NCBI GenBank assembly: GCA_037137655.1
Contig: JBAXJX010000002.1
Span: 293,730-357,729 of the forward strand
Reading direction: 5' to 3'
DNA: 64,000 nucleotides
Source: Candidatus Falkowbacteria bacterium
Lineage (GTDB): Bacteria > Patescibacteriota > Patescibacteriia > Patescibacteriales > UBA12465
In this document: in pieces, positions 1-64,000 of the stretch
How positions within the stretch are numbered: the stretch's first letter is position 1
How the letters are laid out: each line of letters starts with the position of its first letter
Made by a program: the position numbers and the translations under genes
The notes under the pieces: generated by a model
Databases searched by the model: none
What the model saw: only the letters and a program-made list of their open reading frames with translations
What the model was told of the DNA's origin: nothing

Positions 1-1
1 G

Positions 2-1057
2 TTTGATTCTAAAAATCCAGCCATGCCGGATAATTTTAAAAAACTACAAGATAAAGTTTTAACTTATACTTTTGGTGATATTGAAAGTGCCTATAAATTA
101 AAAGAAGTCGGCAACCCAAACAAAGTTGGCGCTGCCATGTTGCTTGAACCTTATTGGCCAAACAATTATATCTTTGGCGCTTTATCTTATCCAACAGTTG
201 GTTTGTATAAAGGTAAATATGCAACTAAACCAAACAGCAATACTACAGCTTGCCAAATAAATAATTTAGCTGAACGTTGTAACGGTTTTGGCTTGGATAT
301 GATTAATTTAATTCATCCAGTTCCAAGTTCTAATAATTATTTTGTCGAAAACACTAACTATAATAATTATACCAGCAGCACAGTTGTTCTTAAGGATAGT
401 ATTTCTTATATAAAATCAAATTGGAATTATAATAATTTTTGGTCAACTTTAAAAATGTTGCAATCAAGCTTGAGTGATGATCAAAGTATTCGTCCAGTTT
501 TTGCGCGCAATGATATTTATGATAAAAAAGAAATTAACCGCTCTTTGGCGACTTGGGTTAATTTACAATTACCAATGGATGTTTTTGATCCGTATAAAGA
601 AAAGACAGGTAGTGCGATGGGTGCGACGAATAATGATTATTTTAAATCAGTTCAATATGCTTATGTCGAACCTAATTTGGGTTTGATAGATGAATTAATT
701 GCCAATGCTGAGATGACTGATAAAATGTTCCAGGCTTTAAAAATCTATAATGACGTATCTTCCGCTTCAGGTGATTTACGCGATTTACTTTATCGTTTAA
801 ATATTTTGCGCGGCATTATGGTAAAAGAGTTGAACTCACAAAATATTGAGGATGCTGATTATCAATTTTTAGATAAATTAAGTAAAGAATATCAAGTTAA
901 AACTAATGCGACCAAGAGCTTTGTGATTAGTGGTAAAAATGGTTCGAGTATCACTGAGAGTTTGCCGGATATTAAATTGGAATTATTGATTCAAAAGCGA
1001 GGTAACGATTTAATCTTGAACGTTGGACCAGCATTTAATTATTGGGAAAAGAAATAA
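2..1057 (+). CDS. hypothetical protein, probably 5'-truncated by the window edge (weak DUF3160-like C-terminal region)
   Basis: Frame is open from base 2 to TAA at 1055-1057 (first ATG at 23). No catalytic motif recognised. 'INRSLATWVNLQ' and 'YAYVEPNLGLIDEL' weakly recall DUF3160-type secreted proteins. Confidence 0.5.
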   Translation, partial: FDSKNPAMPDNFKKLQDKVLTYTFGDIESAYKLKEVGNPNKVGAAMLLEPYWPNNYIFGALSYPTVGLYKGKYATKPNSNTTACQINNLAERCNGFGLDMINLIHPVPSSNNYFVENTNYNNYTSSTVVLKDSISYIKSNWNYNNFWSTLKMLQSSLSDDQSIRPVFARNDIYDKKEINRSLATWVNLQLPMDVFDPYKEKTGSAMGATNNDYFKSVQYAYVEPNLGLIDELIANAEMTDKMFQALKIYNDVSSASGDLRDLLYRLNILRGIMVKELNSQNIEDADYQFLDKLSKEYQVKTNATKSFVISGKNGSSITESLPDIKLELLIQKRGNDLILNVGPAFNYWEKK

Positions 1058-1060
1058 GGG

Positions 1061-2782
1061 TTGAATATTATGGTTAAATTTGGAAAAGATATTTTTTGGA
1101 CAAGAGCTTTGCTGTTAACGCTGGCGGTGATATTTTTTATAATGTCCGCCAGTTTTAATTATCTAAAACAATCATCCGATTTTGTGAAATGGAATTCACC
1201 TGATGAAACTGCCAATTATTTTTTTACTAAACTTTATGCTGAGACCGGCGACTTACGTTCTTATGAGAAATTCAATTTAACGGCCGATGATTTAATTCAT
1301 CCGCGCAGTGTGCGTAGTGACGATGGCGTGTTGAAACCGGTGAGTTTTTTGGGCATGATTTTACTTTATGGCACCATTGCCAAGATCGTCGGTGTCGGTG
1401 TTCTGCCATACCTTACTCCATTGTTAGGTGCTATCGGTATCATCTCCTTTTATTTACTTGTTAAAGAAATCTTTAGTCGTAAAATTGCTTTGATTTCAGC
1501 TGTGCTCTTAACTTTTTTTCCGCCCTATATTTATTATAGTGCTCGTAGTTTTTTCCATAATGTACCGTTCGTCGTTTTGGCGGTCATGGGTTTCTATTTT
1601 GTGGCCCGATTCTTGCGCCAAAAAGATTATGAAGTTACCAATCATCCTTTAGCTAAAAATAAAATCGTGGCCCAAAAGTTTATTTGGTCAGCTCTGGCCG
1701 GATTTTTTATTGGCCTAGCATTACTAACTCGAACCTCGGAGGCGATTTGGTTATTGCCAACTTTGTTTGTAGTTTGGGTGTGTAATTTGGGTCGAGTTGA
1801 TTGGTTTAAATTCGCCATCTTCTTTTGTTTTATTTGGTTAGCGCTTATCCCGATGTTTTTTTGGAACCAGGCTTTATACGGTTCAGCTTTTGCCAGTGGT
1901 TATAGCGAGATGAATACCACAGTTCAATCTCTGGTGAAGACTGGCGTCTCTGGGGCGCGACCAAGCGCTATTTTAACTAAAGTGCGCGATACGATTTTCT
2001 ATTTTGGTTACAATCCAAAACAATCTTTCAAAATGGCGTATCATTATTTTGTGGAAATGTTTTATTGGATTTTTTGGCCAGCAGTTTTAGGCTTTTTATT
2101 GTTATTGTTCCAGATTAAAAAATGGAAAGGCCGTCACTACACTTATTTTATCGCCGCGATCCCGGTCGTTTTAATTTTAATTCTTTATTACGGTTCTTGG
2201 CAGTTTAGTGATAATCCAGATCCGACTCGTTTTACAATTGGTAATTCATATACTCGTTATTGGTTACCAGTTTATCTAATGGCGATACCATTGGCGTCAT
2301 TTTTTCTTTTTCAATTTTCCCGTTGGTTTTTCCGTCGCAGTCGTTTTTTGCATCGAGTTGGATTAGCTTTTATTCTTGGAATTATTGCCGTGCTGTCGGT
2401 AAATTTTGTGCTTTTTGGCTCAGAGGAGGGTTTGATGTATGCCTTAAATAATAATACGATTGATCGCACAATTTATGATCACGTTTTGGCGCAAACCGAA
2501 CCGGAGGCCGTGATTATTACTCGTTACCATGACAAAATTTTGTGGCCAGAACGCCGCGTTATTCTTGGTACTTTGACGGATGATAATATGAACACGTACT
2601 ATGGTAAATTATTAAAAATAACTCCAGTTTATTATTTCAATTTTACTTTTTCAGAAAAAGATGTAAAATATCTCAACGACAGTAAATTAATTAAATTTGG
2701 CTTCAATATTGAACCCCTTGATAAAATTGATAGTTTCTCACTTTATCGCTTATTTGCCAGTTCGACTGCCGTTAAAAAATAA
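1061..2782 (+). CDS. GT-C fold membrane glycosyltransferase (family 39 / ArnT-PMT-like)
   Basis: 573 aa with about 10 or more hydrophobic helices. Asp-Glu motif in the first external loop ('NSPDETANYFF'), typical of GT39/ArnT-type enzymes. TTG start at 1061, alternative ATG at 1070. Confidence 0.6.
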   Translation: MNIMVKFGKDIFWTRALLLTLAVIFFIMSASFNYLKQSSDFVKWNSPDETANYFFTKLYAETGDLRSYEKFNLTADDLIHPRSVRSDDGVLKPVSFLGMILLYGTIAKIVGVGVLPYLTPLLGAIGIISFYLLVKEIFSRKIALISAVLLTFFPPYIYYSARSFFHNVPFVVLAVMGFYFVARFLRQKDYEVTNHPLAKNKIVAQKFIWSALAGFFIGLALLTRTSEAIWLLPTLFVVWVCNLGRVDWFKFAIFFCFIWLALIPMFFWNQALYGSAFASGYSEMNTTVQSLVKTGVSGARPSAILTKVRDTIFYFGYNPKQSFKMAYHYFVEMFYWIFWPAVLGFLLLLFQIKKWKGRHYTYFIAAIPVVLILILYYGSWQFSDNPDPTRFTIGNSYTRYWLPVYLMAIPLASFFLFQFSRWFFRRSRFLHRVGLAFILGIIAVLSVNFVLFGSEEGLMYALNNNTIDRTIYDHVLAQTEPEAVIITRYHDKILWPERRVILGTLTDDNMNTYYGKLLKITPVYYFNFTFSEKDVKYLNDSKLIKFGFNIEPLDKIDSFSLYRLFASSTAVKK

Positions 2783-2787
2783 AATTT

Positions 2788-4074
2788 ATGACCTATTATA
2801 TTATTGTTATCGGCTGCCAAATGAATGTGGCCGACAGTGAGCGCCTGGCAGCTTATTTAGAGTCTAATGGCTATACTTTGGCATTAGATGAGAATAAAGC
2901 TGATGTCGTGATCATTACGACCTGTGGCGTGAAGCAATCAGCCGAGGATCGGGCTTACGGCATTGTTAATCAATTGAAAAAGAAAAATAAGAAAGCGACC
3001 ATTGTGATTACTGGTTGTTTAAGTGAGCGTCCGGATGTAAAACGACGTTTGAAGGGTCAGGTTGATATTTGGTTGCCGACTATTCAAATGGAAACATTGT
3101 TGGAGCAAATAAAAAAAAGTCGTCCGAGTGATGCCAAAATTGATCCACGTAATTATCTAAAGATTGCACCAAAGTACCAATCAACTTTTACAGCTTATGT
3201 GCCTATTGGTAATGGTTGTAATAATTTTTGTTCATATTGCGCCGTGCCTTATGCGCGGGGACGTGAAGTTTATCGTCCAGCTGGAGAAATTGTGAAAGAG
3301 GTTAAAGATTTGCTGGGTCGAGGCTTTAAAGAAATTGTTTTATTGGCACAAAATGTAAATAGTTACAAATCCGGCACAGTTGATTTTCCAAAATTGTTAG
3401 AAAAAGTTAATGCCTTGCCAGGAAATTTTTGGTTACGTCTTTTTTCGAGCCATCCAAAAGATATGAGTGGGGCGCTTATTAAAACGATGGCAAAATGTGA
3501 CAAGTTATGTGAACATGTTCATTTGGCGGTTCAATCGGGTGATGACAAAATACTACAAGCTATGAATCGTAAATACACTTCAGCTCATTTTCAAGATTTA
3601 ATCGTTAAAATTCGCAAGGCCATGGCTAAACGTTCGGTGCCGGTGGCAATCACTACTGATGTGATTGTGGGTTTTCCGGGTGAAGGTAAAAAAGAATTTA
3701 AAAATACTTTGAAATTATTTAAAGATGTAAAATTCGACTTGGCTTATGTTTCCAAATACAGTCCACGCTTTGGTACAGTCGCCTCTAAAATGAAAGATGA
3801 TGTGCCTCTTGTTGAAAAGAAATTGCGCGAACAAGAGTTGGGCGCTTTATTGAAAAAAACAGCCCTGGCCAATAACAAAAGTTATTTACATAAAACGGTG
3901 GATGTTTTACTTGAAGGTCGCAATCGTCACGGTCAGTTGTATGGAAAAACTAGAACTTATAAATTTGTCACCTTAGAAGATTCCAAAAAGATTGGTGATG
4001 ATTTGATCGGACAAATTGTGAAAATAAAAATTAACCAAGTGCGCGAGTTTGCCTTGGAAGGGAAACTAGTTTAA
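2788..4074 (+). CDS. miaB: tRNA (i6A37) methylthiotransferase MiaB (radical SAM)
   Basis: N-terminal MTTase domain 'VIGCQMNVADSE', radical-SAM cluster motif 'CNNFCSYCAVPYARG', C-terminal TRAM-like region. Sits directly upstream of miaA. Confidence 0.85.
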   Translation: MTYYIIVIGCQMNVADSERLAAYLESNGYTLALDENKADVVIITTCGVKQSAEDRAYGIVNQLKKKNKKATIVITGCLSERPDVKRRLKGQVDIWLPTIQMETLLEQIKKSRPSDAKIDPRNYLKIAPKYQSTFTAYVPIGNGCNNFCSYCAVPYARGREVYRPAGEIVKEVKDLLGRGFKEIVLLAQNVNSYKSGTVDFPKLLEKVNALPGNFWLRLFSSHPKDMSGALIKTMAKCDKLCEHVHLAVQSGDDKILQAMNRKYTSAHFQDLIVKIRKAMAKRSVPVAITTDVIVGFPGEGKKEFKNTLKLFKDVKFDLAYVSKYSPRFGTVASKMKDDVPLVEKKLREQELGALLKKTALANNKSYLHKTVDVLLEGRNRHGQLYGKTRTYKFVTLEDSKKIGDDLIGQIVKIKINQVREFALEGKLV

Positions 4075-4080
4075 TTTTTT

Positions 4081-4998
4081 ATGAAGAAGACAAAGGTGGT
4101 GGTAATTTTAGGATGTACAGCCAGTGGTAAAACTGGACTAGGCATAAAACTAGCCGATTTATTTGGCGGGGAAATAATTAGCGCTGATAGCCGCCAAGTT
4201 TTTAAAGGTATGAATGTCGGCAGTGGCAAGGATTTAAAAGACTACGTTAACGCTAAAATTCCATATCACTTAATTGATGTTGTTAAACCAAATACTAAAT
4301 TTTCTCTAGCTAAATATCAACGTTTGGCCGAGGCAGCGATTAATGATATTTGGCGCCGCGGGAAATTACCTTTAATTGTCGGTGGCACTGGTTTGTATTT
4401 ACAGGCCGTGATTGAAGATTATAAATTAGCGGATGTAAAAACTGATTTTAAAAAACGGGAAGAATTGGAAGCTTTGTCGCTCGAGGAATTATTCTCACGT
4501 TTAAATTTTTTAAGCCCAGAATTTGCGACCCGATTAAATAATAGTGATCTTAATAATAAGAGACGCTTAGCTCGTTACATAGAAATTTTTTCCCAAGACG
4601 CTGATTTTGCACCGCGAAAATTTACTGCCAACACCAAATATGATTTTTTGTTAATTGGTATTGATTGGCCGATGGACGTCTTGGAAGGTCGCATTCGTCA
4701 TCGCTTAATGGAGCGCTTGGAGAAAGAAGATATGATTGGTGAAGTAAAGCAATTACATCAAGATGGTGTTTCCTGGAAACGTTTGGAAGGTTTTGGATTA
4801 GAATATAAATATGTTTCCTGGTATTTGCAGGGGAAGATGGATTATGAAGATATGGTAGAAAAATTAAATACGGCTATTCGCCAGTTCGCCAAAAAACAAA
4901 AGTCTTGGTGGAAGCGCTGGGAGAAACAAGGAGCTAAGATTAATTGGGTGAATGATTTTTTAGAAGCGAAAGATTTAGTAAAAGGATTTGTAAAATAA
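4081..4998 (+). CDS. miaA: tRNA dimethylallyltransferase MiaA
   Basis: P-loop 'GCTASGKTGLGIKLA', 'ISADSRQVFKGMNVGSGK', 'LIVGGTGLYLQAV'. Confidence 0.9.
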   Translation: MKKTKVVVILGCTASGKTGLGIKLADLFGGEIISADSRQVFKGMNVGSGKDLKDYVNAKIPYHLIDVVKPNTKFSLAKYQRLAEAAINDIWRRGKLPLIVGGTGLYLQAVIEDYKLADVKTDFKKREELEALSLEELFSRLNFLSPEFATRLNNSDLNNKRRLARYIEIFSQDADFAPRKFTANTKYDFLLIGIDWPMDVLEGRIRHRLMERLEKEDMIGEVKQLHQDGVSWKRLEGFGLEYKYVSWYLQGKMDYEDMVEKLNTAIRQFAKKQKSWWKRWEKQGAKINWVNDFLEAKDLVKGFVK

Positions 4999-5001
4999 AA
5001 A

Positions 5002-5028
5002 AGACTTCAATTTTTGAAGTCTTTTTTT
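5002..5028. terminator. bidirectional intrinsic terminator between convergent miaA and pilin gene
   Basis: Perfect 9-bp stem agacttcaa/ttgaagtct with 3-nt loop. A-run on the left and T-run on the right. Confidence 0.8.
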
Positions 5029-5045
5029 ATAGGTAAATTTGAGAG

Positions 5046-6188
5046 TTAGTTTCTTAAGCATCGGATAGAGAAGGACACATCACGGGAACTGCCAGCTCTG
5101 TACACTCCGTCATAAGTTCGGCTAACCCGGTAATAGTATGATGTGCCTTGATCTAACTCAGAGTAAGCTGACCACATATAACCATTGTCTCCATAAGCAC
5201 CACCGTTAAAGCCAGAAAGAATAAAATTAAATCCACTGCGACCACAAATATCAGTACCGCTCATATAACAGTCGGAGGCTTGTTTTAAGCTATCAGCAGC
5301 ACCGACGCAACCCCAGCCGCTAATTAGGTCGCAGCTTGTCGGACTGCTGGTGGCTACTAATTCGTGTAATTCGTTATCACTTGGGATATGCCAGCCACTT
5401 GGGCAAATGCCTTGATGTTTTTGATCTATTTTATATGTTTGTCCGCCTAAGCCACATTGGCTACCAGCTGCTTGTAGGTCGGCGTAATAAGCTGAACTAT
5501 TGCAAGCCTTTGGAAATCCCATAGCTTCCGCCCATTGATATAAACTGCCATTAGCAGTGTTGACGAATATTTTTTCTAAATTATTATCATCAGAGAAGTT
5601 CGAATTATTAACGCCGATATTCATATTTGTTTTCATCCAACATTGGGATCCGATTTGAATCGTGCCATAGGTACAAGTATCATAATCTGGTGCTCCGGTG
5701 TTGCAGTTATGCCCTTTGATTGAGGCGATAGTGATTGTTCGTCCACAAGAACTTATGCTTGGGCATTTACCCGGGACAACACCTTTAGGTGTGGCACAAT
5801 TAAGTCCAGAAGCGATATCGCTACTCGTCGCACTTAAGCAAAATTGAAGCTCGTAGCTGCCATTATCTAATTTTTGATAAGCATAATTATCGTTAGCACA
5901 AGCACCATCAGCTTGCGGGGCTGGATTGTTCGGGATAGAAGACATGTAAGTTGTTGATGATCGAGTGCCGAGTAAATCGCCGCCAAAATTTATAGAAGTC
6001 GGGTAGCTTTGTTCGTCACGATAATAATTTTCCAAGACGAGTTGAATTTTTTTAATATCAGTCACGCGTTTAGTGTCGCGCCCTTTGGCGCGGAGCGTGC
6101 TAATGGAAAAAGTGGCAATTGTAATTAAGGTGCCAATAATCGCGACCACCACCAATAATTCGATCAGTGTAAAGCCTCTTTTTTTCAT
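5046..6188 (-). CDS. prepilin-type protein with C-terminal FISUMP (Fibrobacter succinogenes major paralogous) domain
   Basis: N-terminus 'MKKRGFTLIELLVVVAIIGTL' is a class III signal (G|FTLIE, Glu5, hydrophobic helix). The C-terminal ~220 aa carries FISUMP hallmarks 'IGSQCWMKTNMN', 'LYQWAEAM', 'CPSGWHIPSDNELHEL', 'GFNFILSGF', 'GYMWSA'. Confidence 0.8.
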   Translation of the reverse strand: MKKRGFTLIELLVVVAIIGTLITIATFSISTLRAKGRDTKRVTDIKKIQLVLENYYRDEQSYPTSINFGGDLLGTRSSTTYMSSIPNNPAPQADGACANDNYAYQKLDNGSYELQFCLSATSSDIASGLNCATPKGVVPGKCPSISSCGRTITIASIKGHNCNTGAPDYDTCTYGTIQIGSQCWMKTNMNIGVNNSNFSDDNNLEKIFVNTANGSLYQWAEAMGFPKACNSSAYYADLQAAGSQCGLGGQTYKIDQKHQGICPSGWHIPSDNELHELVATSSPTSCDLISGWGCVGAADSLKQASDCYMSGTDICGRSGFNFILSGFNGGAYGDNGYMWSAYSELDQGTSYYYRVSRTYDGVYRAGSSRDVSFSIRCLRN

Positions 6189-6192
6189 AGTA

Positions 6193-7677
6193 TTAATCCA
6201 AATATTTTTTTAATAAATCAGCAACAATTGTAGGATTGGCTTTGCCTTTAGTTTTGGCCATAGTTTGTCCAACGAAGTATTGAAAAATCCCAGTCTTGCC
6301 GCTTTTGTAGGTAGCTACTTGTTCTGGGTTACTGTCGATTACATTTTTAACGATAGCTTCAAGTTCGTCACCACCACCCATTTGTTCTAAGTTTAATTCG
6401 GTCATTAAGTCGCTCGGATCTTTTTTGGTTTCGACCATGGCTTTTAGAATTGTTTGCCCGGCAGAAGAGTTTATTTTATTTTCGTAGAGCATTAATATTA
6501 ATTTAGCAAAATCACCAGCACTTGGTCGCGCCGCAGAATCATATTTTAATAGTTCGCTGGTTATCCAATTACCAGCTAAGGTTGATAGTTTCTGCTCTTG
6601 GCGCACAAAAGAATCACCTTGGGATATGATCCAAGCGTTTAATTCAGAAATAACATTTTCATACCACTCTGATAATTCTTTGTCGTTAATTAAAATCTCG
6701 GCAATTTCTTCGCGCAATTCGTATTCATGAATGAAGCGAGTTTTTTTAGCTTCTGGTAATTCGGATAACTTCGAACGCAAATTTTCTAGTAATTCATCAC
6801 TAATAATAATTGGTGGAATATCTGGTTCAGAGAAGTAGCGATAATCAGCGGAGCTTTCTTTGATGCGTTGGCGCACAGTACAATTTTTATTATCATCCCA
6901 ACCACGAGTTTCTTGCCAAAGTTTTTCATCATCAGCAATAGCTTTAGTTTGGCGCACAACTTCATAGTTAATAGCCTTTTCGAGTGAGCGGAAAGAATTA
7001 ATATTTTTCACTTCCACTTTTGGATTTAATATGGCATCACCAACTGGATCGATGCGACCATCAATATATTGCCAAGAACCTGGAGTTTGAATCGAGATAT
7101 TAGCCTCACAACGCATTTGGCCTTTTTCCATATCGGCATCACTCACGTCGAGGTAACGTAAAATTTGTTGATATTTTTGGCAGAATTTTTTAGCCGTGGC
7201 CGCATCAGGAATTAATGGTTCGGTTACTAATTCAACGAGCGGGGTGCCAGCGCGATTAAAATCAATAAGGGTGTAGTCAGTCCCAGCTGGATGAGATAAT
7301 TTTCCAGTATCTTCTTCTAAGTGAATACGGGTAATTGGAATTTTTTGGTCATCAAATTCTAGTACACCATTATAAACTAACGGTAAGTCATATTGAGAAA
7401 TCTGATAACCTTTTGGAAGATCAGGGTAAAAATAATTTTTGCGATCAAATTTGGAAATCTGGTTAATGTCGCCATTGATAGCTAGACCAATTAAAATTGT
7501 GTCTTCAATCGCTTTTTGATTAGGGCGGGGTAGGGTGCCAGGATGGCCAAGACAAATCGGGCAAACAACAGTATTAGCTGCTTTGCCTTCAGAATTATTA
7601 TTACAAGAACAAAACATTTTGCTCTTAGTTTTTAGTTCGGCGTGGATTTCCAAGCCAATAATTACGTCATATTTCAT
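6193..7677 (-). CDS. gatB: Asp/Glu-tRNA amidotransferase subunit B
   Basis: 'MKYDVIIGLEIHAELKTKSKMFCSC', 'CPICLGHPGTLP', 'NRAGTPLVELVTEP', C-terminal GatB/YqeY domain. Confidence 0.95.
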   Translation of the reverse strand: MKYDVIIGLEIHAELKTKSKMFCSCNNNSEGKAANTVVCPICLGHPGTLPRPNQKAIEDTILIGLAINGDINQISKFDRKNYFYPDLPKGYQISQYDLPLVYNGVLEFDDQKIPITRIHLEEDTGKLSHPAGTDYTLIDFNRAGTPLVELVTEPLIPDAATAKKFCQKYQQILRYLDVSDADMEKGQMRCEANISIQTPGSWQYIDGRIDPVGDAILNPKVEVKNINSFRSLEKAINYEVVRQTKAIADDEKLWQETRGWDDNKNCTVRQRIKESSADYRYFSEPDIPPIIISDELLENLRSKLSELPEAKKTRFIHEYELREEIAEILINDKELSEWYENVISELNAWIISQGDSFVRQEQKLSTLAGNWITSELLKYDSAARPSAGDFAKLILMLYENKINSSAGQTILKAMVETKKDPSDLMTELNLEQMGGGDELEAIVKNVIDSNPEQVATYKSGKTGIFQYFVGQTMAKTKGKANPTIVADLLKKYLD

Positions 7678-7722
7678 ATATTTGTTAACTTTATTGTAGC
7701 AGACTGCTTAATTTTGCGCAAT

Positions 7723-7750
7723 AAAAAAGGTCCATATTGCTATGAACCTT
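7723..7750 (-). terminator. intrinsic terminator after the 7773..8528 gene
   Basis: 10-bp stem (one mismatch) aaggtccata/tatgaacctt, followed on the minus strand by a T-run. Confidence 0.6.
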
Positions 7751-7772
7751 AGTTTGATGTTTTCAGCCGTTT

Positions 7773-8528
7773 TTAAGGGCTACTGATAGTTTTGAAAATA
7801 AAATCTTCTCTTTTAGCTCCAGTCTTAAATCCGGCGGGAATCATTTGGATATTTTCCAAACTATCACCACTTAGAAAGTAGACTAAGCCATCATCGACAT
7901 AACCACCCATTAAAAATTCATTTTTCGGAATTACCATAACAACTACATTGTTTTTGTTGTTTTCGGTAAAGGTTGAAAAAGCCAGCGCATTATCTTTATT
8001 TTTTTGTTCGTCACTAATAAAAAATGTTTTCATTTGTGAAGAAAAATTAATGCTGCGGGTAATTTTTATGGTAGTTAAGATTTCCAAGGATTCAATTATT
8101 GTTAAGGCTTCTTCTTTTCCAGATTTTAAACTGTTTTCGATTTCACGATAACTAGTAATAGTTTCTCCTTGATTTAGAGTTGAGAAGTCAATTAACCAAT
8201 ATTTTTTACGAGTTGTTTTGGAATTTGCCGGAATCTTTCCAGTCCAAACAGCTTTAGCTTCTAGGCCATTAATTCCAATTGTTGGAACTAGGTAGAAATT
8301 TCGACTATTTTTATTTTGTTCAGCGGCTAATTCTAAATCTTCACGTGAAAAATTATTGATCTCATACTCGACATTATTTTCTTTTTTGCCCCAAGCTGTC
8401 GCGGCTTCAGAAGTGGAAATAAATTTGTTTCCAAAAATTTCTCGCGCTTCATTTTCGCTGATAGCTTTGGTAATTATTGGCTTGATAATCATAATCAAGC
8501 TAACAATAAGAATTGTTAAAGGTCTCAT
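7773..8528 (-). CDS. hypothetical secreted protein
   Basis: 251-aa ORF with N-terminal signal-like helix 'MRPLTILIVSLIMIIKPIITKA'. GGAGA Shine-Dalgarno 6 nt upstream. No recognised domain. Confidence 0.7.
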   Translation of the reverse strand: MRPLTILIVSLIMIIKPIITKAISENEAREIFGNKFISTSEAATAWGKKENNVEYEINNFSREDLELAAEQNKNSRNFYLVPTIGINGLEAKAVWTGKIPANSKTTRKKYWLIDFSTLNQGETITSYREIENSLKSGKEEALTIIESLEILTTIKITRSINFSSQMKTFFISDEQKNKDNALAFSTFTENNKNNVVVMVIPKNEFLMGGYVDDGLVYFLSGDSLENIQMIPAGFKTGAKREDFIFKTISSP

Positions 8529-8613
8529 GTTAGTCTCCTTTCTTTTTAGGAAATACTGTAATTGTGAATAAATAGACTATATCATATTATTTTTGTTTTG
8601 TCAATAAAAATAA

Positions 8614-8635
8614 CAAAAAACCCGCTTTTGGCGGG
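8614..8635 (-). terminator. intrinsic terminator after the 8669..10501 gene
   Basis: GC stem cccgc/gcggg with 5-nt loop, followed on the minus strand by TTTTTT. Confidence 0.55.
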
Positions 8636-8668
8636 AGTTTTGTTGTTTTATAAAGTGTCTGGTTTTTA

Positions 8669-10501
8669 TTAGTAGACTGGAGCTTCATAACTGGCAATTT
8701 GGCCATCGTTATCAAATTCAAAGTTGCGAACCTCATGTTCTTGTTTTTCAAAGGCTACCATTTCCTTGTTGAAGTTGTTCATGAATTTTTGATCTTCCAT
8801 GCTCAACTTGTCTGGACTGATTTTTTCTAATTTAGCCATTTTAGCAACCACGGCGTGATTAGCCTTGTTCATTAGATCTTGTGCTTTTTCTAATAGATTA
8901 TCAACGGAGATTTCTACAACGCGATTATTTTCATCAAGACCCATTAATAATTTTACTTCTACGCCAGTTTTGGTTGATAGATCTTTAATTGCCTTTAAAC
9001 TGGCAACGCTAACATCTTGAATGGCCTCATCGGTGGCAACTACTAAAACTTGTTTGCCCTCTACTTTTTGACCATGATTAGCTTCTAGAATTTTTTCCAA
9101 AGCGGAAACTGTAGAGCTTAACATTTTTTCGTGAGCATAACCTAGGTTATGCTCAGCTTTAATTTTGTGGCAAGCATCTTTTAGATCACTAGCGTCTTCC
9201 ATGCTGTGTAAGGCGTCGGAGAAGAAACCGATGGCATATTTAGTTGGACTTTTAACATCCTGAATATTTTTTTCAATGTTGTCCGCAATATAATCTTTAG
9301 AATCAAACATGGAACCACTTTTATCAATTAACATTGTGACTTTATCGTAATGTTGTCCAGCTTGAGTTAGGGTAGTTGGATATTCACCAACACCTTCTAA
9401 ATTTAATTTAGTGTAGCGGCATTCTTTTAATAAATCTTGATATTTATCAGGATTGTTAGCTTTGATAGCACTAATTTCGTCGGCGGTATAATGTTGACCA
9501 GTAGCTGGATTGTTTAAATCTGTAAGATAAGTAACTCCAGCTTCGTGGCCATTTCCGCCACTTGGAATTTTTTCTCCAAAAGCTTTGTCTTTTAAGGCTT
9601 TGATCTCAGTATTACTTAGGCCACTGTGAGAAAAATCAAATTTTTCCAAAGCAGTTTGTAGTAGTGGTTTAAGAGAATTAACACGATCATGAGTTAATTT
9701 TTCATTACCACCTTCAATTGGGATCGGTCGTTCATCGCTTGAACCTTCAATTGTCCAATTTGAGAAAGCAAATTGCTTATAATTATCATGATTAATTTTA
9801 GATAAGAAATCATGAAAAGTAGCTTCAATATTTTTTTGATTTTCCGGTGAGATTATGGCTTTGGCAGTTTCAAAGCTATTGCTTAAGTCAATCTTAAGTG
9901 GACCGTTGGCATACTCGTTGTGTTCACCGCTAAGTTTTGGTTCCCATTTGATAGTTTTACCATCAGCGCTTTTGTGAGCATCGGAAGCTTTAACCTCAAT
10001 TTTATTTGGGTTACTTTCTTTGCTAGTGTTGTTTTTGGCTTCACCGGCCATAGCTGGGACGGCGAATTTTAATGATAATAAGGCAAAGATAACAGCGGCC
10101 CGACCCATTTTACCACTTTTTTTCCAGGCTTCTTGGCCTTTTATAATAAAGCCGGCTTGATCATTATTTTTTCCACCATCCTTTAATAAAACGATTTCTT
10201 TTATACTATCGTTAAAATTTTCTAATAAATGGTTAGCATCGTGATCCAATTTAATATTGGCTAAAAAGTCTTCCCAGCTTTCACCGAGATTATTCATAAT
10301 TATTTTATCAAAGTCTTTGTCGCTTAAAGTTTCTAAATTTTCATCACCTAAAGCGTTTACCGCTTCTAGTAAAGAATTTAATCTTATACCGACTTCACTG
10401 ACCTTAGCTTCGATTGATGGTTTTTTTTCGGTAACATTGTCGATGCTAGGAGTAGCTTTTTCGGATTTATTCTCATTTTTTTTTAAAAAGTTCCATTCCA
10501 T
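8669..10501 (-). CDS. membrane-anchored protein with C-terminal von Willebrand factor A-like domain
   Basis: Single TM 'AAVIFALLSLKFAVPAMA' near aa 135-152. MIDAS-type motif 'MLIDKSGSMFDS' and later 'VLVVATDE'. The central segment 'SSDERPI..GNEKLTHDRVNSL' weakly resembles an OmpA-like motif. Confidence 0.6.
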   Translation of the reverse strand: MEWNFLKKNENKSEKATPSIDNVTEKKPSIEAKVSEVGIRLNSLLEAVNALGDENLETLSDKDFDKIIMNNLGESWEDFLANIKLDHDANHLLENFNDSIKEIVLLKDGGKNNDQAGFIIKGQEAWKKSGKMGRAAVIFALLSLKFAVPAMAGEAKNNTSKESNPNKIEVKASDAHKSADGKTIKWEPKLSGEHNEYANGPLKIDLSNSFETAKAIISPENQKNIEATFHDFLSKINHDNYKQFAFSNWTIEGSSDERPIPIEGGNEKLTHDRVNSLKPLLQTALEKFDFSHSGLSNTEIKALKDKAFGEKIPSGGNGHEAGVTYLTDLNNPATGQHYTADEISAIKANNPDKYQDLLKECRYTKLNLEGVGEYPTTLTQAGQHYDKVTMLIDKSGSMFDSKDYIADNIEKNIQDVKSPTKYAIGFFSDALHSMEDASDLKDACHKIKAEHNLGYAHEKMLSSTVSALEKILEANHGQKVEGKQVLVVATDEAIQDVSVASLKAIKDLSTKTGVEVKLLMGLDENNRVVEISVDNLLEKAQDLMNKANHAVVAKMAKLEKISPDKLSMEDQKFMNNFNKEMVAFEKQEHEVRNFEFDNDGQIASYEAPVY

Positions 10502-10518
10502 ATTTTTATTGATTTGCT

Positions 10519-10857
10519 TTATTGGTTTTTATGACCAAATAATTGCAAATACTTATTTATAAGTTCTTCTTTTGAATAGTTAATTTTAGAACAAATTTTA
10601 TCCATTAGCTCGGCTTGATCATTAACATCTTCAAGTTCGGTGATGAAATCCAAAGATTCTTTTTCAGGTAGGTTTGATAATAATAAACTAACATAAGTGT
10701 TGAAGGTGACATAAATTAAAGATTTAACTTGCAGTTGTCGATCAACAGTCTCAACTCCAGAGCTTAATAATTCTTTAATTTTTTCTTCTATCTCCGCGAA
10801 AATTGGATGATTAAAGGAGAAGAAGGGTATAAAGTTGTTTTTTGGGGAATTAGCCAT
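10519..10857 (-). CDS. hypothetical protein
   Basis: 112-aa ORF in an operon-like array between tmk and the vWA gene. No motif recognised. Confidence 0.6.
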   Translation of the reverse strand: MANSPKNNFIPFFSFNHPIFAEIEEKIKELLSSGVETVDRQLQVKSLIYVTFNTYVSLLLSNLPEKESLDFITELEDVNDQAELMDKICSKINYSKEELINKYLQLFGHKNQ

Positions 10858-10877
10858 ATTTTTATATTAATATTATA

Positions 10878-11573
10878 CTATTTTTTTATGATTTTGTCAA
10901 CTTCTTGCCAGACTTTTTCATGAATATCTTCACGACTCATGATTTCGTCATTTTTTGAACATTCGACTAAATTAAAGTCGGAAAACATCTCGCAGATTTC
11001 TAAATAAACTTCTTCGGCTTTTTTGAGATGATCAAGATTACTTTCATGAATATCGCCACTATTTTTGGTATATTCTGGTTTGCGCGCAATTGCATCTTGG
11101 TTTTGGGTTAATTTTTGGGAAATTTCCGCGGGAACATGAAGAATTAAAACAGCATCGGGGCGGGGAATGGCAAAAATATTATATTCTAAATCATGGAGCC
11201 AGTTAAAATAAATTTTTCTTTCAATAGTACTGTTAATTTTACCACCTTGGTGTGCCATGTTGGCGGCTACGTAACGATTAGATAGAACAATCTTGCCTTC
11301 GTCTAACCATTTTTTAATTTTAAAGCTAGCGTCGAAGCGATCAATCGCATAGAAAATAGAGGCGCGATAAGGACCAACTTCTTCAGCTTGACCATATTTA
11401 CCGCTTAAGTATTCTTCAATTGCCCCAGCTGATTTTTGGCCATATTGAGGGAAGTCAGCCATTTCAACGTCGTGCCCCATAAATTTTAAACGTTCAGCTA
11501 ATAATTTTAGCTGGGTAGTCTTGCCGGAACCATCAGTTCCGTCAATTACAATAAATTTTCCTTTGTGAGACAT
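10878..11573 (-). CDS. tmk: thymidylate (dTMP) kinase
   Basis: 'GKFIVIDGTDGSGKTTQLKLLAERL', 'SNRYVAANMAHQG'. Ends in TAG. Confidence 0.9.
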   Translation of the reverse strand: MSHKGKFIVIDGTDGSGKTTQLKLLAERLKFMGHDVEMADFPQYGQKSAGAIEEYLSGKYGQAEEVGPYRASIFYAIDRFDASFKIKKWLDEGKIVLSNRYVAANMAHQGGKINSTIERKIYFNWLHDLEYNIFAIPRPDAVLILHVPAEISQKLTQNQDAIARKPEYTKNSGDIHESNLDHLKKAEEVYLEICEMFSDFNLVECSKNDEIMSREDIHEKVWQEVDKIIKK

Positions 11574-11578
11574 AATAT

Positions 11579-11908
11579 TTAGCGATTATCGCCGTTACCG
11601 TGAAGTACGCCACGTTCCATGCGAGAATATAGTTTATTGATATTATTTTGGGCAATATCATCGAGTTCTAATTTAAATTCACTGGCTAGTTGAGATAAAT
11701 ACCACAAAACATCGCCTAATTCTTTAGCAATTTCTTGGCGATCTTCTTCGCTGACAATGCCATTTTTATCACGCAACACCTTTTTAATTTTCTCTGCTAC
11801 TTCACCGGCTTCACCATTCAATCCTAATACTGGATAAATATAATTGTTGCCTTGGTTTGGGTAAAGGGCGGTAACACGAGATTTTTCTTGATATTCTTTA
11901 AGTGTCAT
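11579..11908 (-). CDS. small MazG-family (all-alpha) nucleoside triphosphate pyrophosphohydrolase
   Basis: 109 aa with 'LGLNGEAGEVAEKIKK' and 'ELGDVLWYLSQLA', the EExxE/D metal-binding helices of MazG / dCTPase-dUTPase-like enzymes. Confidence 0.8.
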   Translation of the reverse strand: MTLKEYQEKSRVTALYPNQGNNYIYPVLGLNGEAGEVAEKIKKVLRDKNGIVSEEDRQEIAKELGDVLWYLSQLASEFKLELDDIAQNNINKLYSRMERGVLHGNGDNR

Positions 11909-11912
11909 AGGT

Positions 11913-12500
11913 TTAGAGAGGGTAGTTATAATCAGTTTTAATTTTATTTATAACTTTATCAATATTTCTTTCTAGTTCTATAATAGTATCTTCATTGTAG
12001 ATTTCCATTTCAGCTTTAGCCATCACACGAGGAATTTCCATTTCCGCTTCCGCCTTTTCATCATTTAAAAAGTCGTCAAATGTTTTTTCATTATCACCTT
12101 TATTTTCATTGCGGAAAACTACTCGTAAAAAACGTAATTTTTCCTCCGCGACAATTCGAATTAAAATAAAACCGTGAATCTTACGTAAATATTTAATGTC
12201 GTTTAAGCGACGGATACCATCAATAATTACGATATCATGTTTATCGTTAACAATATCTTTGGCAATGGCTTTAGCTAGTAAATCATCACCGAAGGTAGTT
12301 CGAAGTGCGAGTGATATTTTTTGGAGATTTTCGCGGCCAGTTTCCACATCTAAGCGATTTAAAACGTCACGCAAAATAGTGGAGAAACGATAATCAGCTG
12401 CACGGTCGCCGTACTTGCTCATGATGTATTTTTTAGTTATACCTTTGCCACAGGCGATCTTGCCGGTTAAACCGATGATGATTTTTTTTGGAACTGCCAT
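11913..12500 (-). CDS. P-loop nucleoside/nucleotide kinase-like protein (UPF0200 / dNMP-kinase-like)
   Basis: Walker A 'IIGLTGKIACGKG', 'VIIDGIRRLNDIKYLR', typical of small adenylate/dephospho-CoA-kinase-like proteins. Substrate unknown. Confidence 0.6.
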   Translation of the reverse strand: MAVPKKIIIGLTGKIACGKGITKKYIMSKYGDRAADYRFSTILRDVLNRLDVETGRENLQKISLALRTTFGDDLLAKAIAKDIVNDKHDIVIIDGIRRLNDIKYLRKIHGFILIRIVAEEKLRFLRVVFRNENKGDNEKTFDDFLNDEKAEAEMEIPRVMAKAEMEIYNEDTIIELERNIDKVINKIKTDYNYPL

Positions 12501-12507
12501 AGTTATT

Positions 12508-13038
12508 TTAATTATTTTTTAAAACTTTGTATTTTAACATGACGCTATTGTCGCCAATTTTTTCGGCGGCTAATAATTCTAAATTAATATCAAAGTCAGT
12601 GTTAAAAAGGGATAGACCGGCGCCAAATATTTTTGGTTCAACCGTTAAAATTATTTCATCAATTAAATTATTTTTTAAAAACAGGGAATTCATAAATGAT
12701 CCACCACCAAGCAACGCTTTTTTATATCCCATAGCTTCTAATTCTTTTAAAACATCGGCTGGATCACCTTTAACCCATTTAACTCCCGTAATTTCTTCAA
12801 GATCGGTTTTTTCCGAGAAAACAACGTTAAGACGATCTTTGAGTGGTGATGGAAAAGTGCGAAAGGTAGTTTCACCCATCATAATCATGCCAAAATCACG
12901 TGAGGTTTGCACGAATAATTGTTTGTCAGCTCGACTCGTCCAATTGGCTAATTGGTTTTTGTCCTTGGCTATTTTGCCGTCAGCCGTGATGGCCATGATC
13001 ATTGTTACTGGAATCATAATTTTATAAAAATAGACCAC
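12508..13038 (-). CDS. dihydrofolate reductase-like protein (RibD C-terminal domain family)
   Basis: 'AITADGKIA', 'LLGGGSFMNSLFLKNNLIDEIILTVEPKIFG'. Sits immediately downstream of thyA. The real start may be an internal Met (MIPV.. or MIMAIT..). Confidence 0.75.
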   Translation of the reverse strand: MVYFYKIMIPVTMIMAITADGKIAKDKNQLANWTSRADKQLFVQTSRDFGMIMMGETTFRTFPSPLKDRLNVVFSEKTDLEEITGVKWVKGDPADVLKELEAMGYKKALLGGGSFMNSLFLKNNLIDEIILTVEPKIFGAGLSLFNTDFDINLELLAAEKIGDNSVMLKYKVLKNN

Positions 13039-13061
13039 TAATGTTTGGTGGTCTATTCAGT

Positions 13062-13859
13062 TTATACAGCAATAGGTGCTGAAATGTTTGGTTCTGGATC
13101 GTAACCCTCTAAGTTAAAATCTTCATACTTAAAAGCGAAGATATCTTTAACTTCTGGATTAATAATCATTTTTGGTAAAGCCTTTGGTGTGCGGGATAAT
13201 TGTAATTCTACCTGTTCGTGATGATTATTGTAAATATGAACATCACCAAAAGTGTGAACAAAGTCACCTAGTTTTAAATCGCAAACTTGGGCCACCATCA
13301 TAGTTAATAAAGCGTAAGACGCAATATTAAATGGAACACCTAAAAATAAATCCGCACTGCGTTGATAGAGCTGGCAAGATAAACGGTTATCAGCATCGAC
13401 ATAAAATTGGAAAATAGTATGACATGGTGGTAGAGCCATTTTATCAATAAATTCAACGTTCCAAGCACTAACGATTAAACGACGTGAGCTCGGATTTTTT
13501 TTGATCATTTCGATTAGATTTTTTATTTGATCAATATGACCGCCATCAGAAGTTGGCCAAGAACGCCATTGATAACCATAAACTGGTCCAAGATTTCCGT
13601 CTTCATCAGCCCATTCGTCCCAGATATGAACATTATTGTCAGATAGGTATTTGATATTAGTGCTGCCTTGTAAAAACCAAAGCAGTTCATGAATAACACC
13701 TCTTAGAAAAATCTTTTTTGTGGTTAATAAGGGGAAGCCTTCATTTAAATCATAACGATTTTGGTAGCCGAAGATACTACGGGTGCCAGTACCGGTGCGG
13801 TCTTCTTTACCTTTGCCGTTTTGGTATACGTGTTGGAGTAGGTCTAGATACTGTTTCAT
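13062..13859 (-). CDS. thyA: thymidylate synthase ThyA
   Basis: '[11 protein letters not shown]', '[12 protein letters not shown]', '[12 protein letters not shown]', '[21 protein letters not shown]'. Confidence 0.97.
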
Positions 13860-13942
13860 AAGCGTGGATTTATAAGGTTTATATATGTTTTTAAGTTACT
13901 GCCATAAACTTAGGCCTGTAACCCAAAAAAGTCAAGTAATTA

Positions 13943-14434
13943 TTATTGATTTTTATAAGTAACCATTTCATCGCTAATTAGGTCGAATTCGACGCCAGCT
14001 TCGATAAAAATTTCTTTTGATCTGGCTCCAGCATGATAATCTTGAGCACAAACCACACGCTTGATACCAGCATTAATAATCATTTTAGCGCAAACGTAGC
14101 ACGGAGTCATTTTACAGTATAAAGTTGCACCTTCTAGAGAAATGCCAAAACGAGCGGCTTGGCAAATAGCATTTTGTTCAGCATGAGTGGTACGAATACA
14201 ATGATTTGATTCGCTGCCATCACTGTGCACGACAGTGTGCATTTCATGTCCAACTTCATCACAATGTTTTAATCCAACCGGAGAGCCGGCATAACCGGTA
14301 CAAACAATTCTTTTGTCGTGGGCAATAACACAGCCAGCGCGACCGCGATCGCAAGTACCACGACTACCAACCACTTCAGTTATCTTCAAAAAGTATTCAT
14401 CCCAAGTTGGGCGAAGGTATTTTTCAGTTTCCAT
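13943..14434 (-). CDS. dCMP deaminase (ComEB-type cytidine/deoxycytidylate deaminase)
   Basis: Zinc motifs 'HAEQNAI' and 'PCYVCAKMI'. 163 aa. Confidence 0.9.
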   Translation of the reverse strand: METEKYLRPTWDEYFLKITEVVGSRGTCDRGRAGCVIAHDKRIVCTGYAGSPVGLKHCDEVGHEMHTVVHSDGSESNHCIRTTHAEQNAICQAARFGISLEGATLYCKMTPCYVCAKMIINAGIKRVVCAQDYHAGARSKEIFIEAGVEFDLISDEMVTYKNQ

Positions 14435-14518
14435 AGAGGCTAAAATTTATTTATAAGTTATTATTATTTTAGCAAAAATTAGCTTATCTTTCAATATTGA
14501 CTTTTTTTAATTTTATGG

Positions 14519-14803
14519 TTGGGCTATAATGATTCTATGATTGAACAATGGCAAAAAATATTGGCAGATAAAGGCGAACTTTACTTAAGAGTTAAGGTGC
14601 GCCCCGGTGCTAATATTAGTGAAATTAAAGGAACCATGGCTGATGAAACTGTTAAAATTGATATCAAGGCAGCACCGGAAGGTGGTCGGGCTAACCGAGA
14701 ATTGATAAATTTCTTGGCCAAAGAACTAGGACTTGCCCCGGATAATGTAAAAATCATCGTTGGTGCTGGCGAAAGAATAAAATTAGTGAAAATAAAAAAA
14801 TAA
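14519..14803 (+). CDS. DUF167 (YggU/UPF0235) family protein
   Basis: 'LYLRVKVRPGANISEIKG', 'VKIDIKAAPEGGRANRELINFLAKELG', 'VKIIVGAGERIKLVKI'. TTG at 14519; in-frame ATG at 14537 is an equally plausible start. Confidence 0.8.
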   Translation: MGYNDSMIEQWQKILADKGELYLRVKVRPGANISEIKGTMADETVKIDIKAAPEGGRANRELINFLAKELGLAPDNVKIIVGAGERIKLVKIKK

Positions 14804-14807
14804 ATTC

Positions 14808-15647
14808 ATGGACTTATCGGTAATTATTGTTTCTTGGAATGTGCGCGAGAAACTAAAAAATAATTTACAATCATTATTCGCTTCTAGTGGAAAATTATCC
14901 ATGGAAGTTTTTGTGGTAGATAATAATTCGGCCGATGGCACAGCGGCCATGGTAGCGGCACAATTTCCCCAGGTAAAATTAATTGCCAATAATGTTAATC
15001 TTGGTTTTGCTAAGGCGAATAATTTAGCGATTAAACAAGCGCAAGGCGATTTTATTTTGTTGCTTAATCCGGATATGCAATTGGCGCCCGATACTTTAAT
15101 TAAGAGTTTGGAATGGGCTAAAAATAATAGTCAGGCCACAGTTTCTTCTTGCCGCTTAGTGGATGAAAAAAATAATAATATAAAACCCGTGCGCCGCTTT
15201 CCGCGACTTTATGATCAATTAGCGATTGTCTTAAAGATTCCGCACTTTTTTCCTTTTGTTTTGAACGGCTATCTGCAAAATAAGTTTGATTATGCGATGG
15301 CCAGTAAAGTTGATTCAATTCGCGGGGCTTTTTTCTTGATTAATTCCGCTGCTTATCAAAAAATTTCCAATGGGAAATTGCCATTGCTCGATGAACGTTA
15401 TTTTTTATGGTTCGAGGAGGTTGATTTTTGTCGCGAAGTCTATAAAATGGGTGGGGAAGTTTGGTATACGCCGGTTGCCGTTTGCACGGATTATGTCGGC
15501 GCTAGTTTTTCCCAGGTAAAACGTGGCCAAACGCAACAATATTTCCGTGATTCAATGCTTAGTTATTTTCAAAAATGGGAAGCACCTTGGAAATATCAAA
15601 TTTTAAAATTGGCTTGGCGAATAATATTTTTATGTCTAAAAAAGTAG
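14808..15647 (+). CDS. family 2 glycosyltransferase
   Basis: 'LSVIIVSWNVREKL', 'VVDNNSADGT', 'NLGFAKANN', 'LLNPDMQL' (DxD-type). Confidence 0.85.
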   Translation: MDLSVIIVSWNVREKLKNNLQSLFASSGKLSMEVFVVDNNSADGTAAMVAAQFPQVKLIANNVNLGFAKANNLAIKQAQGDFILLLNPDMQLAPDTLIKSLEWAKNNSQATVSSCRLVDEKNNNIKPVRRFPRLYDQLAIVLKIPHFFPFVLNGYLQNKFDYAMASKVDSIRGAFFLINSAAYQKISNGKLPLLDERYFLWFEEVDFCREVYKMGGEVWYTPVAVCTDYVGASFSQVKRGQTQQYFRDSMLSYFQKWEAPWKYQILKLAWRIIFLCLKK

Positions 15648-16693
15648 CAATAATTTTAATTAATTATAAAGAATATGCGAACCGTTTTTTGCCGGACTGC
15701 ATCGTTTCTTTGCGTGCTCAGGATTATGTTGGAGAAACGGAAATTTTTATCGTCGATAATGCCAGCAGTGATGAATCCTATAATTTTTTAAAAGCGACCG
15801 CACCCGAAGCGCAGATTATTTGTAATAAAAATAATGATGGTTTTGCGAAAGGGAATAATGACGCTATCAATTTAGCTTTGGCACTAAACTTTGAATATAT
15901 TATTTTGTTTAATATGGATACGATTGTGGCGCCAAACGCGGTGTCAGAAATGGCTAAAGCGGCGGAAAGTTCAGAGCGAATTGGCTCGGTCCAGGCGCGG
16001 TTAATGTTGCATCCGGAAACGACAAAAGTTAATAGTCTTGGTAATTCAACTCATTTTTTAGGCTTTGGTTATTGTGAGGGTTATAATGATATTTACAAAG
16101 AAGGCGATGATAGCTTGAAAGAAATTTTTTATCCCTCCGGTGCGGCCGTTTTGTTTAAGGCCGCGACTTTGCGCGCGGTGGGTGTTTTTGATGAAAGCTT
16201 ATGGATGTATAATGAAGATCAAGATTTGGGTTGGCGCATTTGGTTAAAAAATTATACTTGTGTCATGGCGCCTCGTGCCGTGGTTTACCATAAATATGAA
16301 TTTGGCCGTTCCATCTCAAAATATTATTGGATGGACAGAAATCGGATGATCGTGATGTTAAAAAATTACAGTTGTTTAACTTTAATTTTAATTTTTCCAG
16401 CCTTATTGGTAATGGAAATTGGTTTATTTATTTTTTCTTTGCAAAATGGTTGGTTTAAGGAAAAATTAAAAGTTTGGGGCTATTTTCTAAACTTAAAAAA
16501 TTGGCAACGAATTATTAGGGAAAGAAGAAAAATCCAACGGAATCGAAAGTTAAAAGAAAGCGAAATTTTAAAAATGATTAGCGCCAAAATTTGGTATCAA
16601 GAGGTCGGTAGCAATAAGTTGCGTGTTGCTAATATTTTTTTTAGTGTATATTGGAATGTAGTGAGGTTTATTTTAAAAATTGCCCGAGCTTAA
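15632..16693 (+). CDS. family 2 glycosyltransferase with C-terminal TM region
   Basis: 'VAIILINYKEYANRF', 'IVDNASSDES', 'NDGFAKGNN', 'LFNMDT'. I prefer the ATG at 15632 (MSKKVAII), which overlaps the previous gene by 16 nt, over the ORF-track start at 15575. Confidence 0.85.
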   Translation: MSKKVAIILINYKEYANRFLPDCIVSLRAQDYVGETEIFIVDNASSDESYNFLKATAPEAQIICNKNNDGFAKGNNDAINLALALNFEYIILFNMDTIVAPNAVSEMAKAAESSERIGSVQARLMLHPETTKVNSLGNSTHFLGFGYCEGYNDIYKEGDDSLKEIFYPSGAAVLFKAATLRAVGVFDESLWMYNEDQDLGWRIWLKNYTCVMAPRAVVYHKYEFGRSISKYYWMDRNRMIVMLKNYSCLTLILIFPALLVMEIGLFIFSLQNGWFKEKLKVWGYFLNLKNWQRIIRERRKIQRNRKLKESEILKMISAKIWYQEVGSNKLRVANIFFSVYWNVVRFILKIARA

Positions 16694-16694
16694 T

Positions 16695-17477
16695 ATGGAC
16701 TTATCAATTATAATAGTTAACTATAAAAATAAAGTAAAAATCACCAAATGCTTGGCGGCGCTTTATGAATCGGATTTAAGCAATTTAAATTTTGAAGTTT
16801 TTGTGGTGGATAATAATTCGGGCGATGATTTATCGTCTTTAGCTTTTTATCCTAATTTAACCATTGTTAATTCTGATAAAAATTTAGGTATGGGCGGTGG
16901 TAATAATTTGGGACTGGAAAAATCCAGCGGCGAATTTGTATTGATTTTAAATCCAGATGCCTATGTTTCACATGATGCTATTAAAATTTTATGGCAGTAT
17001 ATAAAAGATAATAATGACGTGGCGGTAGTTGGGCCAAAACTTTTAAATTCGGATGGGAGTTTGCAAAATTCTTGCGCCCAGTTTCCGCGCGTGTATATGC
17101 CAATTTTACGCCGCACTTTTTTAGGTGATTATTTTAAAAAAATCCGTGACAACTTTATGATGACGGATTTTAACCATGATGAAATTGCCAGTGTTGATTG
17201 GTTGATGGGTTCGTGTTTAATGATTCGCCGCGATATCTGGTCGGGTTTTGATGAACGCTTTTTTATGTATTTTGAGGATGTTGATGTTTGTCGCACTTTC
17301 CGTGCTATGGGCAAAAAAGTTGTTTATAATCCCAGCGCAATTGTTGTTCATGATCATGAACGGGCTAGCGCTAAATATCCATGGTATCAAGCGATTTTTC
17401 GTGACGCCTTGGCCCGTGAACATATAAAATCATGGGTAAAATATTTTTGGAAGTGGCGCACTAAGAAAATTATTTAA
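16695..17477 (+). CDS. family 2 glycosyltransferase
   Basis: 'LSIIIVNYKNKVKI', 'VVDNNSGDD', 'NLGMGGGNN', 'ILNPDAYV', 'FMYFEDVDVC'. The ATG at 16695 follows the previous TAA by 1 nt. Confidence 0.85.
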   Translation: MDLSIIIVNYKNKVKITKCLAALYESDLSNLNFEVFVVDNNSGDDLSSLAFYPNLTIVNSDKNLGMGGGNNLGLEKSSGEFVLILNPDAYVSHDAIKILWQYIKDNNDVAVVGPKLLNSDGSLQNSCAQFPRVYMPILRRTFLGDYFKKIRDNFMMTDFNHDEIASVDWLMGSCLMIRRDIWSGFDERFFMYFEDVDVCRTFRAMGKKVVYNPSAIVVHDHERASAKYPWYQAIFRDALAREHIKSWVKYFWKWRTKKII

Positions 17478-18378
17478 TAAATAATTTATATAAGGCTTCT
17501 TGTTGACCTAGTTTAGCAGTGAAGTAAAGAGTATCGCCAGCGGCATTTAAAACCGGTGGCATTATTTTTTCTAGAGATATAAGACGTGTAAACTGGCGCT
17601 CGCCATTTAGGTTTACAATGTTGATATTTTTTTCGGTGGAGTAAATGAGATAGTTGTCTTTTTGCCAAATGATACCGGTTAGAGCCTCGCTACTTCGCGC
17701 TACCAAGGCTTTTTGATTTTGATTAATGTCAAAATGCCACACGGAAAAATCATCGGCGTATAAAAATTCGTTGGAATTAATCGGACTATAATATTTAATA
17801 CTTTTAAATTTATCTTGAACAATATCCGGAACATTAATAAGCGGATTTGAAGTTAGAAGAACATTTTCTTCTAACTCACTTTTTAGGTTTATTATTTTTT
17901 TGTCCGCATTTAAAATTAAATGGTTGCCATCACTCGTTAGCTCGATGTTTTGTAATTTAGCATCTAACACTTTAAGCGGTAAATTTTGTCGAAATAGGTA
18001 AATATTTTCTAGATAAGTTGTTTCACCTGGATAAACATTAATAGTTTTGATAATTGGCCAATAGCCCTCGAGTTCAATTTTAACTTCATAGTTTCCCGGT
18101 AAAACACTCTTTAATTTTGCAGGTGTTTTAAATTCTTTACCAGTAATCGACGGGTCGGTCACGATTCGTTGGGGGGTTTTATCAATAATTTGCACATTAG
18201 CATTGCTTGGCTCACTGCCAAGAAAAATTGCCCCATTTTTTTGTAGAAGTTGGTTGAATTGTAATGGCCAAGTTAGGTTTAGGCGATAACCGGCAGCGTA
18301 AAGAAAAATAAAAAAAGTCGTAATAAAAAATATTACTACAAAGCTCCAAAAAATATAACGACGGTGACGATGAGTCAT
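17470..18378 (-). CDS. membrane-anchored PEGA-domain protein
   Basis: N-terminal TM 'YIFWSFVVIFFITTFFIFLYAAG', then a PEGA-like segment 'SNANVQIIDK..TPAKLKSVLPGNYEVKIELEGYWP'. Its stop overlaps the convergent GT2 gene by 8 nt. Confidence 0.65.
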   Translation of the reverse strand: MTHRHRRYIFWSFVVIFFITTFFIFLYAAGYRLNLTWPLQFNQLLQKNGAIFLGSEPSNANVQIIDKTPQRIVTDPSITGKEFKTPAKLKSVLPGNYEVKIELEGYWPIIKTINVYPGETTYLENIYLFRQNLPLKVLDAKLQNIELTSDGNHLILNADKKIINLKSELEENVLLTSNPLINVPDIVQDKFKSIKYYSPINSNEFLYADDFSVWHFDINQNQKALVARSSEALTGIIWQKDNYLIYSTEKNINIVNLNGERQFTRLISLEKIMPPVLNAAGDTLYFTAKLGQQEALYKLFIK

Positions 18379-18381
18379 AGT

Positions 18382-19641
18382 TTAATCAATGCGTTTAATA
18401 TCGGCTCCGAGCGCTTGTAAGCGTTCATCGATTTTCTCGTAGCCACGTTCAATTTGATAAATATTATCAATTTCAGTTGTGCCTTTAGCGCATAAAGCCG
18501 CAATAACCAAGGCGATACCGGCACGTAAATCGGGACTAGTTAATTTTTTACCGTAAAGCTGTGTTGGGCCACTAACTACCACGCGGTGTGGATCGCACAT
18601 AATAATATTGGCGCCCATTTGGGACATCATATCAGTCCATAATAATCGACGATCATAAATATTTTCTTGTACCAAACTTGTGCCATGCGCTTGAGTCATT
18701 AAAACGACGTAGGGTGATTGCAGGTCGGTTGGAAAACCTGGGTATTCATGAGTTTTAATGTCGTACGGTTTGATGTTTTTTGACTTTTTCATTTTTATGA
18801 AATCGCTGCCAACTTCAAAATTAACGCCAATCTTTTTTAAAATAGTTAAAAGAATTTCAATGTGCGCTGGATTACAATTATTAATGGTAATTTCGGAATT
18901 GGTTGTTGCCGCCATTAAGGCAAATGAACCGGCCTCAATACGATCTGGAATAATAGTAAATTCACCGGCGGATAATTCTTTAGTACCTTCAATAATAATA
19001 GTTGGACTACCGGCGCCAGTAATTTTAGCGCCTTGAGTATTTAAGTAGGCGGCTAAAGTTTCGATTTCTGGTTCCATGGCGCAATTACGCAAAATGGTTT
19101 TATCGGGAATTAAGCAGGCAGTCATCATTAAGCTTTCAGTTCCAGTCACACTGACGGTTGGGAAAAAATAATCAGCACCATGTAATTTTTCACCTTTGAT
19201 ATGATAGTGCTTGTCGTTGGTTTCTACTTTAGCGCCAAAAGCTTGAAAGCCGTCTAAGAAGAAATCGATTGGACGTTTTACGGCGCCAATCACGCAACCA
19301 CCTGGATGAGGGAATTTAACTTCACCAAGACGAACTAAAACTGGGCCGGCAAACATCACCGAAGAACGGAATTTATTAACTAATTTTTCTGATAGTTCCA
19401 CTTGATTGATTTTGGAAGTGTCGATTTCAACAAAATCTGCTCCACGCTCCACGACGCCACCAATTTCCATGATCAAGTCCAAGGCTTTATCCACGTCCTC
19501 AATGTTCGGTAAATTTTTTATGGTAATTTTACTTTTTGATAAAATGGCTGCTGGAATTATTTTTAAGGCTTGGTTTTTGGCACCCTTAACGGTAATTTCG
19601 CCTTTTAGTTCGTTTTCGCCGGTAATTATGAATTTTGGCAT
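18382..19641 (-). CDS. murA: UDP-N-acetylglucosamine 1-carboxyvinyltransferase
   Basis: 'MPKFIITGENELKGEITVKGAKNQAL', active-site Cys in 'PHPGGCVIGAVKRPID', 'LRAGIALVIAAL'. The start is taken at the ATG at 19641 (ORF track extends to 19671). Confidence 0.95.
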   Translation of the reverse strand: MPKFIITGENELKGEITVKGAKNQALKIIPAAILSKSKITIKNLPNIEDVDKALDLIMEIGGVVERGADFVEIDTSKINQVELSEKLVNKFRSSVMFAGPVLVRLGEVKFPHPGGCVIGAVKRPIDFFLDGFQAFGAKVETNDKHYHIKGEKLHGADYFFPTVSVTGTESLMMTACLIPDKTILRNCAMEPEIETLAAYLNTQGAKITGAGSPTIIIEGTKELSAGEFTIIPDRIEAGSFALMAATTNSEITINNCNPAHIEILLTILKKIGVNFEVGSDFIKMKKSKNIKPYDIKTHEYPGFPTDLQSPYVVLMTQAHGTSLVQENIYDRRLLWTDMMSQMGANIIMCDPHRVVVSGPTQLYGKKLTSPDLRAGIALVIAALCAKGTTEIDNIYQIERGYEKIDERLQALGADIKRID

Positions 19642-19785
19642 ATTTTTTAATTTTTTTAATAATTTTAACAAGTCTTATCCTATCTTATAGTATTTATATA
19701 AATTTTTCAATTTTATGTCTTTGGTCTCGGTCTGTTTATAAAATTTTCAAATTTTGTTATAATGACTAAATAATAAAAAAATCTT

Positions 19786-21288
19786 ATGAATAATAAAAAA
19801 GTTAAAGGGTTTACATTGATCGAGCTGTTAATTGTGATCGCGATTATTGGTATTTTGGCCACAATTGCAGTTATTTCTTTGCAGAATGCTCGGGTTAAAT
19901 CTCGTGATGCGCGTCGCTTATCTGATGTTGATCAAATGCAAACTGCTTTAACGCTCTATTATCGTGATAAGGGAAAATATCCAGCTATTAGCGACTTTGT
20001 GGCTGGCGGATCACTGATAGCCACTACGAGCGCTGGCACCGTGACGTACATGGCGCTTATTCCGACCGCACCGACACCAGCCGATGGAACTTGTAGTAAT
20101 AGTGATAATGCTTATCATTATTCTCCTAGTTCTGATTTTAAAAAATACACTATTTATTATTGTTTAGGCGAAAAAACTGCCGATGTTGGGTCCGGTAATC
20201 ATGCTGCGACCAGTGATGGTATAAATGCCGCCCCCGCTTGGAGTCTTTTGGGCGTTTACGATGGTTATGTCTCTGATACGACGGTTGTTAATGGCGTGCC
20301 ATATATTTCTTATAATCTTGGCCCACAAGACGGCTATCATGGCTTTGTAAAAAGATATGTAAATGGTAATTGGGAAAATGTTGGTCTTGGTAATACCGGT
20401 ATTAGTACTGGATCGGCGGTTAGTGTTTACCTTAAAACTGCTGAAAATGGCGATCTTTATGCTTTTTACATTACTTTTGATGGTGGCTCTCACGTGGTCG
20501 CAGCTAAATACACTGGAAACGGTGCGACCGGCTGGGAAGCTTTAGGTGATTCTAGCTTTTTCCCACCTTCAAGCACTAGCTTAACCGCATCATGGACAAT
20601 TAAAAATAATACAGTCTATGCTATTTATAATTATAGTGATGGCAACATTGTAGCAGCTAAGTTTAATGGCTCTAGTTGGGTGCAAATTGGCTCGATTATT
20701 GCAGGAAACTATATTGATATTGCGGGCATTGCGGTTAATGATGATAATGAGGTTTATGTTATGTATCACAAGAAGTCTGATTACGGAATTTATGTTGATA
20801 AGTTTAATTCTGGCACTTCTAGCTGGGAGCATGTTGGTGGTTATGCTGATAGTGACTACGGTTTTTCAAGCCAAGAGCATAATCTTAAAATAGTGGCCGG
20901 AAAACCGTGTGTTTTTAGTCGCGCGCAAGCATACTCTTCATATACTTTGCATGCCATGTGTTCTGACGGCTCATCTTGGGCACCATTGGGGTATAATTTA
21001 AATCCTTATGGTCCATCTGGCTTTGTTTCGACCTATAATCCTTCATATATCTCAGTTGATTATTCTGGCGGTAAGGTCTATGTGGCCTATAAAGACGCTA
21101 ATCAGGATGGAAAAATCAGTATTTTACAAAATGGTCTAAAAACCGGTGAAGAGTGGTCGGAAGTGTCTTATCCTGGTTTATCTGATGGTGTTATTTCAGC
21201 ATCTAATATGTTTATTGATAATTCTGGGGTTCTATATCTGTCTTATAATGATGGCGGTAAAACTTATATTAAAAAGTACGCTCGCTAG
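19786..21288 (+). CDS. prepilin-type protein fused to a ~400-aa repeat (beta-propeller-like) domain
   Basis: 'NNKKVKGFTLIELLIVIAIIGILATIAV' class III signal. The C-terminal region has 6-7 repeats of ~45-50 aa, each ending in '..(Y/F)(N/T)G..W..(V/L/I)G', for example 'VYAIYNYSDGNIVAAKFNGSSWVQIG' and 'VYVMYHKKSDYGIYVDKFNSGTSSWEHVG'. Confidence 0.8.
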   Translation: MNNKKVKGFTLIELLIVIAIIGILATIAVISLQNARVKSRDARRLSDVDQMQTALTLYYRDKGKYPAISDFVAGGSLIATTSAGTVTYMALIPTAPTPADGTCSNSDNAYHYSPSSDFKKYTIYYCLGEKTADVGSGNHAATSDGINAAPAWSLLGVYDGYVSDTTVVNGVPYISYNLGPQDGYHGFVKRYVNGNWENVGLGNTGISTGSAVSVYLKTAENGDLYAFYITFDGGSHVVAAKYTGNGATGWEALGDSSFFPPSSTSLTASWTIKNNTVYAIYNYSDGNIVAAKFNGSSWVQIGSIIAGNYIDIAGIAVNDDNEVYVMYHKKSDYGIYVDKFNSGTSSWEHVGGYADSDYGFSSQEHNLKIVAGKPCVFSRAQAYSSYTLHAMCSDGSSWAPLGYNLNPYGPSGFVSTYNPSYISVDYSGGKVYVAYKDANQDGKISILQNGLKTGEEWSEVSYPGLSDGVISASNMFIDNSGVLYLSYNDGGKTYIKKYAR

Positions 21289-21291
21289 CAT

Positions 21292-21319
21292 TTGACAAAT
21301 CTAAATAATCTGTTAATAT
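21292..21319 (+). promoter_or_regulatory. sigma70-type promoter for rplU
   Basis: TTGACA (21292-21297), 16-nt spacer, then TGtTAATAT extended -10 (21314-21319). A short hairpin ctacc..ggtag lies in the 65-nt leader. Confidence 0.6.
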
Positions 21320-21384
21320 TAGGAATATTGAATAAATTTAAAATTATCTACCCCAGCACTTAGCAGCTTGGTAGTCACAAAAAT

Positions 21385-21699
21385 ATGGCAAAAATTGCAG
21401 TTATCGCGACCGGAGGAAAACAATACAAAGTTCAAGAAGGTCAAACAATCAAAATTGAAAAATTAGAAAAAAATATTTCTGACAAAGTTACTTTTGACAC
21501 TTTATTAATTTCTGATGAAAATGGTGATGCTTTACAATTAGGTACTCCATCTTTGGGAGAAAAAGTTACTGCTGAAGTTACTGATCAAGGTAAAGCGGAC
21601 AAAGTTTTAGTAGTGAAGTTTAAAAACAAAACTCGCTACAAGAGAACTTACGGTCATCGCCAACCTTTCACTGCTATCAAAATCACTTCTATTGCTTAA
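21385..21699 (+). CDS. rplU: 50S ribosomal protein L21
   Basis: 'MAKIAVIATGGKQYKVQEGQTIKIEKL', 'KFKNKTRYKRTYGHRQPFT'. No rpmA follows it. Confidence 0.95.
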   Translation: MAKIAVIATGGKQYKVQEGQTIKIEKLEKNISDKVTFDTLLISDENGDALQLGTPSLGEKVTAEVTDQGKADKVLVVKFKNKTRYKRTYGHRQPFTAIKITSIA

Positions 21700-21716
21700 G
21701 ACTCTATATATAAAAA

Positions 21717-21744
21717 ACACCTCGCATCTGCGAGGTGTTTTTTT
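21717..21744 (+). terminator. intrinsic terminator after rplU
   Basis: 9-bp GC-rich stem acacctcgc/gcgaggtgt, 4-nt loop, then TTTTTT. An A-run upstream makes it potentially bidirectional. Confidence 0.85.
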
Positions 21745-21746
21745 GT

Positions 21747-22283
21747 TTATAATTTAAATCCAATTTCTTCTCGCGGTTTTTCTTCTTGGACCAGAAGATG
21801 TCGTAAAACTTCAAAAACATCACTTAATTCTTTATCGTATTTAGATTCCATGGCTTCAATTTTATCCCAGATTAATTGATTATTAATGGCTAATTCTCTT
21901 AACTTTATAAAGGTTCGCATTATTTGGATGCTAACATTGATAGCTTTTTCACTTTTTAAAACACAGGACAACATCGCCACTCCCTGTTCTGTGAATACAT
22001 AGGTTTTATATCTTGTACCGCCCCAACTTGAGGTCACAATTTGTGACCTCAAGTTTAAAACTTCATCATTGTCTAAGGAAAACATAAAATCTTCCGGGAA
22101 GCGCTCAATATTTCGTCTAACCGCCTGATTTAATACTTTTGTTTCCACTCCATAAAGCTCGGCCAAATCGCGGTCAATCATTACTTTTTTGCCACGAATC
22201 AAAAATATTCGCCCCACAATGCGTTCACTGGGAATGGCAATAATCTTATTGTTTGATTTTTCTTTGGACATAAATATTTTCAT
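21747..22283 (-). CDS. ORF6N / KilA-N-like DNA-binding protein (phage and mobile-element associated family)
   Basis: 'IFLIRGKKVMIDRDLAELYGVETKVLNQAVRRNIERFPEDFMFSL', 'LRSQIVTSSWGGTRYKTYVFTEQGVAMLS'. Start at Met 22283 or 22271; the ORF-track extension to 22367 runs into the promoter region. Confidence 0.8.
   Translation of the reverse strand: MKIFMSKEKSNNKIIAIPSERIVGRIFLIRGKKVMIDRDLAELYGVETKVLNQAVRRNIERFPEDFMFSLDNDEVLNLRSQIVTSSWGGTRYKTYVFTEQGVAMLSCVLKSEKAINVSIQIMRTFIKLRELAINNQLIWDKIEAMESKYDKELSDVFEVLRHLLVQEEKPREEIGFKL
22025..22055. repeat. 31-bp perfect palindrome (copy 1), inside the ORF6N CDS
   Basis: AACTTGAGGTCACAA-T-TTGTGACCTCAAGTT. It encodes the conserved 'LRSQIVTSSW' motif. About 44 nt including flanks recur in inverted orientation at 23430-23470. 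Confidence 0.9.
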
Positions 22284-22360
22284 TAATTGTAAATGATTAT
22301 AATTATGCCAAAAGTGAGATAAACCTTTTCTAAACAAAAAATGACAAAAATCACCAGATA

Positions 22361-22390
22361 TTGACAAAAAGATTCGGGGGGGGGTATAAT
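22361..22390 (+). promoter_or_regulatory. sigma70-type promoter with a G9 homopolymer in the spacer
   Basis: TTGACA (22361-22366), 18-nt spacer aaaagattcGGGGGGGGG (G-run 22376-22384), TATAAT (22385-22390). It lies 50 nt upstream of the ATG at 22441. Confidence 0.7.
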
Positions 22391-22440
22391 AACATTATAA
22401 GCAATATGTCAAGTTACAACTTATAATTAATTTTAAAAGT

Positions 22441-23364
22441 ATGGGAATGGAAAATTTTAATGCTCAAGGTTATCGTGATCAACTCGCCAAGGATATTAAG
22501 AGTGAGTCGGATCACGAAAAACGCCAAGAAATTTTGGAAGGTGAGAAAAATACAGTACGTTACGATGTGGCGGAGAATAAAAGTTTTGCCAAACGTGAAT
22601 ATGCAATGAATCAAAATAAAGAGAAAAAAGAAGCTATAAAACAAAAAGAATTAAAAGAATTGGAAATTATTGGGTGTACTACCGAAGAAATCGCTTATGG
22701 ATTAGACAAGGTGAATGAAAAAAAGAAGGTTTATGTTGGTGAATGGAATTTAGAAATTTTTAAAAAAATGCCAAAAAATATAGAACATATTTATACGTCA
22801 TTTCCAGAAGTAAAAATAGTTAAAGAAAATATAAAATTATCAAATAGTACCTCCGAAGAATATTTGGACAAATTAAAAAAAGATGGAATTAAGGTCTCGG
22901 CCTTTGCCGAAGAAGCAATACTTCCAAAAATGCCACAAATAAACGATGGCCGTGTTGTTTCTTTGATCCAATTTTCTATTAGCCAACTAGGTTTTTCTGG
23001 TGATGCTTCTTTGTCTGAGATTTATAAAAAGGCGGTGGAGTCTGGATTGATTTTATGTCCTCCACAGGTTGGACCAGAAATTTGCTTGAAATATAATAAT
23101 AGCCCAATTTGCGAACATTTTAATTATTTGAATATTGCGATGGATCCGGTACCTGACGGTGATGGTAATCTTAATAATACTAATAATGGTATGACACTTT
23201 TTCATATTAATTCACGTGAAAATAATAAACTTGAACTTAATGATATGTATTCAGGTTCAGGAATGGACTATCCTTGGCATAATGGTTCCGCTAATGATTC
23301 CAGTAAATTTGTCTTTTGTGTTTCAGAATCAAAAAAAGCAGATAATGAGAATGTTGAAAAATAA
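22441..23364 (+). CDS. hypothetical protein (307 aa), no recognised domain
   Basis: Long ORF with a Lys/Glu-rich N-terminal third and an Asn/Gly/Ser-rich C-terminus. It has its own promoter and terminator. Confidence 0.7.
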   Translation: MGMENFNAQGYRDQLAKDIKSESDHEKRQEILEGEKNTVRYDVAENKSFAKREYAMNQNKEKKEAIKQKELKELEIIGCTTEEIAYGLDKVNEKKKVYVGEWNLEIFKKMPKNIEHIYTSFPEVKIVKENIKLSNSTSEEYLDKLKKDGIKVSAFAEEAILPKMPQINDGRVVSLIQFSISQLGFSGDASLSEIYKKAVESGLILCPPQVGPEICLKYNNSPICEHFNYLNIAMDPVPDGDGNLNNTNNGMTLFHINSRENNKLELNDMYSGSGMDYPWHNGSANDSSKFVFCVSESKKADNENVEK

Positions 23365-23382
23365 TATTTTGTAGATATAAAA

Positions 23383-23412
23383 AACTCGAGCCGTACACGG
23401 CTCGAGTTTTTT
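23383..23412 (+). terminator. intrinsic terminator after the 307-aa gene
   Basis: 10-bp stem actcgagccg/cggctcgagt, loop taca, then TTTTTT. Confidence 0.85.
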
Positions 23413-23437
23413 GTTTGAGTAATTTATAGAAAGTTTA

Positions 23438-23468
23438 AACTTGAAGTCACAATTTGTGACCTCAAGTT
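23438..23468. repeat. 31-bp palindrome (copy 2, one mismatch), 4 nt beyond the recR stop
   Basis: AACTTGAAGTCACAA-T-TTGTGACCTCAAGTT. On the + strand it reads 'NLKSQFVTSSW' and then hits a stop, so it looks like a relic of an ORF6N motif or a dedicated repeat. Confidence 0.85.
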
Positions 23469-23472
23469 GGAT

Positions 23473-24081
23473 TTAAATAATATTCCGATACTTCAAGGCA
23501 TTACCGAGCGTCATCTCATCGACATATTCTAAATTCGCACCCATCGGCAAGCCACGGGCGAGACGGGAAATTTTTATCTTGGGATTTTTTAAAAGTTTAC
23601 TTAAATACATCGCCGTGCTTTCACCTTCCATGGTTGGGGAGAGCGCTAAAATAATTTCAATATTATTTTTTACTTTTAATAAGGCATTAATTTTCTCGGC
23701 CAATTTTCTGATATTTAAATCTTCCGGTTTAATACCATCAATCGCATTGATTAAACCGCCAAGCACAAAATACTGACCATTGAATTGGTTGGTGTTTTCC
23801 ATGCTAATTAAATCTTGTAAATTGGCGACGATACAAATTAGGGCTTCATCTCTTTTTTTGTCGCTACAAATTTCACATGGATCGCTTTCGGAAATTCGTT
23901 GGCAGGAAGAACAGACGGTAATATTATTTTTTAGTTCACTTAAATAATGCCCGAACATTTTTAATCTTTCTGGACTTTGTTTTAAGAGATAAAAAACATA
24001 ACGTTCGGCTGTTTTAGGGCCGACCGTTGGAAGTTTCGAGAATTGCTCGATTAAATTTTTGATGCTGGCCGGATATTTCAT
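23473..24081 (-). CDS. recR: recombination protein RecR
   Basis: 'LIEQFSKLPTVGPKTAERYVFYLL', Cys4 zinc finger 'CSSCQRISESDPCEIC', Toprim region. Confidence 0.95.
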   Translation of the reverse strand: MKYPASIKNLIEQFSKLPTVGPKTAERYVFYLLKQSPERLKMFGHYLSELKNNITVCSSCQRISESDPCEICSDKKRDEALICIVANLQDLISMENTNQFNGQYFVLGGLINAIDGIKPEDLNIRKLAEKINALLKVKNNIEIILALSPTMEGESTAMYLSKLLKNPKIKISRLARGLPMGANLEYVDEMTLGNALKYRNII

Positions 24082-24096
24082 ACGGCGTAAGAATTA

Positions 24097-24372
24097 TTAG
24101 TTTAAGCCTGGAAAACCGCCCATTTCTTGCATTTTTTTAGCCATTAATCTTTGAGTTTGTTTCATGGCATCGTTCACAGCAGTTTTAATAGCGCTCTCTA
24201 AACTAGCTTTATCAAGTTCGGAATTAACAACAACTTCAGTTATTTCCATATTACCATTCATGGCAATTTTCACGCCATTTTTTTCGGCGCTAATAGTTTC
24301 GCCGGCTAAAGCTCCTTGCATTTTTTTAGCTTGGTCACGTAAATCTTTGATTTGTTTTAATTTGTTGAACAT
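24097..24372 (-). CDS. YbaB/EbfC family nucleoid-associated protein
   Basis: 91 aa: 'MFNKLKQIKDLRDQAKKMQGAL', 'GNMEITEVVVNSEL'. The ybaB-recR pairing is conserved. Confidence 0.85.
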   Translation of the reverse strand: MFNKLKQIKDLRDQAKKMQGALAGETISAEKNGVKIAMNGNMEITEVVVNSELDKASLESAIKTAVNDAMKQTQRLMAKKMQEMGGFPGLN

Positions 24373-24426
24373 AAGTTTAAAATTATTATTTTTTAATTAT
24401 AGCAATAATTAGCTTTTTTCGCTAGT

Positions 24427-25833
24427 TTAAAATTGAACCGGTTTTTCATTATCACTATATTGTTTGGCCATGTTTTTAAAGCTGGCTGTTTCATCGGAGA
24501 AATATAAATCAACTTTTCCAGTTGGCCCATTACGGTGCTTGGCGATATGAATTTCCGCCTTGTGTCTTTCTTCAGCTGGTAAATCCTGTGGGTTGTAGGT
24601 CCGATCAGCCGCTTTACGATAAATGAACATTACGATATCAGCATCTTGCTCAATCGAACCAGAGTCACGTAAATGAGATAATTTTGGAATCGCTGGACCA
24701 CCTTGTTGTTCAACGCCACGAGATAACTGGGCAAGGGCTAATACGGGAACATTTAATTCACGGGCAATACCTTTTAGACCACGACTGATTTCAGAAATTT
24801 CTTGCACCCGATTATCTTGAAATTTACCGCGACCTTCCATTAACTGCAAGTAATCGATTACAATTAAACCTAAACCTTTTTCAGTTTGCAGGCGACGGCA
24901 TTTAGCGCGAATTTCCATAACAGTCACATTTGGGGAATCATCAATATAAATTTTGGCCTCAGATAATTGGCCCATCGCTTCTGATAGTTTAGCAAAGTCA
25001 TTACTCTCTGGTTTGTCAGATAGATTACCAGTACGCATGTTCCAGGCGTTAATATTGGATTGAGCACAAAGCATACGATCAACTAATTGTTCCTTACTCA
25101 TTTCGAGTGAGAAAATACCAACACCTTCTCCGGTTTTAATAGCAGCTTGGCGGACAATATCTAGGGCAAAAGCGGTTTTACCAACAGAAGGACGAGCCGC
25201 TAAAATAACTAAATCGGATTTTTGCAAACCGGAAAGTAAATTGTCCAATTCGATAAAACCAGTTGGCATGCCACGTAATTTTCCACCTTTTTTTTGTAAT
25301 TCATCAATTCTTTCAAAGGCGGCATTAAGCAGGGAATCGATTGGTAAAAAAGAATTTTTTAAATATTTACGGGAAACGCCAAAGATTTTTTGTTCGACAG
25401 TATCTAAAATATTTTCAATTTCTTGTTCTTCATCAAAACTTAAATCCATGATTTCCGAAGCAGCTGATTGTAATCTTCTTAAAGTCGCCTTGCGTTGAAT
25501 CAGGGCAGCATAGTTGGTGATGTTGGCAGAAGTGGTGGCAAAATTGGAGAGTTTAGCGAGGTAGGTGCGACCGCCAGCAGATTCTAATTTTTTTCGCTCA
25601 TCTAATTTAGAACTGAGTGTAATAATATCAATTGGCTCACGAGCCTCATAAAGAGCGCAAATCGCCTCATAGATAAGTTGATGAGAGCTTAAATAAAAAT
25701 CAGTTGGCATCATGCTGTCAGCAACTTTGTTGATAGAGTCCTTGTCAATTAAAAGACAGCTTAATAAATATTGTTCCGCTTCAATGTTTTGTGGCGGGAT
25801 TTTTTCAATTAAGTTTTTATTGCGATCGTCCAT
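24427..25833 (-). CDS. dnaB: replicative DNA helicase DnaB
   Basis: 'PQNIEAEQYLLSCLL', Walker A 'AARPSVGKTAFALD', 'IVIDYLQLM', 'SGSIEQDADIVMFIYR'. Confidence 0.95.
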   Translation of the reverse strand: MDDRNKNLIEKIPPQNIEAEQYLLSCLLIDKDSINKVADSMMPTDFYLSSHQLIYEAICALYEAREPIDIITLSSKLDERKKLESAGGRTYLAKLSNFATTSANITNYAALIQRKATLRRLQSAASEIMDLSFDEEQEIENILDTVEQKIFGVSRKYLKNSFLPIDSLLNAAFERIDELQKKGGKLRGMPTGFIELDNLLSGLQKSDLVILAARPSVGKTAFALDIVRQAAIKTGEGVGIFSLEMSKEQLVDRMLCAQSNINAWNMRTGNLSDKPESNDFAKLSEAMGQLSEAKIYIDDSPNVTVMEIRAKCRRLQTEKGLGLIVIDYLQLMEGRGKFQDNRVQEISEISRGLKGIARELNVPVLALAQLSRGVEQQGGPAIPKLSHLRDSGSIEQDADIVMFIYRKAADRTYNPQDLPAEERHKAEIHIAKHRNGPTGKVDLYFSDETASFKNMAKQYSDNEKPVQF

Positions 25834-26019
25834 ATTTTTTTGGGTTTAATTTTTCTTTATCTTATCTGATAATCTGTCAAAGTTCAACCGGTATTTGTCC
25901 CCCGGTTTTACCCACTTTAAGCACAGGGGCGTTTACTCTTGCCAAAATTATTTTTCTTTGTTATTATTCTTACAAGAAACAGATTTCCTGTTTTTTTGCT
26001 TAAAACACTAGTTTTTTAA

Positions 26020-26091
26020 GCGCTGTTAGCTCAGCGGTAGAGCAGATCCCTTTTAAGGATAAGGTCGAAAGTTCGAATCTTTCACGGCGCA
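26020..26091 (+). tRNA. tRNA-Lys (anticodon UUU)
   Basis: Manual cloverleaf: acceptor GCGCTGT/ACGGCGC (one G-U), D arm GCTC-AGCGGTA-GAGC, anticodon loop CT-TTT-AA, T arm GAAAG-TTCGAAT-CTTTC. CCA is not encoded. Confidence 0.85.
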
Positions 26092-26126
26092 CATTCCGTT
26101 CATTAGTAATGACGGGTTTTAAAAAA

Positions 26127-26199
26127 GCCATCTTAGCTCAGCTGGTAGAGCAGCTGTCTTGTAAACAGCAGGTCGTCGGTCCGAATCCGACAGATGGCT
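26127..26199 (+). tRNA. tRNA-Thr (anticodon UGU)
   Basis: Manual cloverleaf: acceptor GCCATCT/AGATGGC, D arm GCTC-AGCTGGTA-GAGC, anticodon stem GCTGT/ACAGC with loop CT-TGT-AA, T arm GTCGG-TCCGAAT-CCGAC. Confidence 0.85.
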
Positions 26200-26293
26200 C
26201 ACATAAAAAACATCAAAAGGCGCAAGCCTTTTTTTGTTTGGCGGATTTATTAAAATGTGTTATATTATTATCATAGTTTCTTATGTTTAAAAT

Positions 26294-27775
26294 ATGGTAA
26301 AAATATTTACAAATTTTAGTGATTTAAAAATTTCTCGAAAAATTTTTTTAACTTTTTTCACGTTGTTTTTTTTAGCAATTACTAGTTTGATTCTCAACAA
26401 CTATATATTTTTTAATGAGGCGGTACATCGCGTCGTTGAAGCTAAGGCGGATTATGGCAATCGGCAGTTTTATAGTGCCATATCTAACCAATTTGACGTG
26501 CTATCAGCTCTCTCAGGCTCAGCCGGTGATGATGCTAAACTCCAGTCTTTATTTATTGCTGGTGATCGTGAAGCTTTGTATTCATACACCAAGCCACTAT
26601 TTGAAACATATAAATTGCGCTATGGAATTTCGGGTTGGTATTTTCTTGATTTAAACGGACAAAGAGTTTTGCGCGTTCAGCAAAAAGATTTATTTGGCGA
26701 CATTGATAATACGGAATTATTTAAGGGGGCGCAATCCAGTTCTGAGGCGGTTTATGGTTTTGGTATGAATGAAAAGGCTTTTTCCTTTCGAGTGGTTTCA
26801 CCTCTAAGTTATCAAGGTAAAGTTGTTGGCTATTTGGAGTTTGAAGAAGGCATTGACGATCTTCTTGCTCGCAGTGAAAAGAACTCTGATTTTAAATTTG
26901 CTTTTATTGCCAACAAGAAATATGTTGATAAAAATAATTTTTTCGTGAGCAAGAAAAAAGCAGCTTCACGTAATAATTGGGGTGATATGCCGGATGATGT
27001 GATGGTTAATAATATAGTTTATTCACCTGATCAAGATCAATGTTTTAGCGAGGACAATGTTAATAGTTTGCAAACGAAAAAGTTCACTTTTCAACAGATA
27101 AATTGGAGTGGTAAGACTGAGGAGTGTGCTGGTTTTTTATTCTTTTCACCCTATTATGAAGACCCTTTTAAGATCCTTTATTTGGTTGATGTGAGCGAAC
27201 AAGTTGGTCTGTTTAATCAAAATATGATCGTTGCTATAATATTTTTATTTATTACTTTGATTTTAGTAACACTGGCGATTGTTCTTGTTTCTCGCATGAT
27301 TACTGCGCCGATGCGTAGTCTATTGTCGGTTATTAGAAATTTTACCAAGGGTGATTTGAAGCGTCGTTTTGATCCGTCTGGTCACGATGAAACTGGTGAG
27401 TTGGGAGTAAATTTTAATTTAATGGCAGATGTTTTGGAAAAAAATAAAGTTGATTTGGAAAAGAAAAATATAGAACTACAAAATATTAATAATGATTTAA
27501 AAAACCAAGATGAAATTTTGGAAAAGAAAGTGGTTGAACGCACAGCCGACTTAATGGCCGAGCGTGACAATTTAGAAAAGAAGGTAACTGAACGTACTAC
27601 TGATTTAACAACCCTTAATAAATCTTTGGAGGAGCGCGTAGCCGAGCGCACAGTTGAATTACAAAAAAAGATTACTGAATTATCAAAGTTTAATCGCATC
27701 GCGGTTAATCGTGAGTTGAAGATGGTGGAACTTAAAAAGGAAATTAAGCAACTCAAAAACACTGATAAATTATAA
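26294..27775 (+). CDS. membrane sensor protein: extracytoplasmic domain, HAMP, coiled coil (no kinase domain)
   Basis: TM1 'IFLTFFTLFFLAITSLILNNYIFF', a ~270-aa external domain, TM2 'MIVAIIFLFITLILVTLAIVLV', HAMP 'APMRSLLSVIRNFTKGDLKRRF..ETGELGVNFNLMADVL'. Then three 'ERT..L' heptad-type repeats and 'NRELKMVELKKEIKQL'. Confidence 0.8.
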   Translation: MVKIFTNFSDLKISRKIFLTFFTLFFLAITSLILNNYIFFNEAVHRVVEAKADYGNRQFYSAISNQFDVLSALSGSAGDDAKLQSLFIAGDREALYSYTKPLFETYKLRYGISGWYFLDLNGQRVLRVQQKDLFGDIDNTELFKGAQSSSEAVYGFGMNEKAFSFRVVSPLSYQGKVVGYLEFEEGIDDLLARSEKNSDFKFAFIANKKYVDKNNFFVSKKKAASRNNWGDMPDDVMVNNIVYSPDQDQCFSEDNVNSLQTKKFTFQQINWSGKTEECAGFLFFSPYYEDPFKILYLVDVSEQVGLFNQNMIVAIIFLFITLILVTLAIVLVSRMITAPMRSLLSVIRNFTKGDLKRRFDPSGHDETGELGVNFNLMADVLEKNKVDLEKKNIELQNINNDLKNQDEILEKKVVERTADLMAERDNLEKKVTERTTDLTTLNKSLEERVAERTVELQKKITELSKFNRIAVNRELKMVELKKEIKQLKNTDKL

Positions 27776-27779
27776 TATT

Positions 27780-29591
27780 ATGCCAGAAGAAATTAAAGAT
27801 GAAAATAATTTGGAAGATAATATTAAGCTTGCTCAGTCTTCTGAACCGGAGGCTTATTTGCTGAAGATTTTGAAAGATGCACAGCAAGAAAAAAAGAGAT
27901 TGGAAGAACAAAAAATCGCTACTCTAAATATTTTAGAGGATATGAGCGAATCACAAGAAGAGCTCCGAATTAAATATCAGGAGGTAAAAATTATCAAAGA
28001 ATTGGTGCAGAGAATTGGCACTAGTTTTGATCCGATGGAAATTATTACCAATATTGCCAAATCGGTTTTGGGTGCTTTGCCGGATATGAAAATCGCTTGT
28101 GTTAATTTTTTGTCATTTGGACCGAACAATGTAAAAACAGTTATGTTTTTTAGTGATGGCGGTATTGGTGTTGATTATATGGCAGCTGTAAAAAACAGCT
28201 TATTTGAATTTATTGGTACCCAAAAAACATTGTTAGCTGATGAATGGACGATGAAGGAATGGAAAAATTATAGTAATATTGAAGCTAAGATTGTGATGGG
28301 CATTGCCGAGATTACTCCATCTTTGCCGGTTAACAGTGTAAATATTCCAATTAATATTGAAGGTTTAATTTCTGGTTTTTTTAATTTTTCCTCACCTCAC
28401 AATTCTATTTCCGATCGAGAGATTAGCTTTTTTTCTGAATTGCTTGATAGCGCCGCTCAAACGGTTGTCCATTTGCGCCAATTAGTTTTTTCTGAGCACT
28501 CTCGTCTGCGTGATTTAATTCAAAGCATGACTAATGGTGTTTTAAGATTTGATAGTGACTGGCTTATTACAGCGGTTAATCCAATTTTTTTGAAGATGGT
28601 GGCAAAGTTGGATGTTGGTTATAACCTTAAAGAATTTTTAGAATATTTTACAGAACAACAACGAGCTGCTACCACCAAAGAACTGGATTTAAAATATTGT
28701 ATTGAAAAAACTTTAAAAAGCGGCCGTCCAACTTTTATTGATGAGGTTTATTTTAATAAGTCGGTTTTTCAAGTTTCAGTTGTGCCGGTACATGATTATG
28801 TTGGTCGAGTTACTGGCGGTGCGATTATTTTACACGATATCACACATATTAAAGAAATCGATCAACTTAAAACAGAGTTTGTGTCCGTGGCTTCACATCA
28901 ACTTCGTACGCCATTAACAGCCATAAAACTTTTTGTGGAAATGCTTTTGGGTGATGACGTTGGCCCTTTAAATGCTGATCAAAGAGATTATCTTACTAAT
29001 ATTCAAGAATCATCTTTACGTATGATTCGTTTGGTTAATAATTTGTTGAATGTTTCTCGCATTGAAACTGATCGTTTAAAAATTGAACCGGAAGATACTG
29101 ATATCGTGGCTTTTGTGACTCAAGCTATTGATGAAATTATTAGTCTGGCCGAACTTAAAAAGTGTAAGATAAAGTTTAATAAGCCAAAATTGGATATAAA
29201 AATTTTATCAATCGATCAAACTTTAATGCATCAGGTTTTTCATAATTTGTTAACTAATGCTATAAATTACTCTAAACCAAGTGGCGGAAATATTATTATT
29301 GAAATGTCTGAAACTCATGAAGATGTTATAATTTCCGTAAAAGATGATGGTATTGGTATTCCACTAATTGCACAAAAGAAAATTTTTCAGAAATTTTTCC
29401 GAGCCGATAATGCCGCTAAAGCTTCAACTGAAGGATCGGGTTTAGGCATGTATGTTGTTAAAATGATTATTGAGGCTTCGGGTGGTAGAATTTGGTTTGA
29501 GTCACAGGAAAATGTGGGCACAGCTTTTTATGTTGCGATCAAAAAAACAGGTATGAGACGGAAGGAAGGGGAGAAGGCTTTGGTTGCCTAA
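27780..29591 (+). CDS. cytoplasmic sensor histidine kinase (GAF/PAS-like N-terminus, HisKA, HATPase_c)
   Basis: H-box 'FVSVASHQLRTPLTAI', N-box 'HNLLTNAINYS', G1 'VKDDGIGIP', G2 'GSGLGMYVV'. No TM helix. Starts 4 nt after the sensor gene. Confidence 0.9.
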   Translation: MPEEIKDENNLEDNIKLAQSSEPEAYLLKILKDAQQEKKRLEEQKIATLNILEDMSESQEELRIKYQEVKIIKELVQRIGTSFDPMEIITNIAKSVLGALPDMKIACVNFLSFGPNNVKTVMFFSDGGIGVDYMAAVKNSLFEFIGTQKTLLADEWTMKEWKNYSNIEAKIVMGIAEITPSLPVNSVNIPINIEGLISGFFNFSSPHNSISDREISFFSELLDSAAQTVVHLRQLVFSEHSRLRDLIQSMTNGVLRFDSDWLITAVNPIFLKMVAKLDVGYNLKEFLEYFTEQQRAATTKELDLKYCIEKTLKSGRPTFIDEVYFNKSVFQVSVVPVHDYVGRVTGGAIILHDITHIKEIDQLKTEFVSVASHQLRTPLTAIKLFVEMLLGDDVGPLNADQRDYLTNIQESSLRMIRLVNNLLNVSRIETDRLKIEPEDTDIVAFVTQAIDEIISLAELKKCKIKFNKPKLDIKILSIDQTLMHQVFHNLLTNAINYSKPSGGNIIIEMSETHEDVIISVKDDGIGIPLIAQKKIFQKFFRADNAAKASTEGSGLGMYVVKMIIEASGGRIWFESQENVGTAFYVAIKKTGMRRKEGEKALVA

Positions 29592-29636
29592 ACTTTTAAT
29601 TTTTGTTAAGATAATAAGGAATAATAAAAAAAATAT

Positions 29637-30011
29637 ATGAAAAACGGACAAGGAAAAATTTTATTAGTCGAGGATGATAAGTTTATTTCTCGCGCTTTTA
29701 AAGACGGCTTGACTCGTGCCGGGTTTGAAGTAATTCAGGCCATGGATGGAGTCGAAGCTTTAGAGAAAGTTAAAACCGAAAGCCCTGACTTGATGTTGTT
29801 GGATTTAATTATGCCAACTAAAAATGGTTTTGATGTTTTGGAAGAAATGAATGCTAAAAATTTAAAAAAATTTCCAGTAGTAATTTTATCAAATTTAGGA
29901 CAAGAGCTTGATATTAAGAGATCTAAAGAGCTCAACGCTGATGATTATTTGATAAAGTCAAACGTGACGTTAAAGGAAGTGGTGGATAAGGCGAAGTCTT
30001 TTTTGAAATAA
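29637..30011 (+). CDS. stand-alone response-regulator receiver (CheY/PilH-like)
   Basis: 124 aa: 'ILLVEDD', phospho-acceptor context 'DLMLLDLIMP', 'VVILSN', 'DYLIKS'. No output domain. Confidence 0.9.
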   Translation: MKNGQGKILLVEDDKFISRAFKDGLTRAGFEVIQAMDGVEALEKVKTESPDLMLLDLIMPTKNGFDVLEEMNAKNLKKFPVVILSNLGQELDIKRSKELNADDYLIKSNVTLKEVVDKAKSFLK

Positions 30012-30035
30012 TTTTTAGATCCTTAACTTTAAGCT

Positions 30036-31727
30036 ATGTTGGTAACCAACTCCAAGTTACACGAATTATTAGTCGACCGTGGATATATATCTGAGGCCGA
30101 TTTTAATGCTGCCATAACTCGGGCGGAGGCGGAAAAAAGTAGTGTGGAAGAGGCTTTATTTGGCGCTGATTTAATTCATGACGATCAATTGGGCCGTTTG
30201 GTGGCAGATGATTTTGGTTATCGTTTCATTGAACTCAAAAGAGAAAATATTGATCAAGAAGTTTTTGCCTTAATTCCAGAATCAATGGCGGTGTCTCGTG
30301 GTATTGTGGCACTTGGTCATGATGGAGATTCATTTAAGGTTGGTATGCGCAATCCGGATGACCTAGAAACAATTTCGCTAATTGAAAAACGTTTAGGTGG
30401 ACCGATTATACCATATTATATTACAGCGCGTGATTTTGAAGATAGTGTCTTTAAATATAAAAGTGGTTTGTCTGGTGAGTTTAAGGGAATTATAAAAACT
30501 TTAAAAGATAAAAATACTAAGCGAGAAGTTAAGGATGAGCTAATCGTAAAAATTGTAAATATTCTTTTAACTTATGGTTACAAGGATAATGCGTCTGATG
30601 TGCACATCGAACCTTATGCTAGCAAAATTGTTATTCGCTTTCGTGTTGATGGCGTGATGAGTGATGTTTTGGAAATTCCGAAAGAGTTGGCCGAATTTAT
30701 CGTGGCGCGTATCAAGATTTTAGCGAAGTTAAGAATTGATGAACATCAAACTGCACAGGACGGAAAATTCCGCTATGATGTTGGTGGAGAAGTCTTTGAT
30801 GTTCGTGTTTCCATTTTGCCGGTGAGTAATGGTGAAAACGTAGTGATGCGTTTGTTGTCCGCTAAAAATCGTCAAATTGGTTTGCTTGATTTAGGTTTGG
30901 CGGAAAAAGATTTAAATAAGGTTAAAAAGATGGCAGCCTTTCCTCATGGTATGATTTTGGCGGTGGGACCAACTGGTGCTGGTAAAACCTCCACTCTGTA
31001 TTCTATTTTGAAAATTTTAAACACGCGTGATGTTCATATCTCCACGATTGAAGATCCAATTGAATATAATATTGAAGGTATTTCGCAAATTCAAGTTAAT
31101 GCCAAGGCTAAGTTAACTTTTGCTAAAGGTTTGCGTTCTATTTTGCGTCAAGATCCGGATGTGATCATGGTCGGAGAAATTCGTGATGAAGAAACGGCGG
31201 ATATCGCTATCAACTCAGCTTTGACTGGTCACTTGGTGTTATCAACTTTACATACCAATAATGCTGTTACTTCTGTGCCACGTTTGATTGATATGAAAAT
31301 CCAACCATTTATTTTGGCTTCGACTATGAATTTGGTTATTGCTCAAAGATTGGTGCGTAAAATTTGTGAAACCTGTCGCGAATCTTATGTGGCTGATGAT
31401 GCTACAGTGGAATTAATTCACACTGATCCGCTTGTCGAAGAAATTTTGAAAAATACTGGACACAAAGATTTTAAGAAAATTCGTTTTTATCGTGGCGCTG
31501 GTTGCCGCGCTTGTAATAATAGTGGCTACACTGGTCGTATCGGTGTTTTTGAGGTTTTAGAAATTAGTCCTAAGATTAAAGATTTGATTTCCAAGCAAGC
31601 CTCAGATGATGAAATTATGGTGGTGGCTAAATCAGAGGGCATGACCACGATGTTAGAGGATGGTGTTAATAAAGCATTAAACGGTTTAGTGTCGCTAGAA
31701 GAGGTGATTAAGAATGTTAAAGAATAA
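30036..31727 (+). CDS. pilB: type IV pilus assembly ATPase PilB (GspE family)
   Basis: N-terminal T2SSE_N-type domain, Walker A 'VGPTGAGKTSTLYS', 'RQDPDVIMVGEIRD', tetracysteine 'CETC..CRAC'. Confidence 0.9.
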   Translation: MLVTNSKLHELLVDRGYISEADFNAAITRAEAEKSSVEEALFGADLIHDDQLGRLVADDFGYRFIELKRENIDQEVFALIPESMAVSRGIVALGHDGDSFKVGMRNPDDLETISLIEKRLGGPIIPYYITARDFEDSVFKYKSGLSGEFKGIIKTLKDKNTKREVKDELIVKIVNILLTYGYKDNASDVHIEPYASKIVIRFRVDGVMSDVLEIPKELAEFIVARIKILAKLRIDEHQTAQDGKFRYDVGGEVFDVRVSILPVSNGENVVMRLLSAKNRQIGLLDLGLAEKDLNKVKKMAAFPHGMILAVGPTGAGKTSTLYSILKILNTRDVHISTIEDPIEYNIEGISQIQVNAKAKLTFAKGLRSILRQDPDVIMVGEIRDEETADIAINSALTGHLVLSTLHTNNAVTSVPRLIDMKIQPFILASTMNLVIAQRLVRKICETCRESYVADDATVELIHTDPLVEEILKNTGHKDFKKIRFYRGAGCRACNNSGYTGRIGVFEVLEISPKIKDLISKQASDDEIMVVAKSEGMTTMLEDGVNKALNGLVSLEEVIKNVKE

Positions 31728-31744
31728 ATTTAAATATAAAAAAT

Positions 31745-32920
31745 ATGGCAAAAGAAATGTCCGCACAAAATATTGGTTCGGCCGACTCCTCGGCTAGTGG
31801 ATCGTTTTCAAGCTCGGCAAAAAAATTAGCAGCACCAAAAGAACATAAATTGGAAAAAATGTTTAACATTAATCTTGGTGGCGGCAAAGTTAATATTTCT
31901 CAAAAAGCGGTTTTTGCTAAAAATATGGCGATCATGTTGCGCTCTGGTTTAAATATTTCTGAAGCCCTAGATATTATTGCCAGTTCTTCTTCGGGATATT
32001 TTAGAAAAGTTATCATGGATATTTATGAATCGGTTTCTTCTGGTAATTCTTTTTCCAATTCTTTGGCGCGTTTTCCAAGAATTTTCTCAGGCATGTTTAT
32101 TAATACAACTTATGCCGGTGAATCGTCTGGTACTTTAGAGGCTAACTTTGAAGCAATTGCTGTTCAACTTGAAAAAGATAAAGAATTATCTTCTAAAATT
32201 AAGCAGGCTTTAATGTATCCAGTTATTGTGTTGGTGGCCGCTTTGGTTTTGGGTTTAGGTATTTCATTTTTTGTCTTACCGCAAATTGTGGTGTTGTTTC
32301 AGGGTATGCGCACTGAATTGCCACTGTCCACTCGAATGTTAATTGGTTTTGCTGATTTCATGCGTAACTATGGTGGAATTTTTATTATTTTTTTAATGGT
32401 GTTTGCTATTTTTATGGCGTGGTTATTGCGTCAGAAATTTGTTAAACCATTTACTCATGCTCTCGCTTTAAAAACTCCAATCATCAGTGGTCTAACTCGT
32501 GGTGCAAATTTATCTCATTTTTGCCGCAACTTAAGTTTGTTGTTACAGAGTGGTATTAGTATTGATCGTTCTCTTAAAATTACTAAAGATACTTTGAGTA
32601 ATTATTATTATAGTAAGGCAGTAGAAGAAATTTCTTCTCGGATTAGTAAGGGTATGTCACTTTCTGATGATTTGCGCCAATACCAAAATTTATTTCCGCC
32701 GATGATGATTAAAATGATTATGGTGGGTGAACGCTCTGGCCAAATGGAAGATACTTTAACTTATCTCTCTAATTTTTATGAAGGCGATGTGGATACTTCC
32801 GCTAAAACCTTAACGGTGATTATTGAACCGATTCTACTTTTATTTATTGGTGCGATTGTCGCCTTTTTAGTGTTATCAATTATTACTCCGATTTACAACG
32901 TGACCGGCAACATGAAATAA
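31745..32920 (+). CDS. pilC: type IV pilus platform protein PilC (GspF family)
   Basis: Two T2SSF-type repeats ('FAKNMAIMLRSGLNISEAL', 'FCRNLSLLLQSGISIDRSL') and three TM helices. Confidence 0.9.
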   Translation: MAKEMSAQNIGSADSSASGSFSSSAKKLAAPKEHKLEKMFNINLGGGKVNISQKAVFAKNMAIMLRSGLNISEALDIIASSSSGYFRKVIMDIYESVSSGNSFSNSLARFPRIFSGMFINTTYAGESSGTLEANFEAIAVQLEKDKELSSKIKQALMYPVIVLVAALVLGLGISFFVLPQIVVLFQGMRTELPLSTRMLIGFADFMRNYGGIFIIFLMVFAIFMAWLLRQKFVKPFTHALALKTPIISGLTRGANLSHFCRNLSLLLQSGISIDRSLKITKDTLSNYYYSKAVEEISSRISKGMSLSDDLRQYQNLFPPMMIKMIMVGERSGQMEDTLTYLSNFYEGDVDTSAKTLTVIIEPILLLFIGAIVAFLVLSIITPIYNVTGNMK

Positions 32921-32927
32921 TTTTTGT

Positions 32928-34403
32928 ATGATTAAAAAAAACAAAAACTTGCGCGGTTTTTCCTTGGTGGAAATGTTGATAGTTGTGGCGATTGTCTCAA
33001 TCTTGGCTGCAGCATCTTTGCCGGTGTATAGTAATTTTTATGGTCGCGCCCAACTTAATGAAGGTTCGCTTGCTATTACACAAGCCTTGCGCCAAGCCAG
33101 GGAATCAAGTTTTGTCCGTTATAATAATTCTAATTACGGTGTTAAATTTTTATCAAATAGCTATGTTCTTTATACTGGAACATCTTATGCTTCACGCACG
33201 ACTAGCTCGGATTTAACTTATAGTTTAGATAAATCTTTATCTATAACGACCACGCTAAGTAATAGTGAAGTAAATTTTTCCAAGGGGTTGGGCAAGCCAA
33301 ACACTAGCGGTACAATCACTTTAACTAATGTTACCTTAGGGGATAAAGTTGTCAGTGTTAACTCTAGCGGCTTGATTGGACTTGGCGCCTCCTGGTCTCT
33401 TCCTTCATGGTCTTATCGTCGCACTCTTACCATTAATCATAATTATGTTTCTAGTTCGCTCGCTAACTTTCCAGTTTTAGTTTCTGTTTCTGGCCTTTCT
33501 AATGTAAATTCAGATGGCTCTGATATTGTGTTTACTGCCTCTGATGGCGTTACCAGGCTACCAGCCGAAATAACATCATATAATTCTAGCACTGGATCAC
33601 TTGTAGCTTGGGTTAAGATGAGTCTTGTAAAATATAGCGCCAGTTCGGCCGATGATATTTTTTATATGTATTATGGAAATCCTTTAGCGGCGACTCCGGC
33701 TGCTAATTCTACTTATGGATCGCAAAATGTTTGGACATCTTATTATGGCGGCGTGTGGCACTTAGATGATTCAGCTAATGAATCAGTTGGCGCTTATAAT
33801 GGCACTCCTGCTAATACCACTAATGTCGCCGGAAAGATTGGTGACGCACTCAGTTTTATAGCAGCCTCAAGTTCTAGTGTTACTCTGCCAGTAGCGCCAT
33901 TTTCCGGCATTACAACAGAGGTAACTATTTCCGCTTGGCAATATGGTGCTACTGTTCAACCAGCACAGGGTGTCTTTTTTTATGCCAATTCGGCTGACGG
34001 TCTAAGACAATTTAATATTCATATACCATGGAGTGGTAGCGTTTATTGGGACGCTTTTGGTACGGTTGGTGTTTATGATAGACTTCAAAAGGCGGCGATC
34101 GTATCTGAATATAAAGGCCAGTGGAATTACTGGAGTTTTGTTAAGAATCAAGCTACTGGTGATATGAAAATATACTTAAATGGAAATTTATGGGCTTCTG
34201 GTACAGGAAAGGTTAAGACATATCAAACAATTGTTTCTGCGATTTTGCAAAATGGATCTTCATGTAACGATGGCTATGTTGACGAGTTCCGAGTTTCGAA
34301 TACTGCGCGTAATGCTGATTGGATTGCCACTGAATATAATAATCAATCAGCACCATCATCTTTTATTACCATGGGAAGTCAAGGAACAATATCAACTCAA
34401 TAA
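32928..34403 (+). CDS. prepilin-type minor pilin carrying DUF2341 and LamG (concanavalin A-like lectin) domains
   Basis: 'NLRGFSLVEMLIVVAIVSILAA' class III signal. DUF2341-like 'WSYRRTLTINHNYVSSSLANFPVLVSV..GSDIVFT..LPAEITSYNSSTGSLVAWVKM'. LamG 'GVWHLDDSANESVGAYNGT..GKIGDALSF..GYVDEFRVSNTARNADWIATEYNNQS'. Confidence 0.85.
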   Translation: MIKKNKNLRGFSLVEMLIVVAIVSILAAASLPVYSNFYGRAQLNEGSLAITQALRQARESSFVRYNNSNYGVKFLSNSYVLYTGTSYASRTTSSDLTYSLDKSLSITTTLSNSEVNFSKGLGKPNTSGTITLTNVTLGDKVVSVNSSGLIGLGASWSLPSWSYRRTLTINHNYVSSSLANFPVLVSVSGLSNVNSDGSDIVFTASDGVTRLPAEITSYNSSTGSLVAWVKMSLVKYSASSADDIFYMYYGNPLAATPAANSTYGSQNVWTSYYGGVWHLDDSANESVGAYNGTPANTTNVAGKIGDALSFIAASSSSVTLPVAPFSGITTEVTISAWQYGATVQPAQGVFFYANSADGLRQFNIHIPWSGSVYWDAFGTVGVYDRLQKAAIVSEYKGQWNYWSFVKNQATGDMKIYLNGNLWASGTGKVKTYQTIVSAILQNGSSCNDGYVDEFRVSNTARNADWIATEYNNQSAPSSFITMGSQGTISTQ

Positions 34404-34411
34404 TTAATAAA

Positions 34412-37400
34412 ATGAAAACAGTAAATATCAAATCAAAAAATAAACCAGCTATGTCGCTCGTGGAATTAATAATTGCCATGGCGATTTTTGCTTTGATTGT
34501 TATGGGTTTGACTGGGATGGCGGTCGGCGGTTATACAGCACTGGATCGCAGCGGTGAACAAACTGAAGCAGCTAGTTTGGCACAAGAGGGAATTGAAGCG
34601 GTGCGTGCGATTAAAAGCCAGGCTTGGAATAATTTATCTTATAGTACGAGCGGAGTGCAAATCGTTGGTGGCCAATGGGCGTTTACGGGCGAGGGTACGA
34701 CTGATACGATCGGTAGATATACTCGCACAATTAGCTTTGCCAATGTTTGCTTAAATAGTGACAATATTACTATTGCTGCTTGTCCAGCAGATCATGTTGA
34801 CCCGCTTTCTAAAATGGTGACGGTGGATGTAGCTTGGTCAGCTGGTACCAAAACTAGTCATGTTATTCGTCAACAATATTTAACTAATTATCTCGGTCAC
34901 TTTTTTAAACAAACTGATTGGGCAGGCAGTTCCGGCCAAAGTATTTGGTCGGTGGCTAATAAATATTTTAGTGATAATGCTAGTATTAATACGAGCACGG
35001 CTGGGCAAATTTCTTTGATTGCGGCGAGTGGCGCCACCTCAACAGCTAGCAATGATTGGACCTACACTAATGCCTCTGACTATACTTATAATTCTGGTTC
35101 AATTTCGGTGGCTGGCGGTTTGGCTCAACTAAAAATTGTGACTACGACACCCGACGCTTCAACCATGGGTTTGTGGCACATGAACGATGCTTCTGGTAAT
35201 TTTGTTGATTCCGGTCAGTATGCTTATAATTTAAATATTGGTGGAACTCCAACAACTTATGCGACTTCCGGTAAATTCGATACATCAATTTATTTCAATA
35301 ATAATGGCCAGGCTCGTGGTATCGTTGATGGTTCATCGACCAATTTAAGACTTACTGGGGCAAAGTGGACGGTCGAGGCTTGGGTTTATAAAACAGCTGC
35401 CGCCACTACCACTGAGACAATTTTGTCTAAGTGGAATGAGACCGGTAATATGCGAGCTTATATTCTATATATTGATTCTACTAACCACCCATGCCTTTGG
35501 TTATCTAATAATGGTGTTAACAACACTTTAACTTTGTGTTCACCTAATACTTTAACTCTAAGTCAGTGGGTACATATCGCAGCCGTTTACGATCAGGGTT
35601 CATCAAATATTACTTATTTATTTGTGGGCGGCGCCTTGCTTGCCCAAAGTAATTATTCTAATGGCAATTATAGTGCCACGGCCGCTAATTTTTATATTGG
35701 TGGTGCACAAAATTTTTCTGGCGCCAGCTCAACGTTTAGAGGAAAAATTGACGAAGTGCGTCTTTCTAATGTGGCGCGTTGGACCGCCGGATTTACACCA
35801 ACAACTACGCCTTATGCCTCATCTTATCCGACGACCTCACCATCAATTTACCAAACCAGTACTTACGCGACTACATCAGTTTTAAATTGGTCACATTTTA
35901 CAGAAACTGCCACTACTAATGGCGGATCAATTTCCTATCAGTTATCACCAGACAATAGTAATTGGTGGTGGTGGAATGGTTCGAAATGGGCGACAACTAC
36001 CAGTAGTTATAATACTTCCTCGGTTATTGATACTAATATTCCAACATTTACTACTTCCACTAATCAAATAAATGTTAAAGCTTTTTTAACTAGTAACGGT
36101 GCACAACTTGTGCAACTTGATAATATTAATATTGCTTATGTAAAACAAGGTGCGGCTGGATGCAGTCAGGTGCAAAATCCATATAGTTATGATTTTACTT
36201 TTGCTAATTCTACCGATTATACTTATAACGCAACAACTATTGAATTTGTGGCTGGCCAAGCTCAATTAAAATTGGTGAGCGCTGGTGCTGGTAATACGAT
36301 GGGTTTGTGGCATATGGATGACGCGAGTGGTAATTTTGTAGATTCTTCTGGTAGTGGTTATAATTTAAGCACTGCTTATGGCGCTGGTACACCAACTTAT
36401 GCGACTTCGGGTAAATTTAGCACTTCAATATTTTTTAATAAAGATTATGGTCGTGGTATTTTAAATGCTTCGGCGCCAAATTTACAAATCACTGGTCCGA
36501 TGACAATTGAAGCTTGGGTCTATAAACCATCAGCGTTAACTGGTTATAATTTTGAAGAGATTGCTGGAAAATGGAATGACACTTATAATGCGACCGATGG
36601 TTCTGCGGCAGCTTGTTATAATTTAGCGATGGATTATTCAGAAAAAGTCCGCTTCGATGTTTCTAGTAATGGTAATAATAATACTACTTATGTTATGTCT
36701 TCCGGGGCCCTACCCCTCGATCAATGGGTGCATTTAGCTGGTGTGTATGATGGTACTAATTTGTATATTTTTGTTAATGGTACTTTAAGTGGAACTTATG
36801 CTTATACTGCTGGTATTGCCAATAAAACCCAATCCAATTTTACCATTGGTTATACCCCAAGTTTTAATAGTGCGGCCTGGTATTTCGGTGGTAGAGTCGA
36901 TGAGGTGCGTGTGTCCAATGTTGCTCGTTGGACATCAACTTTTGTTCCATCGGCCTCAGCTTATTCTCCGGAGGGTGGTTCAGCTTATTCAACAACGTCA
37001 CCATCAGTTAATGCGACGGTTGGTTTTAGCACCTCTTCAGCAATAGCTAGTTGGACACATTTTACTGAAACGGCGACTGTTAATGGCGGATCAATTTCTT
37101 ATCAACTATCTTCTGATGGTGGAACAACGTGGACTTATTGGAATGGCTCATCCTGGGCTACGGCCGGAGCAGGCAATTATAATTCGGCTGCCGTAATTGA
37201 TACTAACATCCCAACATTCACGACCAGTACTAAACAAATTAATGCGCGGGCTTTTTTAACAAGTAACGGTGCGCAACTTGTGCAACTGGATAATATTAAT
37301 ATTTCCTACTTGGTTAATGGTGGAATGTTTTGCGGCGGTACTGGTTCACTTATTTCTTCAGCGATTAATATGAGTACAAGTTCAGCGGTTTCTGATATTG

Positions 37401-37663
37401 CTTGGGATGAAGACTTATCTTCCTGCACACCAAATTGTTCTGTGAAAATGCAATTACGGACTGCGCCAGATAGTAGCGGCGCACCGGGAACCTGGACCGG
37501 TTGGTATGGAGCTAGTGGAGTGGGAACTTATTTCACTAATCATTGGGGCACAATAACTAATGCCGCTTTAAATGGTAATCAATGGTTGCAATACCAGGCC
37601 TTTTTATATAGCAGTAGCACTGGCAACCCGATATTGCAAGAAGTGCGAGTTGATTTTCAATAA
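34412..37663 (+). CDS. giant (1083 aa) prepilin-type protein with two LamG modules and a C-terminal beta-rich domain
   Basis: 'KPAMSLVELIIAMAIFALIVMG' (Glu5). Two copies of 'MGLWHM(N/D)DASGNFVDS..TYATSGKF..EAWVYK..QWVH(I/L)A(A/G)VYD..G(K/R)(I/V)DEVR(L/V)SNVARWT' (Laminin_G_3-type), each followed by 'NGGSISYQLS..VIDTNIPTFTTST.QIN..AFLTSNGAQLVQLDNINI'. Confidence 0.85.
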   Translation: MKTVNIKSKNKPAMSLVELIIAMAIFALIVMGLTGMAVGGYTALDRSGEQTEAASLAQEGIEAVRAIKSQAWNNLSYSTSGVQIVGGQWAFTGEGTTDTIGRYTRTISFANVCLNSDNITIAACPADHVDPLSKMVTVDVAWSAGTKTSHVIRQQYLTNYLGHFFKQTDWAGSSGQSIWSVANKYFSDNASINTSTAGQISLIAASGATSTASNDWTYTNASDYTYNSGSISVAGGLAQLKIVTTTPDASTMGLWHMNDASGNFVDSGQYAYNLNIGGTPTTYATSGKFDTSIYFNNNGQARGIVDGSSTNLRLTGAKWTVEAWVYKTAAATTTETILSKWNETGNMRAYILYIDSTNHPCLWLSNNGVNNTLTLCSPNTLTLSQWVHIAAVYDQGSSNITYLFVGGALLAQSNYSNGNYSATAANFYIGGAQNFSGASSTFRGKIDEVRLSNVARWTAGFTPTTTPYASSYPTTSPSIYQTSTYATTSVLNWSHFTETATTNGGSISYQLSPDNSNWWWWNGSKWATTTSSYNTSSVIDTNIPTFTTSTNQINVKAFLTSNGAQLVQLDNINIAYVKQGAAGCSQVQNPYSYDFTFANSTDYTYNATTIEFVAGQAQLKLVSAGAGNTMGLWHMDDASGNFVDSSGSGYNLSTAYGAGTPTYATSGKFSTSIFFNKDYGRGILNASAPNLQITGPMTIEAWVYKPSALTGYNFEEIAGKWNDTYNATDGSAAACYNLAMDYSEKVRFDVSSNGNNNTTYVMSSGALPLDQWVHLAGVYDGTNLYIFVNGTLSGTYAYTAGIANKTQSNFTIGYTPSFNSAAWYFGGRVDEVRVSNVARWTSTFVPSASAYSPEGGSAYSTTSPSVNATVGFSTSSAIASWTHFTETATVNGGSISYQLSSDGGTTWTYWNGSSWATAGAGNYNSAAVIDTNIPTFTTSTKQINARAFLTSNGAQLVQLDNINISYLVNGGMFCGGTGSLISSAINMSTSSAVSDIAWDEDLSSCTPNCSVKMQLRTAPDSSGAPGTWTGWYGASGVGTYFTNHWGTITNAALNGNQWLQYQAFLYSSSTGNPILQEVRVDFQ
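35051..37312 (+). repeat. internal tandem duplication within the giant pilin gene (units 35051-36142 and 36176-37312)
   Basis: The two ~365-380-aa units align end to end (LamG plus a following ~90-aa module). The last ~120 nt of each unit are near-identical at DNA level (ttttttaac.agtaacggtgc.caacttgtgcaac). Confidence 0.85.
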
Positions 37664-37670
37664 TTAATTT

Positions 37671-38183
37671 ATGAAAAACAAAAACGGATTTACACTAGTC
37701 GAGACCATGGTCTACATTGCGATTTTAAGTATGGCTATGGTTGGTTTTATTACTTTTGTCATGTCGATTTCCGCGGCTCGTAATAAAAATTATACGGTAT
37801 TGGAAGTTCAAGCTAACACCAGACAAGCGATGGAAATAATTAGTCAAAAAATTCGTGATGCGGCTGATGTTAAAATTGCCTCCTCAACTTTTGGAAGTGA
37901 TCCGGGAAAATTAACTTTAATTACGACCAACACTTCAACTAATCCAACGGTGATTGATTTAACTACTCAAGATGGATCATTGCGCATTACGGAAGGGACA
38001 AGTAGTCCGATAATTATTACGGCCAATAAAGTTTTAGTAAGCAATTTAGTTTTTTATAATTATACTGGCACTAGTCGACGTGACAGCATTGGGATTGCGG
38101 CGACGTTCTCTTATTATAATCCAGGTAACGATATTGATTATAATTTTTCTCAGTCAGTTCGTTCCAATATTAGTTTGCATTAA
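37671..38183 (+). CDS. prepilin-type minor pilin
   Basis: 'KNKNGFTLVETMVYIAILSMAMVGF' (G|FTLVE). 170 aa. Confidence 0.8.
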   Translation: MKNKNGFTLVETMVYIAILSMAMVGFITFVMSISAARNKNYTVLEVQANTRQAMEIISQKIRDAADVKIASSTFGSDPGKLTLITTNTSTNPTVIDLTTQDGSLRITEGTSSPIIITANKVLVSNLVFYNYTGTSRRDSIGIAATFSYYNPGNDIDYNFSQSVRSNISLH

Positions 38184-38191
38184 ATTTTTTT

Positions 38192-38605
38192 ATGAAAATA
38201 ATTAATAAAAATAAATCTGGAGTTATTGCTTTGATGATGGTGGTAATAATTGGTGCCGCCGCTTTAGTGATGGCCTATGCTGCCTCCTTTTTAAGTTTGG
38301 GGAATTTAACCACTTCTTATGATGCGCACAACGGTAGCGAAGTTTATTCTATGTCTGATGGTTGCGTGGAGACGGCCATGAAAAAATTTCGTTTAAATCC
38401 TGGAACATACACTGGTGAAACTTTGAACTTTTCTTCTGGCTCATGTATAATAAGTATTAGCGGTTCTGGTGCGACACGCACTATTACTTCCACGGCGACT
38501 CGCGGCAATTATACCGCGATTCTTGACGTCGTTATTTCTTACTCCACCGGAACTTACGGTGAAACAATCGTTACTGTAAATTCCTGGACAGAGCGAGAGA
38601 ATTAA
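38192..38605 (+). CDS. minor pilin-like protein lacking Glu5 (PilX/GspK-position)
   Basis: N-terminal hydrophobic helix 'SGVIALMMVVIIGAAALVMAYAA' with no conserved Glu. 137 aa. Position is in the minor-pilin block. Confidence 0.55.
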   Translation: MKIINKNKSGVIALMMVVIIGAAALVMAYAASFLSLGNLTTSYDAHNGSEVYSMSDGCVETAMKKFRLNPGTYTGETLNFSSGSCIISISGSGATRTITSTATRGNYTAILDVVISYSTGTYGETIVTVNSWTEREN

Positions 38606-38614
38606 TTTTTTAAA

Positions 38615-40342
38615 ATGGCTTTTAAAAAATCAGTTGGTTTGGATATTGCCGACCACACAATCGAGATCTTAGAACTATCGCGCGGTTTTGTTGGTGCCGT
38701 TACGGTGTCAGCTGCTGGGCGCATGTCGCTAAGCCCTGGCGTTGTATCTAATGGTCGGATTATAAATGCTGAAGCGCTTAAAGCGGCTTTACAAAAATTA
38801 TTTAGCCAAGCTAAGCCAGCAGCAATTGTCGCGGATGAAATTTGTTTCGGTTTACCCGATAGTCAAATCTACACCCGTGTTTTTGCGTTGCCACCACATC
38901 ACCCGAATGATTTAGAAAGTTTAGTTTTGCAGGAGGCGATAAATAGTATTCCGATTGATGAAGATAATTTAAATTACTCATATAAAGTTTTACACGAAAC
39001 ACCGGCCGGCACCGAAATTCTTTTGGCCGCGGCCGACGGTGAAGTGATAAAAGAATGGCACGATTTTTTCGTTGATTTGAAAATTAAAAATATTACTTTT
39101 GATCTTGAGCCATTAGCTTTGGCGCGCGGTTTGTTACTAAAAGATTCTGGTACCACCATGATTTTGGATATCGGTTCAGCCACGACCAGCTTGTTTATTT
39201 TTAGTGATGGTAATTTGGCTTATAGTCGATCTTTGATTGTGGCTGGCGATTACTTAACCAAGAAAATTTCACTTGATTTACAAATTAGTCTAGCTGAGGC
39301 AGAAGAGCAGAAAGTAAAATTTGGTTTGTCGTATCCAGATAATAAAGTTGTTAATCCAATCATGGATGTTTTAAAAGAAATTTCACTTAAAGCAAAAGAG
39401 TCAATTAATTATTTTGAAGAACGTAAAAAAACTAAAGTGACAAATTTTATTTTGGTTGGTGGCACGAGTCAAATGTTTGGATTGCTCGAATACGTAAAAG
39501 CCGAATTAAAACTCCCGGGCATTATCGGCCAGATGAAATTTGATGATAAAGTTATTCCATTGCTTTACGTGGAATCAGCTGGTTTAGCTTTGCGCCTCAT
39601 AGATGATAAATATAAAGATGATTTAAAAATATCTTTTACGCCCAATAAAGTTGCGCCAGCACTGTTACCACAAGAAGAGTTGGTAATTGCGGCTAGCGAA
39701 TCTTATGATAACGGTGAATCAAATGAAGAGGGAGCACAAATTTTAAAATCATTAACACCACCGCCAGTTAAAGAAGAAAAAGTTAAATCAAAATTATTAT
39801 TATTGGTAGATATTTTAATTGTGGGTGTTGTGCTTATTGGTTTGTCTTGGCAATATCGTACTTACAATGATAAAAAACAAGCGCTTGATTTACAAGCGAG
39901 TATTGTACAGCATATTAATTTGCAAACACTAAATACTAAAATTGAAGTCTCGACGATTGGTCTAGAGAATACTGCTGATCGTGTTCTAGGTCGTGTTGTT
40001 CGGGTAACCGTTGCTTCTAGCACTGATTTAGCTACAGCGGAAAATACCGCCAAAGATTTGTTGGCACCGCAGTTAAATTCTGGGGAAAAATATTTCCGTG
40101 AGCCAATTAATCGTGACACCTTGTTGAATAAATTAGAATTTCCGGTTATTTTTGAGTGGCTAGTTTATGATCAACGCAGTTATTTGGCGATTGTTAATAA
40201 ACGGCTTGAGTCAATTAATCCTAATAAAATCCCTGCGGATTTAAATGGGGCCGAGCTAATTGCGCTTAATAAAACTGCTTCGCAGGATGTTTTCTCCTTT
40301 GATTGTCGAATTAGTTTTTATGCTAATGAAACTTTAAAATAG
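38615..40342 (+). CDS. pilM: PilM actin-like ATPase fused to a TM helix and a PilN/PilO-position external domain
   Basis: 'VGLDIADHTIEILEL', 'ILDIGSATTSLFIF', 'ILVGGTSQMFGL' (PilM/FtsA-like). TM 'LLLLVDILIVGVVLIGLSW' near aa 395-413, then ~160 aa. Confidence 0.8.
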   Translation: MAFKKSVGLDIADHTIEILELSRGFVGAVTVSAAGRMSLSPGVVSNGRIINAEALKAALQKLFSQAKPAAIVADEICFGLPDSQIYTRVFALPPHHPNDLESLVLQEAINSIPIDEDNLNYSYKVLHETPAGTEILLAAADGEVIKEWHDFFVDLKIKNITFDLEPLALARGLLLKDSGTTMILDIGSATTSLFIFSDGNLAYSRSLIVAGDYLTKKISLDLQISLAEAEEQKVKFGLSYPDNKVVNPIMDVLKEISLKAKESINYFEERKKTKVTNFILVGGTSQMFGLLEYVKAELKLPGIIGQMKFDDKVIPLLYVESAGLALRLIDDKYKDDLKISFTPNKVAPALLPQEELVIAASESYDNGESNEEGAQILKSLTPPPVKEEKVKSKLLLLVDILIVGVVLIGLSWQYRTYNDKKQALDLQASIVQHINLQTLNTKIEVSTIGLENTADRVLGRVVRVTVASSTDLATAENTAKDLLAPQLNSGEKYFREPINRDTLLNKLEFPVIFEWLVYDQRSYLAIVNKRLESINPNKIPADLNGAELIALNKTASQDVFSFDCRISFYANETLK

Positions 40343-40356
40343 TTTATTTTAAGCGC

Positions 40357-40385
40357 TTGTAGAAAATATTGATATTTGTTATAAT
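40357..40385 (+). promoter_or_regulatory. sigma70-type promoter of pilin paralog 1
   Basis: TTGTAG (40357-40362), 17-nt spacer, TATAAT (40380-40385). About 70-nt leader to the ATG at 40462. Confidence 0.6.
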
Positions 40386-40461
40386 TAAGTTGTTAATAAA
40401 AAATTGGTCATGTTTTACTGGATTTTATATTATTATAAATCCGCGTGCCAAGAAAAATTTT

Positions 40462-40947
40462 ATGAAAAACAAAAAAGCTTTTACATTGATTGAGCTTTTG
40501 ATCGTTATTGCGATCATTGCCATCATTGCTGGAATCGTTTTTGTCGCCTTGAATCCCTTGGCAAGATTCGCCGCGGCCAGAACATCACGACGTTGGGCTG
40601 ACGCTTCAGCTGTATTAACCGCTATCAAGGTTAATCAAATTGATAATGGTGGTGCTTATTGTACCTCTATTACTGCCATGCAAAATGGTATCGTTTACAT
40701 GATTGGTACTAGTACTACTGGCGCTCAACAAACTTGTCAAACAACTATCGGTACTTCAAGTGCAGTTGATTTAACAGCTTTAGTTACTGGTGGTTACCTA
40801 GGTAGTGTTCCAGTAAGTCCAAGCGGAAATTACACTTACTACAATGGAAGCACAACTGGTTACACTTTAACAAAAGCAACTAGTGGTTTAATCACTATTA
40901 CTGCTTGTGATACTGAATCAACTCCTCAACCTTCAGTTTCTAGATAG
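40462..40947 (+). CDS. type IV pilin paralog 1
   Basis: 'MKNKKAFTLIELLIVIAIIAIIAGIVFVAL' (Ala at -1, Glu5). Shared motifs 'RRWADA', 'IKVNQIDNGG', 'GGYLGSVPVSPSG', C-terminal 'ACDTES'. The ORF-track TTG start at 40369 is rejected. Confidence 0.85.
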   Translation: MKNKKAFTLIELLIVIAIIAIIAGIVFVALNPLARFAAARTSRRWADASAVLTAIKVNQIDNGGAYCTSITAMQNGIVYMIGTSTTGAQQTCQTTIGTSSAVDLTALVTGGYLGSVPVSPSGNYTYYNGSTTGYTLTKATSGLITITACDTESTPQPSVSR

Positions 40948-40965
40948 TTTTTAACAAAACTATTT

Positions 40966-41466
40966 ATGTCTAAAAAGGATCGATCTGGTTTTACTTTGCT
41001 CGAGATATTAATCGTAATTGCGATAATTGCGATTGTTCTTGCCTTAGTTTATGCCACGGTCGATCCTTTTGCTCGTTTTAAGGCGGCGCGTGATGCGCGT
41101 CGCTGGTCGGATGCTGAGAATTTATTAAATGCCATTAAAGTTAATCAAGTTGACAATAGTGGTCATTATATTAGTGCCATCGAATCGCTACCAGCTGCTA
41201 CGGTCTTTATGATTGGGACCTCGACAAGTGCTTGTGATTCACAAAACGCTAACTGTCTTATTGATCCAGCTAGTTCAACGGCCTGTGTTGATTTGAGTCA
41301 GTTAATCTCCAGCGGTTATATTGGTGCTTTACCAGTTAGTCCGCGCGGTAATGGAACTTGGAATGCTAGTTTAAGTGGATATACTTTGCAGAAGAATGCT
41401 AATGGTAGTATGATTGTGCGCGCCTGTGAGAATGAGGGGGCTCAACCTGTTAGTTTGACTAGATAA
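40966..41466 (+). CDS. type IV pilin paralog 2
   Basis: 'KDRSGFTLLEILIVIAIIAIVLALVYA', 'RRWSDA', 'IKVNQVDNSG', 'SGYIGALPVSPRG', 'ACENEG'. Confidence 0.85.
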   Translation: MSKKDRSGFTLLEILIVIAIIAIVLALVYATVDPFARFKAARDARRWSDAENLLNAIKVNQVDNSGHYISAIESLPAATVFMIGTSTSACDSQNANCLIDPASSTACVDLSQLISSGYIGALPVSPRGNGTWNASLSGYTLQKNANGSMIVRACENEGAQPVSLTR

Positions 41467-41470
41467 TTTT

Positions 41471-41971
41471 ATGAAAAATAAACGAGGCTTTACTTTAATA
41501 GAACTTTTAATTGTGATTGCTATTATTGCAATTTTAGCATCAATTGTTTTTGTAGCTTTAAATCCGCTAACTCGTTTTCGTGATGCTCGTGATTCGCGTC
41601 GCTGGGCTGATGTCCATTCCGTGTTAAATGCTATTCGTATTAATCAAGTTGATCATAAAGGTGCCTTTTTAACTCCGGTCGCCTCTATGGAAACAGGGAC
41701 GGTTTACATGATAACTAATGCCGCAGTTTCCAGTGGTTGCGCTAACTACAATAATAATTGTAAGGTTGACGTTACGGGTGATAATTATTGTGTTAATTTG
41801 GGGCAACTTTTAATTGACGGTTATTTGGGTAATGTGCCGGTTAGTCCAAGTGCTGGGGGAACATGGAGTGATTATGCTACTGGCTATACTTTGGAAAAAG
41901 ACAGTAATGATATTTTAATTGTGCGCGCCTGTGAATCAGAGGATACTCCAGAAATAAAATTAGCTAGATAA
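41471..41971 (+). CDS. type IV pilin paralog 3
   Basis: 'MKNKRGFTLIELLIVIAIIAILASIVFVAL', 'RRWADV', 'IRINQVDHKG', 'DGYLGNVPVSPSA', 'ACESED'. Confidence 0.85.
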   Translation: MKNKRGFTLIELLIVIAIIAILASIVFVALNPLTRFRDARDSRRWADVHSVLNAIRINQVDHKGAFLTPVASMETGTVYMITNAAVSSGCANYNNNCKVDVTGDNYCVNLGQLLIDGYLGNVPVSPSAGGTWSDYATGYTLEKDSNDILIVRACESEDTPEIKLAR

Positions 41972-41984
41972 TAGAGTTTTTGAA

Positions 41985-42017
41985 AACACGACTTGTAGTA
42001 AGAAGTGTTTTTTTTTT
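41985..42017 (+). terminator. probable intrinsic terminator after pilin paralog 3
   Basis: Interrupted stem aacac..ctt/aag..gtgtt followed by a T10 run (42008-42017). Confidence 0.55.
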
Positions 42018-42043
42018 GACGAAATTAATAAATCTGATATAAT
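42016..42043 (+). promoter_or_regulatory. promoter of pilin paralog 4 (first of three tandem extended -10 boxes)
   Basis: TTGACG (42016-42021), 16-nt spacer, TGaTATAAT (42035-42043). Confidence 0.55.
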
Positions 42044-42075
42044 AAATTTGATATAATAAATTTGATATAATAATT
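42034..42075 (+). repeat. 3 x 14-bp tandem repeat (c/t)TGATATAATAA(A/T)T
   Basis: Units at 42034-42047, 42048-42061 and 42062-42075. Each contains an extended -10 consensus TGATATAAT. The last TATAAT ends 6 nt before the ATG at 42078. Confidence 0.9.
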
Positions 42076-42077
42076 TT

Positions 42078-42566
42078 ATGAAAAACAAAAAAGCCTTTAC
42101 CTTAATCGAGCTTTTGATCGTAATCGCGATTATTGCTATCGTTGCCGGAATCGTTTTTGTTGCCTTAAATCCATTGGCAAGATTCGTCACGGCCAGAACA
42201 TCACGACGCCTAGCTGACGCCTCAGCTGTTTTGACTGCTATTAAAGTTCATCAAATCGATAATGGCGGTGCTTATTGTACTTCAATCACTGCTTTGGCGA
42301 GTGGGGTGACTTATATGATTGGTACTTCAACTTCTGTAACAACTGGAACAGCGGCTTGTGCTTTAAGCAGCATTGGATCTACTACAGCTGTTGATTTGTC
42401 TGCCTTAATATCTGGTGGATACTTGGGTAATGTCCCGGTAAGTCCAAAGGGTAATAGTGCCTATTCTTTTGCTTTAACTGGATATACCTTGACCAAGAAT
42501 GCTAATGGTTTAATTACTATTGCTGCTTGTGATTCTGAGTCAGGCCAACTTTCAATTTCTCGTTAA
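42078..42566 (+). CDS. type IV pilin paralog 4 (closest to paralog 1)
   Basis: 'MKNKKAFTLIELLIVIAIIAIVAGIVFVAL', 'IKVHQIDNGGAYCTSITA', 'GGYLGNVPVSPKG', 'ACDSES'. Confidence 0.85.
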   Translation: MKNKKAFTLIELLIVIAIIAIVAGIVFVALNPLARFVTARTSRRLADASAVLTAIKVHQIDNGGAYCTSITALASGVTYMIGTSTSVTTGTAACALSSIGSTTAVDLSALISGGYLGNVPVSPKGNSAYSFALTGYTLTKNANGLITIAACDSESGQLSISR

Positions 42567-42586
42567 TATTTTCTTCTTATAAAAAA

Positions 42587-42612
42587 AGAACTCCACATTG
42601 GAGTTCTTTTTT
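42587..42612 (+). terminator. intrinsic terminator closing the pilus locus
   Basis: 9-bp stem agaactcca/tggagttct, loop cat, then TTTTT. An A7 run upstream. Confidence 0.85.
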
Positions 42613-42618
42613 GTTTTG

Positions 42619-42690
42619 TAGTCTCTAGGGGAATCGAACCCCTGTTACCAGGATGAGAACCTGGCGTCCTAACCGTTAGACGAAGAGACC
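42619..42690 (-). tRNA. tRNA-Glu (anticodon CUC)
   Basis: Reverse complement folds as GGTCTCT-TC-GTCT-AACGGTTA-GGAC-G-CCAGG-TT-CTC-AT-CCTGG-TAAC-AGGGG-TTCGATT-CCCCT-AGAGACT-A. It starts 4 nt after the fmt stop. Confidence 0.8.
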
Positions 42691-42694
42691 ATTA

Positions 42695-43660
42695 TTATTT
42701 TAGGATTGAACCATAAATACCTTTGTTGCCACGTAAAAACTCATCAACATCCATGGCCTTACGACCCTCTAGTTGTAATTTAGATATAATTAAAGCTTGG
42801 CCGTTGCCACATTTTACGGCTAAGGCGCCATTATAATTAAAAATTTCACCAGATGCGTGTTGCTTGTTTTTTATAGCTTTTGGTCGGACTGATAGTATCT
42901 TAAACAAAACTGAATTAATTTTCAAGTCCGGGCAACTTAAAAGACTGTAAGTGCCTGGCCATGGGTTTAGAGCGCGGACCATTCTTTCGATTTTTTTGGC
43001 TGGTAAGTGCCAATCAATTTTGCCATCTTCCTTTTTTAACATCTTAACATAAGACGCACGATAATTGCTTTGGGCTTGAGGTTTAATTTTTCCGGCACAG
43101 TATTTTATTAAAGTTGGAATTAATATTTTAGCACCAAGCTCACTTAACTTATCATGCAAAGTTTCAACGCTTTCTTCCTTAGCTAATTTGATTTTGGCTT
43201 TCTTTAAAATTGGACCAGTGTCCAGACCGGCATCCATTTTCATAATAGTGACACCACTATAGCGATTGCCATTTAAAATTGGCGCCTGCAAACAAGCTGC
43301 GCCACGATATTGCGGCAAAAGGGAACCATGAACATTAACACAGGCAAATTTTGGTATTTCCAAAATTGCCGGTGGAATTATTTGACCATAAGCGGTAACC
43401 ACAATTAAATCCGGTTGCAAATGTTTTATTTTTTCCACCTCAGTCCGAATTTTTTCCGGTTGATAAATTTCAATATTATGTTTGCTGGCAATCTTTTTGA
43501 TAGGCGGCGGTAAGAGTTCTTGATGACGGCCAATTTTTTTGTCGGGTTGGGTGATAATAGCTATAACCTCAAATTCTTCCGCGCTAATTAAAGCCTCTAA
43601 GCTGGCTACAGCAAAGTCGGGCGTACCTAAAAATATAGTGCGGATTTTTTTATGAGACAT
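42695..43660 (-). CDS. fmt: methionyl-tRNA formyltransferase
   Basis: 'IRTIFLGTPDFAV', 'VNVHGSLLPQYRGAA', 'TGVTIMKMDAGLDTGPIL'. Confidence 0.95.
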   Translation of the reverse strand: MSHKKIRTIFLGTPDFAVASLEALISAEEFEVIAIITQPDKKIGRHQELLPPPIKKIASKHNIEIYQPEKIRTEVEKIKHLQPDLIVVTAYGQIIPPAILEIPKFACVNVHGSLLPQYRGAACLQAPILNGNRYSGVTIMKMDAGLDTGPILKKAKIKLAKEESVETLHDKLSELGAKILIPTLIKYCAGKIKPQAQSNYRASYVKMLKKEDGKIDWHLPAKKIERMVRALNPWPGTYSLLSCPDLKINSVLFKILSVRPKAIKNKQHASGEIFNYNGALAVKCGNGQALIISKLQLEGRKAMDVDEFLRGNKGIYGSILK

Positions 43661-43661
43661 A

Positions 43662-44195
43662 TTATTTTTTTTGAGGGTTTACTTTGTTCGGAGCCGTTTC
43701 CTCCTCCATGGTTTTTAATTCCGCGCCAGCTGTTAGGCGATCAATAAATAGTACGCCGTCTAAGTGGTCGAGTTCATGTTGAATGATGCGAGCTAGTAAT
43801 TTTTCGGCCGCGATTTTTTTCTTTTGTCCTTTGTCGTCGGTGTAATGGCAAATTATTTTTTTATGGCGACTAACTGGACCATATAGAATTTCACCTTTTT
43901 CGTTTAAAACTGAAAGACAACCTTCTTCATCAACTTCCTTGGCCCAAGATTTTTTAGTAATAGTTGGGTTTATTAAGATATATAGTTGTTGATCATGGTT
44001 AACAACGGCGACTCGAATATTGTGTCCGATTTGGGGCGCAGCGAGTCCGGCGCCGTCTTTATCCATCATAGTTTTGACCATATCAGAAATCAGCCGAGTA
44101 AAAGCCTTGTCTTTGGCTTCGGTTTTTTTGACTTCTACGGATTTTTTCCTTAGAATTGGATTAGGGTTATTTATGATTGGTAAAATTTTAGGCAT
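43662..44195 (-). CDS. def: peptide deformylase
   Basis: 'GAGLAAPQIG', 'EGCLS', 'QHELDHLDG'. Confidence 0.95.
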   Translation of the reverse strand: MPKILPIINNPNPILRKKSVEVKKTEAKDKAFTRLISDMVKTMMDKDGAGLAAPQIGHNIRVAVVNHDQQLYILINPTITKKSWAKEVDEEGCLSVLNEKGEILYGPVSRHKKIICHYTDDKGQKKKIAAEKLLARIIQHELDHLDGVLFIDRLTAGAELKTMEEETAPNKVNPQKK

Positions 44196-44212
44196 AAAAT
44201 AAAAATAAATAT

Positions 44213-44500
44213 ATGGATGATAATGATTTTGGACAGATTAGTAATATACTAATAAATCGTAAGGTTGTCAAAGCTCCGGCTTATGAATGGCAGGATTTTG
44301 CTTTGCGCGTCATCAAGGAGCTAAACGCTCCGCCATTTAAACGTTCCTCGGTTTTTAAGATTTGTAAGGACTTGCCTCGACCGCTGGTAGAACAAGCGCT
44401 AAATGATACGAAAGAACTTTGTAAAGGTGGACAATCTTGGATGTATTTTTTTAAGATTATTGAAGGTATTGGAAAAAATAATCCACCGGTAAAAAATTAA
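44213..44500 (+). CDS. hypothetical protein (95 aa)
   Basis: ORF with no recognised motif. Its TAA overlaps the stop of the convergent gene in a shared TTAA. Confidence 0.55.
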   Translation: MDDNDFGQISNILINRKVVKAPAYEWQDFALRVIKELNAPPFKRSSVFKICKDLPRPLVEQALNDTKELCKGGQSWMYFFKIIEGIGKNNPPVKN

Positions 44501-45294
44501 GCTTCAATATTCATATCCATAGTTAGATAACCAATACCGAAATCGGTTTGGTAGGCCAACATTTTTGGATCAAAATTACTTTCATCCAAAATCCCTAAAA
44601 GCAGGGAAATTGGTTTTAAACCACACTCCATAACATCAGAAATTGTTTTAGTGTCCATCTTTAAAATATTGGCCATGGCTGTTTTTGGACTATTTAAATA
44701 CTCAATTACTTTATTATCAAATTTGGCGCCCTTCGGTGAATATCCAGCCGGGGAGCGTCTTTTTAATTTATGTGATAAGTCGCCCGAAGCAATCACGGCG
44801 ATATTTTCGTCTTGGCCTTGTAATACTTCTTTAAGTTTTTTACCAAATTCAAAATAGTCAGCTAAATTGCCAGCGCCACTAGGAATAGATATTATTTTAA
44901 CATTTTTTAAAGCCTCAGCCAGTAAATAAATTGGGATACCACTACCATAATCTAAATCGGTTTCACTAATAAGGCGAATATTAAAATCACTTTTCAAAGT
45001 ATCTTTTATAGTTTGAGCTAAATTTTGATCACCGGCGATTGTCATCTTGGTGGCAAAGTCACCGAAGGTTTCAAAATTGATTTCGAACTCTGGGGCTACA
45101 TTTAAAGTTAAACCTTCGTCATGTGTTCGGCCGTGGGGTGAAATTATTATTAACTTGTCGATATTCATGGCACTTAATTTTTCCTCAATTTTTTTGTAAG
45201 CTTCGAGCGTTTTAGCTAAAAGCGTAGTGTTGGCCTTGCCAATACTAGGAATAAGAATTGGGGAGTGCGGGGTTATAAAGGCAGCTTTAATCAT
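44497..45294 (-). CDS. LigB-superfamily (class III extradiol dioxygenase / MEMO-like) protein
   Basis: 'AAFITPHSPILIP', 'LIIISPHG', 'IASGDLSHKL' resemble the metal-binding His pattern of this superfamily. Function uncertain. Confidence 0.55.
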   Translation of the reverse strand: MIKAAFITPHSPILIPSIGKANTTLLAKTLEAYKKIEEKLSAMNIDKLIIISPHGRTHDEGLTLNVAPEFEINFETFGDFATKMTIAGDQNLAQTIKDTLKSDFNIRLISETDLDYGSGIPIYLLAEALKNVKIISIPSGAGNLADYFEFGKKLKEVLQGQDENIAVIASGDLSHKLKRRSPAGYSPKGAKFDNKVIEYLNSPKTAMANILKMDTKTISDVMECGLKPISLLLGILDESNFDPKMLAYQTDFGIGYLTMDMNIEA

Positions 45295-45299
45295 ATAAT

Positions 45300-46790
45300 T
45301 TATTTAAGACTGATAGCGTCACCGTTTGGATAAAGCGCCAGAAGTTGTGGTGAGACAGTTATAACATTGGTCCATTTGTAACCTAAACTTTCAAAAGTAT
45401 CACCACTATCAAATGATCTTTTTTTGCCATTATCAATTAGGTAAACGGCTGGGTTGGTGTTGGAGCGTAATAGTTCGCCGTCATCAAAAATAACTGGGGC
45501 AACAGTTGTATATTTAGCTAATTCTTTTTCTGTCTTTTTGATAACTGTTTTGCCTTTGAATTTGGTCTTTAGTAAAACCTTATCAATGACTGGAGCTTTA
45601 GTGTCTTCACTAACATAATACACTCCACCATTTTTACTGTTTTGAATAAGGGCGCCGTAAGCATAAGTGGAAGTGGCAGTTAAATTTGTACTTGTGCTGT
45701 AAGCGGCCAGTTCGGCAATTGTGCCATTTATGATTTCATCCTTGCTGAAGCCAATTTTTTTGAAAACAGCCTCAGTGGTAATTAAACGTTTTTTATCATC
45801 AACCAGTAACCAGATTTTTTTATCAGGAGTTTTAATTAGGGAATAGTTGGGATATTTAATTGGGGTACCGGTCGCGTATTTATTTAAAATATCAGGGTTG
45901 ACGGTAATGATTTTATTTTGATCGAAGCGGGAAATAAGTGCGCCAAAATTATCAAAAGGATTTTTTTGACCATTATCAATCAACCAAACTTTAGAACTGC
46001 TGGCAGCACGTAATAGGGTGCCGGAAGGATAAGAGATTTTTATTTCCTCTTTGCTCCAATCACCGTTTTCACCGAAGTATTTATTCCAAAGTTTGTAGAA
46101 ATTATAATTACCGTTGTAAACGTGAGGAGTGTAATTATATAAACCGGCCGTGGCAATATTTTCAATTGTAACCGTGCTTGGGTCGGCGTTGGTATTGGAA
46201 ACAGTATACGTGTTGTCTGGTTTAAAGTTGTAGGAATTTGGGTGGTCCATGTAATAACGGAATTGTAAGGCGGCACTGTTTATTTGTTTGCCGAAACCTT
46301 TATAGTAAGGGTTTGGTGACCAGTTGTCGGGGCAACCATAGCCAGTGGCCCAGTCAAGTTGGCTTTGTTGTGGGCTAGTGTCGGTAATTAAACTTTGTTC
46401 TTTTTGGGCTAGGACTAATAAAAATTTTGGGCTAACCGTTTGAGCTGGTCGGCATTTAGCTTTCTTTTCATCTTCGGTTGGCTTATCGCTTAAAGTCACA
46501 CCATCACAATCATAGTTATTAGAAGCTGCGTCATAAATGATTTCGGCGGCGGATTTATTAGCGGTGCCGTGAGCGTTGGTAGTAAAATAATTAGCCAAAA
46601 AACTATTATGATCATCTAAAAATCTTTGAATGTCGTTTTTATTCATGGAGCTATAGTCCAAAATTGCTTGGTCAGAGATGATATTACCTGGGTTAAAATT
46701 AGGGTCAACGGCCACTTGTGCATGACTTATAGCTGGCAAGGAAATGCCGGCTAAAAGGAGTAAAAGGCTTAATTTATTGATGTTTTTCAT
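45300..46790 (-). CDS. secreted protein with four C-terminal ~45-aa repeats
   Basis: Signal peptide 'KLSLLLLLAGISLPAISHA'. Repeats 'KVWLIDNGQKNPFDNFGALISRF', 'KIWLLVDDKKRLITTEAVFKKIGF', 'GVYYVSEDTKAPVID', 'AVYLIDNGKKRSFDSGDTFESLGY'. The N-terminal part has 'LLVLAQKEQSLI'. Confidence 0.7.
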   Translation of the reverse strand: MKNINKLSLLLLLAGISLPAISHAQVAVDPNFNPGNIISDQAILDYSSMNKNDIQRFLDDHNSFLANYFTTNAHGTANKSAAEIIYDAASNNYDCDGVTLSDKPTEDEKKAKCRPAQTVSPKFLLVLAQKEQSLITDTSPQQSQLDWATGYGCPDNWSPNPYYKGFGKQINSAALQFRYYMDHPNSYNFKPDNTYTVSNTNADPSTVTIENIATAGLYNYTPHVYNGNYNFYKLWNKYFGENGDWSKEEIKISYPSGTLLRAASSSKVWLIDNGQKNPFDNFGALISRFDQNKIITVNPDILNKYATGTPIKYPNYSLIKTPDKKIWLLVDDKKRLITTEAVFKKIGFSKDEIINGTIAELAAYSTSTNLTATSTYAYGALIQNSKNGGVYYVSEDTKAPVIDKVLLKTKFKGKTVIKKTEKELAKYTTVAPVIFDDGELLRSNTNPAVYLIDNGKKRSFDSGDTFESLGYKWTNVITVSPQLLALYPNGDAISLK

Positions 46791-46860
46791 GTATTTAAAG
46801 TGTTAAATTTTACCTTTTCATTATAGTACATGTCGGCAAAAATTTCAATTTAATCTCGGA

Positions 46861-46930
46861 AACCCGACCTTCACCAAAGGCTACGGCGGGTGAAATAAAA
46901 AAGCTACTATTTTTGCAGATAGTAGCTTGG
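46861..46930 (-). repeat. bipartite hairpin element, copy 1 (terminator module downstream of the Nudix gene)
   Basis: aacccgacc..ggcgggt (hairpin 1), gaaataaaaaa, then agctactat-ttttgcag-atagtagct (hairpin 2). On the minus strand hairpin 2 is followed by TTTTTTATTT. Confidence 0.85.
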
Positions 46931-46949
46931 AGACGTTGAAAATAATTTT

Positions 46950-47474
46950 TTAAAGCTTTTTTATTTTAGCCAAAGCTTGCAGATTGGCTGGATCGGTCAC
47001 AATTTCTTCGGCCTCAGCGAAAGTCAGCCATTTGGTGTCCAAAAATTCTCGCGGATCAATATTGAAATCGGCGCCGTCAGTTGAAACTAAATACCAAACG
47101 TCATAATGAGTTTTGCAGGGTTGGACTTCATTTTCAATCGGTGTAATTGTGAGTAGAAAAGGCATGACCAATTCTTTGAAAAAATCTTTAACGCCGAGCT
47201 CTTCGTTTATTTCGCGATTTAAAGCTCCTAAAATTGTTTCGCCAGCATCGATGTGTCCGCCAGGTGAGATCCATAGTCCGGATTTTTTGTGGTGCACGAT
47301 AAAGACTTTTTTCGTGCTTGGATTGTAAGGCAAAAAGTAAGCACAAAAATGGTTGGCCGGATCCTCATCGCGAGTTGGCAAACCTGCGGCTAATTTTTGT
47401 TGATAAGCTTGGTAAGTTGCCGCATCACATAATGATGGGTTTATGACATTGATAATTGATTCAATTGTTTTCAT
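46950..47474 (-). CDS. Nudix hydrolase
   Basis: Full Nudix box 'GGHIDAGETILGALNREINEELGV'. Confidence 0.9.
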   Translation of the reverse strand: MKTIESIINVINPSLCDAATYQAYQQKLAAGLPTRDEDPANHFCAYFLPYNPSTKKVFIVHHKKSGLWISPGGHIDAGETILGALNREINEELGVKDFFKELVMPFLLTITPIENEVQPCKTHYDVWYLVSTDGADFNIDPREFLDTKWLTFAEAEEIVTDPANLQALAKIKKL

Positions 47475-47584
47475 GTTATTGATTTTTAATGAATGTTTCT
47501 TTGTAATTTAACTCTAGCACGGATGTATTTTTATGTTAAGTGCTTTTTATAAAAAGTTTATACCGCCATTGGTTTAATGGTTGC

Positions 47585-48595
47585 ATGGCTAAAATAAAAA
47601 ATGGTAAAAAATCAATCTTCGGCGGTGAAATTGTGATTTATAAGACTAAAGACGGTAATCCTGATTTAATTGTGAAAATGGAGAAAGAGACTATTTGGTT
47701 AACGCAAGCGCAAATCGCCAATCTTTTTTGTGTTGAGAGAAGTGTAATTACGAAACATTTGCGTAATATTTTTAACGATTTTGAATTAAACGAAAAAAGC
47801 AATGTGCATTTTTTGCACATTGCTAATTCTGGTAAACCAGTTAAATTTTATAGCTTGGATGCTATTATCTCCGTCGGTTATCGTGTTAACTCTAGGCGTG
47901 CGACTCAATTCAGAATTTGGGCGACTAAAGTTTTGAAAAATTACATTATAAAAGGCTACGCAATTAATGAGAGAGGTTTAAGGGAAAACAAGAATTTAAG
48001 ATTGGACGAATTAGAGAAAACAATTAATTTTTTGCAAAGAATTATTAGCACCAAACAATTAAAATCAATTGAAGCCAACGGTTTATTAAAAGTGATAACT
48101 GATTATGCTAATTCTTGGATAGTTTTGCAAAAATATGACGAGAGAAAGTTAAAACTTGTAAGTCGTGGCAAGATTATTAATAATCTGAATTATGATTTTT
48201 CTAAAAGTGAAATAAATGAACTTAAGGCCAAGTTAATTAAGGAAAAACAGGCGACTGACATTTTTGGTTTGGAGCGGGAAGGTGCCTTGGAAATGATTAT
48301 TAAAAATTTAGCTCAAACTTTTGCGGGGAAAAATTTATATTCAAGCGTGGAAGAACGCGCCGCTCATTTATTATATTTTGTAATTAAAGATCATCCATTT
48401 GTTGACGGCAACAAGCGCATCGGTTCATTTTTGTTTATTTTGTTTTTGCTTAAGAATAACTATCTTTACAATAAAAAAGGCGAGAAGAAAATTAATGATA
48501 GCGCCTTAACGTCGTTGGCGCTGTTAATTGCCGAAAGTGACCCAAAGGAAAAGGACATGATGGTGGCGCTGATATCGAATTTGTTGATTAATTAA
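47585..48595 (+). CDS. RhuM-family N-terminal domain fused to a Fic/Doc (death-on-curing type) domain
   Basis: 'IWLTQAQIANLFCVERSVITKHLRNIF', 'KFYSLDAIISVGYRVNSRRATQFRIWATKVL' (RhuM-like). C-terminal 'HPFVDGNKRIGSFLF' matches the Doc-type H-x-F-x-D-G-N-K-R motif. Start at ATG 47585 rather than GTG 47540. Confidence 0.8.
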   Translation: MAKIKNGKKSIFGGEIVIYKTKDGNPDLIVKMEKETIWLTQAQIANLFCVERSVITKHLRNIFNDFELNEKSNVHFLHIANSGKPVKFYSLDAIISVGYRVNSRRATQFRIWATKVLKNYIIKGYAINERGLRENKNLRLDELEKTINFLQRIISTKQLKSIEANGLLKVITDYANSWIVLQKYDERKLKLVSRGKIINNLNYDFSKSEINELKAKLIKEKQATDIFGLEREGALEMIIKNLAQTFAGKNLYSSVEERAAHLLYFVIKDHPFVDGNKRIGSFLFILFLLKNNYLYNKKGEKKINDSALTSLALLIAESDPKEKDMMVALISNLLIN

Positions 48596-48662
48596 ACCCG
48601 ACCTTCGCTAAAGCTACGGCGGGTGAAATAAAAAAGCTACTATTTTTGCAGATAGTAGCTTT
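48595..48662 (-). repeat. bipartite hairpin element, copy 2
   Basis: aacccgaccttcgctaaagctacggcgggtgaaataaaaaagctactatttttgcagatagtagct. Near-identical to copy 1 except in the loop of hairpin 1. Overlaps the RhuM-Doc stop codon. Confidence 0.85.
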
Positions 48663-48685
48663 AAGGGAATTAGAAATATGATCAT

Positions 48686-49447
48686 TTAAACTCCTATTTC
48701 TTTGTTGGCGCTAAATACTGGGTCATCTAAAGTAATTCTAGTGTTTATTGTGTTAGAAATTATTTTTTTTGGAAAACCAGTTAAAGCAATGATTTTATTC
48801 AGAAAATCAATAGTTGAAATTACTTGCTTAGAATATTCTTCGGTTAGCCGGTTTATTTCTTCTTGATTGGAAGCATTATGTTCTTGAAAAATTTCGATTA
48901 AATACGCTTCAATGCTTAGATAATCACGATCTTTGTATTTTTCGAGTAAAATTTCAAACACTTCCAACCAGTCTAATTCCGAATTTAATATTATTTCTAT
49001 TCTTGCTGGTATTTCTGCGCGTGCGTTTTCGCACTCGCCAATAATACTAGTTAAAATAACAAATAACACCCCATTATTATTGTTCAAGGTCCAGTGTAAT
49101 CGCTTAAGAGAGTATTCTTTTCCTTTGGCCCAAACTGGTTCGTGTTTAACAATAATTTTTTGCCCGTCTTTTGTAACTAATCCCGTGTAATCGTCGCAAG
49201 AGAGACTGTCATTATTTGTTGTTATATATCTATTTTTTACGACATATATGGCAATTATATTTACGGAAGCAAAAATCAAGACATAAATCATTATTGGATT
49301 TTTTATAATATCCATAAATTCTGGTTCATGATTTTCACCTCTACTGCAAAAAGCAATACCAAGCGTTGTGAAAAATAACAATAAAAAATTAACAAGTATT
49401 GGAAAGTTGCTAAAGAATAAAAAATAGCTTCTAATAAATTTTTTCAT
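48686..49447 (-). CDS. hypothetical membrane protein (2 N-terminal TM helices plus a ~170-aa soluble domain)
   Basis: 'FLFFSNFPILVNFLLLFFTTLGIAF' and 'IMIYVLIFASVNIIAIYVV'. No recognised domain. Confidence 0.7.
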   Translation of the reverse strand: MKKFIRSYFLFFSNFPILVNFLLLFFTTLGIAFCSRGENHEPEFMDIIKNPIMIYVLIFASVNIIAIYVVKNRYITTNNDSLSCDDYTGLVTKDGQKIIVKHEPVWAKGKEYSLKRLHWTLNNNNGVLFVILTSIIGECENARAEIPARIEIILNSELDWLEVFEILLEKYKDRDYLSIEAYLIEIFQEHNASNQEEINRLTEEYSKQVISTIDFLNKIIALTGFPKKIISNTINTRITLDDPVFSANKEIGV

Positions 49448-49534
49448 GATTTCTAGATTTTTGGTGAGACATTTATTTAGTTGTCAAACAACAAGTTTGA
49501 TTTTTTAAATTATCATTTTAACTAATGTTTGTCA

Positions 49535-49580
49535 AGGCGCCAAATAAAAAAGCTACTATTTTTGAAGATAGTAGCTTGGA
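49535..49580 (-). repeat. bipartite hairpin element, copy 3 (hairpin 2 intact, hairpin 1 reduced to 'ggcgcc')
   Basis: ggcgccaaataaaaaagctactat-ttttgaag-atagtagcttgg. Confidence 0.8.
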
Positions 49581-49608
49581 TTTTGTAAGTCTATATTTGC
49601 TTTTCAGT

Positions 49609-49824
49609 TTATTTAAGCCCTCTAAGTCTTATATTGCTCTTTATAGTGAGTGAAAAAGTTATAAAACTACAAGCAAAACTAATTACTGTTAGTATGGCAC
49701 CGAATAAGCTTGGCTTATCGATAAACAATAAACCACAAAAGATAAAACTACAAATACCGAGAATTGTGGTATATATGCCTTTGTTGCGATATCGTTTTTC
49801 TCTAAAATAATGTACATTTTTCAT
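49609..49824 (-). CDS. small 2-TM membrane protein (71 aa)
   Basis: Basic N-terminus 'FREKRYRNK', TM 'IYTTILGICSFIFCGLLFI' and 'LFGAILTVISFACSFITFSLTI'. Second gene of module A. Confidence 0.6.
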   Translation of the reverse strand: MKNVHYFREKRYRNKGIYTTILGICSFIFCGLLFIDKPSLFGAILTVISFACSFITFSLTIKSNIRLRGLK

Positions 49825-49850
49825 CGTTGCTAGATTTTTTGATTAAACAC

Positions 49851-50060
49851 TTATTCGCTTTTTGGTTCTTTTGGTTCTTTTGACCCATCTTTTGCTTTTA
49901 ATACTTCTTCTTTGATGGCATCAATTGCAAATGATGTTGCGAGTGAAGCAAGTCCACATGCCAGTAACGCGTAAAAAGTAGAATGTTTTGTTATGGCATT
50001 ATAGAGTGAGAAAATAGTGCCGGCAGCAGCAAAACTTGCTATGAATTTTAAAATGTTCAT
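49851..50060 (-). CDS. small 2-TM membrane protein with charged C-tail (69 aa), paralog of 50428..50646
   Basis: 'GLASLATSFAIDAIKEEV' aligns with 'GSTLATMGFTLDAIEKMI' of the paralog. Tail 'KAKDGSKEPKEPKSE' versus 'KPVETKRPKSE'. Confidence 0.65.
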   Translation of the reverse strand: MNILKFIASFAAAGTIFSLYNAITKHSTFYALLACGLASLATSFAIDAIKEEVLKAKDGSKEPKEPKSE

Positions 50061-50108
50061 AATGTATGGTTTTTTTGGTGAGTATTTATATGTGAAATAA
50101 CTGCCAAT

Positions 50109-50137
50109 AATGTATCATGAATACCTATGGTTGTCAA
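50109..50137 (-). promoter_or_regulatory. promoter of small-TM module A
   Basis: Minus strand: TTGACA (50137-50132), 17-nt spacer, TACATT (50114-50109). It directly abuts terminator copy 4. Confidence 0.6.
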
Positions 50138-50140
50138 ATA

Positions 50141-50180
50141 GAAAATAAAAAAGCTACTATTTTTGAAGATAGTAGCCTGG
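50141..50180 (-). repeat. bipartite hairpin element, copy 4 (hairpin 2 only)
   Basis: gaaaataaaaaagctactat-ttttgaag-atagtagcctgg. Confidence 0.8.
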
Positions 50181-50197
50181 TGTGTCGAGATTGTTTT

Positions 50198-50395
50198 TTA
50201 TTTGCCTTTAATAATTTTTTTTAGGCAGGTTAAGAATCCATACATGAAAACGCCTCCTCCGATTGGTGCAAATAAAACTGGTATCATGTGACTTATAATA
50301 GATAGATCTAGAACGTCTATTGTAAAGCACGTCAATGTTAGTATAAATGCTCCAAATGCTGTTGATGCTCCGATTATTGTTCCGTTAGGGTTCAT
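50198..50395 (-). CDS. small 2-TM membrane protein (65 aa)
   Basis: TM 'IIGASTAFGAFILTLTCFTIDVL' and 'MIPVLFAPIGGGVFMYGFLTCL'. Second gene of module B. Confidence 0.6.
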   Translation of the reverse strand: MNPNGTIIGASTAFGAFILTLTCFTIDVLDLSIISHMIPVLFAPIGGGVFMYGFLTCLKKIIKGK

Positions 50396-50427
50396 TTCTA
50401 TAAATTTTAGGTGAGTGTTAAAATTGT

Positions 50428-50646
50428 TTATTCGCTTTTTGGTCTTTTTGTTTCTACTGGTTTATTTGCGACAGCATTATTAATCATTTTTTCGATTGCA
50501 TCAAGAGTAAAGCCCATCGTTGCTAAAGTGCTGCCAGCGGAGCCTATCATGAAAAAAAAATTGTGATTTTCTATAAAAGCACAAAGGTTAACAATAATTA
50601 AGACGGCGCATAGTGTCGCCATGGAAATGGAAATTGAGATTCTCAT
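50428..50646 (-). CDS. small 2-TM membrane protein with charged C-tail (72 aa), paralog of 49851..50060
   Basis: See 49851..50060. The 3' ends share the DNA ttattcgctttttgg(t/c)c. Confidence 0.65.
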   Translation of the reverse strand: MRISISISMATLCAVLIIVNLCAFIENHNFFFMIGSAGSTLATMGFTLDAIEKMINNAVANKPVETKRPKSE

Positions 50647-50693
50647 GATATATGGTTTTTAGGTGAATATTAAAATGTGAAATAACTGCCGAT

Positions 50694-50722
50694 ATTGTAT
50701 CACGTTTTTAGTAAAAAGTCAA
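50694..50722 (-). promoter_or_regulatory. promoter of small-TM module B
   Basis: Minus strand: TTGACT (50722-50717), 17-nt spacer, TACAAT (50699-50694). The leader shares GGCAGTTATTTCACAT with module A. Confidence 0.6.
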
Positions 50723-50733
50723 TATGTGGCAAA

Positions 50734-50761
50734 ATAAAAAACCCAATCGTGATGATTGGGT
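50734..50761 (-). terminator. intrinsic terminator after the 50780..51541 gene
   Basis: 8-bp stem acccaatc/gattgggt, loop gtgat, with a T-run on the minus strand. Confidence 0.75.
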
Positions 50762-50779
50762 TTTAAGGAATAGTTTGTT

Positions 50780-51541
50780 TTATTGTTCTTGGAATTCTAC
50801 TCCGGCCGTAAAATATTCGGCAAAAGTTTCTTTGATTTCTGGGATTAATTCTTCCCAAGAAGAAGTTTTATCTTTGGTAAATTCAATTTGATAATTGCCG
50901 GGACGTTCTGCACAAATGGTGCCGTTAGCAACAAATAAGCCGTGAATTTTACACATTTTTCTGCCCAACTCCAAATGGCGAAAAGTCTCAAAGTTTACAA
51001 TGAATTTCATAAAATTTCCGTTGGGAGATTTTTCAATTATGATTTTTTGTTTATCACCAATTTCTTTGGTAACTTGGATAGACTCCGCACATAAATGACC
51101 AAAGATAAATTTCAAGATAGTGTCTAATAATTGATCAAAGTTGGTGGCTGGAGATTTCATAATATTTAATTCATGTGAACTGGAATAACCAATTTTTACC
51201 AGCTGTGGCACTTCCATCATTAGATCGTTAATGCTTGATTGGTTGAAATTGTGAGGCATTGAAGTTGCAAACATTAAGACGTCTTTAGCCTTGATGGAAT
51301 TTTTAGAAACGCGAATGGAAAATTTTAGATCTTTTAAACTGTGAAAAAGATTTTTATCTAAATCATCAACTTTGTAAGCGTCTAATGAAACCTCTGAAAC
51401 ATCTTTCAGTGCTTCACTTTTTTTATTTTTCTTTCCGTAAGAAAAAATCGCCATGACTCCGAACAATGCTCCCGCAAAAATAACCATGCCTAATCCGATG
51501 TAATAACCAGTCGTACTGGCTAAAATAATATTTATTACCAT
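50780..51541 (-). CDS. membrane-anchored protein with C-terminal Nfu_N-like domain (tentative)
   Basis: N-terminal TM 'YYIGLGMVIFAGALFGVMAIF'. The C-terminal 'IIIEKSPNGNFMKFIVN..IHGLFVANGTICAERPGNYQIEFTKDKTSSWEELIPEIKETFAEYF' resembles the Nfu/NifU N-terminal scaffold domain pattern. Confidence 0.6.
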   Translation of the reverse strand: MVINIILASTTGYYIGLGMVIFAGALFGVMAIFSYGKKNKKSEALKDVSEVSLDAYKVDDLDKNLFHSLKDLKFSIRVSKNSIKAKDVLMFATSMPHNFNQSSINDLMMEVPQLVKIGYSSSHELNIMKSPATNFDQLLDTILKFIFGHLCAESIQVTKEIGDKQKIIIEKSPNGNFMKFIVNFETFRHLELGRKMCKIHGLFVANGTICAERPGNYQIEFTKDKTSSWEELIPEIKETFAEYFTAGVEFQEQ

Positions 51542-51675
51542 TTGTTAAAGTACCATTTTATCGTCCCAGCACTATACGGGACTAGTCTAATAACCGCTAC
51601 TAGACAGGCGGATTTTGTTGGCTACACGCCGTTCAAGATATGTGTCTTTACCTCATAATTCCAAACCTTAGGAAT
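51542..51675 (-). ncRNA. candidate structured 5' leader (unclassified cis-regulatory RNA)
   Basis: A ~134-nt leader between the predicted promoter and the ATG at 51541. Locally GC-rich with stems gtccc/gggac (51563-51582), ctagt/actag (51582-51603), ggcg/cgcc (51607-51630) and a competing ccgc/gcgg pairing (51594-51611). No Shine-Dalgarno. Confidence 0.35.
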
Positions 51676-51681
51676 ACAGAA

Positions 51682-51710
51682 TTTATATCATAACCATTAA
51701 TATTTGTCAA
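51682..51710 (-). promoter_or_regulatory. promoter of the 50780..51541 gene
   Basis: Minus strand: TTGACA (51710-51705), 17-nt spacer, TATAAA (51687-51682). Confidence 0.6.
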
Positions 51711-51719
51711 TAACATAAC

Positions 51720-51749
51720 AAAAAAATGAGCCATTTCTGGCTCATTTTT
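51720..51749 (-). terminator. intrinsic terminator after clpB (potentially bidirectional)
   Basis: 8-bp stem atgagcca/tggctcat, loop tttc, flanked by A7 and T5 runs. Confidence 0.8.
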
Positions 51750-51761
51750 GTATAGCGGCTT

Positions 51762-54404
51762 TTATTTCACATTCAAAAGAATTTCATCTTTTAGACCAAG
51801 GTCAATCGTCACCTTATCGCCGTCTTTAATTTTGCCCTCCACAATATTCATCGCTAATTCATCTAAAATTAGAGTTTGAATCACGCGTTTAAGTGGTCGA
51901 GCACCATAAGTAATATCAAAGCCTTTTTCAGCTAAAAGTTTCTTCACCTTCTGACTAATCTTAATAGTCACGCTGCGGTTAAGTAGGCGACTAGCCACTT
52001 TAGCTAATTCCAATTCCACGATTTCACCCAAAGCTTCTTTGCTTAAATTCTTGAAGATTACAATTTCATCAATACGATTTAAGAATTCTAATTTGAAATA
52101 TTCTTTTAGAACTTTATCAATCTTTTCTTTCATCTCGCCTTCATGAATTTTTTGTTCTTCAGCCTCATTTTGACCGTCATTAAAACCAATAGAGAATTGT
52201 TTGATAACTTCATTGCCCAAATTAGAAGTCATGATGATAATAGTGTTTTTGAAGTTCACGATGCGACCCTTGGAATCGGTTAAGCGGCCATCATCTAAAA
52301 TCTGCAACAACATGTTGAAAGTTTCAGGATGAGCTTTTTCAATTTCATCAAAGAGCACGACACTATATGGACGACGACGAATTTTTTCGGTTAATTGTCC
52401 ACCTTCTTCATGACCGATGTAGCCCGGAGGGGAACCGATTAATTTAGCCACACTATGTTTTTCCATGAACTCACTCATATCCAAGCGGATCAAAGCGTTT
52501 TCATCATTAAACATAAAGTGCGCTAAAGATTTAGCCAGTTCTGTTTTACCGACACCGGTTGGACCAACGAACATGAAAGAACCAATCGGTTTTTTCTCTT
52601 CGTTAATACCAGCACGACTACGACGCAAAGCATTAGCAATGGCATGAATCGCTTCATCTTGGCCGATAACATATTTCTTTAATTCATCTTCGGCGTGGGC
52701 TAATTTCTTGATTTCATTTTCCATCATTTTTACGACCGGCACACCAGTCCAACGGGAAACAACTTTGGCGATATCTTCTTCGTCCACTTCTTCCTTCAAA
52801 ATGCGTTGGCCCTTTTTCTGAATCTTAATTAATTCTTCTTCTTGTTGTTTAATTTCTTTTTCTAATTTTGGAATTAAGTCGTAACGAATTTGGGCGACCT
52901 TAGTTAGGTCATCGCCGCGCCGTTGAATAATTTCGGAATTAGTTTTTAACTCTTCAATTTTCTTTTTATTGTCACGGATTTTACTGATAATACTTTTTTC
53001 GTTATTCCAATGTAATTCTAATTGACCAGCCTTTTCTTTTATTTCCGCTAATTGTTTACTGATAGTTTTTATTTTACTGGCGCTATTTTTATCTTTAGTG
53101 GCTCCGATACCAGCCTTGGCAATTTCCAGTCGTCGAGTTTCACGCTTTAAATTATCAAGTTCTTCGGGCATGGAATCAATTTCCATGCGCAATGAAGATG
53201 TGGCTTCATCCATTAAATCCACCGCCTTATCTGGCAAGAAACGATCTGTGATATAGCGACCAGAAAGTTGCGCCGCCGCAATTAAAGCATTGTCGGTAAT
53301 GCGAACGCCATGATGCACTTCATATTTTTCTTTGATGCCACGCAAAATCGCGACCGTGTCTTCGATGCTCGGTTCATTCACCATAATCGGTTGGAAGCGA
53401 CGTTCGAGCGCTTGATCCTTTTCAATATATTTTTGATATTCTTTGGTGGTGGTTGCGCCAATAGTTCTGATTTCACCGCGAGCCAAGGCTGGTTTTAACA
53501 TGTTAGAAGCATCCATTGAACCTTCGGATGATCCGGTACCAACAATGGTATGTAATTCGTCGATGAATAAAATTATTTTACCTTCTTGCGCTTGGACTTC
53601 TTTTAAAACTGCCTTTAATCTTTCTTCAAATTCACCACGGAATTTAGCACCAGCCACAAGTGCGCCCAAATCAAGTGATACCACTTCTTTGGACTTCAAC
53701 ATTTCTGGCACATCACCAGCGACAATGCGTTGGGCTAAACCTTCAACGATAGCAGTTTTTCCAGTTCCAGCTTCACCGATTAACACCGGATTATTTTTGG
53801 TCCGACGAAGAAGTACTTGCATGATGCGACGAATTTCACTATCACGACCGATAACCGGGTCAAGCTTTTCTTCGCGCGCCAAGGCAGTTAAATTGATAGT
53901 ATATTTTTCTAACACACGGAATTTAGTGTCTGGATCTGGGTCGGAAATTTTTTGGTTGCCGCGTAATTCTTTTAAGATATTTAAAACTTTATTATGTTCG
54001 ATCTTAAAGTTTAATAAGATTTTTTGCGCAGAAGAATTAACGCCGATTAAAGCGAGTAAAATGTGTTCGGTGGAAATATATTCATCACCCATACCATCGG
54101 CTTCTTTTTTGGCGCGTTCAAGTATCATGGCTACCTCATTAGTGCCTTGAACAGCTTGAACCGGGCCAATGGAAGGGGAGACCTTGCCTTTAGGTAATTT
54201 GTTGATGCCCTTTAGCACAAAATCCTCGATCATATCAGGATCGATTTTGGCCTTTTCTAGAATCGGGCGAATTAAGCTCTCGTTTTGTTGGAGTAGCGCT
54301 AAAAGTAAATGAAGCGCCTCAATGTATTCTTGCCCGAAATCTTGGGCGATAATTTGGGCGTTAATAATCGCTTCTTGCGATTTGCTGGTAAATTTGTTGA
54401 ACAT
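51762..54404 (-). CDS. clpB: ClpB-type AAA+ disaggregase (long M-domain) with a ClpC-like 'IGF' loop
   Basis: N-domain 'HLLLALLQQ'. D1 '[20 protein letters not shown]' and '[12 protein letters not shown]'. ~130-aa coiled-coil M-domain. D2 '[17 protein letters not shown]' and '[11 protein letters not shown]'. '[14 protein letters not shown]' lies between 'TSNLGNE' and 'FLNRIDE'. Confidence 0.9.
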
Positions 54405-54455
54405 ATTATTTAAACTGTCATCCTCGTGAATACGGGGATTCAGGATTAATTGTTA

Positions 54456-54482
54456 TTAGCACTCTAATGTTAAGACTGCTAA
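54456..54482 (-). promoter_or_regulatory. CIRCE-like HrcA operator upstream of clpB
   Basis: TTAGCACTC-taatgttaa-GACTGCTAA versus consensus TTAGCACTC-N9-GAGTGCTAA (one mismatch). It sits immediately downstream of the clpB promoter. Confidence 0.75.
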
Positions 54483-54486
54483 TTTA

Positions 54487-54515
54487 AATATAGTATAGGC
54501 GGAAAATATTGTCAA
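54487..54515 (-). promoter_or_regulatory. clpB promoter
   Basis: Minus strand: TTGACA (54515-54510), 17-nt spacer, TATATT (54492-54487). Confidence 0.7.
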
Positions 54516-54528
54516 TAATTAAGACAAA

Positions 54529-54557
54529 TAAAAACAGCAAACTTTTGGTTTGCTGTT
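54529..54557 (-). terminator. intrinsic terminator after the 54580..54819 gene
   Basis: 10-bp stem aacagcaaac/gtttgctgtt, with a T/A-rich run on the minus strand. Confidence 0.75.
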
Positions 54558-54579
54558 TTGGGTATATGAACTGAAAGAA

Positions 54580-54819
54580 TTACTCTTGCTCCATGAGCTT
54601 TAGAACTTCTTCTGAGAGTTTTGTTTGCAAATCTTTTAATTTGCTTAACTCTGTTTGAAGATTCTCTTTGACTTCAACTTGTTCAACGTCGAGGGCAATA
54701 CTGTCCAATCGTTGCAAAGTGTTGTCAATCTGTACGGTGATTTCTTCTACTTTATTCATTAGTTCCTGTTTTAATTCTGCTTTGCTTTTTGGTTGATTTG
54801 TTGGAGTTTCGAAATTCAT
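54580..54819 (-). CDS. small coiled-coil protein (79 aa)
   Basis: Heptad-like, Glu/Lys/Leu/Gln-rich ('LQTELSKLKDLQTKLSEEVLKLMEQE'). Its own TTGACA-17-TAAAAT promoter lies at about 54878-54906. Confidence 0.55.
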   Translation of the reverse strand: MNFETPTNQPKSKAELKQELMNKVEEITVQIDNTLQRLDSIALDVEQVEVKENLQTELSKLKDLQTKLSEEVLKLMEQE

Positions 54820-54954
54820 ATTATTTATTACTTAAGCGCTTGGTGGCTTAAATTTATTAATTATTAAGATGCTCTCATTTTAGCATATTAATATAGTTAT
54901 GTCAAATAAATGAAAAAGCCCAGGTTTTTAGCCGGGCTTTTATTGTTTAATTGT

Positions 54955-55419
54955 TTATTCTTTTTCTTCTTCTTGGTCCTTGTCTCTTATTTCTTCGTAT
55001 TCGTAGAAGCTCAGTTGTTTTATCAATTCTTTTATTACGGCCACGTGTCGTTTAACGTAAAGTGGATCAACGGAGTCATCTTCGATTACGGGCATCTCCA
55101 CAAGGTCTTCGCTTGGGGCAATACTATTTTTTATTACCGGAATTATCTTTGGGAGTAAATCGTCCCATTCAAAACACTTGCCTTTTTCGAAACCAATTTC
55201 ATAAGGGCTGATGGTCATAGCGGCCACTCCTTTTATTTTCATTATATTCCTACCTAAACATTCTAACGTTTCCCGGTATTTTTCGTAACATTCGCTGTAG
55301 TCAGCGGTTAAAACACAATTCGTTGATTCAAACATTATGTTGGGAATATTAAGTAGTTTTCTATCCACGCTGATATACATATAGTGAGGATCACCTGTTT
55401 TTTCAACTCTTATTTTCAT
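54955..55419 (-). CDS. Nfu_N-like (Nfu/NifU N-terminal scaffold-type) domain protein with acidic tail (tentative)
   Basis: 'MKIRVEKTGDPHYMYISV' and 'IKGVAAMTISPYEIGFEKGKCFEWDDLLPKIIPVI' match the Nfu_N pattern (I.GV....F.PDFITV.K....W..L.P.I). Strong SD: AAAGGAGGTCGAG-ATG. Confidence 0.6.
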   Translation of the reverse strand: MKIRVEKTGDPHYMYISVDRKLLNIPNIMFESTNCVLTADYSECYEKYRETLECLGRNIMKIKGVAAMTISPYEIGFEKGKCFEWDDLLPKIIPVIKNSIAPSEDLVEMPVIEDDSVDPLYVKRHVAVIKELIKQLSFYEYEEIRDKDQEEEKE

Positions 55420-55490
55420 CTCGACCTCCTTTTTATATTGTTAAATTACTAAAAAACCTTGATTATATATTAAAGCCTTATTTTTAATTT

Positions 55491-55523
55491 TTGTCAATTA
55501 TTTGTGATTGTCAAACTTGACAA
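55491..55523. promoter_or_regulatory. divergent promoter/operator region with three TTGTCAA/TTGACAA heptamers
   Basis: TTGTCAA (55491-55497), then TTGTCAA-ac-TTGACAA (55508-55523), a 16-bp inverted repeat. The heptamers double as -35 boxes for both divergent genes. Confidence 0.5.
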
Positions 55524-55614
55524 AAAATTAATTAAGTGGTAATTTTAGGCTAGTAATTGGGCACGGTGTTCGTCCATATACAGTTCTTTTAAACTTCTTA
55601 AAAATATTAGAGTC

Positions 55615-56046
55615 ATGGATAGCAAGGGGTATTCGGCAATTATAGTATTGCCAGCAAAAAAAACTTGGCCTTATTTTAAAATGTTTTCTAGTGAGGCTGG
55701 TCTTAATCTGAGAATTATTGCCGTCTTACTGGAGGCAATGAAAAATAGTCTTAGTTCTAAAAAAATTCCAGTATTAATAGGTAGTACTTTGGGGGATGTT
55801 AGAATAACGATGGCTGAAGATTTTGTATTTTACGGATTTGAAGCGCATCAAAATTTTTTCAATATTTCCTTTGCCATGTTAAGACCTAAAATAATTCTAG
55901 ATACGGTCTTAGAAGTGGTGGAGGAGCACTGCTTAGAAGAAAATAAAATTTTGCTTATTGTTAGTAAGCACCAAGAACAAGAAGTGCGCAGCGAGCTTAA
56001 AAATTTTTTTACTTCCGATAAAATAGAAATCGAAGCCGTTGCTTAA
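55615..56046 (+). CDS. hypothetical protein (143 aa)
   Basis: ORF with its own terminator. No motif recognised. Confidence 0.6.
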   Translation: MDSKGYSAIIVLPAKKTWPYFKMFSSEAGLNLRIIAVLLEAMKNSLSSKKIPVLIGSTLGDVRITMAEDFVFYGFEAHQNFFNISFAMLRPKIILDTVLEVVEEHCLEENKILLIVSKHQEQEVRSELKNFFTSDKIEIEAVA

Positions 56047-56065
56047 AATATTTTTAAATTTAGGG

Positions 56066-56094
56066 AGCCAGTTCAAATAGAACTGGCTTTTTTA
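56066..56094 (+). terminator. intrinsic terminator after the 55615..56046 gene
   Basis: 9-bp stem agccagttc/gaactggct, loop aaata, then TTTTTT. Confidence 0.85.
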
Positions 56095-56163
56095 TTTTGT
56101 CTCCCAAATATTTTGTGCTATTATATAGAGGTGAAAGACTTCAATCTTAAGATCAATTTTAAA

Positions 56164-56535
56164 ATGAATAAAAACAATTTTTTAATTTACGCTCCGAAAG
56201 TTTTGTTAATTATCGCTTGGGAAATAGTTTATTTTCCACTCTGGTGGTATAGCGCTGGCTTTGGGCGTATGGCTATGGGTGTTTTTGGAGCGATTAAGCG
56301 AAAGTTTATTAGCTTGGCGCTAGGTGTTTGGCTAAAAAATTTATTTGTCCCGATGTATGGTCAACATGATTTTGCCGGACGATGCATCAGTTTTTTTATG
56401 CGCTTCTTTCAGATTATTTTTCGGGGCATCGCCTTTTTGTTTTATACTTGTTTTTCCTTACTCCTTATTATTTTTTGGTTGATCTTGCCACCGCTAGTTA
56501 TTTATCTTATTTATCTGGAATTAAATTTAAAATAG
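56164..56535 (+). CDS. small polytopic membrane protein (123 aa), adjacent to and likely translationally coupled with the AAA+ gene
   Basis: 3-4 TM helices ('VLLIIAWEIVYFPLWWY', 'ISLALGVWLKNLFVP', 'IAFLFYTCFSLLLIIFWLILPPLVIYLIYL'). Its TAG at 56533-56535 is followed by the next gene's ATG at 56537. ATG 56164 is preferred to the TTG at 56113. Confidence 0.65.
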   Translation: MNKNNFLIYAPKVLLIIAWEIVYFPLWWYSAGFGRMAMGVFGAIKRKFISLALGVWLKNLFVPMYGQHDFAGRCISFFMRFFQIIFRGIAFLFYTCFSLLLIIFWLILPPLVIYLIYLELNLK

Positions 56536-56536
56536 T

Positions 56537-59185
56537 ATGAAGATAAATTTTAAAAAAGTTGAAGATAAATTCGGCGCAGAACTTAACGGTGGATTTTTTT
56601 ATTGGAATGCGACCTTAAGTCAATCAGCTATATTTTTAAATCGCTTGCGTCGGCAGGTGAATAAACTAATTAATTTTAGCGCCGCGCTTGTTGGTGCGGC
56701 TGGTCTCTTGTCTTTAGCTTATTATTTTTATCAAAACTTCCAAACGATTAATAGTTTTTCTTTAGCGCAAATAAGTTTTTTAATCCAAACTCCAAGTGTT
56801 TGGATTTTGTTGTTTTTATTTTCAATTTTGGTTGATACTTTTTTGTTTTATCGTTTAACGGAAGAGGAATATCAATTGGGACGAATTAAAAATTTCTCTG
56901 TCGATGATTTTGGTGGTGATAAAATTGCAGTGGATCTTGGATTTAGTACTAATAGCTTGATTATTGTGGAAAATGCCTATGAGTTGGCCGAAAAATTAAA
57001 ACAAAGTGAGGTTAATCCCCGCCATTTATTTTGGGTACTTTTACGTAATAATAAAGTGCGCACTTTATTCTCACGTTTAAATGTTGATTATGCCGCCTTG
57101 GTTGATAAATTAAAGCGTCATCTTTTAGTGACTGATCCGGCGAGCGCCCAGAATTTAATTCTTTCCGAGAAAACCCAGGAAGTTTTAATTCAAGCCTATC
57201 TTAATGCTTACAATGACAAACGCCGCGCAGTTGATGTTTTGGATCTTTTAGATTTTTGTTATAACGCTGATGATCTTTTGGGAGAAATTTTATTTGACTG
57301 TGAAATTAGTCAAGAAAAATTAGTTAATGCCATTGCCTGGTTTCGTTCGAATGATAAAGTTATTATTGATCGTAAAATTTTCCGAGAGATGGCGCGCTTA
57401 AAACCGGGCAGCTCTATGGATCGCGCGTACACAGCGCTGTCGACACCAACTCTTGATTATTTTTCCGAGGATTTAACCTTGCGCGCTAAATATAATTATT
57501 TTGGTATTTGTTTAAATCGCGATAAAGAGATAAAAGATATTTTTGATACTTTTGCTAGTGGCTGTTTTGGCGCTTTGTTGGTTGGTTCAGTTGGGGTTGG
57601 TAAGCGAACAATCGTAGAGGGCATCGCGCAGTTAATGGTGAAAGAAGATGTGCCGGAAATTTTTAAAGACAAGCGTTTAGTGGAATTGGATGCGGCCCGA
57701 CTTATTGGCGGTGTGAGCGCGGCTGAGGCTGAAGAAAGATTAATGACAATTATCAGTGAGATTGTTCATGCTAAAAATGTGATTTTATTTGTTGATAATA
57801 TTTCCGCGATTACCGGTATTAGTTCTGGTGGCGACGGCAGCTTGGATTTGGCTCAAGTTTTTGCCAATCTCTTAACCCGTGGCAACGTCTATTGTTTAGC
57901 GACAATTAGTCCGGAGAATTATGCCGAATTTGTGGAAGGCAGTGCTTTAGGTAATGCTATGCCGAAAATTGAAGTGCGCGAACCGGATCACAATAGCGCT
58001 ATTCAAATGCTTCAAACTAAGGTGGCTTATTTTGAAAGTAAGTATGGTATTTATTTTGATTATGATGCTATTGCTAGTGTAGTAGAACTATCGGCGCGTT
58101 ACGTGAATGATAAATTTTTACCGGAAAAAGCCATTGATATTTTGCGCTTAGCGGCGGTTCGAGTGGCTAATATTTGTAAACATGATAAGAAACATTGTTT
58201 TTGTTCTCAAGACGACGTGGCTGATATTATTGCGGAGTTTACTGGTGTACCAGTAGCTCGAGTTGGAGAAAAAGAAACAGAAAAACTTTTGAATCTAGAG
58301 GCGAGTATTCATCAACGCATGATTGGTCAAGAAGAAGCGGTTAATGCTATCTCTGGTAGTTTGCGTCGGGCGCGGGCGGAAATGCGTGAAGGGAAGCGAC
58401 CAATTGCTAGTTTTTTATTTTTAGGACCAACCGGTGTGGGTAAAACAGAATTAGCCAAAACAGTCGCAGAGGTTTATTTTGGTGATGAAAAAAATATGGT
58501 TCGTTTGGATATGAGTGAATATCAAATGTCAGATAGCGTTGTGAAAATGATTGGTGATAGCGCCGGTAATTTAGGTTATTTAACTGAAGCCGTACGTCAT
58601 CATCCTTTTTCTCTAATCTTGTTTGATGAAATTGAAAAGGCTAATCCGGATGTTTTAAATTTATTTTTGCAATTAATGGATGATGGACGATTAACTGACG
58701 GCAGCGGCCGCACGATTGATTTTACTAATGCGATTATTGTGGCGACTTCTAATGCTGGAGCTTTATATATTGAAGAGGCGGTGGAGACGGGTGTGGATAT
58801 TAACATTATTAAACAAGAGATTATTGATAACCAGTTAAATAAGTTTATGCGCCCAGAACTTATTAATCGTTTTGACGGGGTGATAGTTTTTAAACCTTTA
58901 TCTTTTGCTAATGTGGTCGAAATTGCTAAATTGATGTTAAATAAGATTGGTCGGAGCTTGGAGGAAAAAGGAATTGTCTTTGCGCCGACTCAATCCGGGG
59001 TGGAGCGTTTGGCCCAACTAGGTTATGATCCAAAATTCGGTGCTCGCCCGCTTCGTCGTTTATTGCAAGATAGAATTGAAAATGAAGTGGCTAATTTATT
59101 GTTGGCTAAAAAAATTCGTCGCCGAGACACTATTATAGTTAATGATAAAGGAGAATTAGAGGTTGGCAAGGCGAATGAGTTGTAG
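56537..59185 (+). CDS. membrane-anchored ClpB/ClpC-like AAA+ protein with a degenerate first nucleotide-binding domain
   Basis: Two N-terminal TM helices (aa ~46-66 and ~85-105), and a Clp_N-like repeat 'NPRHLFWVLLRNNKVRTLFSRLNVD'. D1 Walker A is 'GSVGVGKRT' (Lys-Arg instead of Lys-Thr), Walker B is 'ILFVDNIS' (DN instead of DE), and the Arg-finger position is 'ALGNAMPK'. D2 is canonical: '[13 protein letters not shown]', '[10 protein letters not shown]', 'GARPLRR'. Confidence 0.85.
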   Translation: MKINFKKVEDKFGAELNGGFFYWNATLSQSAIFLNRLRRQVNKLINFSAALVGAAGLLSLAYYFYQNFQTINSFSLAQISFLIQTPSVWILLFLFSILVDTFLFYRLTEEEYQLGRIKNFSVDDFGGDKIAVDLGFSTNSLIIVENAYELAEKLKQSEVNPRHLFWVLLRNNKVRTLFSRLNVDYAALVDKLKRHLLVTDPASAQNLILSEKTQEVLIQAYLNAYNDKRRAVDVLDLLDFCYNADDLLGEILFDCEISQEKLVNAIAWFRSNDKVIIDRKIFREMARLKPGSSMDRAYTALSTPTLDYFSEDLTLRAKYNYFGICLNRDKEIKDIFDTFASGCFGALLVGSVGVGKRTIVEGIAQLMVKEDVPEIFKDKRLVELDAARLIGGVSAAEAEERLMTIISEIVHAKNVILFVDNISAITGISSGGDGSLDLAQVFANLLTRGNVYCLATISPENYAEFVEGSALGNAMPKIEVREPDHNSAIQMLQTKVAYFESKYGIYFDYDAIASVVELSARYVNDKFLPEKAIDILRLAAVRVANICKHDKKHCFCSQDDVADIIAEFTGVPVARVGEKETEKLLNLEASIHQRMIGQEEAVNAISGSLRRARAEMREGKRPIASFLFLGPTGVGKTELAKTVAEVYFGDEKNMVRLDMSEYQMSDSVVKMIGDSAGNLGYLTEAVRHHPFSLILFDEIEKANPDVLNLFLQLMDDGRLTDGSGRTIDFTNAIIVATSNAGALYIEEAVETGVDINIIKQEIIDNQLNKFMRPELINRFDGVIVFKPLSFANVVEIAKLMLNKIGRSLEEKGIVFAPTQSGVERLAQLGYDPKFGARPLRRLLQDRIENEVANLLLAKKIRRRDTIIVNDKGELEVGKANEL

Positions 59186-59193
59186 TTTTAAAA

Positions 59194-59256
59194 AACCCAC
59201 CGACGCTAAAGTTTTGGCGGGTGAAATAAAAAAGGACCATCGTTTTTTGATGGTCC
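59194..59256 (-). repeat. bipartite hairpin element, copy 5 (divergent)
   Basis: aacccaccg..tggcgggt (hairpin 1), gaaataaaaaa, then ggaccatc-gtttttt-gatggtcc (hairpin 2 with a different stem sequence but the same architecture). Confidence 0.7.
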
Positions 59257-59280
59257 AATTAATGAGTGTTGAAAGTTACT

Positions 59281-59625
59281 TTAACAACTCGGTGTTAATT
59301 GAAAACTTTCTTTTTGTTCGATCTTTGCCATAATTTTTTCTAGACCAATTTTATCTGGGCCAAAATCAATTATGCAATGTGTTCCTTTAATAGTCTCAAT
59401 TTTCTCGCCGTACAAGCTTGATAATATTTCCTCAACTTTGTTTTTTGTGAGTAATTTTGCTTTTACGATGTTTTGGTTGCCACGAACTAAAATTGACTCG
59501 ATTACGCCTTCTTTGTCGTAATCGTGTAGATAGTCCATCACCTCTTTAATGATTAATAATGATGTTTCAATTGCGATCACTGTCGCATTGTCTCCTTGTA
59601 CTAGAATAATTGAGCTGAATAACAT
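59281..59625 (-). CDS. hypothetical protein (114 aa)
   Basis: ORF followed by terminator module copy 5. No motif recognised. Confidence 0.55.
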   Translation of the reverse strand: MLFSSIILVQGDNATVIAIETSLLIIKEVMDYLHDYDKEGVIESILVRGNQNIVKAKLLTKNKVEEILSSLYGEKIETIKGTHCIIDFGPDKIGLEKIMAKIEQKESFQLTPSC

Positions 59626-59714
59626 TTTTTTTCCTTTCTTTTTTTAAGGGTTAGTATTTATTTTTTTAATGAGCTAATGTATTATAAACTATTGTTATAA
59701 AACTGTCAACACTT

Positions 59715-61259
59715 ATGTCTATATATTTCTTTATTTTATCATTATTACTGGCTTTTATCTTTACGCTCGTTGTTAAAATGGTGGCGATAAAGTTTAAAAT
59801 CGTTGATAATCCTGATAATAAACGCAAGATTCATCTTAAACCAATTCCGCTTTTGGGCGGTTTGGCTGTCTTTTTGGCTTTTTTTACAACAATTTTTATT
59901 GGTCATGACTATATTTTGTCCGGCAATTTAACTTGGCACCACTGGTTAGGGGTATTAGTTGGGGCAATTTTTTTAATGATTGGCGGTTTTTTGGACGATA
60001 AATACAATTTTAAACCAACTTGGCAGCTAATTTGGCCAGTTTTAGCTATTATTTCAGTAATTGTTGGCGGCGTGGAGATTCAAAAGATTAGTAATCCTTT
60101 TGGCAATCATTTATTATTACCGGGTTTTGTTAGTTCATTATTTATTGCTGTGTGGTTAATGGGTATGATGTATACCACCAAACTCTTAGATGGCGTTGAT
60201 GGTTTGGTTAGTGGTATCACGGCAATCGCCGCTTTGGTAATTTTTCTCTTTACGGCCACAACTAAATATTTACAACCCGATATTTCTTTCGCCGCTTTAG
60301 TTTTGGCGGGCGCAGCTCTGGGATTTTTAATTTTAAACTTTAATCCGGCCAAGATATTTCTCGGGGAAGGCGGTTCGCTGTTTATGGGTTATATTTTGGG
60401 TGTTTTGGCGATTATCTCAGGTGCTAAAATTGCCATCGCGCTCTTGGTGATGGGAATTCCAATTTTGGACGTCGCCTGGACAATTATCCGTCGTTTGGTT
60501 CATGGTAAAAATCCGTTTCGTTTTGCCGACCGGGAACATCTTCATCATAAATTGCTGGATTTGGGCTTAGGGCCAAAGAAAACGGTGCTAGTTTTTTATG
60601 CTTTGTCGATAATTTTTGGACTTAGTGGCTTATTTTTACAAAGTCAGGGTAAGGCTTGGGCGTTACTAGCCTTGTTTGTTATTATGATTGCTTTGGTTGT
60701 TTTTTTAAACACCATCAAAAAGAAACCACGTTTATTGCTGCACACTTGCTGTGCGCCATGCGCTGCTTATACGGTAGTGGAAGTTTTACGCCAGAAATAT
60801 GATGTGACATTGTATTTTTTAAATTCAAATATCGATAGCCAAGAAGAATATGATCGTCGCTTGGATTCGGTCCGGATTTTAACTGATAAGTATCATTTAC
60901 CGCTCATTGTGGCGCCCTATGATAGGTCTGGATGGTTAAAGGAGGCGGCTGGCTTGGAAAGCGAACCAGAAGGTGGTCGTCGTTGTTTATCGTGTTATGC
61001 AGCTCGCTTGCGCCAAACCGCCGTTTTAGCCCAGCTTAAGCGGTTTGATATTTTTGGCACCAGCCTAACTCTTAGTCCGTTTAAAAATAGTCGCTTAATT
61101 TTGGATATGGAGAAGAAGATTGGGGAGGAATTAGGGATGGATTTTTTGGATTATGATTTTAAAGAGAATGATGGCATAAAAAAATCACAAGACTTTGCCA
61201 AGACTCTGGGTGTTTATCGCCAAAAATATTGTGGTTGTGAGTTTAGTAAGAAAAAATAA
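59715..61259 (+). CDS. fusion protein: GT4-family polyprenyl-phosphate HexNAc-1-phosphate transferase (WecA/MraY-like) plus epoxyqueuosine reductase QueH (DUF208)
   Basis: N-terminal ~335 aa polytopic with 'HLKPIPLLGGLAVF', 'GFLDDKYNF', 'KLLDGVDGLVSG', 'NFNPAKIFLGEGGSLFMGY', 'DREHLHH'. C-terminal ~175 aa with 'LLLHTCCAPCAAY', 'YFLNSNIDSQEEYDRRL', 'EPEGGRRCLSCYAARL', 'LTLSPFKN', 'YRQKYCGCEFS'. Confidence 0.85.
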   Translation: MSIYFFILSLLLAFIFTLVVKMVAIKFKIVDNPDNKRKIHLKPIPLLGGLAVFLAFFTTIFIGHDYILSGNLTWHHWLGVLVGAIFLMIGGFLDDKYNFKPTWQLIWPVLAIISVIVGGVEIQKISNPFGNHLLLPGFVSSLFIAVWLMGMMYTTKLLDGVDGLVSGITAIAALVIFLFTATTKYLQPDISFAALVLAGAALGFLILNFNPAKIFLGEGGSLFMGYILGVLAIISGAKIAIALLVMGIPILDVAWTIIRRLVHGKNPFRFADREHLHHKLLDLGLGPKKTVLVFYALSIIFGLSGLFLQSQGKAWALLALFVIMIALVVFLNTIKKKPRLLLHTCCAPCAAYTVVEVLRQKYDVTLYFLNSNIDSQEEYDRRLDSVRILTDKYHLPLIVAPYDRSGWLKEAAGLESEPEGGRRCLSCYAARLRQTAVLAQLKRFDIFGTSLTLSPFKNSRLILDMEKKIGEELGMDFLDYDFKENDGIKKSQDFAKTLGVYRQKYCGCEFSKKK

Positions 61260-61302
61260 ATTGTGCTATAATAGGAGTAATAATTAATTTAATTTTAATA
61301 CT

Positions 61303-63606
61303 ATGCAAAATTCTTTTGGGCCCAAGAAAATTGTTTTGTTTTTTATTTTGCTTGTCATGGTTGGTAGTTTTGCTTTTTTGAAAATTAAGCAGACCATGGA
61401 TTCTAATCGAAGTGCAGGTAATAGTATTAATAATATAAAAAATGCTAGCTCGACTCCAGATAATTCCGCTATGATTAATAAAATCTCCGGTGATTCCAAG
61501 ATGCTTAAGTTTAATAACGGGGAAGAGTTGAAAGCTTTCTTGGAGGCGAATGCTAATGGCGGCGGATCTATGGCTAATGGCAATGGTGGTATTGCTGGTG
61601 GTGTAATGATCAAAAATTCTTTAGCACCAACAGCTTCGGCTGGTAGTGTTGGCGAAATGGTCACAAAAGATACAGTAACTGGCGCTCCGGACGCTCCCGG
61701 TACCGGCTTGGGTGGCGCTGGAACTACTCCAAATTATTCTGCGACCAATGTGCAGGTGGCTGGAGTGGATGAGGCAGATATTGTAAAGACGGACGGTAAT
61801 TATATTTATGTTGTTTCTGGTCAAAGCTTATTTATTGTTAAAGCTTATCCAGGTGAACAAGCCGAGATTGTTTCTAAAATAACTTTTGCTAATCAACCCC
61901 AAGATATTTATATTAATGGTGATAGCTTAACTGTTTTTGGTTATGATAATCGTTTGTATGCCACACCGATGTATAAGACTTTTATCCGTCAAAACCAATA
62001 CACTTTTTTCAAAGTCTTTGATATTTCTGATAAAAAAAATCCAAAGCAAACTCGTAATTTAGATTTTGAGGGAAACTATTTAGATTCTCGTCAGATTGGG
62101 GATTATGTTTATTTCTTTGTTAATAATTATAATTACTACACCAGTGCTGATCCAGTTTTACCACGGGTTTTAGATGGCGATCAAGTGTTAAGTGATAAAT
62201 GCGCAAGCGATAAAACAAAATGTTTCGCGCCAAATATTTATTATTTTGACATGCCATATAACTCTTATAATTTTACAACGATTGTAGCGGTTAATACTAA
62301 AAAAGCGGATGAGCCAATTTCCGGTGATATTTATTTAATGGATTCCGGGCAAAATTCCTATGTTTCAGAAAAAAATATTTATATCACCAATACTCGTTAT
62401 TTAAATGAGTATGATATTGAAACGGCATTAGCGCGAGAAATAATTTACCCACGCTTAAGTGCCGGTGATCAAAACAAGATTACACGCATTGAGGCAGCCG
62501 AGGACTACGTTTTAAATCGTTACGAGAAACAATCTAAAGTGGCGCAAATTATTGATCGCTTTGTGACGTCTTTAAGTAAAGATGATCAAGATAAGTATAA
62601 TGCGGAATTAGAACAAAAATTACGCCAGAAATATATTGCTTTAGCCAAAGATATGGAGAAGACAATCGTGTATAAGATTGCCATCGATAACGGTAAACTA
62701 GAATATAAAACTTCAGGTGAGGTAACTGGCAGTGTTTTAAATCAATTTTCAATGGACGAGAATGGCGATTATTTCCGCATTGCCACAACTCGTAATCAAA
62801 CCTGGTCTCGTTTCCCGGATTTAAATTCTAATTCTTATAATAATCTTTACGTACTTGGTGCTGATCTAAAAATTGTCGGCAGTCTGGAAAATCTAGCGCC
62901 AAATGAGAGAATTTTTTCAGCGCGTTTTATGGGTAATCGGGCTTACCTAACAACTTTTAAACAAACTGATCCGCTATTTGCGATTGATTTAACAACTCCA
63001 AGTAACCCACAAATTTTGGGAGAATTAAAAGTCCCAGGATTCTCTAATTATTTACACCCATATGATGAAAATATGTTAATTGGCTTTGGCAAAGATGCTA
63101 TTGATATGGGTGACAAGGGCGTTAAGGTTGGCGGTTTGAAATTGAGCTTGTTTGATGTGCGTGACATTAAGAATCCAAAAGTTTTAGATGAATACACTGT
63201 GGGTGATGTTGGCAGTGATTCTGTGGCTCTTTTTGAGCACAAAGCTTTTTTATTTTCAAAAGAGAAAAACCTTTTAGTTTTACCAGTATCATTACGTAAG
63301 TCAGCTGGATTGGATATGTGGGGCGATATTACGTTTAATGGCGCCATGGTTTGGCAAATTAAAAATGACAAATTTGAGCTACAAGGAAAAATTGATCATA
63401 ATGATGGTAAAAGTGTGAATAAAGTTGACTATTTCTATGGCTATGGCTATTATGACAGCTCAGTGAAGCGCAGTCTTTATATTAACGATAAGTTATATAC
63501 AGTCTCTGATAAATTCTTGAAAATTAATAATTTATCTGACTTGAAAGAAGTTAAGAGTCTAGAATTGCAAAAAACTAGCAAAAGTGATTTTCAAGTTGTA
63601 AATTAA
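61303..63606 (+). CDS. secreted/anchored beta-propeller domain protein (PF09826-like)
   Basis: N-terminal TM/signal 'IVLFFILLVMVGSFAFL'. 'NVQVAGVDEADIVKTDGNYIYVV', 'DPLFAIDLTTPSNPQILGELKVPGFSNYLHPYDENMLIGFG', 'GLKLSLFDVRDIKNPK'. Confidence 0.75.
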   Translation: MQNSFGPKKIVLFFILLVMVGSFAFLKIKQTMDSNRSAGNSINNIKNASSTPDNSAMINKISGDSKMLKFNNGEELKAFLEANANGGGSMANGNGGIAGGVMIKNSLAPTASAGSVGEMVTKDTVTGAPDAPGTGLGGAGTTPNYSATNVQVAGVDEADIVKTDGNYIYVVSGQSLFIVKAYPGEQAEIVSKITFANQPQDIYINGDSLTVFGYDNRLYATPMYKTFIRQNQYTFFKVFDISDKKNPKQTRNLDFEGNYLDSRQIGDYVYFFVNNYNYYTSADPVLPRVLDGDQVLSDKCASDKTKCFAPNIYYFDMPYNSYNFTTIVAVNTKKADEPISGDIYLMDSGQNSYVSEKNIYITNTRYLNEYDIETALAREIIYPRLSAGDQNKITRIEAAEDYVLNRYEKQSKVAQIIDRFVTSLSKDDQDKYNAELEQKLRQKYIALAKDMEKTIVYKIAIDNGKLEYKTSGEVTGSVLNQFSMDENGDYFRIATTRNQTWSRFPDLNSNSYNNLYVLGADLKIVGSLENLAPNERIFSARFMGNRAYLTTFKQTDPLFAIDLTTPSNPQILGELKVPGFSNYLHPYDENMLIGFGKDAIDMGDKGVKVGGLKLSLFDVRDIKNPKVLDEYTVGDVGSDSVALFEHKAFLFSKEKNLLVLPVSLRKSAGLDMWGDITFNGAMVWQIKNDKFELQGKIDHNDGKSVNKVDYFYGYGYYDSSVKRSLYINDKLYTVSDKFLKINNLSDLKEVKSLELQKTSKSDFQVVN

Positions 63607-63613
63607 AGCATTT

Positions 63614-64000
63614 ATGAAAAGTAGCGTTGTAGCATTATTAAGCGGATTAATTATTATTTTAGGCTTGGAGGCAATGCTTCTTTGGCCAACGCTTTTTTTG
63701 GTGCCTCTAATTATAATAAATTTAGCAATCTTTTTTTCCGTATTCCTGTTGGTGCGAGAAAATAACTTACGTTGGCGTTGGATAGTTTTTTCCGCCTTGC
63801 CAATAATTTTTATAAACGCGCTAGTGGTGTCTTGCGGATTAATTCCGCAAATAACCTTGTGGAATAAAATTTTGTTGCAAATTATTTTTTTTGCCGCCGT
63901 TTATTTCTTTTTGTTCTATATTAGAAATCTTTGGCTTTATTTTAATTTCCCGGAGCGCCCGAATAATTTAGATAATTTTTCTTTTGGCATGGCAATCGTC
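63614..64000 (+). CDS. membrane protein, 3'-truncated by the window edge
   Basis: ATG at 63614 and the frame is open to base 64000 (129 codons). Several TM helices ('VVALLSGLIIILGLEAMLLW', 'LFLVPLIIINLAIFFSVFLLV'). Not in the ORF track because no stop is reached. Confidence 0.6.
   Translation, partial: MKSSVVALLSGLIIILGLEAMLLWPTLFLVPLIIINLAIFFSVFLLVRENNLRWRWIVFSALPIIFINALVVSCGLIPQITLWNKILLQIIFFAAVYFFLFYIRNLWLYFNFPERPNNLDNFSFGMAIV

Follow-up and report, generated by a model that had tools for sequence, protein, structure and literature searches.

Type IV pilins that consist of a complete pilin and a separable module are a published strategy, described under the name of 'modular pilins' (Raynaud et al. 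2021, PNAS; PMC8179133). In Dataset S1 of that study the commonest modular-pilin architecture is IPR012902-PF13385/LamG, with 229 proteins, and the fifth commonest is IPR012902-IPR011871, with 40 proteins; several of the representative modular pilins are drawn from Patescibacteria, and the IPR012902-IPR011871 architecture is catalogued only, its module being given 'no clear function' (PMC8179133). In Streptococcus sanguinis the minor pilins PilB and PilC were found by experiment to be adhesins and were modelled at the pilus tip, and PilC binds sialylated glycans and GAGs (PMC8179133, PMC9934059). In Saccharibacteria, type IV pili (T4P) and minor pilins with large accessory domains mediate host binding; TM7x needs PilX2 to bind its host efficiently, and binding of glycans has been suggested (PMC11623550). 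Fib_succ_major/DUF1566 domains are well established as ligand-binding scaffolds that DGRs diversify (PMC5758913, PMC4159848), and DGR variable regions overlap Fib_succ_major/DUF1566 motifs (PMC5758913). Legionella Lcl recognises sulphated GAGs.

The gene described here lies within a 64-kb window (the whole stretch of DNA that was analysed) of a Candidatus Falkowbacteria genome. Its product shares the two-domain plan of the modular pilins of Raynaud et al., a prepilin motif at the N-terminus and a FISUMP/TIGR02145 domain behind it, and the pilin-FISUMP architecture is therefore not new, being already catalogued as a modular pilin. The polymorphism of the gatB-pilin-miaA slot among relatives is new here; the catalogue describes neither the slot polymorphism (bare, FISUMP, LamG) nor the housekeeping-operon context. 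As in S. sanguinis PilC (ConA-like lectin) and PilB (vWA), an independently folded, putative binding module appears to be grafted onto a pilin. The effector fold is FISUMP rather than ConA-like or vWA, however, and the gene is an orphan after gatB, whereas the S. sanguinis genes belong to a pil locus. The TM7x minor pilins PilX1 and PilX2, also from Patescibacteria, likewise end in large accessory domains, but their accessory folds are jelly-roll-like and beta-propeller and, unlike the FISUMP pilin, they are encoded inside T4P loci. The C-terminal 235 aa match the domain of Fibrobacter and Bacteroidota FISUMP proteins end to end and keep its Cys/Trp core, whereas the export and anchoring device here is a complete pilin. 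The DGR CLec2 targets (Legionella LdtA, class 'd') and the C-terminal domain (CTD) of Lcl (DUF1566; PDB 8q4e) belong to the related domain family DUF1566/Fib_succ_major; they are exposed on the surface, and the region that varies or binds the ligand is C-terminal. They are anchored by a lipid or a collagen-like stalk rather than by a pilin, neither TR nor RT was found here in the window, and the structural likeness to Lcl-CTD and 4eps was non-significant (E of 0.39 or worse).

The modular pilin gene occupies positions 5046..6188 on the minus strand (ATG start, stop codon at 5046-5048) and encodes 380 aa, exactly as given in the first-pass annotation, which had proposed a prepilin signal fused to a FISUMP domain. 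The protein is identical to P0001, the NCBI entry 'FISUMP domain-containing protein [Candidatus Falkowbacteria bacterium]', and comprises, in order, a prepilin leader, a pilin carrier and a FISUMP module. Profile searches placed both domains above the curated Pfam and NCBIfam cutoffs. At the N-terminus, PF07963 (N_methyl) matched residues 2-25 with 32.6 bits (Pfam cutoff 21.2) and TIGR02532 scored 33.1 bits (NCBIfam cutoff 16.3). In the C-terminal region, PF09603 (Fib_succ_major) matched residues 177-379 with 61.2 bits (Pfam cutoff 33.9) over profile positions 1-187 of 187, and TIGR02145, of which we take IPR011871 to be the InterPro entry, matched residues 170-380 with 82.5 bits (E=5.5e-23; NCBIfam cutoff 41.65) over profile positions 7-176 of 176. 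A search with these last two profiles had been set beforehand as the check on the proposal, and since both matches exceed their cutoffs the proposed fusion was upheld. The strings quoted for the protein were all found, KRGFTLIELLVVVAIIG at residue 3, CWMKTNMN at 183, GWHIPSDNELHEL at 265, GFNFILSGF at 319 and GYMWSA at 336, and the family core motifs QCW, CPxGWHxP and a C-terminal RC are all present. A survey of relatives for the N_methyl plus FISUMP architecture, which had likewise been suggested, found both domains in 95 of the 120 best homologue clusters. The carrier-only homologue search returned short proteins only, without the query's own cluster, and so gives no inventory of the effector modules on this carrier; the bare-carrier orthologue described below came from it. 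A profile scan of genome contigs with the family alignment returned half-matches almost exclusively, either Planctomycetota pilin N-termini or Bacteroidota FISUMP domains, and yielded no new full-length pilin-FISUMP fusion. An exhaustive search of representative proteins was dominated by giant multi-FISUMP proteins and yields no tally of the pilin-FISUMP fusion.

The leader peptide MKKRG (residues 1-5; 6174..6188, minus strand) is predicted to be cleaved by prepilin peptidase after Gly5, leaving Phe+1 and Glu+5. The layout is that of a class III signal: the leader is short and basic and has Gly at -1, Phe stands at +1 and Glu at +5, and a stretch of some 20 hydrophobic residues follows (MKKRG, then FTLIELLVVVAIIGTLITIA). 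Residues F6, L8 and E10 (F+1, L+3 and E+5) are invariant among 72 homologues, as expected if selection acts on filament assembly, and the alpha1 residues are nearly invariant. The pilin carrier module (residues 6-145; 5754..6173, minus strand) comprises a hydrophobic alpha1N, a long alpha1 and a beta-sheet head. In the full-length AlphaFold model (a predicted structure, pLDDT 89.8), helix 8-59 is followed by the beta-sheet head, with strands at 80-82, 103-106, 112-118, 128-133 and 136-139, and then by a second domain; the modelled carrier has the extended alpha1 packed on an antiparallel beta-sheet that defines the lollipop fold. The disulfide cysteines of the carrier (Cys97/Cys117 and Cys131/Cys142) are conserved, and the family profile matched solved pilins and GspG (7tgg, 1.3e-19; 5wda, 3.4e-15). 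Judged from these matches and from the model, residues 6-145 are a complete GspG-like pilin, more than a signal peptide. The earlier description of the fused part as a pilin helix needs to be widened in this respect: motif and helix are indeed present, but what is fused is a whole pilin domain. Membership of the T2SS major pseudopilin family GspG was rejected, TIGR01710 scoring 38.1 bits against a cutoff of 88.85 and over residues 4-65 only. No secretin gene was found in the ORFs scanned within the 64-kb window.

The FISUMP effector module (residues 146-380; 5049..5753, minus strand) begins directly after the last cysteine loop of the pilin and has the core CG...QCW...CPSGWHIP...RC. Modelled in isolation (pLDDT 90.9, pTM 0.89), it is predicted to fold separately from the carrier. 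The module is Cys-rich, as had been remarked, with 12 of the 16 Cys of the protein. The 16 Cys stand in adjacent pairs, and within the module four of them (C148, C183, C262 and C377) reach a conservation of at least 94%, a pattern compatible with an extracellular protein; Q182, W184, C262, P263, W266 and C377 are invariant in the 72 homologues. A lipoprotein signal is absent from the N-terminus, where the prepilin signal and pilin module stand instead. Such a signal is found 'often' in the FISUMP family (PMC5758913) and is not domain-defining, so its absence leaves membership of the domain family unaffected. Among the Foldseek matches of the module are FISUMP proteins of phages (E=2.3e-8 and 4.9e-5) and DUF1566 proteins; against the PDB, neither the full-length model nor the isolated module gave a match at E<0.1. 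The closest PDB neighbours were non-significant (4eps, E=0.39; Lcl-CTD, E~1), and many CTLDs were among the weak PDB matches, with TM-scores of 0.44 or less. These lectin-like neighbours of the model are no more than suggestive of a C-type-lectin-like fold, an assignment that rests on the literature. Phage virion or tail-type proteins share the FISUMP fold, as do surface proteins that are diversified by DGRs. Residues 351-370 (YYYRVSRTYDGVYRAGSSRD; 5079..5138, minus strand), in the C-terminal part of the domain, vary more than any other ungapped stretch in the family (72 homologues; column entropy 2.95-3.10 bits, about zero gaps) and are a candidate ligand-contact surface.

The first-pass annotation correctly placed the gene directly downstream of gatB. 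The two are separated by 4 nt, with gatB (PF02934 and PF02637) at 6193..7677 on the minus strand, and an identical 4-nt junction is found in the related loci L091 and L090. Promoter-like sites on the minus strand were limited to weak 9/12 matches inside the 3' part of gatB, and there is no terminator-like site on that strand between 6516 and the pilin start. Co-transcription and translational coupling of gatB and the pilin gene are probable from this arrangement. At the other end, a strong, bidirectional intrinsic terminator (4989..5027; a stem of 14 bp and then a U-run; dG -14.2 kcal/mol, z=-6.06) separates the pilin gene from miaA (4081..4998, plus strand), which is convergent with it and forms the other edge of the conserved slot. 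The terminator resembles I3, which follows the final pilin gene in the pil locus.

Both the window and L091 have a carrier with FISUMP in the slot, whereas L090 has a bare carrier of 145 aa there and L087 a carrier with LamG. Identity between L090 and the window is 84% for gatB, 81% for miaA and 65% for the pilin. The L090 pilin, P0121, is a free-standing carrier orthologue in the same chromosomal slot of a close relative; it ends 3 aa past the equivalent of Cys142, at which homology stops. L090 differs from the window by a clean indel of about 786 bp that corresponds exactly to the module and the terminator. This bare orthologue and the clean indel show the carrier to be self-sufficient as a pilin, with FISUMP as an addition to it. 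By miaA the window is the sister of L091 (86% identity), with L090 slightly outside (81%), and the truncated fusion P0122 has a carrier about equally distant from those of the window, L091 and L090; that L090 lost the module is a little more parsimonious than a gain in the others. The carriers of L087 are 61-84% identical to each other despite different effectors. The module can be regarded as separable because the bare orthologue ends at its boundary, because it is predicted to fold alone and because the carrier recurs with LamG or an unrelated module; on sequence and model evidence the protein thus appears to be a modular pilin in the sense of a complete pilin with a separable module.

A second orphan modular pilin of 500 aa (19786..21288, plus strand) has the same type of carrier, with 44% identity over residues 2-137, and a C-terminal module of about 350 aa that is unrelated to FISUMP. 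The pil locus lies far away, as had been noted, with about 24 kb between the FISUMP-pilin gene and pilB. All of its genes are on the plus strand: a pilB-type assembly ATPase (30036..31727; PF00437, T2SSE, 416 bits, and MshEN), a pilC-type platform protein (31745..32920; PF00482, T2SSF, 198 bits), two LamG minor pilins (32928-34403 and 34412-37663), a further minor pilin (37671-38183), an ORF of unknown function (38192-38605), a PilM-like protein (38615..40342; PilM_2, 99.6 bits) and four paralogous small pilins of about 162 aa (40462-40947, 40966-41466, 41471-41971 and 42078-42566; PF07963). The four small pilins, 46-72% identical among themselves, are candidate major pilins, and BLASTP matched none of them to the carrier of the FISUMP pilin; the minor pilins at 32928..38183 also have moieties unrelated to the carrier beyond alpha1N. 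It had been suggested that the pilin N-terminus serves as a general handle for the display of diverse modules, with the LamG pilins as further examples. One type of carrier, at 44-45% identity, does bear FISUMP (5046-6188), the unrelated 350-aa module (19786-21288) and, in relatives, LamG. The LamG pilins at 32928 and 34412 fall outside this series, however, since their pilin moieties differ from the carrier. The 0.97-Mb genome contains at least five FISUMP pilins, as well as LamG and unrelated-module pilins.

We consider it probable that the protein is a minor, probably tip-displayed, adhesin that is assembled as a bimodular type IV pilin by the PilB/PilC/PilM machinery, which is present in the same genome at 30-42 kb. 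The gene would be transcribed together with gatB and translated by coupling, and the product would enter the membrane and be cut after Gly5 by a prepilin peptidase encoded elsewhere in the genome. Through alpha1N and Glu+5 it would then be taken up as a low-abundance pilin, and by analogy with known modular pilins its most likely location is the filament tip, because the module is bulky (25 kDa). There the FISUMP module may bind a ligand at the surface of a host cell or particle, the ligand probably being a glycan, with the hypervariable residues 351-370 probably contributing to specificity. The tip adhesins PilB and PilC of S. sanguinis would be the precedent. Co-assembly with the four candidate major pilins is an assumption, because the carrier is unrelated to them beyond alpha1N. 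The location of the gene outside the pil locus counts against an adhesin pilin, as does the fact that no prepilin peptidase gene (Peptidase_A24) was found within the 64-kb window. We know of no ligand on record for any FISUMP domain.

The orphan position of the gene, inside a housekeeping operon and distant from the pil locus, would also suit a protein whose class III signal and alpha1N do no more than direct its export and anchor it in the membrane, so that the module is held at the cell surface without a filament. Display of this kind has been proposed for the archaeal 'bindosome' sugar-binding proteins, and likewise for many N_methyl proteins of Planctomycetota and Verrucomicrobiota. In the genome contig scan the N-terminal motif alone was common to hundreds of planctomycete and verrucomicrobial proteins, and the carrier differs from the pilins of the pil locus. 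We nevertheless regard filament-free display as rather unlikely: a full pilin head with its conserved disulfide cysteines is kept beyond the helix, Glu+5 is invariant in the 72 homologues, the bare-carrier orthologues resemble ordinary pilins, and PilD (Peptidase_A24) genes adjoin carrier-type pilins in four loci of other Patescibacteria (L012, L018, L038 and L050). The bare carriers, at 145-148 aa, are the size of major pilins, the best solved relatives of the carrier are major pilins and GspG, at least seven carrier-type genes are present in the genome, and Saccharibacteria assemble two distinct T4P (PMC11623550). GspG-like carriers might on these grounds polymerise among themselves into a distinct, short fibre or pseudopilus that bears modules from end to end and does without the four small pilins at 40-42.5 kb. 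Such a second filament is quite improbable: the window contains one PilB/PilC set, no bare carrier was seen in the inspected parts of the genome, the TIGR01710 score for GspG reaches 38 bits against the required 88.85, and a 25-kDa module on every subunit would be sterically hard to pack (an argument of PMC8179133).

Two further alternatives concern the module. To our knowledge the function of FISUMP has never been tested. A hydrolase of cell wall or glycans, for example, might be delivered by the pilus instead of a binding module, and some modular pilins do bear predicted peptidase modules (PMC8179133). An enzyme is very unlikely here, given that no catalytic family in Pfam or NCBIfam matched at E<=1, that the conserved residues are the Cys, Trp, Gly and Pro of a typical structural core, and that the structural neighbours, though weak, are lectin-like or receptor-binding proteins. 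Patescibacteria are rich in DGRs, Fib_succ_major/DUF1566 is a recognised DGR target class, and the most variable stretch of the family lies at the C-terminal end of the domain, where mutagenic retrohoming rewrites the CLec2-type Legionella LdtA. For this gene such rewriting is hardly credible. The 64-kb window has no template-repeat-like copy of the gene or of a part of it; no direct or inverted repeat within it involves 5046-5760, and the sole repeat that overlaps the gene is I1, the shared pilin N-terminus. The window ORFs that were scanned have no reverse transcriptase (RVT) domain, nor is there one in the gene tables of related pilin-FISUMP loci with flanks of 8-10 kb on either side; and the terminator follows the gene directly, with no GC-rich IMH-like element. 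A DGR was accordingly rejected for the window, since no TR/VR repeat was found in it and no RT motif or domain in it or in related loci.

With an adhesin pilin as the preferred reading, the genome would keep a repertoire of pilins, and the module in the gatB slot would be gained, lost or exchanged between close relatives. Carrier-type copies are scattered behind gatB, RNase J, FtsH and rplA, and between fusA and tuf. It is possible, although we put this forward only tentatively, that a cassette-like adhesin system extends over the whole genome, with the gene in the gatB slot as one of its loci, and that recombination repeatedly fits the conserved, self-sufficient carrier with different modules (none, FISUMP, LamG or others). 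Copies behind housekeeping genes would then be constitutively expressed.

Patescibacteria cannot do without attachment to other cells, and of their means of attachment type IV pili have the best support, while the adhesins that govern host specificity are mostly unnamed. The pilin-FISUMP family is a concrete and abundant candidate, with both domains in at least 95 homologue clusters and at least five copies in a 0.97-Mb genome. The series of bare, FISUMP and LamG carriers at one syntenic slot is a natural comparison that shows the grafting of modules onto pilins, and it could help to link module type to host range. The family also offers a route to a first ligand for the very large FISUMP domain family. 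If the carriers do act as cassettes, strain-level variation in host or particle specificity would be expected, and episymbiotic Patescibacteria would have a non-DGR route of adhesin diversification.

The open reading frame at 5046-6188 (minus strand, ATG start) encodes a 380-residue protein. TIGR02145, which we take to be InterPro entry IPR011871, scored 82.5 bits (E = 5.5e-23, residues 170-380; NCBIfam cutoff 41.65) and PF09603 Fib_succ_major 61.2 bits (residues 177-379, all 187 profile positions spanned; Pfam cutoff 33.9), while the N-terminus matched PF07963 N_methyl (32.6 bits, residues 2-25; Pfam cutoff 21.2) and TIGR02532 (33.1 bits; NCBIfam cutoff 16.3). These scores confirm the FISUMP domain proposed in the first-pass annotation, and all sequence strings quoted there were found at the expected positions. 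The annotation also described a prepilin signal fused to FISUMP; both domains are present, but the pilin part is complete rather than a signal alone, as judged from the structural model, the family profile and the module-free homologues described below. An AlphaFold model of the full-length protein, with 72 homologues as input (pLDDT 89.8, pTM 0.75), predicts that residues 8-59 are helical, that the head formed within 80-139 is a beta-sheet and that a second domain follows. The family profile matches solved pilins and GspG across about 120 leading positions (7tgg, 1.3e-19; 5wda, 3.4e-15), and the family alignment contains invariant F+1, L+3 and E+5 and a mostly near-invariant alpha1. Within this carrier, Cys97 and Cys117 are 90% conserved, and Cys131/Cys142 form a terminal pair restricted to a subclade.

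The FISUMP module alone (residues 146-380) gave a confident predicted fold (pLDDT 90.9, pTM 0.89). C148, C183, C262 and C377 are at least 94% conserved and the remaining eight module cysteines are lineage-specific and arranged in neighbouring pairs, a pattern compatible with extracellular disulfides. No PDB structure matched the module significantly; the weak matches were led by 4eps (E = 0.39), from a fimbrial protein of Bacteroides, and by the Lcl-CTD of Legionella (E ~ 1), with many C-type-lectin-like domains below them. Among predicted viral structures, FISUMP-annotated phage proteins matched significantly (E = 2.3e-8 and 4.9e-5) and DUF1566 phage proteins more weakly. In the literature Fib_succ_major, DUF1566 and DUF823 are grouped as CLec2, a class of target domains diversified by DGRs (PMC5758913; PMC4159848), and sulphated glycosaminoglycans are recognised by Lcl, an adhesin (PMC11162425). 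Across the pilin-FISUMP family, ungapped sequence is most variable at residues 351-370 (entropy about 3 bits), immediately before the invariant C-terminal strand. The variable regions of DGR targets overlap the motifs of these same domains, towards the C-terminal end of the protein (PMC5758913). Together, the phage matches, the CLec2 class, Lcl binding, the variable stretch and this overlap make a putative ligand-binding role the best reading, with a likewise putative lectin-like fold.

The slot between gatB (6193-7677, minus) and convergent miaA (4081-4998, plus) is polymorphic. Locus L091 (miaA 86% identical) carries the fusion P0002 (carrier 75%, FISUMP 56% identity) with the same 4-nt junction as the window; L090 (gatB 84%, miaA 81%) carries P0121, a bare 145-residue pilin (65% identity) ending three residues past the Cys142 equivalent; and L087 (gatB 58%) carries a LamG module on a carrier of 44% identity. 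L090 and the window are syntenic over more than 15 genes (dCMP deaminase, thyA, DHFR, tmk, gatB, then miaA, miaB, PMT_2 and DUF3160). Their DNA aligned in two blocks, with about 786 bp in the window against 33 bp in L090; the window-only segment comprises the last carrier codons, the whole FISUMP module and the terminator, and the alignment revealed no FISUMP remnant at the L090 slot. P0123 is a second bare carrier and P0122 a fusion truncated by a contig end. These slot comparisons directly show a carrier that is self-sufficient as a pilin and an effector module that is separable and exchangeable. The earlier suggestion that the pilin serves as a display handle for diverse modules was essentially right, the carrier occurring here bare, with FISUMP and with LamG. 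LamG- and FISUMP-bearing carriers of L087 share 61-84% mutual identity and only 40-47% with window-lineage carriers (window, L091, L090, P0122, P0123), which implies exchange of modules, gene conversion, or both; the L087 slot gene is thus not necessarily a strict orthologue. Nearby, 8669-10501 (minus) encodes a 610-residue protein with a vWA/MIDAS-like motif (LIDKSGSMFDS) and no Pfam match; a 589-residue gene occupies the equivalent position in L090 (5752-7521).

The FISUMP-pilin gene was placed immediately downstream of gatB, and only 4 nt separate the gatB stop codon from its start. Because of this gap and since no convincing promoter was found between the two genes, they are likely co-transcribed. 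A hairpin 18 nt past the gene end (14-bp stem and U-tail, dG -14.2 kcal/mol, z = -6.06) is shared as terminator with miaA. Pilin-FISUMP genes are dispersed and run in the direction of the housekeeping genes upstream of them: gatB in the window, RNase J and FtsH in L001, rplK-rplA in L087 (one LamG pilin in a row with three FISUMP proteins, of which two have a recognised prepilin motif) and the str operon, between fusA and tuf, in L006. This placement suggests constitutive expression by read-through. The L087 row (7703-12146; NCBI GCA_026396835.1) lies directly 3' of secE-nusG-rplK-rplA, and the three of its four carriers compared are 64-68% identical despite differing effector folds. L006 (JGI 3300076002 Ga0645779_00060), from another Patescibacteria genome of ~0.9 Mb, holds a tandem pair at 8001-10230 between the EF-G and EF-Tu genes of the str ribosomal operon, and a third copy at 156-1214 adjoining comEC. 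In the window's genome, 2.4 kb without a called gene (L003 9432-11809) lie directly 3' of the paralogue P0028.

The NCBI protein P0001, a Candidatus Falkowbacteria "FISUMP domain-containing protein" from a contig of 965,192 bp, is identical to the 5046-6188 product. PF09603 and PF07963 occur together in 95 of the 120 best homologue clusters, the named ones being Falkowbacteria, Patescibacteria or "bacterium". At least five such genes are present in the window's genome (the window gene, three in L001, one in L003). "Modular pilins" were defined by Raynaud et al. 2021, whose Dataset S1 lists IPR012902-IPR011871 (40 proteins) as rank five among their architectures and IPR012902-PF13385 (LamG; 229 proteins) as top-ranked (PMC8179133). 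By these entries the pilin-FISUMP architecture is already catalogued and the general display-handle idea already published; the slot polymorphism and the embedding in housekeeping operons are new, both modest observations. A search of protein representatives also found FISUMP in giant proteins of up to 7786 residues with 10-12 tandem copies, and 25,778 matches at E<=1e-30, a family far bigger than its name implies.

The window's pilus locus encodes a PilB-type ATPase (30036-31727), a PilC-type platform protein (31745-32920), LamG pilins (32928-34403 and 34412-37663), a small pilin (37671-38183) followed by an unknown ORF, a PilM-like protein (38615-40342) and four paralogous ~162-residue pilins (40462-42566; 46-72% mutual identity). 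The 1083-residue pilin-like product of 34412-37663 (plus) begins atypically (AMSLVEL) and carries two LamG domains; a tandem duplication of ~1.14-1.17 kb lies within the gene (repeat families D4, D9-D11, D15). A two-component system, a candidate for regulating the locus, is encoded directly upstream of pilB at 26294-30011 (plus). It consists of a dCache/HAMP protein, a histidine kinase of PAS-HisKA-HATPase type and a response regulator that stands alone; L088 2247-5047 is similarly arranged. Comparison sorted the window pilins into three classes: the small paralogues, the minor pilins of the pil locus, which are heterogeneous, and "orphan" modular pilins whose carrier is GspG-like. The third class includes 5046-6188 and the 500-residue product of 19786-21288 (plus), 44% identical over residues 2-137; the ~350-residue C-terminal module of the latter matched no Pfam family, with only a sub-threshold NHL repeat match, and no PDB sequence matched outside its pilin part.

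Elsewhere in the window, a 52-nt intergenic element occurs in five copies (46877-46928, 48610-48661, 49526-49577, 50127-50178 and 59208-59259) and has a hairpin resembling a terminator at its end (AAAAAAGCTACTATTTTTGCAGATAGTAGCTT); between two of the copies identity is 98%, with the upstream GGCTACGGCGGGTGAAAT counted in. A 42-nt inverted repeat (22023-22064/23429-23470, 90% complementary) flanks about 1.4 kb that may be invertible or mobile, containing a 307-residue ORF without Pfam match (22441-23364) and the start of an ORF6N/Rha-like gene (21747-22367). Two divergent ClpB-like AAA+ genes, 51762-54404 (minus, 880 residues) and 56537-59185 (plus, 882 residues), lie within 5 kb in this very small genome, the second with a weaker, rearranged N-terminal half. 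Surface- or interaction-type proteins include a RhuM/Fic-domain protein (47540-48595, plus) and a 767-residue PF09826 Beta_propel protein (61303-63606, plus; 515 bits).

The best-supported reading of 5046-6188, which we consider probable, is a minor modular pilin displaying FISUMP as an adhesin, for which S. sanguinis PilB and PilC and Saccharibacteria PilX2 are precedents. No prepilin peptidase was found in the window; a PilD encoded elsewhere would process the protein, and Peptidase_A24 genes adjoining carrier-type pilins at four other loci back such processing circumstantially. The PilB/PilC/PilM machinery would then take it up, probably at the pilus tip, and the module would be presented there. 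Surface display anchored by alpha1N, with no incorporation into a filament, seems unlikely, and we are more doubtful still that the carrier-type pilins build a separate filament.

An enzymatic FISUMP module is highly improbable. Within the 64-kb window no repeat paired with the 3' portion of the gene and no scanned ORF had a reverse transcriptase domain, nor did gene tables of related pilin-FISUMP loci with 8-10 kb flanks on either side list a reverse transcriptase. On these results a DGR was rejected for the window, and that the protein is a DGR target is scarcely credible. For the modular pilin, slot polymorphism and housekeeping embedding would be of value chiefly as an entry point to the host specificity of Patescibacteria.

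What the first reader, a model, noticed from the sequence alone, without database searches (positions are those of the whole stretch)
22025..23468. Two copies of a 31-bp palindrome bracket a 1.4-kb islet (ORF6N 5' half, poly-G promoter, unknown gene)
Copy 1 (22025-22055, perfect) lies inside the ORF6N CDS and encodes its conserved 'LRSQIVTSSW' motif. Copy 2 (23438-23468, one mismatch) lies 4 nt past the recR stop. About 44 nt including flanks match in inverted orientation (GAAGTTTTAAACTTGAGGTCACAAATTGTGACCTCAAGTTGG versus GAAAGTTTAAACTTGAAGTCACAATTTGTGACCTCAAGTTGG). Because the core is palindromic, it codes the same peptide on either strand.

Possible readings:
- a relic of a second ORF6N gene
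- a recombination or inversion site pair that could flip the promoter-bearing segment
- the binding site of the ORF6N DNA-binding protein itself
- for copy 2, a 15-bp-stem hairpin that terminates recR

The islet interrupts an otherwise housekeeping stretch (rplU ... recR-ybaB-dnaB).
Basis: seen in the sequence. Interest (0 to 1): 0.55.

Follow-up and report, generated by a model that had tools for sequence, protein, structure and literature searches.

The report
ORF6N gene carries its own operator
The two palindromes are real; the one inside the ORF6N gene is a DNA element present in about 92% of 231 ORF6N genes sampled from many phyla, it changes in step with the protein's predicted DNA-reading helix, and so it is most likely the protein's own binding site written into its coding sequence, with the second copy a detached matching site next to recR.

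Summary
A 31-bp palindrome lies at 22025-22055 (perfect, inside ORF6N) and at 23438-23468 (one mismatch, 4 nt after the recR stop).

It is not a codon-level accident. In 231 non-redundant ORF6N genes from many phyla, found through peptide patterns outside the motif, 92% carry a palindrome at this spot. On average 11.0 of 12 arm positions pair, against 7.7 after synonymous recoding. Thirteen of 15 pairs show compensatory double changes. G·U pairs are no commoner than chance, so the constraint is on DNA, not RNA.

The decisive result concerns three residues of the predicted HTH recognition helix (K45, V46, Q49 in the window protein). They track the palindrome's variable bases almost perfectly, down to the synonymous Ser codon: TCA→Gln 81/81, TCG→Glu 23/23, AGC→Arg 11/11. 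This is protein-DNA co-evolution.

About 30 non-coding solo copies hug ORF6N genes in other loci. Copy 2 is of the type that matches the window protein. It sits in a 50-60-nt insertion between the recR stop and its orthologous terminator, and a close relative shares it.

I found no evidence for inversion, and copy 2 is not needed as a terminator. The recR-rplU gap is a variable slot. ORF6N matches the candidate defence family PDC-S05. Binding itself is inferred, not shown.

The parts
22025..22055 (.). Copy 1: perfect 31-bp palindrome inside the ORF6N coding sequence (codons N74-S83). It is the family-wide intragenic dyad element. Half-site TTGAGGTCACAA.
23438..23468 (.). Copy 2: non-coding solo copy with one mismatch. 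Same inner type (TCACAA) as copy 1, so it matches the window protein.
23413..23472 (.). Stretch of 60 nt between the recR stop and the terminator (a net insertion of about 50 nt). It contains copy 2. It is present in the window genome and in relative L251/L252, and absent in L249 and L247/L248.
21747..22271 (-). ORF6N gene, 174 aa. Pfam PF10543; PADLOC PDC-S05. Predicted HTH, then a lower-confidence loop, then a long C-terminal helix.
22113..22142 (-). Codons for the predicted recognition helix T44-R53 (TKVLNQAVRR). K45, V46 and Q49 are the residues that co-vary with palindrome positions -7, -5 and -4.
22361..22390 (+). Consensus sigma-70-type promoter TTGACA-18-TATAAT with a G9 run (22376-22384) in the spacer. 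It faces the 307-aa gene.
22441..23364 (+). 307-aa ORFan gene, the cargo of the variable recR-rplU slot.
23379..23412 (.). Bidirectional intrinsic terminator with a 16-bp stem and A and T tracts. It is orthologous to the recR terminator of relatives.
21712..21743 (.). Bidirectional terminator shared by rplU (+) and ORF6N (-).
23473..24081 (-). recR. It bounds the islet on one side; rplU (21385-21699, +) bounds it on the other.

Best explanation
The palindrome is the dyad-symmetric DNA site read by the ORF6N protein itself.

The protein is predicted to have an N-terminal helix-turn-helix (helices 33-40 and 44-53) and a long C-terminal helix (108-144) that could pair two subunits. In this model each recognition helix reads one half-site, 5'-TTGA(G/A)(G/A)T(C/G/T/A)(A/G/C)CAA-3'.

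The primary site sits inside the protein's own coding sequence, about 230 nt after the start codon. There it also encodes the 'LRSQ[I/F]VTS' motif, in a segment the model predicts with lower confidence.

The most likely use is promoter-independent self-control. The bound dimer would block or loop its own gene, so the control travels with a gene that lands in many genomic contexts.

In this window the protein (K45/V46/Q49) matches the TCACAA type of both copies. Copy 2 is a detached matching site. It is a palindrome-centred ORF6N fragment of about 45-60 nt, deposited between the recR stop and its terminator before this genome and its closest sampled relative diverged. It may pair with copy 1 to loop the 1.4-kb segment that holds both divergent promoters.

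Shown: the palindrome is family-wide; it is constrained at DNA level; it co-evolves with the helix residues; solo copies cluster next to ORF6N genes; copy 2 lies in an insertion.

Inferred: physical binding, dimerisation, and autoregulation by roadblock.

Speculative: looping between copies 1 and 2.
For: (1) Family-wide. Loci were found by peptide patterns outside the motif. Of 231 non-redundant genes, 92% have at least 10 of 12 arm positions paired. The mean is 11.0, against 7.7 after recoding with each gene's own codon usage; 87% exceed the best of 20 recodings.

(2) Compensatory change. On 149 sequences 90.9% of cells pair, against 73.9% in shuffles (0 of 500 reach it) and 27-44% with slid partners. 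Thirteen of 15 pairs have double changes; 357 cells changed on both sides against 98 expected.

(3) DNA rather than RNA. Only 17 of 103 non-Watson-Crick cells in stem columns 6-15 are G.U, which is chance level. A.C outnumbers G.T on the sense strand.

(4) Co-evolution with the helix. In 152 genes the inner bases (-5,-4) predict HMM column 47: TCACAA→Q 81/81, TCGCAA→R44/E47 25/25, TGCCAA and TACCAA→R 28/28, and TTCCAA mostly N44/K47 (8 of 15 N/K, 10 of 15 K47; the R47 cases have a TTC/GGC hybrid). Mutual information is 1.35-1.53 bits, against at most 0.43 for any other non-motif column, and 0.09 (maximum 0.21) under within-cluster permutation. For the same amino acid Ser the codon predicts the helix residue: TCA→Q 81/81, TCG→E 23/23, AGC→R 11/11. 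Column 43 tracks base -7: GG→K 74/75. The nearest neighbour of a different type is as similar elsewhere (69%) as the nearest of the same type (70%), so the link is not deep phylogeny. A separate set of 117 proteins (the top homologues of the window protein, mostly of its type) shows the same rule: Q↔SQ.V 103/103, plus a further class L↔SQ.E 7/7. The pairings fit known preferences (Gln/Asn-A, Arg/Lys-G, Glu-C; my own knowledge).

(5) Structure. Residues 45, 46 and 49 lie on helix 44-53 of an HTH with pLDDT about 89. The palindrome-encoded segment (residues 71-90) is lower-confidence at 52-69. Weak fold matches are to the Dachshund/SKI DNA-binding domain and to wHTH regulators.

(6) Solo copies. 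About 30 distinct non-coding copies keep the same half-site consensus. They lie 2-136 nt upstream (25) or 14-78 nt downstream (7) of ORF6N genes, roughly 100 times denser than elsewhere in 1.23 Mb.

(7) Copy 2 has the matching type. Its 31-mer is identical in relative L251, although the surrounding 214 nt are 87% identical.
Against: No binding experiment exists.

Solo copies next to ORF6N genes match the adjacent gene's type no more often than chance (9 of 28, against 10.5 expected). Many upstream solos are therefore not simple self-operators; they may be sites for paralogues, or relics.

Copy 2 lies between two convergent gene ends, 1.17 kb from the ORF6N start, and not at a promoter.

Arms reach 17-19 bp in some subfamilies, longer than a typical operator.

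Truncated ORF6N fragments break at the palindrome, which shows the element also behaves as a fragile or recombinogenic hairpin.

The HTH assignment rests on AlphaFold models of moderate quality (mean pLDDT 73-75). Fold matches are weak (E of at least 0.13). There is no PDB sequence relative.
Confidence: 0.6

Rival explanations
1. Copy 2 is only a decaying relic of a second ORF6N gene with no present function. Solo copies in general are what remains when tandem or neighbouring ORF6N paralogues are deleted up to the palindrome.
For: Copy 2 keeps ORF6N-like flanking codons (IESLN...SSW, including the position of the conserved E70). Tandem ORF6N arrays are common: 26 of 246 loci have at least 2 domain hits. 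Half-gene fragments ending at the palindrome exist in L113, L093, L128, L134 and L119. Solo copies often differ in type from the adjacent gene, as relics of paralogues would.
Against: Outgroups place the recR stop directly before the orthologous terminator, so a whole gene would have had to enter there and then lose both halves exactly. The 31-mer is unchanged between two lineages whose flanks differ by 13%. Solos outnumber half-gene intermediates about 6 to 1. They keep dyad symmetry and the half-site consensus without any coding constraint.
Confidence: 0.2
2. The palindrome works, or merely behaves, as a DNA hairpin or cruciform: a recombination and breakage hot spot or a small mobile patch. 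Its arms are kept symmetric by template switching at quasi-palindromes, independently of any protein.
For: Arm symmetry is near perfect at every position, and arm length varies up to 19 bp. The invariant centre CAA-W-TTG is AT-rich. The centre base is A in 89 and T in 86 of 178 genes. Some genes carry second or third in-frame palindromes of a different type (L044, L073, L169, L249). Fragment breakpoints fall at the palindrome. Copy 2 arrived as a patch insertion. ORF6N sits at different sites and in both orientations in close relatives.
Against: This cannot explain why helix residues 45, 46 and 49, some 90 nt away, predict the arm bases and even the synonymous codons. No recombinase or transposase is linked to the gene. 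It may be a side property of an operator-like palindrome rather than a true alternative.
Confidence: 0.1
3. The two copies are an invertible-segment pair (an inverton) that flips the 1.4-kb promoter-bearing segment. This would switch ORF6N between a full-length form and a truncated form ending ...SSWI-stop.
For: A 42-nt inverted repeat flanks a segment that holds two divergent promoters. After inversion the ORF6N N-terminal half would run in frame into a stop codon; I derived this from the sequence.
Against: The assemblies read from three different samples show one orientation (L001-L003; 7 contigs listed). No recombinase lies within 10 kb on either side. Relative L251 keeps copy 2 with a different cargo gene. 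No inverted half-genes occur in 246 loci.
Confidence: 0.04
4. The palindromes act as RNA hairpins. Copy 2 would be a recR terminator or 3'-end stabiliser, and copy 1 an mRNA processing or translation signal.
For: Both fold stably as RNA. In the recR/ORF6N sense strand the single mismatch of copy 2 becomes a G.U pair. Several solo copies follow the stop codon of an upstream co-directional gene.
Against: G.U pairs are at chance frequency among non-Watson-Crick cells. In solo copies G.T 13 and A.C 12 are balanced on the sense strand. Copy 2 has no U-tract and is followed by a canonical terminator that relatives use alone. No Rfam family matches.
Confidence: 0.05

Closest known systems
Phage lambda O protein and ori-lambda (iterons inside the O gene); comparison from my own knowledge
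   Same: Dyad-symmetric sites for a DNA-binding protein lie in frame inside that protein's own gene. They sit between an N-terminal DNA-binding part and the C-terminal part, in a structurally permissive segment. Site and protein specificity differ together among related phages. Some ORF6N genes even carry 2-3 tandem in-frame palindromes.
   Different: ORF6N is not a known replication initiator and is unrelated in sequence. It usually has one site rather than four. It is found as a lone chromosomal gene with no replication module.
ParB/Spo0J and parS (a 16-bp palindrome inside spo0J in B. subtilis); my own knowledge
   Same: A palindromic matching site lies within the gene of the protein that binds it, and specificity classes co-evolve.
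   Different: parS is not embedded at one fixed codon position across the whole family, and it does not define a conserved protein motif. There is no ParA partner here.
Intragenic auxiliary operators with DNA looping (gal OI in galE, lac O2 in lacZ); my own knowledge
   Same: An operator inside a coding sequence pairs with a second operator, so that the promoter region is enclosed.
   Different: Those sites lie in a regulated target gene, not in the regulator's own DNA-binding domain. Looping is untested here, and the spacing is 1.4 kb.
PADLOC candidate defence system PDC-S05
   Same: The window ORF6N protein matches three PDC-S05 profiles over its full length (E = 8e-59). One PDC-S05 representative lowered plating of T7 and T5 about 1000-fold in E. 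coli (bioRxiv 10.1101/2024.09.26.614923).
   Different: The tested representative is described as carrying a RhuM domain. Nothing is published on a palindrome or a mechanism. Defence activity of this gene is untested.
Invertons (invertible promoters flanked by inverted repeats)
   Same: An inverted repeat pair flanks a promoter-bearing segment.
   Different: There is no invertase nearby and no second orientation in the assemblies. The repeat is itself a palindrome that belongs to the ORF6N gene family.
REP elements and RAYT transposases; my own knowledge
   Same: Short palindromes sit just after stop codons and flank a particular gene.
   Different: The copies are not dispersed: 2 in 64 kb, and solos lie almost only within about 140 nt of ORF6N genes. 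There is no Y1 transposase, and the key copy is coding.
Dachshund/SKI DHD winged-helix-like DNA-binding fold
   Same: It is the best structural match of the N-terminal 90-100 residues (probability 0.96, TM 0.57 on the target, rmsd 3.3 A).
   Different: The E-value is only 0.13 and sequence identity is 9%. This is a fold resemblance, not membership.

Membership tests
ORF6N domain family (Pfam PF10543) | Profile match above the curated gathering score | tested here: met
   122.1 bits against a cut-off of 27.8, E = 1.2e-35, residues 22-104. More than 8000 homologues, named ORF6N domain-containing protein by NCBI.
PADLOC PDC-S05 candidate defence system | Full-length match to a PDC-S05 profile | tested here: met
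   PDLC04869 E = 8.3e-59; PDLC04856 E = 1.9e-58, covering profile positions 6-174 of 177.
PADLOC PDC-S05 candidate defence system | Protects against phage | not testable with these tools
   Only a literature report on a different representative.
Matching operator of a dimeric HTH regulator | Dyad-symmetric site | tested here: met
   Arms of 13-15 bp are paired in 92% of 231 genes.
Matching operator of a dimeric HTH regulator | Site bases and recognition-helix residues change together | tested here: met
   Columns 43, 44 and 47 against bases -7, -5 and -4. Mutual information 1.35-1.53 bits; synonymous Ser codons are predicted 115 of 115 times.
Matching operator of a dimeric HTH regulator | Physical binding, and an effect on transcription | not testable with these tools
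   Needs EMSA, ChIP or reporter assays.
Matching operator of a dimeric HTH regulator | Flanking sites match the adjacent regulator | tested here: inconclusive
   The window pair matches. Across loci only 9 of 28 solo copies match, against 10.5 expected by chance.
Inverton / invertible segment | Inverted repeats flank a promoter | tested here: met
   42-nt inverted repeat at 90%; promoter at 22361-22390.
Inverton / invertible segment | Site-specific recombinase gene nearby | tested here: not met
   Pfam lists for 10 kb on each side show none.
Inverton / invertible segment | Both orientations are seen in sequence data | tested here: not met
   L001, L002 and L003 come from three samples and all show one state. 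Reads could not be examined.
Intrinsic terminator (for copy 2) | G+C-rich stem followed by a U-run | tested here: not met
   The scan does not call it. The tail is UAAACUUUCUAUAAAU. The canonical terminator lies 25 nt downstream.
Structured cis-regulatory RNA | G.U pairs are tolerated in the stem, or an Rfam family matches | tested here: not met
   17 of 103 non-Watson-Crick cells are G.U, which is chance level. No Rfam match at the palindromes.
REP/RAYT-type repeat | Many dispersed extragenic copies and a Y1 transposase | tested here: not met
   Only 2 copies in 64 kb. Solos are confined to ORF6N flanks. No such gene nearby. The whole genome was not scanned.

The most novel reading that the evidence does not exclude
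ORF6N/PDC-S05 genes form a set of orthogonal 'self-addressed' specificity classes: helix residue Q, R/E, R, N/K or L paired with TCACAA, TCGCAA, (T/A)GCCAA, TTCCAA or TCTCAA sites. Because the address is written inside the gene, a cell's ORF6N protein could recognise incoming phage or plasmid ORF6N (anti-repressor-like) genes of the same class and block them. The non-matching solo sites upstream of ORF6N genes could be sensors for foreign ORF6N proteins. That would make this an immunity or incompatibility system built on a protein motif that doubles as its own operator.
Probability: 0.1. Interest if true: 0.9.

Novelty: new variant of a known kind. Interest (0 to 1): 0.72.

Why it matters
A 'conserved protein motif' of a very large and almost unstudied domain family turns out to be conserved mainly because it is a DNA site. 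More than 8000 close homologues were found; in a held library of open-access (Creative Commons) PubMed Central papers and bioRxiv preprints, 11 papers mention ORF6N and none mentions a palindrome.

The family also offers a readable recognition code: three helix positions against three base pairs, with at least five classes. That gives a direct experimental handle on an orphan family that is listed as a candidate phage-defence gene. It is also a natural example of a regulator that carries its own operator inside its coding sequence, and a caution for motif-based inference of protein function.

For this window, it explains both palindromes and shows that the recR-rplU gap is a variable slot.

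Tried and rejected
- **Rfam.** A scan of 21300-24200 at E up to 10 found nothing at the palindromes, only terminator-like chance hits.
- **PDB, NCBIfam, PHROGs.** There is no PDB sequence relative. NCBIfam gave nothing. PHROGs gave only 'anti-repressor'.
- **-1 frameshift signal.** TTTAAAC precedes both window copies in the right phase, but it is not conserved in the family, so I rejected it.
- **Sense-strand G.U excess.** There is none in genes. An early 4:0 hint in solo copies vanished with more data, at 13 to 12.
- **Solo copies as recent duplicates or matching operators of the adjacent gene.** Similarity is not above chance (P = 0.087; 9 of 28 type matches).
- **Homologues of the 307-aa protein.** Only itself among 5.8 billion proteins. 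It has no family in any library and is unrelated to the cargo genes of relatives.
- **Inverted ORF6N halves.** None in 246 loci.
- **Cultured, annotated phages.** Only 5 unannotated faecal phage records carry a relative.
- **Exact 31-mer class in viral contigs.** One contig only.
- **Literature.** No paper links ORF6N, KilA-N, RhuM or PDC-S05 to a palindrome.
- **Look-up with a wrong ORF6N start codon.** Failed.
Full report
**Observation.** The window comes from a Candidatus Falkowbacteria (CPR) genome, a 965-kb contig.

Gene order around the finding is as follows:
- pilin-like gene, 19786-21288 (+)
- rplU, 21385-21699 (+)
- ORF6N, 21747-22271 (-)
- a 307-aa gene, 22441-23364 (+)
- recR, 23473-24081 (-)
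- ybaB, then dnaB

The 31-bp palindrome AACTTGAGGTCACAA-W-TTGTGACCTCAAGTT is perfect at 22025-22055. It has one mismatch at 23438-23468. With flanks the two copies form a 42-nt inverted repeat at 90% identity. No further copy exists in 64 kb with up to 3 mismatches, and none is expected by chance.

**The intragenic copy is a family-wide DNA element.** I collected 240 ORF6N loci from GTDB genomes, JGI metagenomes and IMG/VR. The peptide patterns used (RFPxDFMF, FTEQGVAM) lie outside the motif, so the sample is blind to the palindrome.
- Of 231 non-redundant genes, 92% have at least 10 of 12 arm positions complementary at the same place, about nt 225 of the gene.
- The mean is 11.0 paired positions. 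It is 7.7 when the same protein is recoded with the gene's own codon usage and the best centre is again chosen.
- On 149 sequences, 90.9% of cells pair, against 73.9% in column shuffles (0 of 500 reach the observed value) and 27-44% with slid partners.
- Thirteen of 15 pairs carry double compensatory changes.

The arms change in a coordinated way that drags the amino acids along: TCA..GTG (S..V), TCG..GCG (S..A), TGC..GGC (C..G), TTC..GGA (F..G), TAC..GGT (Y..G), TTGAGG..CCTCAA, TTGAAA..TTTCAA, TGGAGG..CCTCCA. Pairing is at least 92% at positions 2-6 and 9-13. It falls to about 62% at positions 14-15 and to random beyond that. The centre base is A in 89 genes and T in 86, which gives Ile or Phe.

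**DNA, not RNA.** Among non-Watson-Crick cells of the stem only 17 of 103 are G.U, the chance proportion. On the sense strand A.C outnumbers G.T. In solo copies the two are balanced, 13 to 12. No Rfam family matches.

**The decisive result: the protein reads this DNA.** AlphaFold models (mean pLDDT 73-75) give the following layout:
- a helix-turn-helix, helices 33-40 and 44-53, with pLDDT about 89
- a lower-confidence segment, residues 71-90 (pLDDT 52-69), which contains the palindrome-encoded peptide (residues 74-83)
- a long C-terminal helix, residues 108-144

I computed mutual information between every protein column and the palindrome's variable bases. Apart from the columns encoded by the palindrome itself, two stand out: HMM columns 44 and 47, which are V46 and Q49 in the window protein. 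Their values are 1.35 and 1.53 bits. Every other column is at most 0.43, and a within-cluster permutation gives 0.09.

The rule is almost deterministic:

| Inner half-site | Helix residues | Count |
|---|---|---|
| TCACAA | Gln47 | 81/81 |
| TCGCAA | Arg44 / Glu47 | 25/25 |
| TGCCAA and TACCAA | Arg47 | 28/28 |
| TTCCAA | mostly Asn44 / Lys47 (the R47 cases have a TTC/GGC hybrid) | 8/15 N/K; Lys47 10/15 |

Column 43 (K45) tracks base -7: GG goes with Lys in 74 of 75 genes.

The rule holds for synonymous codons of one amino acid. Ser TCA goes with Gln (81/81), Ser TCG with Glu (23/23), and Ser AGC with Arg (11/11). A protein-internal contact cannot explain that.

Genes of different type are as similar over the rest of the protein (69%) as genes of the same type (70%), so the link is not inherited clade structure. 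A separate set of 117 proteins (the top homologues of the window protein, mostly of its type) shows the same rule and adds a Leu47↔SQ.E class.

Residues 45, 46 and 49 lie on one face of the second HTH helix. The pairings fit the usual Gln/Asn-adenine, Arg/Lys-guanine and Glu-cytosine preferences (my own knowledge).

**Solo copies.** About 30 distinct non-coding palindromes with the same half-site consensus occur in the fetched loci.
- Twenty-five lie 2-136 nt upstream of an ORF6N start.
- Seven lie 14-78 nt after the stop.
- Only about four lie farther away in 1.23 Mb, an enrichment of roughly 100-fold.

Solo copies are often of a different specificity type from the adjacent gene (9 of 28 match, 10.5 expected). 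Many may therefore serve paralogues or be relics. This is the main unexplained point.

Truncated ORF6N fragments tend to break at the palindrome (L113, L093, L119, L128, L134). Some genes carry two or three in-frame palindromes of different type (L044, L073, L169, L249). The element therefore also behaves as a recombination-prone hairpin.

**History of copy 2 and the islet.** I compared loci of RecR relatives.
- L251/L252 (RecR 94% identical): recR stop, 3 nt, the same palindrome with the same mismatch, then the same terminator, but a different cargo gene of 169 aa.
- L249 (RecR 86%): the stop is followed directly by the orthologous terminator. Next come ddl and a frameshifted ORF6N in the opposite orientation, with two intragenic palindromes.
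- L247/L248 (RecR 91%): neither a palindrome nor ORF6N. An unrelated 272-aa gene fills the gap.
- L253: an 85%-identical, 5'-truncated ORF6N sits after recG in a contig from the same sample as L247.

Copy 2 thus lies within a 60-nt stretch (23413-23472), a net insertion of about 50 nt between the recR stop and its own terminator. That stretch carries ORF6N-like codons (IESLN-LKSQFVTSS-W). The recR-rplU gap is a variable slot. The 307-aa gene has no homologue among 5.8 billion proteins.

**What it is not.**
- Not an inversion switch. I saw one orientation in assemblies from three samples, no recombinase within 10 kb, and no inverted halves anywhere. Reads could not be examined.
- Not a needed terminator. 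Copy 2 has no U-run and precedes the conserved canonical terminator.

**Context.** The protein matches the PADLOC candidate defence family PDC-S05 at E = 8e-59. One PDC-S05 member with a RhuM domain protected E. coli against T7, T5 and T4 in a preprint. In the held open-access library 11 papers mention ORF6N and none mentions a palindrome.

**Verdict.** A conserved 'protein motif' is primarily the protein's own DNA target, with a recognition code that can be read from the sequences. Binding, dimerisation, autoregulation and looping remain inferences.

Noticed in passing
window 22361-22390 (G9 at 22376-22384): A perfect sigma-70-type promoter (TTGACA, 18 nt, TATAAT) has a G9 homopolymer in its spacer and faces the ORFan gene. 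Such a tract could give slipped-strand phase variation. The tract is 9 nt in all three assemblies (L001-L003).
   Followed up: partly
window 22441-23364: The 307-aa protein has no homologue among 5.8 billion proteins and no hit in Pfam, PHROGs, NCBIfam or PADLOC. Relatives carry unrelated genes in the same slot: 169 aa in L251, 272/325 aa in L247/L248, and ddl in L249.
   Followed up: yes
L249 4146-4174, about 3490-3520 and about 2415-2444: Three nearly identical terminators (AAAAAACTCGCCTGCTrGGCGAGTTTTTT) follow rplU, ORF6N and ddl/recR within 1.8 kb. It looks as if gene cassettes were inserted together with, or at, a repeated terminator. The window's terminator at 23379-23412 is of the same family.
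   Followed up: no
L044 3160-3380; L073; L169; L249 3794-3866: Some ORF6N genes hold two or three in-frame palindromes of different types, for example ...DWTSQFVISSNDNDKNLRSQIVTSSWGG. They look like unequal recombinants between ORF6N genes of different specificity classes.
   Followed up: partly
L128 3190-3521; L134 5005-5322; L113 285-542; L093 2035-2175; L119 1300-1383: Truncated ORF6N fragments lie next to intact genes, with a breakpoint at or beside the palindrome in five of the seven true fragments (excluding hits merely split by a duplicated motif). The palindrome is a rearrangement hot spot.
   Followed up: partly
L054, L040, L033, L063, L121, L130, L154, L159 (upstream or downstream solo copies): Solo palindromes next to ORF6N genes are frequently of a different specificity type from the adjacent gene. 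The TCGCAA type is over-represented among solos (8 of 28, against about 12% of genes). This may point to cross-regulation between ORF6N paralogues.
   Followed up: partly
L253 3261-3701: A 5'-truncated ORF6N, 85% identical in DNA to the window gene, sits directly after recG in a contig from the same sample as the ORF6N-less recR-rplU locus L247. The gene occupies different sites in closely related genomes.
   Followed up: partly
L011, L044, L050, L068, L097, L106, L123, L150: The exact 31-mer class of the window (AACTTGARGTCACAAWTTGTGACYTCAAGTT) recurs in ORF6N genes of unrelated phyla, including Bacteroidota and Nitrospirota. ORF6N proteins are about 60% identical across phyla, which suggests horizontal spread.
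   Followed up: partly
window 42582-42612: AAAAAAGAACTCCACATTGGAGTTCTTTTTT is a terminator-like palindrome that met my loose CA..TG centre filter. It is unrelated to the ORF6N element.
   Followed up: no
window 26020-26092 and 26127-26200: tRNA-Lys(ttt) and tRNA-Thr(tgt) lie just beyond dnaB.
   Followed up: no

Follow-up and report, generated by a model that had tools for sequence, protein, structure and literature searches.

Within the window (the whole 64-kb stretch of DNA that was analysed), a 5-kb islet is inserted between two normally neighbouring housekeeping genes of an uncultured, Falkowbacteria-like Patescibacterium: clpB and p496, which encodes a 496-aa secreted protein. The genes p496, LigB, def and fmt lie on one side and clpB on the other, in agreement with the first-pass annotation, which had placed an island between the fmt/def region and clpB; all of the open reading frames that it named were found where it had put them. 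The islet has a GC content of 0.331, compared with 0.365 for the genome, and ranks fourth lowest among 237 segments of 5 kb. No recombinase was found within 10 kb on either side, which bears out the earlier remark that no integrase or transposase marks the island. The features are as follows.

46820–46848, minus strand: p496 promoter, TTGAAA-17-TATAAT, 11/12 consensus match
46860–46928, minus strand: direct-repeat copy 1, 69 nt, downstream of the Nudix gene; terminator hairpin c1 (46901–46928) and a second hairpin (about 46860–46892)
46950–47474, minus strand: Nudix hydrolase, 174 aa (PF00293, E=8e-16)
47585–48595, plus strand: RhuM-Doc fusion, 336 aa from ATG 47585 or 351 aa from GTG 47540
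47798–47824, no strand assigned: perfect 11-bp palindrome/hairpin in the RhuM coding sequence, codons 72–80
48594–48661, minus strand: direct-repeat copy 2, 68 nt, downstream of TM253A; terminator hairpin c2 (48634–48661) and a second hairpin
48686–49447, minus strand: TM253A, 253 aa, two TM helices at the N-terminus, C-terminal part soluble
49448–49608, minus strand: cassette module; terminator hairpin c3 (49550–49577) then T-run, TTGACA (49530–49535), 5'UTR with CTCACCAAAAA (49458–49468)
49609–49824, minus strand: s71, 71-aa two-TM protein, B-type, second gene of the s69-s71 unit
49851–50060, minus strand: s69, 69-aa two-TM protein, A-type, K/E/P-rich C-terminal tail
50061–50197, minus strand: cassette module; terminator hairpin c4 (50151–50178), promoter TTGACA-17-TACATT with extended -10 (50109–50137), conserved 5'UTR (50072–50091)
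50198–50395, minus strand: s65, 65-aa two-TM protein, B-type
50428–50646, minus strand: s72, 72-aa two-TM protein, A-type
50647–50779, minus strand: module with a different terminator (50738–50764), serving TM253B; s72 promoter TTGACT-17-TACAAT (50694–50722), s72 conserved 5'UTR (50657–50676)
50780–51541, minus strand: TM253B, 253 aa, N-terminally anchored, Nfu_N-like C-terminus
51542–51761, minus strand, containing: clpB terminator (51722–51749), promoter-like TTGACA-17-TATAAA (51682–51710), TM253B 5'UTR (roughly 140 nt)

A repeated module of ~100–140 nt bounds each cassette; it consists of an intrinsic terminator hairpin with a T-run, a near-consensus promoter of the extended -10 type and a conserved 5'UTR (consensus ..ATTTTAATAyTCACCwAAAA..ATG). 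The hairpin, AAGCTACTAT-N8-ATAGTAGCTT, occurs four times in the 64 kb, always within the island (0.00 expected), and the CTCACCwAAAA leader is likewise confined to the island. The hairpins fold stably (z -3.5 to -5), and we take them to be terminators because each has a perfect 10-bp stem with a T-run after it on the minus strand. It had been proposed that every minus-strand unit ends in the same hairpin; this is not so for TM253B and clpB, whose terminators differ from the repeated one. The hairpin AAGCTACTATCT..ATAGTAGCTTTTTTATTT and the 5'UTR blocks are shared with the nearest relative, L082 (ClpB 95% identical). In the studied genome the promoter and 5'UTR parts of the modules are only 61–73% identical, so ongoing recombinational homogenisation is evident in the hairpins alone, and in L082, where the upstream modules of three single-gene cassettes are 88–92% identical and the ORFs behind them mutually unrelated.

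Intergenic two-TM mini-ORFs are concentrated in the island. The four ORFs at 49609–50646 each encode two hydrophobic segments, as the first reading had it. Among the A-type proteins, s72 is a paralogue of s69 (E=7e-6) and a homologue of a 63-aa ORF of L082 (E=7e-6), and a search of 5.8 billion proteins yields just three members of this family (pairwise E ~7e-6). The B-type ORFs, s71 and s65, show marginal similarity to L082 ORFs, that between s71 and a 97-aa ORF being weak (E=0.09). The start context of s71 is shared with TM253A (repeat D10). Upstream of s65 there is neither a promoter nor a terminator of its own, which places it in an operon with s72, and a cassette 5'UTR is retained there (50405–50424). 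Locus tags WCK37_04710–04725 run consecutively over four matches and therefore leave none for s71 and s65, which seem not to be called in the NCBI record.

The two 253-aa proteins, both with N-terminal hydrophobic segments, show no relationship to one another (BLASTP E=8.7), as had been stated. A cassette-type 5'UTR (CTCACCAAAAA) stands before TM253A, which has one distant homologue (P0005, 26% identity); its AF2 model is poor. TM253B had been called an orphan, a label that does not survive the 62 representative clusters of relatives missed by a word-indexed search. These relatives lie among housekeeping genes (ribosomal, UvrC, Fe-S), and 14 of 41 family members match PF08712. The C-terminal ~80 residues of the family match stand-alone Nfu_N-like proteins (PF08712; PDB 2k1h SeR13, 1pqx), and the gene for one homologue is flanked by those for a cysteine desulfurase and NifU_N, but the other three homologue contexts examined have no connection with Fe-S assembly. 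What sets TM253B apart from stand-alone Nfu_N is a membrane anchor at its N-terminus together with an additional conserved domain of about 130 aa (SLPHxF..PQL..SHEL..KSPA). Its 5'UTR has no significant structure (z -0.25) and no Rfam match. In PADLOC, PHROGs and Pfam, the six TM proteins (the four small ones, TM253A and TM253B) had no meaningful match.

At the other end of the islet, the 69-nt direct repeats (D1/D12, 98% identity over 52 nt; copy 1 folds at -25.2 kcal/mol, z -3.5) bracket exactly the Nudix and RhuM-Doc genes at a spacing of 1733–1734 nt, copy 2 beginning at the RhuM-Doc stop codon. The Nudix hydrolase call of the first-pass annotation is upheld by the domain match (E=8e-16) and by a Nudix box that reads as intact (GHIDAGETILGALNREINEELGV). 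Matches to named Nudix subfamilies are sub-threshold, and PDC-S07 scores 36.6 bits, weaker than generic Nudix (58.7 bits).

RhuM-Doc has, as had been recognised, an N-terminal RhuM module (Virulence_RhuM, E=1.6e-21) fused to a C-terminal Doc-type Fic domain (E=7e-13). It scores 47.3 bits against DOC_P1 TIGR01550 (cutoff 38.65), its Doc motif HPFVDGNKR is intact on reading the sequence, and the domain aligns with a solved Doc structure (PDB 9vzc). Over positions 6–323 of 327 it matches PADLOC PDC-S23 (E=5e-119), a bioinformatic candidate defence family rather than a validated system, and it is 46% identical over its full length to plasmid 'RhuM/Fic/DOC family' proteins. With that family (PF13310 and PF02661; PDC-S23) it shares the full-length architecture, the HxFxDGNKR motif and an intragenic hairpin that precedes the YxLDxIISVGYRV motif. 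RhuM-Doc is a normal, stand-alone member of a known family, noted in R-M/defence neighbourhoods by Anantharaman et al. 2013 (PMC3710099); in the literature searched, no member has a demonstrated activity. Its homologues elsewhere neighbour a type I R-M operon or a Tn3 element, and the homologue neighbourhoods examined hold no Nudix or small TM genes. Unlike the relatives examined, the islet protein lies outside any type I R-M operon or transposon; it stands alone in the Patescibacterium, divergently paired with the Nudix gene. It resembles the Phd-Doc type II toxin-antitoxin pair of phage P1 (TIGR01550) in a Doc-type Fic domain above the curated cutoff with the kinase-type NKR motif, but the islet has no Phd/YefM-type antitoxin gene and its Doc domain is fused to a RhuM module of roughly 200 aa.

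A separate observation concerns the hairpin at 47798–47824 (-20.5 kcal/mol, z -4.8). All RhuM genes examined carry a covarying 8–12-bp hairpin at one fixed position of the coding sequence, of which this is the local instance; we found no description of it.

Several lines of comparison bear on how the islet arose. In five related Patescibacteria (L002, L004, L008, L011 and L017), p496 is kept adjacent to clpB across a gap of 21–144 bp; the gap is 1.3 kb in L082, filled by its three small-TM cassettes only, and 4.97 kb in the studied genome. Gene order is therefore variable rather than universally conserved, in line with the earlier description of the region as accessory, not core, and the p496 promoter marks the right-hand edge of the ancestral spacer. 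We give very little credence to the alternatives of an ancestral arrangement that relatives have since deleted, or of an assembly chimera made by the repeats. Short-read unitigs do break precisely at the islet hairpins and repeats, and only one close relative is available for comparison, but the gene order is the same in at least four long contigs (61 kb to 965 kb) that come from separate assemblies, and because the tight junction is common to five increasingly distant genomes, one gain is a more economical account than the same precise loss several times over. No strain without the Nudix/RhuM-Doc module was found, the short unitigs merely ending at the repeats. Since the cassette array is known in two species only, TM253A, TM253B, Nudix and RhuM-Doc may have been lost in L082 instead of gained here.

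The first-pass annotation had suggested that the island could be an uncharacterised defence or addiction module set. On such a reading, RhuM-Doc would work together with Nudix and the TM proteins, perhaps as a sensor/toxin whose effectors disrupt membranes. The region is accessory, and conflict systems do make repeated use of Nudix, Fic/Doc and small TM proteins (PMC3710099). The PADLOC scan recovered PDC-S23 at full length for RhuM-Doc and PDC-S07 weakly for Nudix, and nothing for the TM proteins, which have no PHROG match either. RhuM-Doc alone among the islet genes has a defence pedigree; a coordinated multi-gene system is not supported. Promoters and terminators are separate for each part, the small-TM array exists in L082 without RhuM-Doc, Nudix or 253-aa genes, and the relatives of TM253B and RhuM-Doc keep other company, so that one cooperating set is very unlikely. 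Rather doubtful, too, is the idea that the small two-TM genes encode membrane-active toxins (of type I toxin-antitoxin or holin/abortive-infection type), with an antisense or trans RNA antitoxin directed at their conserved 5'UTR. Typical type I loci are small, hydrophobic, tandem genes with conserved untranslated regions. The islet genes share these traits and an intergenic spacer with ldr/rdl, ibs/sib, zor/orz and aapA/isoA, their untranslated regions are conserved in two species, and the charged C-terminal tail of the A-type resembles class II holins. Against this, two TMs and 62–97 aa exceed most type I toxins, neighbouring units carry unrelated cargo ORFs, neither an evident antisense RNA gene nor a convincing antisense promoter turned up, the near-consensus promoters show no sign of repression sites, and lysin, prophage context and viral relatives were all absent from our searches. 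The islet also recalls recombinase-driven arrays, with variable ORFs, and a foreign two-gene module, between conserved hairpin-bearing repeats. Ross and colleagues (2019) reportedly described recombinase-associated AID clusters of Bacteroidales as orphan immunity arrays with promoter-bearing intergenic repeats, and diverse small genes behind near-identical promoter-containing repeats are seen here too, especially in L082. Yet there is no adjacent recombinase and no recognisable immunity family, only 3–5 cassettes are present, in a CPR host, the perfect stems lack the imperfect architecture of attC, and the cassettes bear their own promoters. An integron-like or recombinase-driven array is extremely improbable.

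Because the parts are transcribed as separate units and differ in evolutionary age, they are not one system; we consider it probable that the region is a lineage-specific variable islet, in four layers, that grew in a normally tiny clpB-p496 spacer. The oldest layer, common to the sister species L082, would be the tandem array of mini-genes for 62–97-aa hairpin membrane proteins (two TMs, predicted N-in/C-in topology). TM253A, housed in the same type of module, would be the second layer, and TM253B, an ordinary member of a CPR-wide membrane-anchored Nfu_N-like family that just happens to be located here, the third. The youngest would be the 1.73-kb module of divergently transcribed Nudix and RhuM-Doc, whose flanking terminator-module repeats are what a single-crossover integration, or a duplication, at that module would leave behind. 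In RhuM-Doc, the N-terminal part would serve as a built-in sensor or regulator and the C-terminal domain, by homology to P1 Doc, would be a kinase that phosphorylates EF-Tu and blocks translation when released. We infer that the cassette array would expand, fuse and swap cargo by homologous recombination between modules. As for the small two-TM proteins, our best guess, a tentative one, is that they may be constitutively expressed protective proteins of the immunity/exclusion type rather than toxins.

Between clpB and the gene for a 496-aa secreted protein next to it (p496), the window carries an islet of about 4.9 kb (approximately 46861-51761). An ORF map of the window confirmed the gene layout proposed in the first-pass annotation:

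46950-47474, minus strand: Nudix gene
47585-48595 from ATG, or start 47540 from GTG, plus strand: RhuM-Doc fusion
48686-49447, minus strand: TM253A, an N-terminally anchored protein of 253 aa
49609-49824, minus strand: s71, a B-type small two-TM protein of 71 aa
49851-50060, minus strand: s69, an A-type small two-TM protein of 69 aa
50198-50395, minus strand: s65, a B-type small two-TM protein of 65 aa
50428-50646, minus strand: s72, an A-type small two-TM protein of 72 aa
50780-51541, minus strand: TM253B, a second N-terminally anchored protein of 253 aa
51762-54404, minus strand: clpB, one flank of the islet
Opposite flank of the islet: the block p496-LigB/Memo-orf95-def-fmt

Hydrophobic segments are predicted in all six membrane proteins of the islet, and TM253A and TM253B show no relation to each other, as had been claimed.

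Using tblastn with all window proteins together with ORF bookkeeping, we compared this locus with the clpB regions of species-representative genomes and of one metagenome relative reached via p496. In five relatives (L002, L004, L008, L011 and L017), the p496-LigB-orf95-def block comes immediately after clpB, across a gap of 21-144 bp; ClpB of L002 is 75% identical to that of the window. The clpB-p496 gap is 1.3 kb in the sister species L082, the nearest relative (ClpB 95% and p496 75% identical to the window), and 4.97 kb in the window itself, and in the more distant L007 and L009 it is filled with unrelated housekeeping genes. Because the islet is absent between clpB and p496 in relatives, and because it is also among the window's most AT-rich 5-kb stretches, it is a lineage-specific insertion, and its proposed accessory status stands: relatives have the same locus without it. 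The same islet proteins recur on four or more long contigs, the longest of 965 kb. As the first-pass annotation had noted, no integrase or transposase marks the islet; no tRNA flanks it either, and the 10 kb on each side of it contain no recombinase.

Several features of the flanks were observed in passing. p496 (45300-46790, minus strand), for which Pfam and NCBIfam searches give no match, is kept directly downstream of clpB, with LigB/Memo-def-fmt following it, across Patescibacteria in which ClpB is only 58-75% identical, and is conserved at clpB in L002, L004, L005, L007-L009, L011, L017 and L082; it is a conserved, uncharacterised clpB partner. A second ClpB-like gene lies a few kb from clpB (56537-59185, plus strand; L082 1311-3950). 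In L082 its ClpB tblastn segments are 33-43% identical and it has a long hydrophobic N-terminal extension, which suggests from the sequence that this paralogue may be a membrane-anchored Clp ATPase. Just past fmt lie a PilM-like gene and, after it, a tandem run of four genes for N_methyl (type IV pilin-like) proteins of 162-185 aa (38615-42566; L001 1076-5027), typical CPR pilus machinery with no relation to the islet.

The hairpin AAGCTACTAT-N8-ATAGTAGCTT occurs four times in the 64-kb window, always within the islet, against a chance expectation of zero. Read on the minus strand, every copy has the layout of an intrinsic terminator: a stable stem (z -3.5 to -5) and, after it, TTTTTTATTT. A search of Rfam gave no match in the islet, whether at the gathering threshold or relaxed to E<=1. 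Every minus-strand unit had been said to end in this hairpin, and the four copies bear this out in part, but TM253B and clpB have other terminators.

The spacer of L082 contains three single-gene cassettes, encoding 62, 63 and 97 aa, in which a small gene is bounded by modules composed of a terminator hairpin, a T-run, a promoter and a 5'UTR. All three cassettes have a terminator hairpin, in one case identical to the window's repeated hairpin, and each contains TTTTTTATTTGCAAAA; the promoter is a near-consensus TTGACA-17-TAtAaT with TG in front, and the 5'UTR terminates in ...TTGACATTTTAATAyTCACCAAAATCATATATT-ATG. In a MAFFT alignment, six modules of both species are invariant at the T-run, the -35, the extended -10 and the 5'UTR. 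By the same alignment (a free-end-gap pairwise measure is uninformative, its background being near 70%), module identity is 88-92% inside L082, yet the three ORFs there have no detectable relation, and it is 61-74% both inside the window and between the window and L082. Complete modules precede s72 and s69 in the window. Only the 5'UTR is retained at s65, so that s72-s65 form one transcription unit, and a start context is common to s71 and TM253A.

Within the 64 kb, the leader CTCACCwAAAA and intergenic two-TM mini-ORFs are restricted to the islet. We rejected the idea that this leader is an unusual or substitute ribosome-binding site because Shine-Dalgarno use is near-absent genome-wide (a Shine-Dalgarno-like motif lies upstream of 3/50 window ORFs of >=150 aa) and the leader is islet-specific. 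Starts are preceded by A/T-rich sequence, and translation initiation in the host Patescibacterium appears to proceed largely without Shine-Dalgarno pairing.

Judged by similarity, the A-type proteins are a real but tiny family consisting of s69, s72 and the 63-aa ORF of L082 (pairwise E ~7e-6); a word-indexed search of 5.8 billion proteins returned these three only. The mutual resemblance of the B-type ORFs is marginal. Their coding status needs caution because s71 and s65 seem to be uncalled in the NCBI record, where the consecutive locus tags of four matched genes leave no gap for them. The small TM proteins have no meaningful match in Pfam, PADLOC or PHROGs, and viral contigs, scanned for the hairpin module and for TM253A and TM253B, yielded no relatives.

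We weighed several known arrangements against this array. Type I toxin-antitoxin loci would be one possibility: small TM ORFs are present, antisense promoters do not exceed background, and Rfam gives no match. The topology of the small proteins would suit holins, which have 2-3 TMs and a charged C-terminus, but neither a lysin nor a prophage is in their context and searches of PHROGs and viral contigs gave no match; we rejected the reading as holin cassettes for lack of a lysin. We likewise rejected a two-peptide bacteriocin, there being no double-glycine leader and no transporter. An integron array was also rejected: there is no integrase or other recombinase in the 10 kb on each side, each hairpin is a perfect stem followed by a T-run rather than an imperfect stem of the attC type, and every complete cassette is driven by a promoter of its own. 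With strong, apparently unregulated promoters, no partner antitoxin or antisense promoter and rapid diversification, the small membrane proteins would fit a protective role of the immunity or exclusion type slightly better than that of toxins, although this is a weighted guess. As a separate observation, a palindromic unit (GGAATGACACTGGATTCCCG.. and CCGGATCGTAGTCCGGAATGACA) is repeated 3-4 times upstream of p496 in L082 (9800-9990); it resembles REP/MITE-like repeats and does not occur in the window.

The Nudix and RhuM-Doc genes are enclosed exactly by a direct repeat of 68-69 nt (46860-46928 and 48594-48661), consisting of the terminator hairpin and a second hairpin; the longer repeat part has no further copy in the window. 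Such repeats are what would be left if a circular or tandem donor had joined the terminator module by a single crossover, and precise loss of the Nudix/RhuM-Doc module would be possible through the same repeats. In the second hairpin (46860-46892; 48594-48626), both copies retain the outer stem CCCGCCG/GGTCGGG; the loop and inner mini-stem vary (GCCTTTGGT vs GCTTTAGC) in what looks like a compensatory change. Logan unitigs (SRR12676969/70; L084, L089 and L091) terminate exactly in the repeated hairpins, one of 940 bp corresponding to TM253A and one of 1744 bp to RhuM-Doc plus Nudix. These ends are due to the repeats and are no demonstration of polymorphism; the repeats fragment assemblies of the locus and could thereby hide structural variants.

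The domain calls of the first-pass annotation (Nudix, RhuM and Doc-type Fic) are upheld by Pfam, NCBIfam and alignment of the Doc motif. Pfam gives NUDIX at E=8e-16 (PF00293), Virulence_RhuM at 1.6e-21 and Fic at 7e-13 (PF02661, 49.6 bits, cutoff 24), and TIGR01550 (NCBIfam DOC_P1) scores 47.3 vs a cutoff of 38.65. RhuM-Doc also matches PDB Doc 9vzc (E=4.6e-6), and the Doc-type motif HxFx[DN][AG]NKR is present as HPFVDGNKR, aligned with HCFYNANKR of 9vzc. By homology to P1 Doc, the protein is predicted to arrest translation via EF-Tu phosphorylation. Unlike Phd-Doc, it has no Phd/YefM-type antitoxin gene beside it, its upstream neighbour being the divergent Nudix gene. The Nudix box GX5EX7REUXEEXGU is intact in the translation of that gene (GHIDAGETILGALNREINEELGV), which scores 36.6 bits with PDC-S07, 58.7 with generic Nudix and 53 with a phage MutT/Nudix PHROG and appears to belong to no specific subfamily. 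No Nudix neighbour is present at the two plasmid RhuM-Doc homologues inspected.

RhuM-Doc residues 30-349 match profile positions 6-323 of 327 of PADLOC PDC-S23 (PDLC04965; E=5.4e-119), and tblastn aligns the protein over 96% of its length at 46% identity with annotated RhuM/Fic/DOC members; plasmid proteins annotated as 'virulence protein RhuM/Fic/DOC family protein' are 40-46% identical. One homologue (H1) lies within a type I R-M operon, hsdM-hsdS-rhuM-hsdR, and another plasmid homologue lies behind a Tn3 transposase. Such contexts were noted by Anantharaman et al. (PMC3710099), who proposed RhuM as a toxin domain, often fused to Doc. We found no experimental work on RhuM-Doc or its anti-phage activity in the literature searched. 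On an [Eubacterium] eligens plasmid (L133 325-1125), RhuM and Fic/Doc are annotated as adjacent separate genes (462 and 327 nt), reflecting either a natural fusion split or a frameshift.

PDC-S23 is associated with R-M and defence neighbourhoods, but the window RhuM-Doc has no such neighbourhood: neither R-M genes nor further PADLOC matches occur in the islet or in the 10 kb flanking it on each side. RhuM-Doc is a candidate defence gene and the sole islet component with a conflict-system pedigree, and the islet does not cluster several recognised defence systems, PADLOC matching 1 candidate gene only. The first-pass interpretation of an accessory defence or addiction module set is partly supported, more for its accessory status than for defence, and the observation behind it is confirmed. 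Since recognised defence systems are reported to be very few in Patescibacteria (PMC12366544), the RhuM-Doc islet is a useful data point.

The region's strongest terminator-like match falls inside the coding sequence of RhuM, where 47798-47824 form a perfect 11-bp palindrome (-20.5 kcal/mol, z -4.8). We compared 23 RhuM or RhuM-Doc genes (1 from the window and 11 each from plasmids and viral contigs), spanning Patescibacteria, Proteobacteria, Bacteroidota, Firmicutes and viral contigs, and found a stable hairpin kept while its sequence changes. It lies 25-60 nt upstream of the motif LDxIISVGYRV, at the same codon positions (e.g., L086 5174-5192; L087 5175-5197; also L126-L132, L098, L101, L119 and L123), with stems of 8-12 bp that are often perfect and whose sequences are unrelated between genes. 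Among the 22 genes with a locatable motif, the 34-nt segment with the lowest energy anywhere in the gene has its centre 37-71 nt upstream of that motif in 15; the other 7, mostly GC-rich, have a hairpin at the site within ~5 kcal/mol of the gene minimum. In a best-hairpin tabulation, which is fitted to structure, 8-10 of 10 positions are paired in 20/20 genes and each stem position shows several Watson-Crick pair types; in a structure-blind MAFFT alignment, most hairpins fall in identical columns. Synonymous shuffles that keep the protein and codon usage have weaker structure in all 20 of 20 genes, and in 14 of these the native energy is reached by <=5/100 shuffles.

The RhuM hairpin is under selection at the nucleic-acid level. 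An antisense terminator is not its conserved function because the downstream antisense T-run is not conserved, occurring only in AT-rich homologues. It could serve in the processing of the mRNA, in pausing or in attenuation, or be an operator within the gene, possibly for the DNA-binding domain of RhuM itself; no description of RhuM together with such elements was found in the literature searched.

The 253-aa proteins had both been described as orphans, and word-indexed searches with them and with the A-type proteins give almost no relatives. We dropped the label for TM253B because an exhaustive HMMER search revealed a family of 62 clusters of relatives of similar length, with conserved SLPHxF/PQL/SHEL/KSPA blocks. 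The C-terminus of this family resembles Nfu_N (PF08712 in 14/41 members; profile match to PDB 2k1h), and p154, encoded upstream of clpB (54955-55419, minus strand), has a C-terminal motif in common with TM253B (hhalign 92%). The loci of four TM253B homologues each contain a single copy among housekeeping genes: one (L092 6001-7346) is flanked by a cysteine desulfurase gene and a NifU_N gene, a second adjoins rplJ/rplL, and the remaining two are near cell-envelope and transport genes. These contexts argue against a defence role for TM253B. The first of them, together with the shared C-terminal motif, hints that TM253B and p154 may belong to a membrane-anchored, Fe-S-related family particular to CPR bacteria. 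The 140-nt 5'UTR of TM253B has no significant structure. TM253A has one distant relative (P0005; 26% identity, common N-terminus MKKFIxxYFLFFS), on an unrelated CPR contig where its neighbours are other hypothetical membrane proteins and its surroundings have no modules in common with the islet. AlphaFold models are too poor for use (pLDDT 39 for TM253B and 46 for TM253A).

Taken together, the evidence supports a layered accessory islet over a single system. The cassette array would be the older, home-grown layer, in which repeated terminator-promoter-leader modules may account for duplications and for the fusion of cassettes into two-gene units; TM253A and the Nudix/RhuM-Doc module could have been captured through repeated modules likewise. 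The modules could constitute a recombinase-free gene-capture scaffold on which a genome-reduced CPR bacterium would assemble and shuffle envelope conflict genes in an array of its own, and which would already have taken in a Doc-type toxin module. Separately, the fixed-position RhuM hairpin could be an undescribed cis-element controlling a widespread toxin/defence family. We regard it as possible, though on balance doubtful, that at least one of these two readings is both true and new. The islet itself is of modest interest; the leads are its module-based array of cassettes and, with wider reach, the hairpin within RhuM genes. The two-species comparison offers a clean view of gene accretion into a tiny spacer of a streamlined genome via repeated regulatory modules. 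The RhuM hairpin is the most transferable result, bearing on the family rather than on the islet, and gives a handle on the regulation of an abundant, unstudied toxin family.
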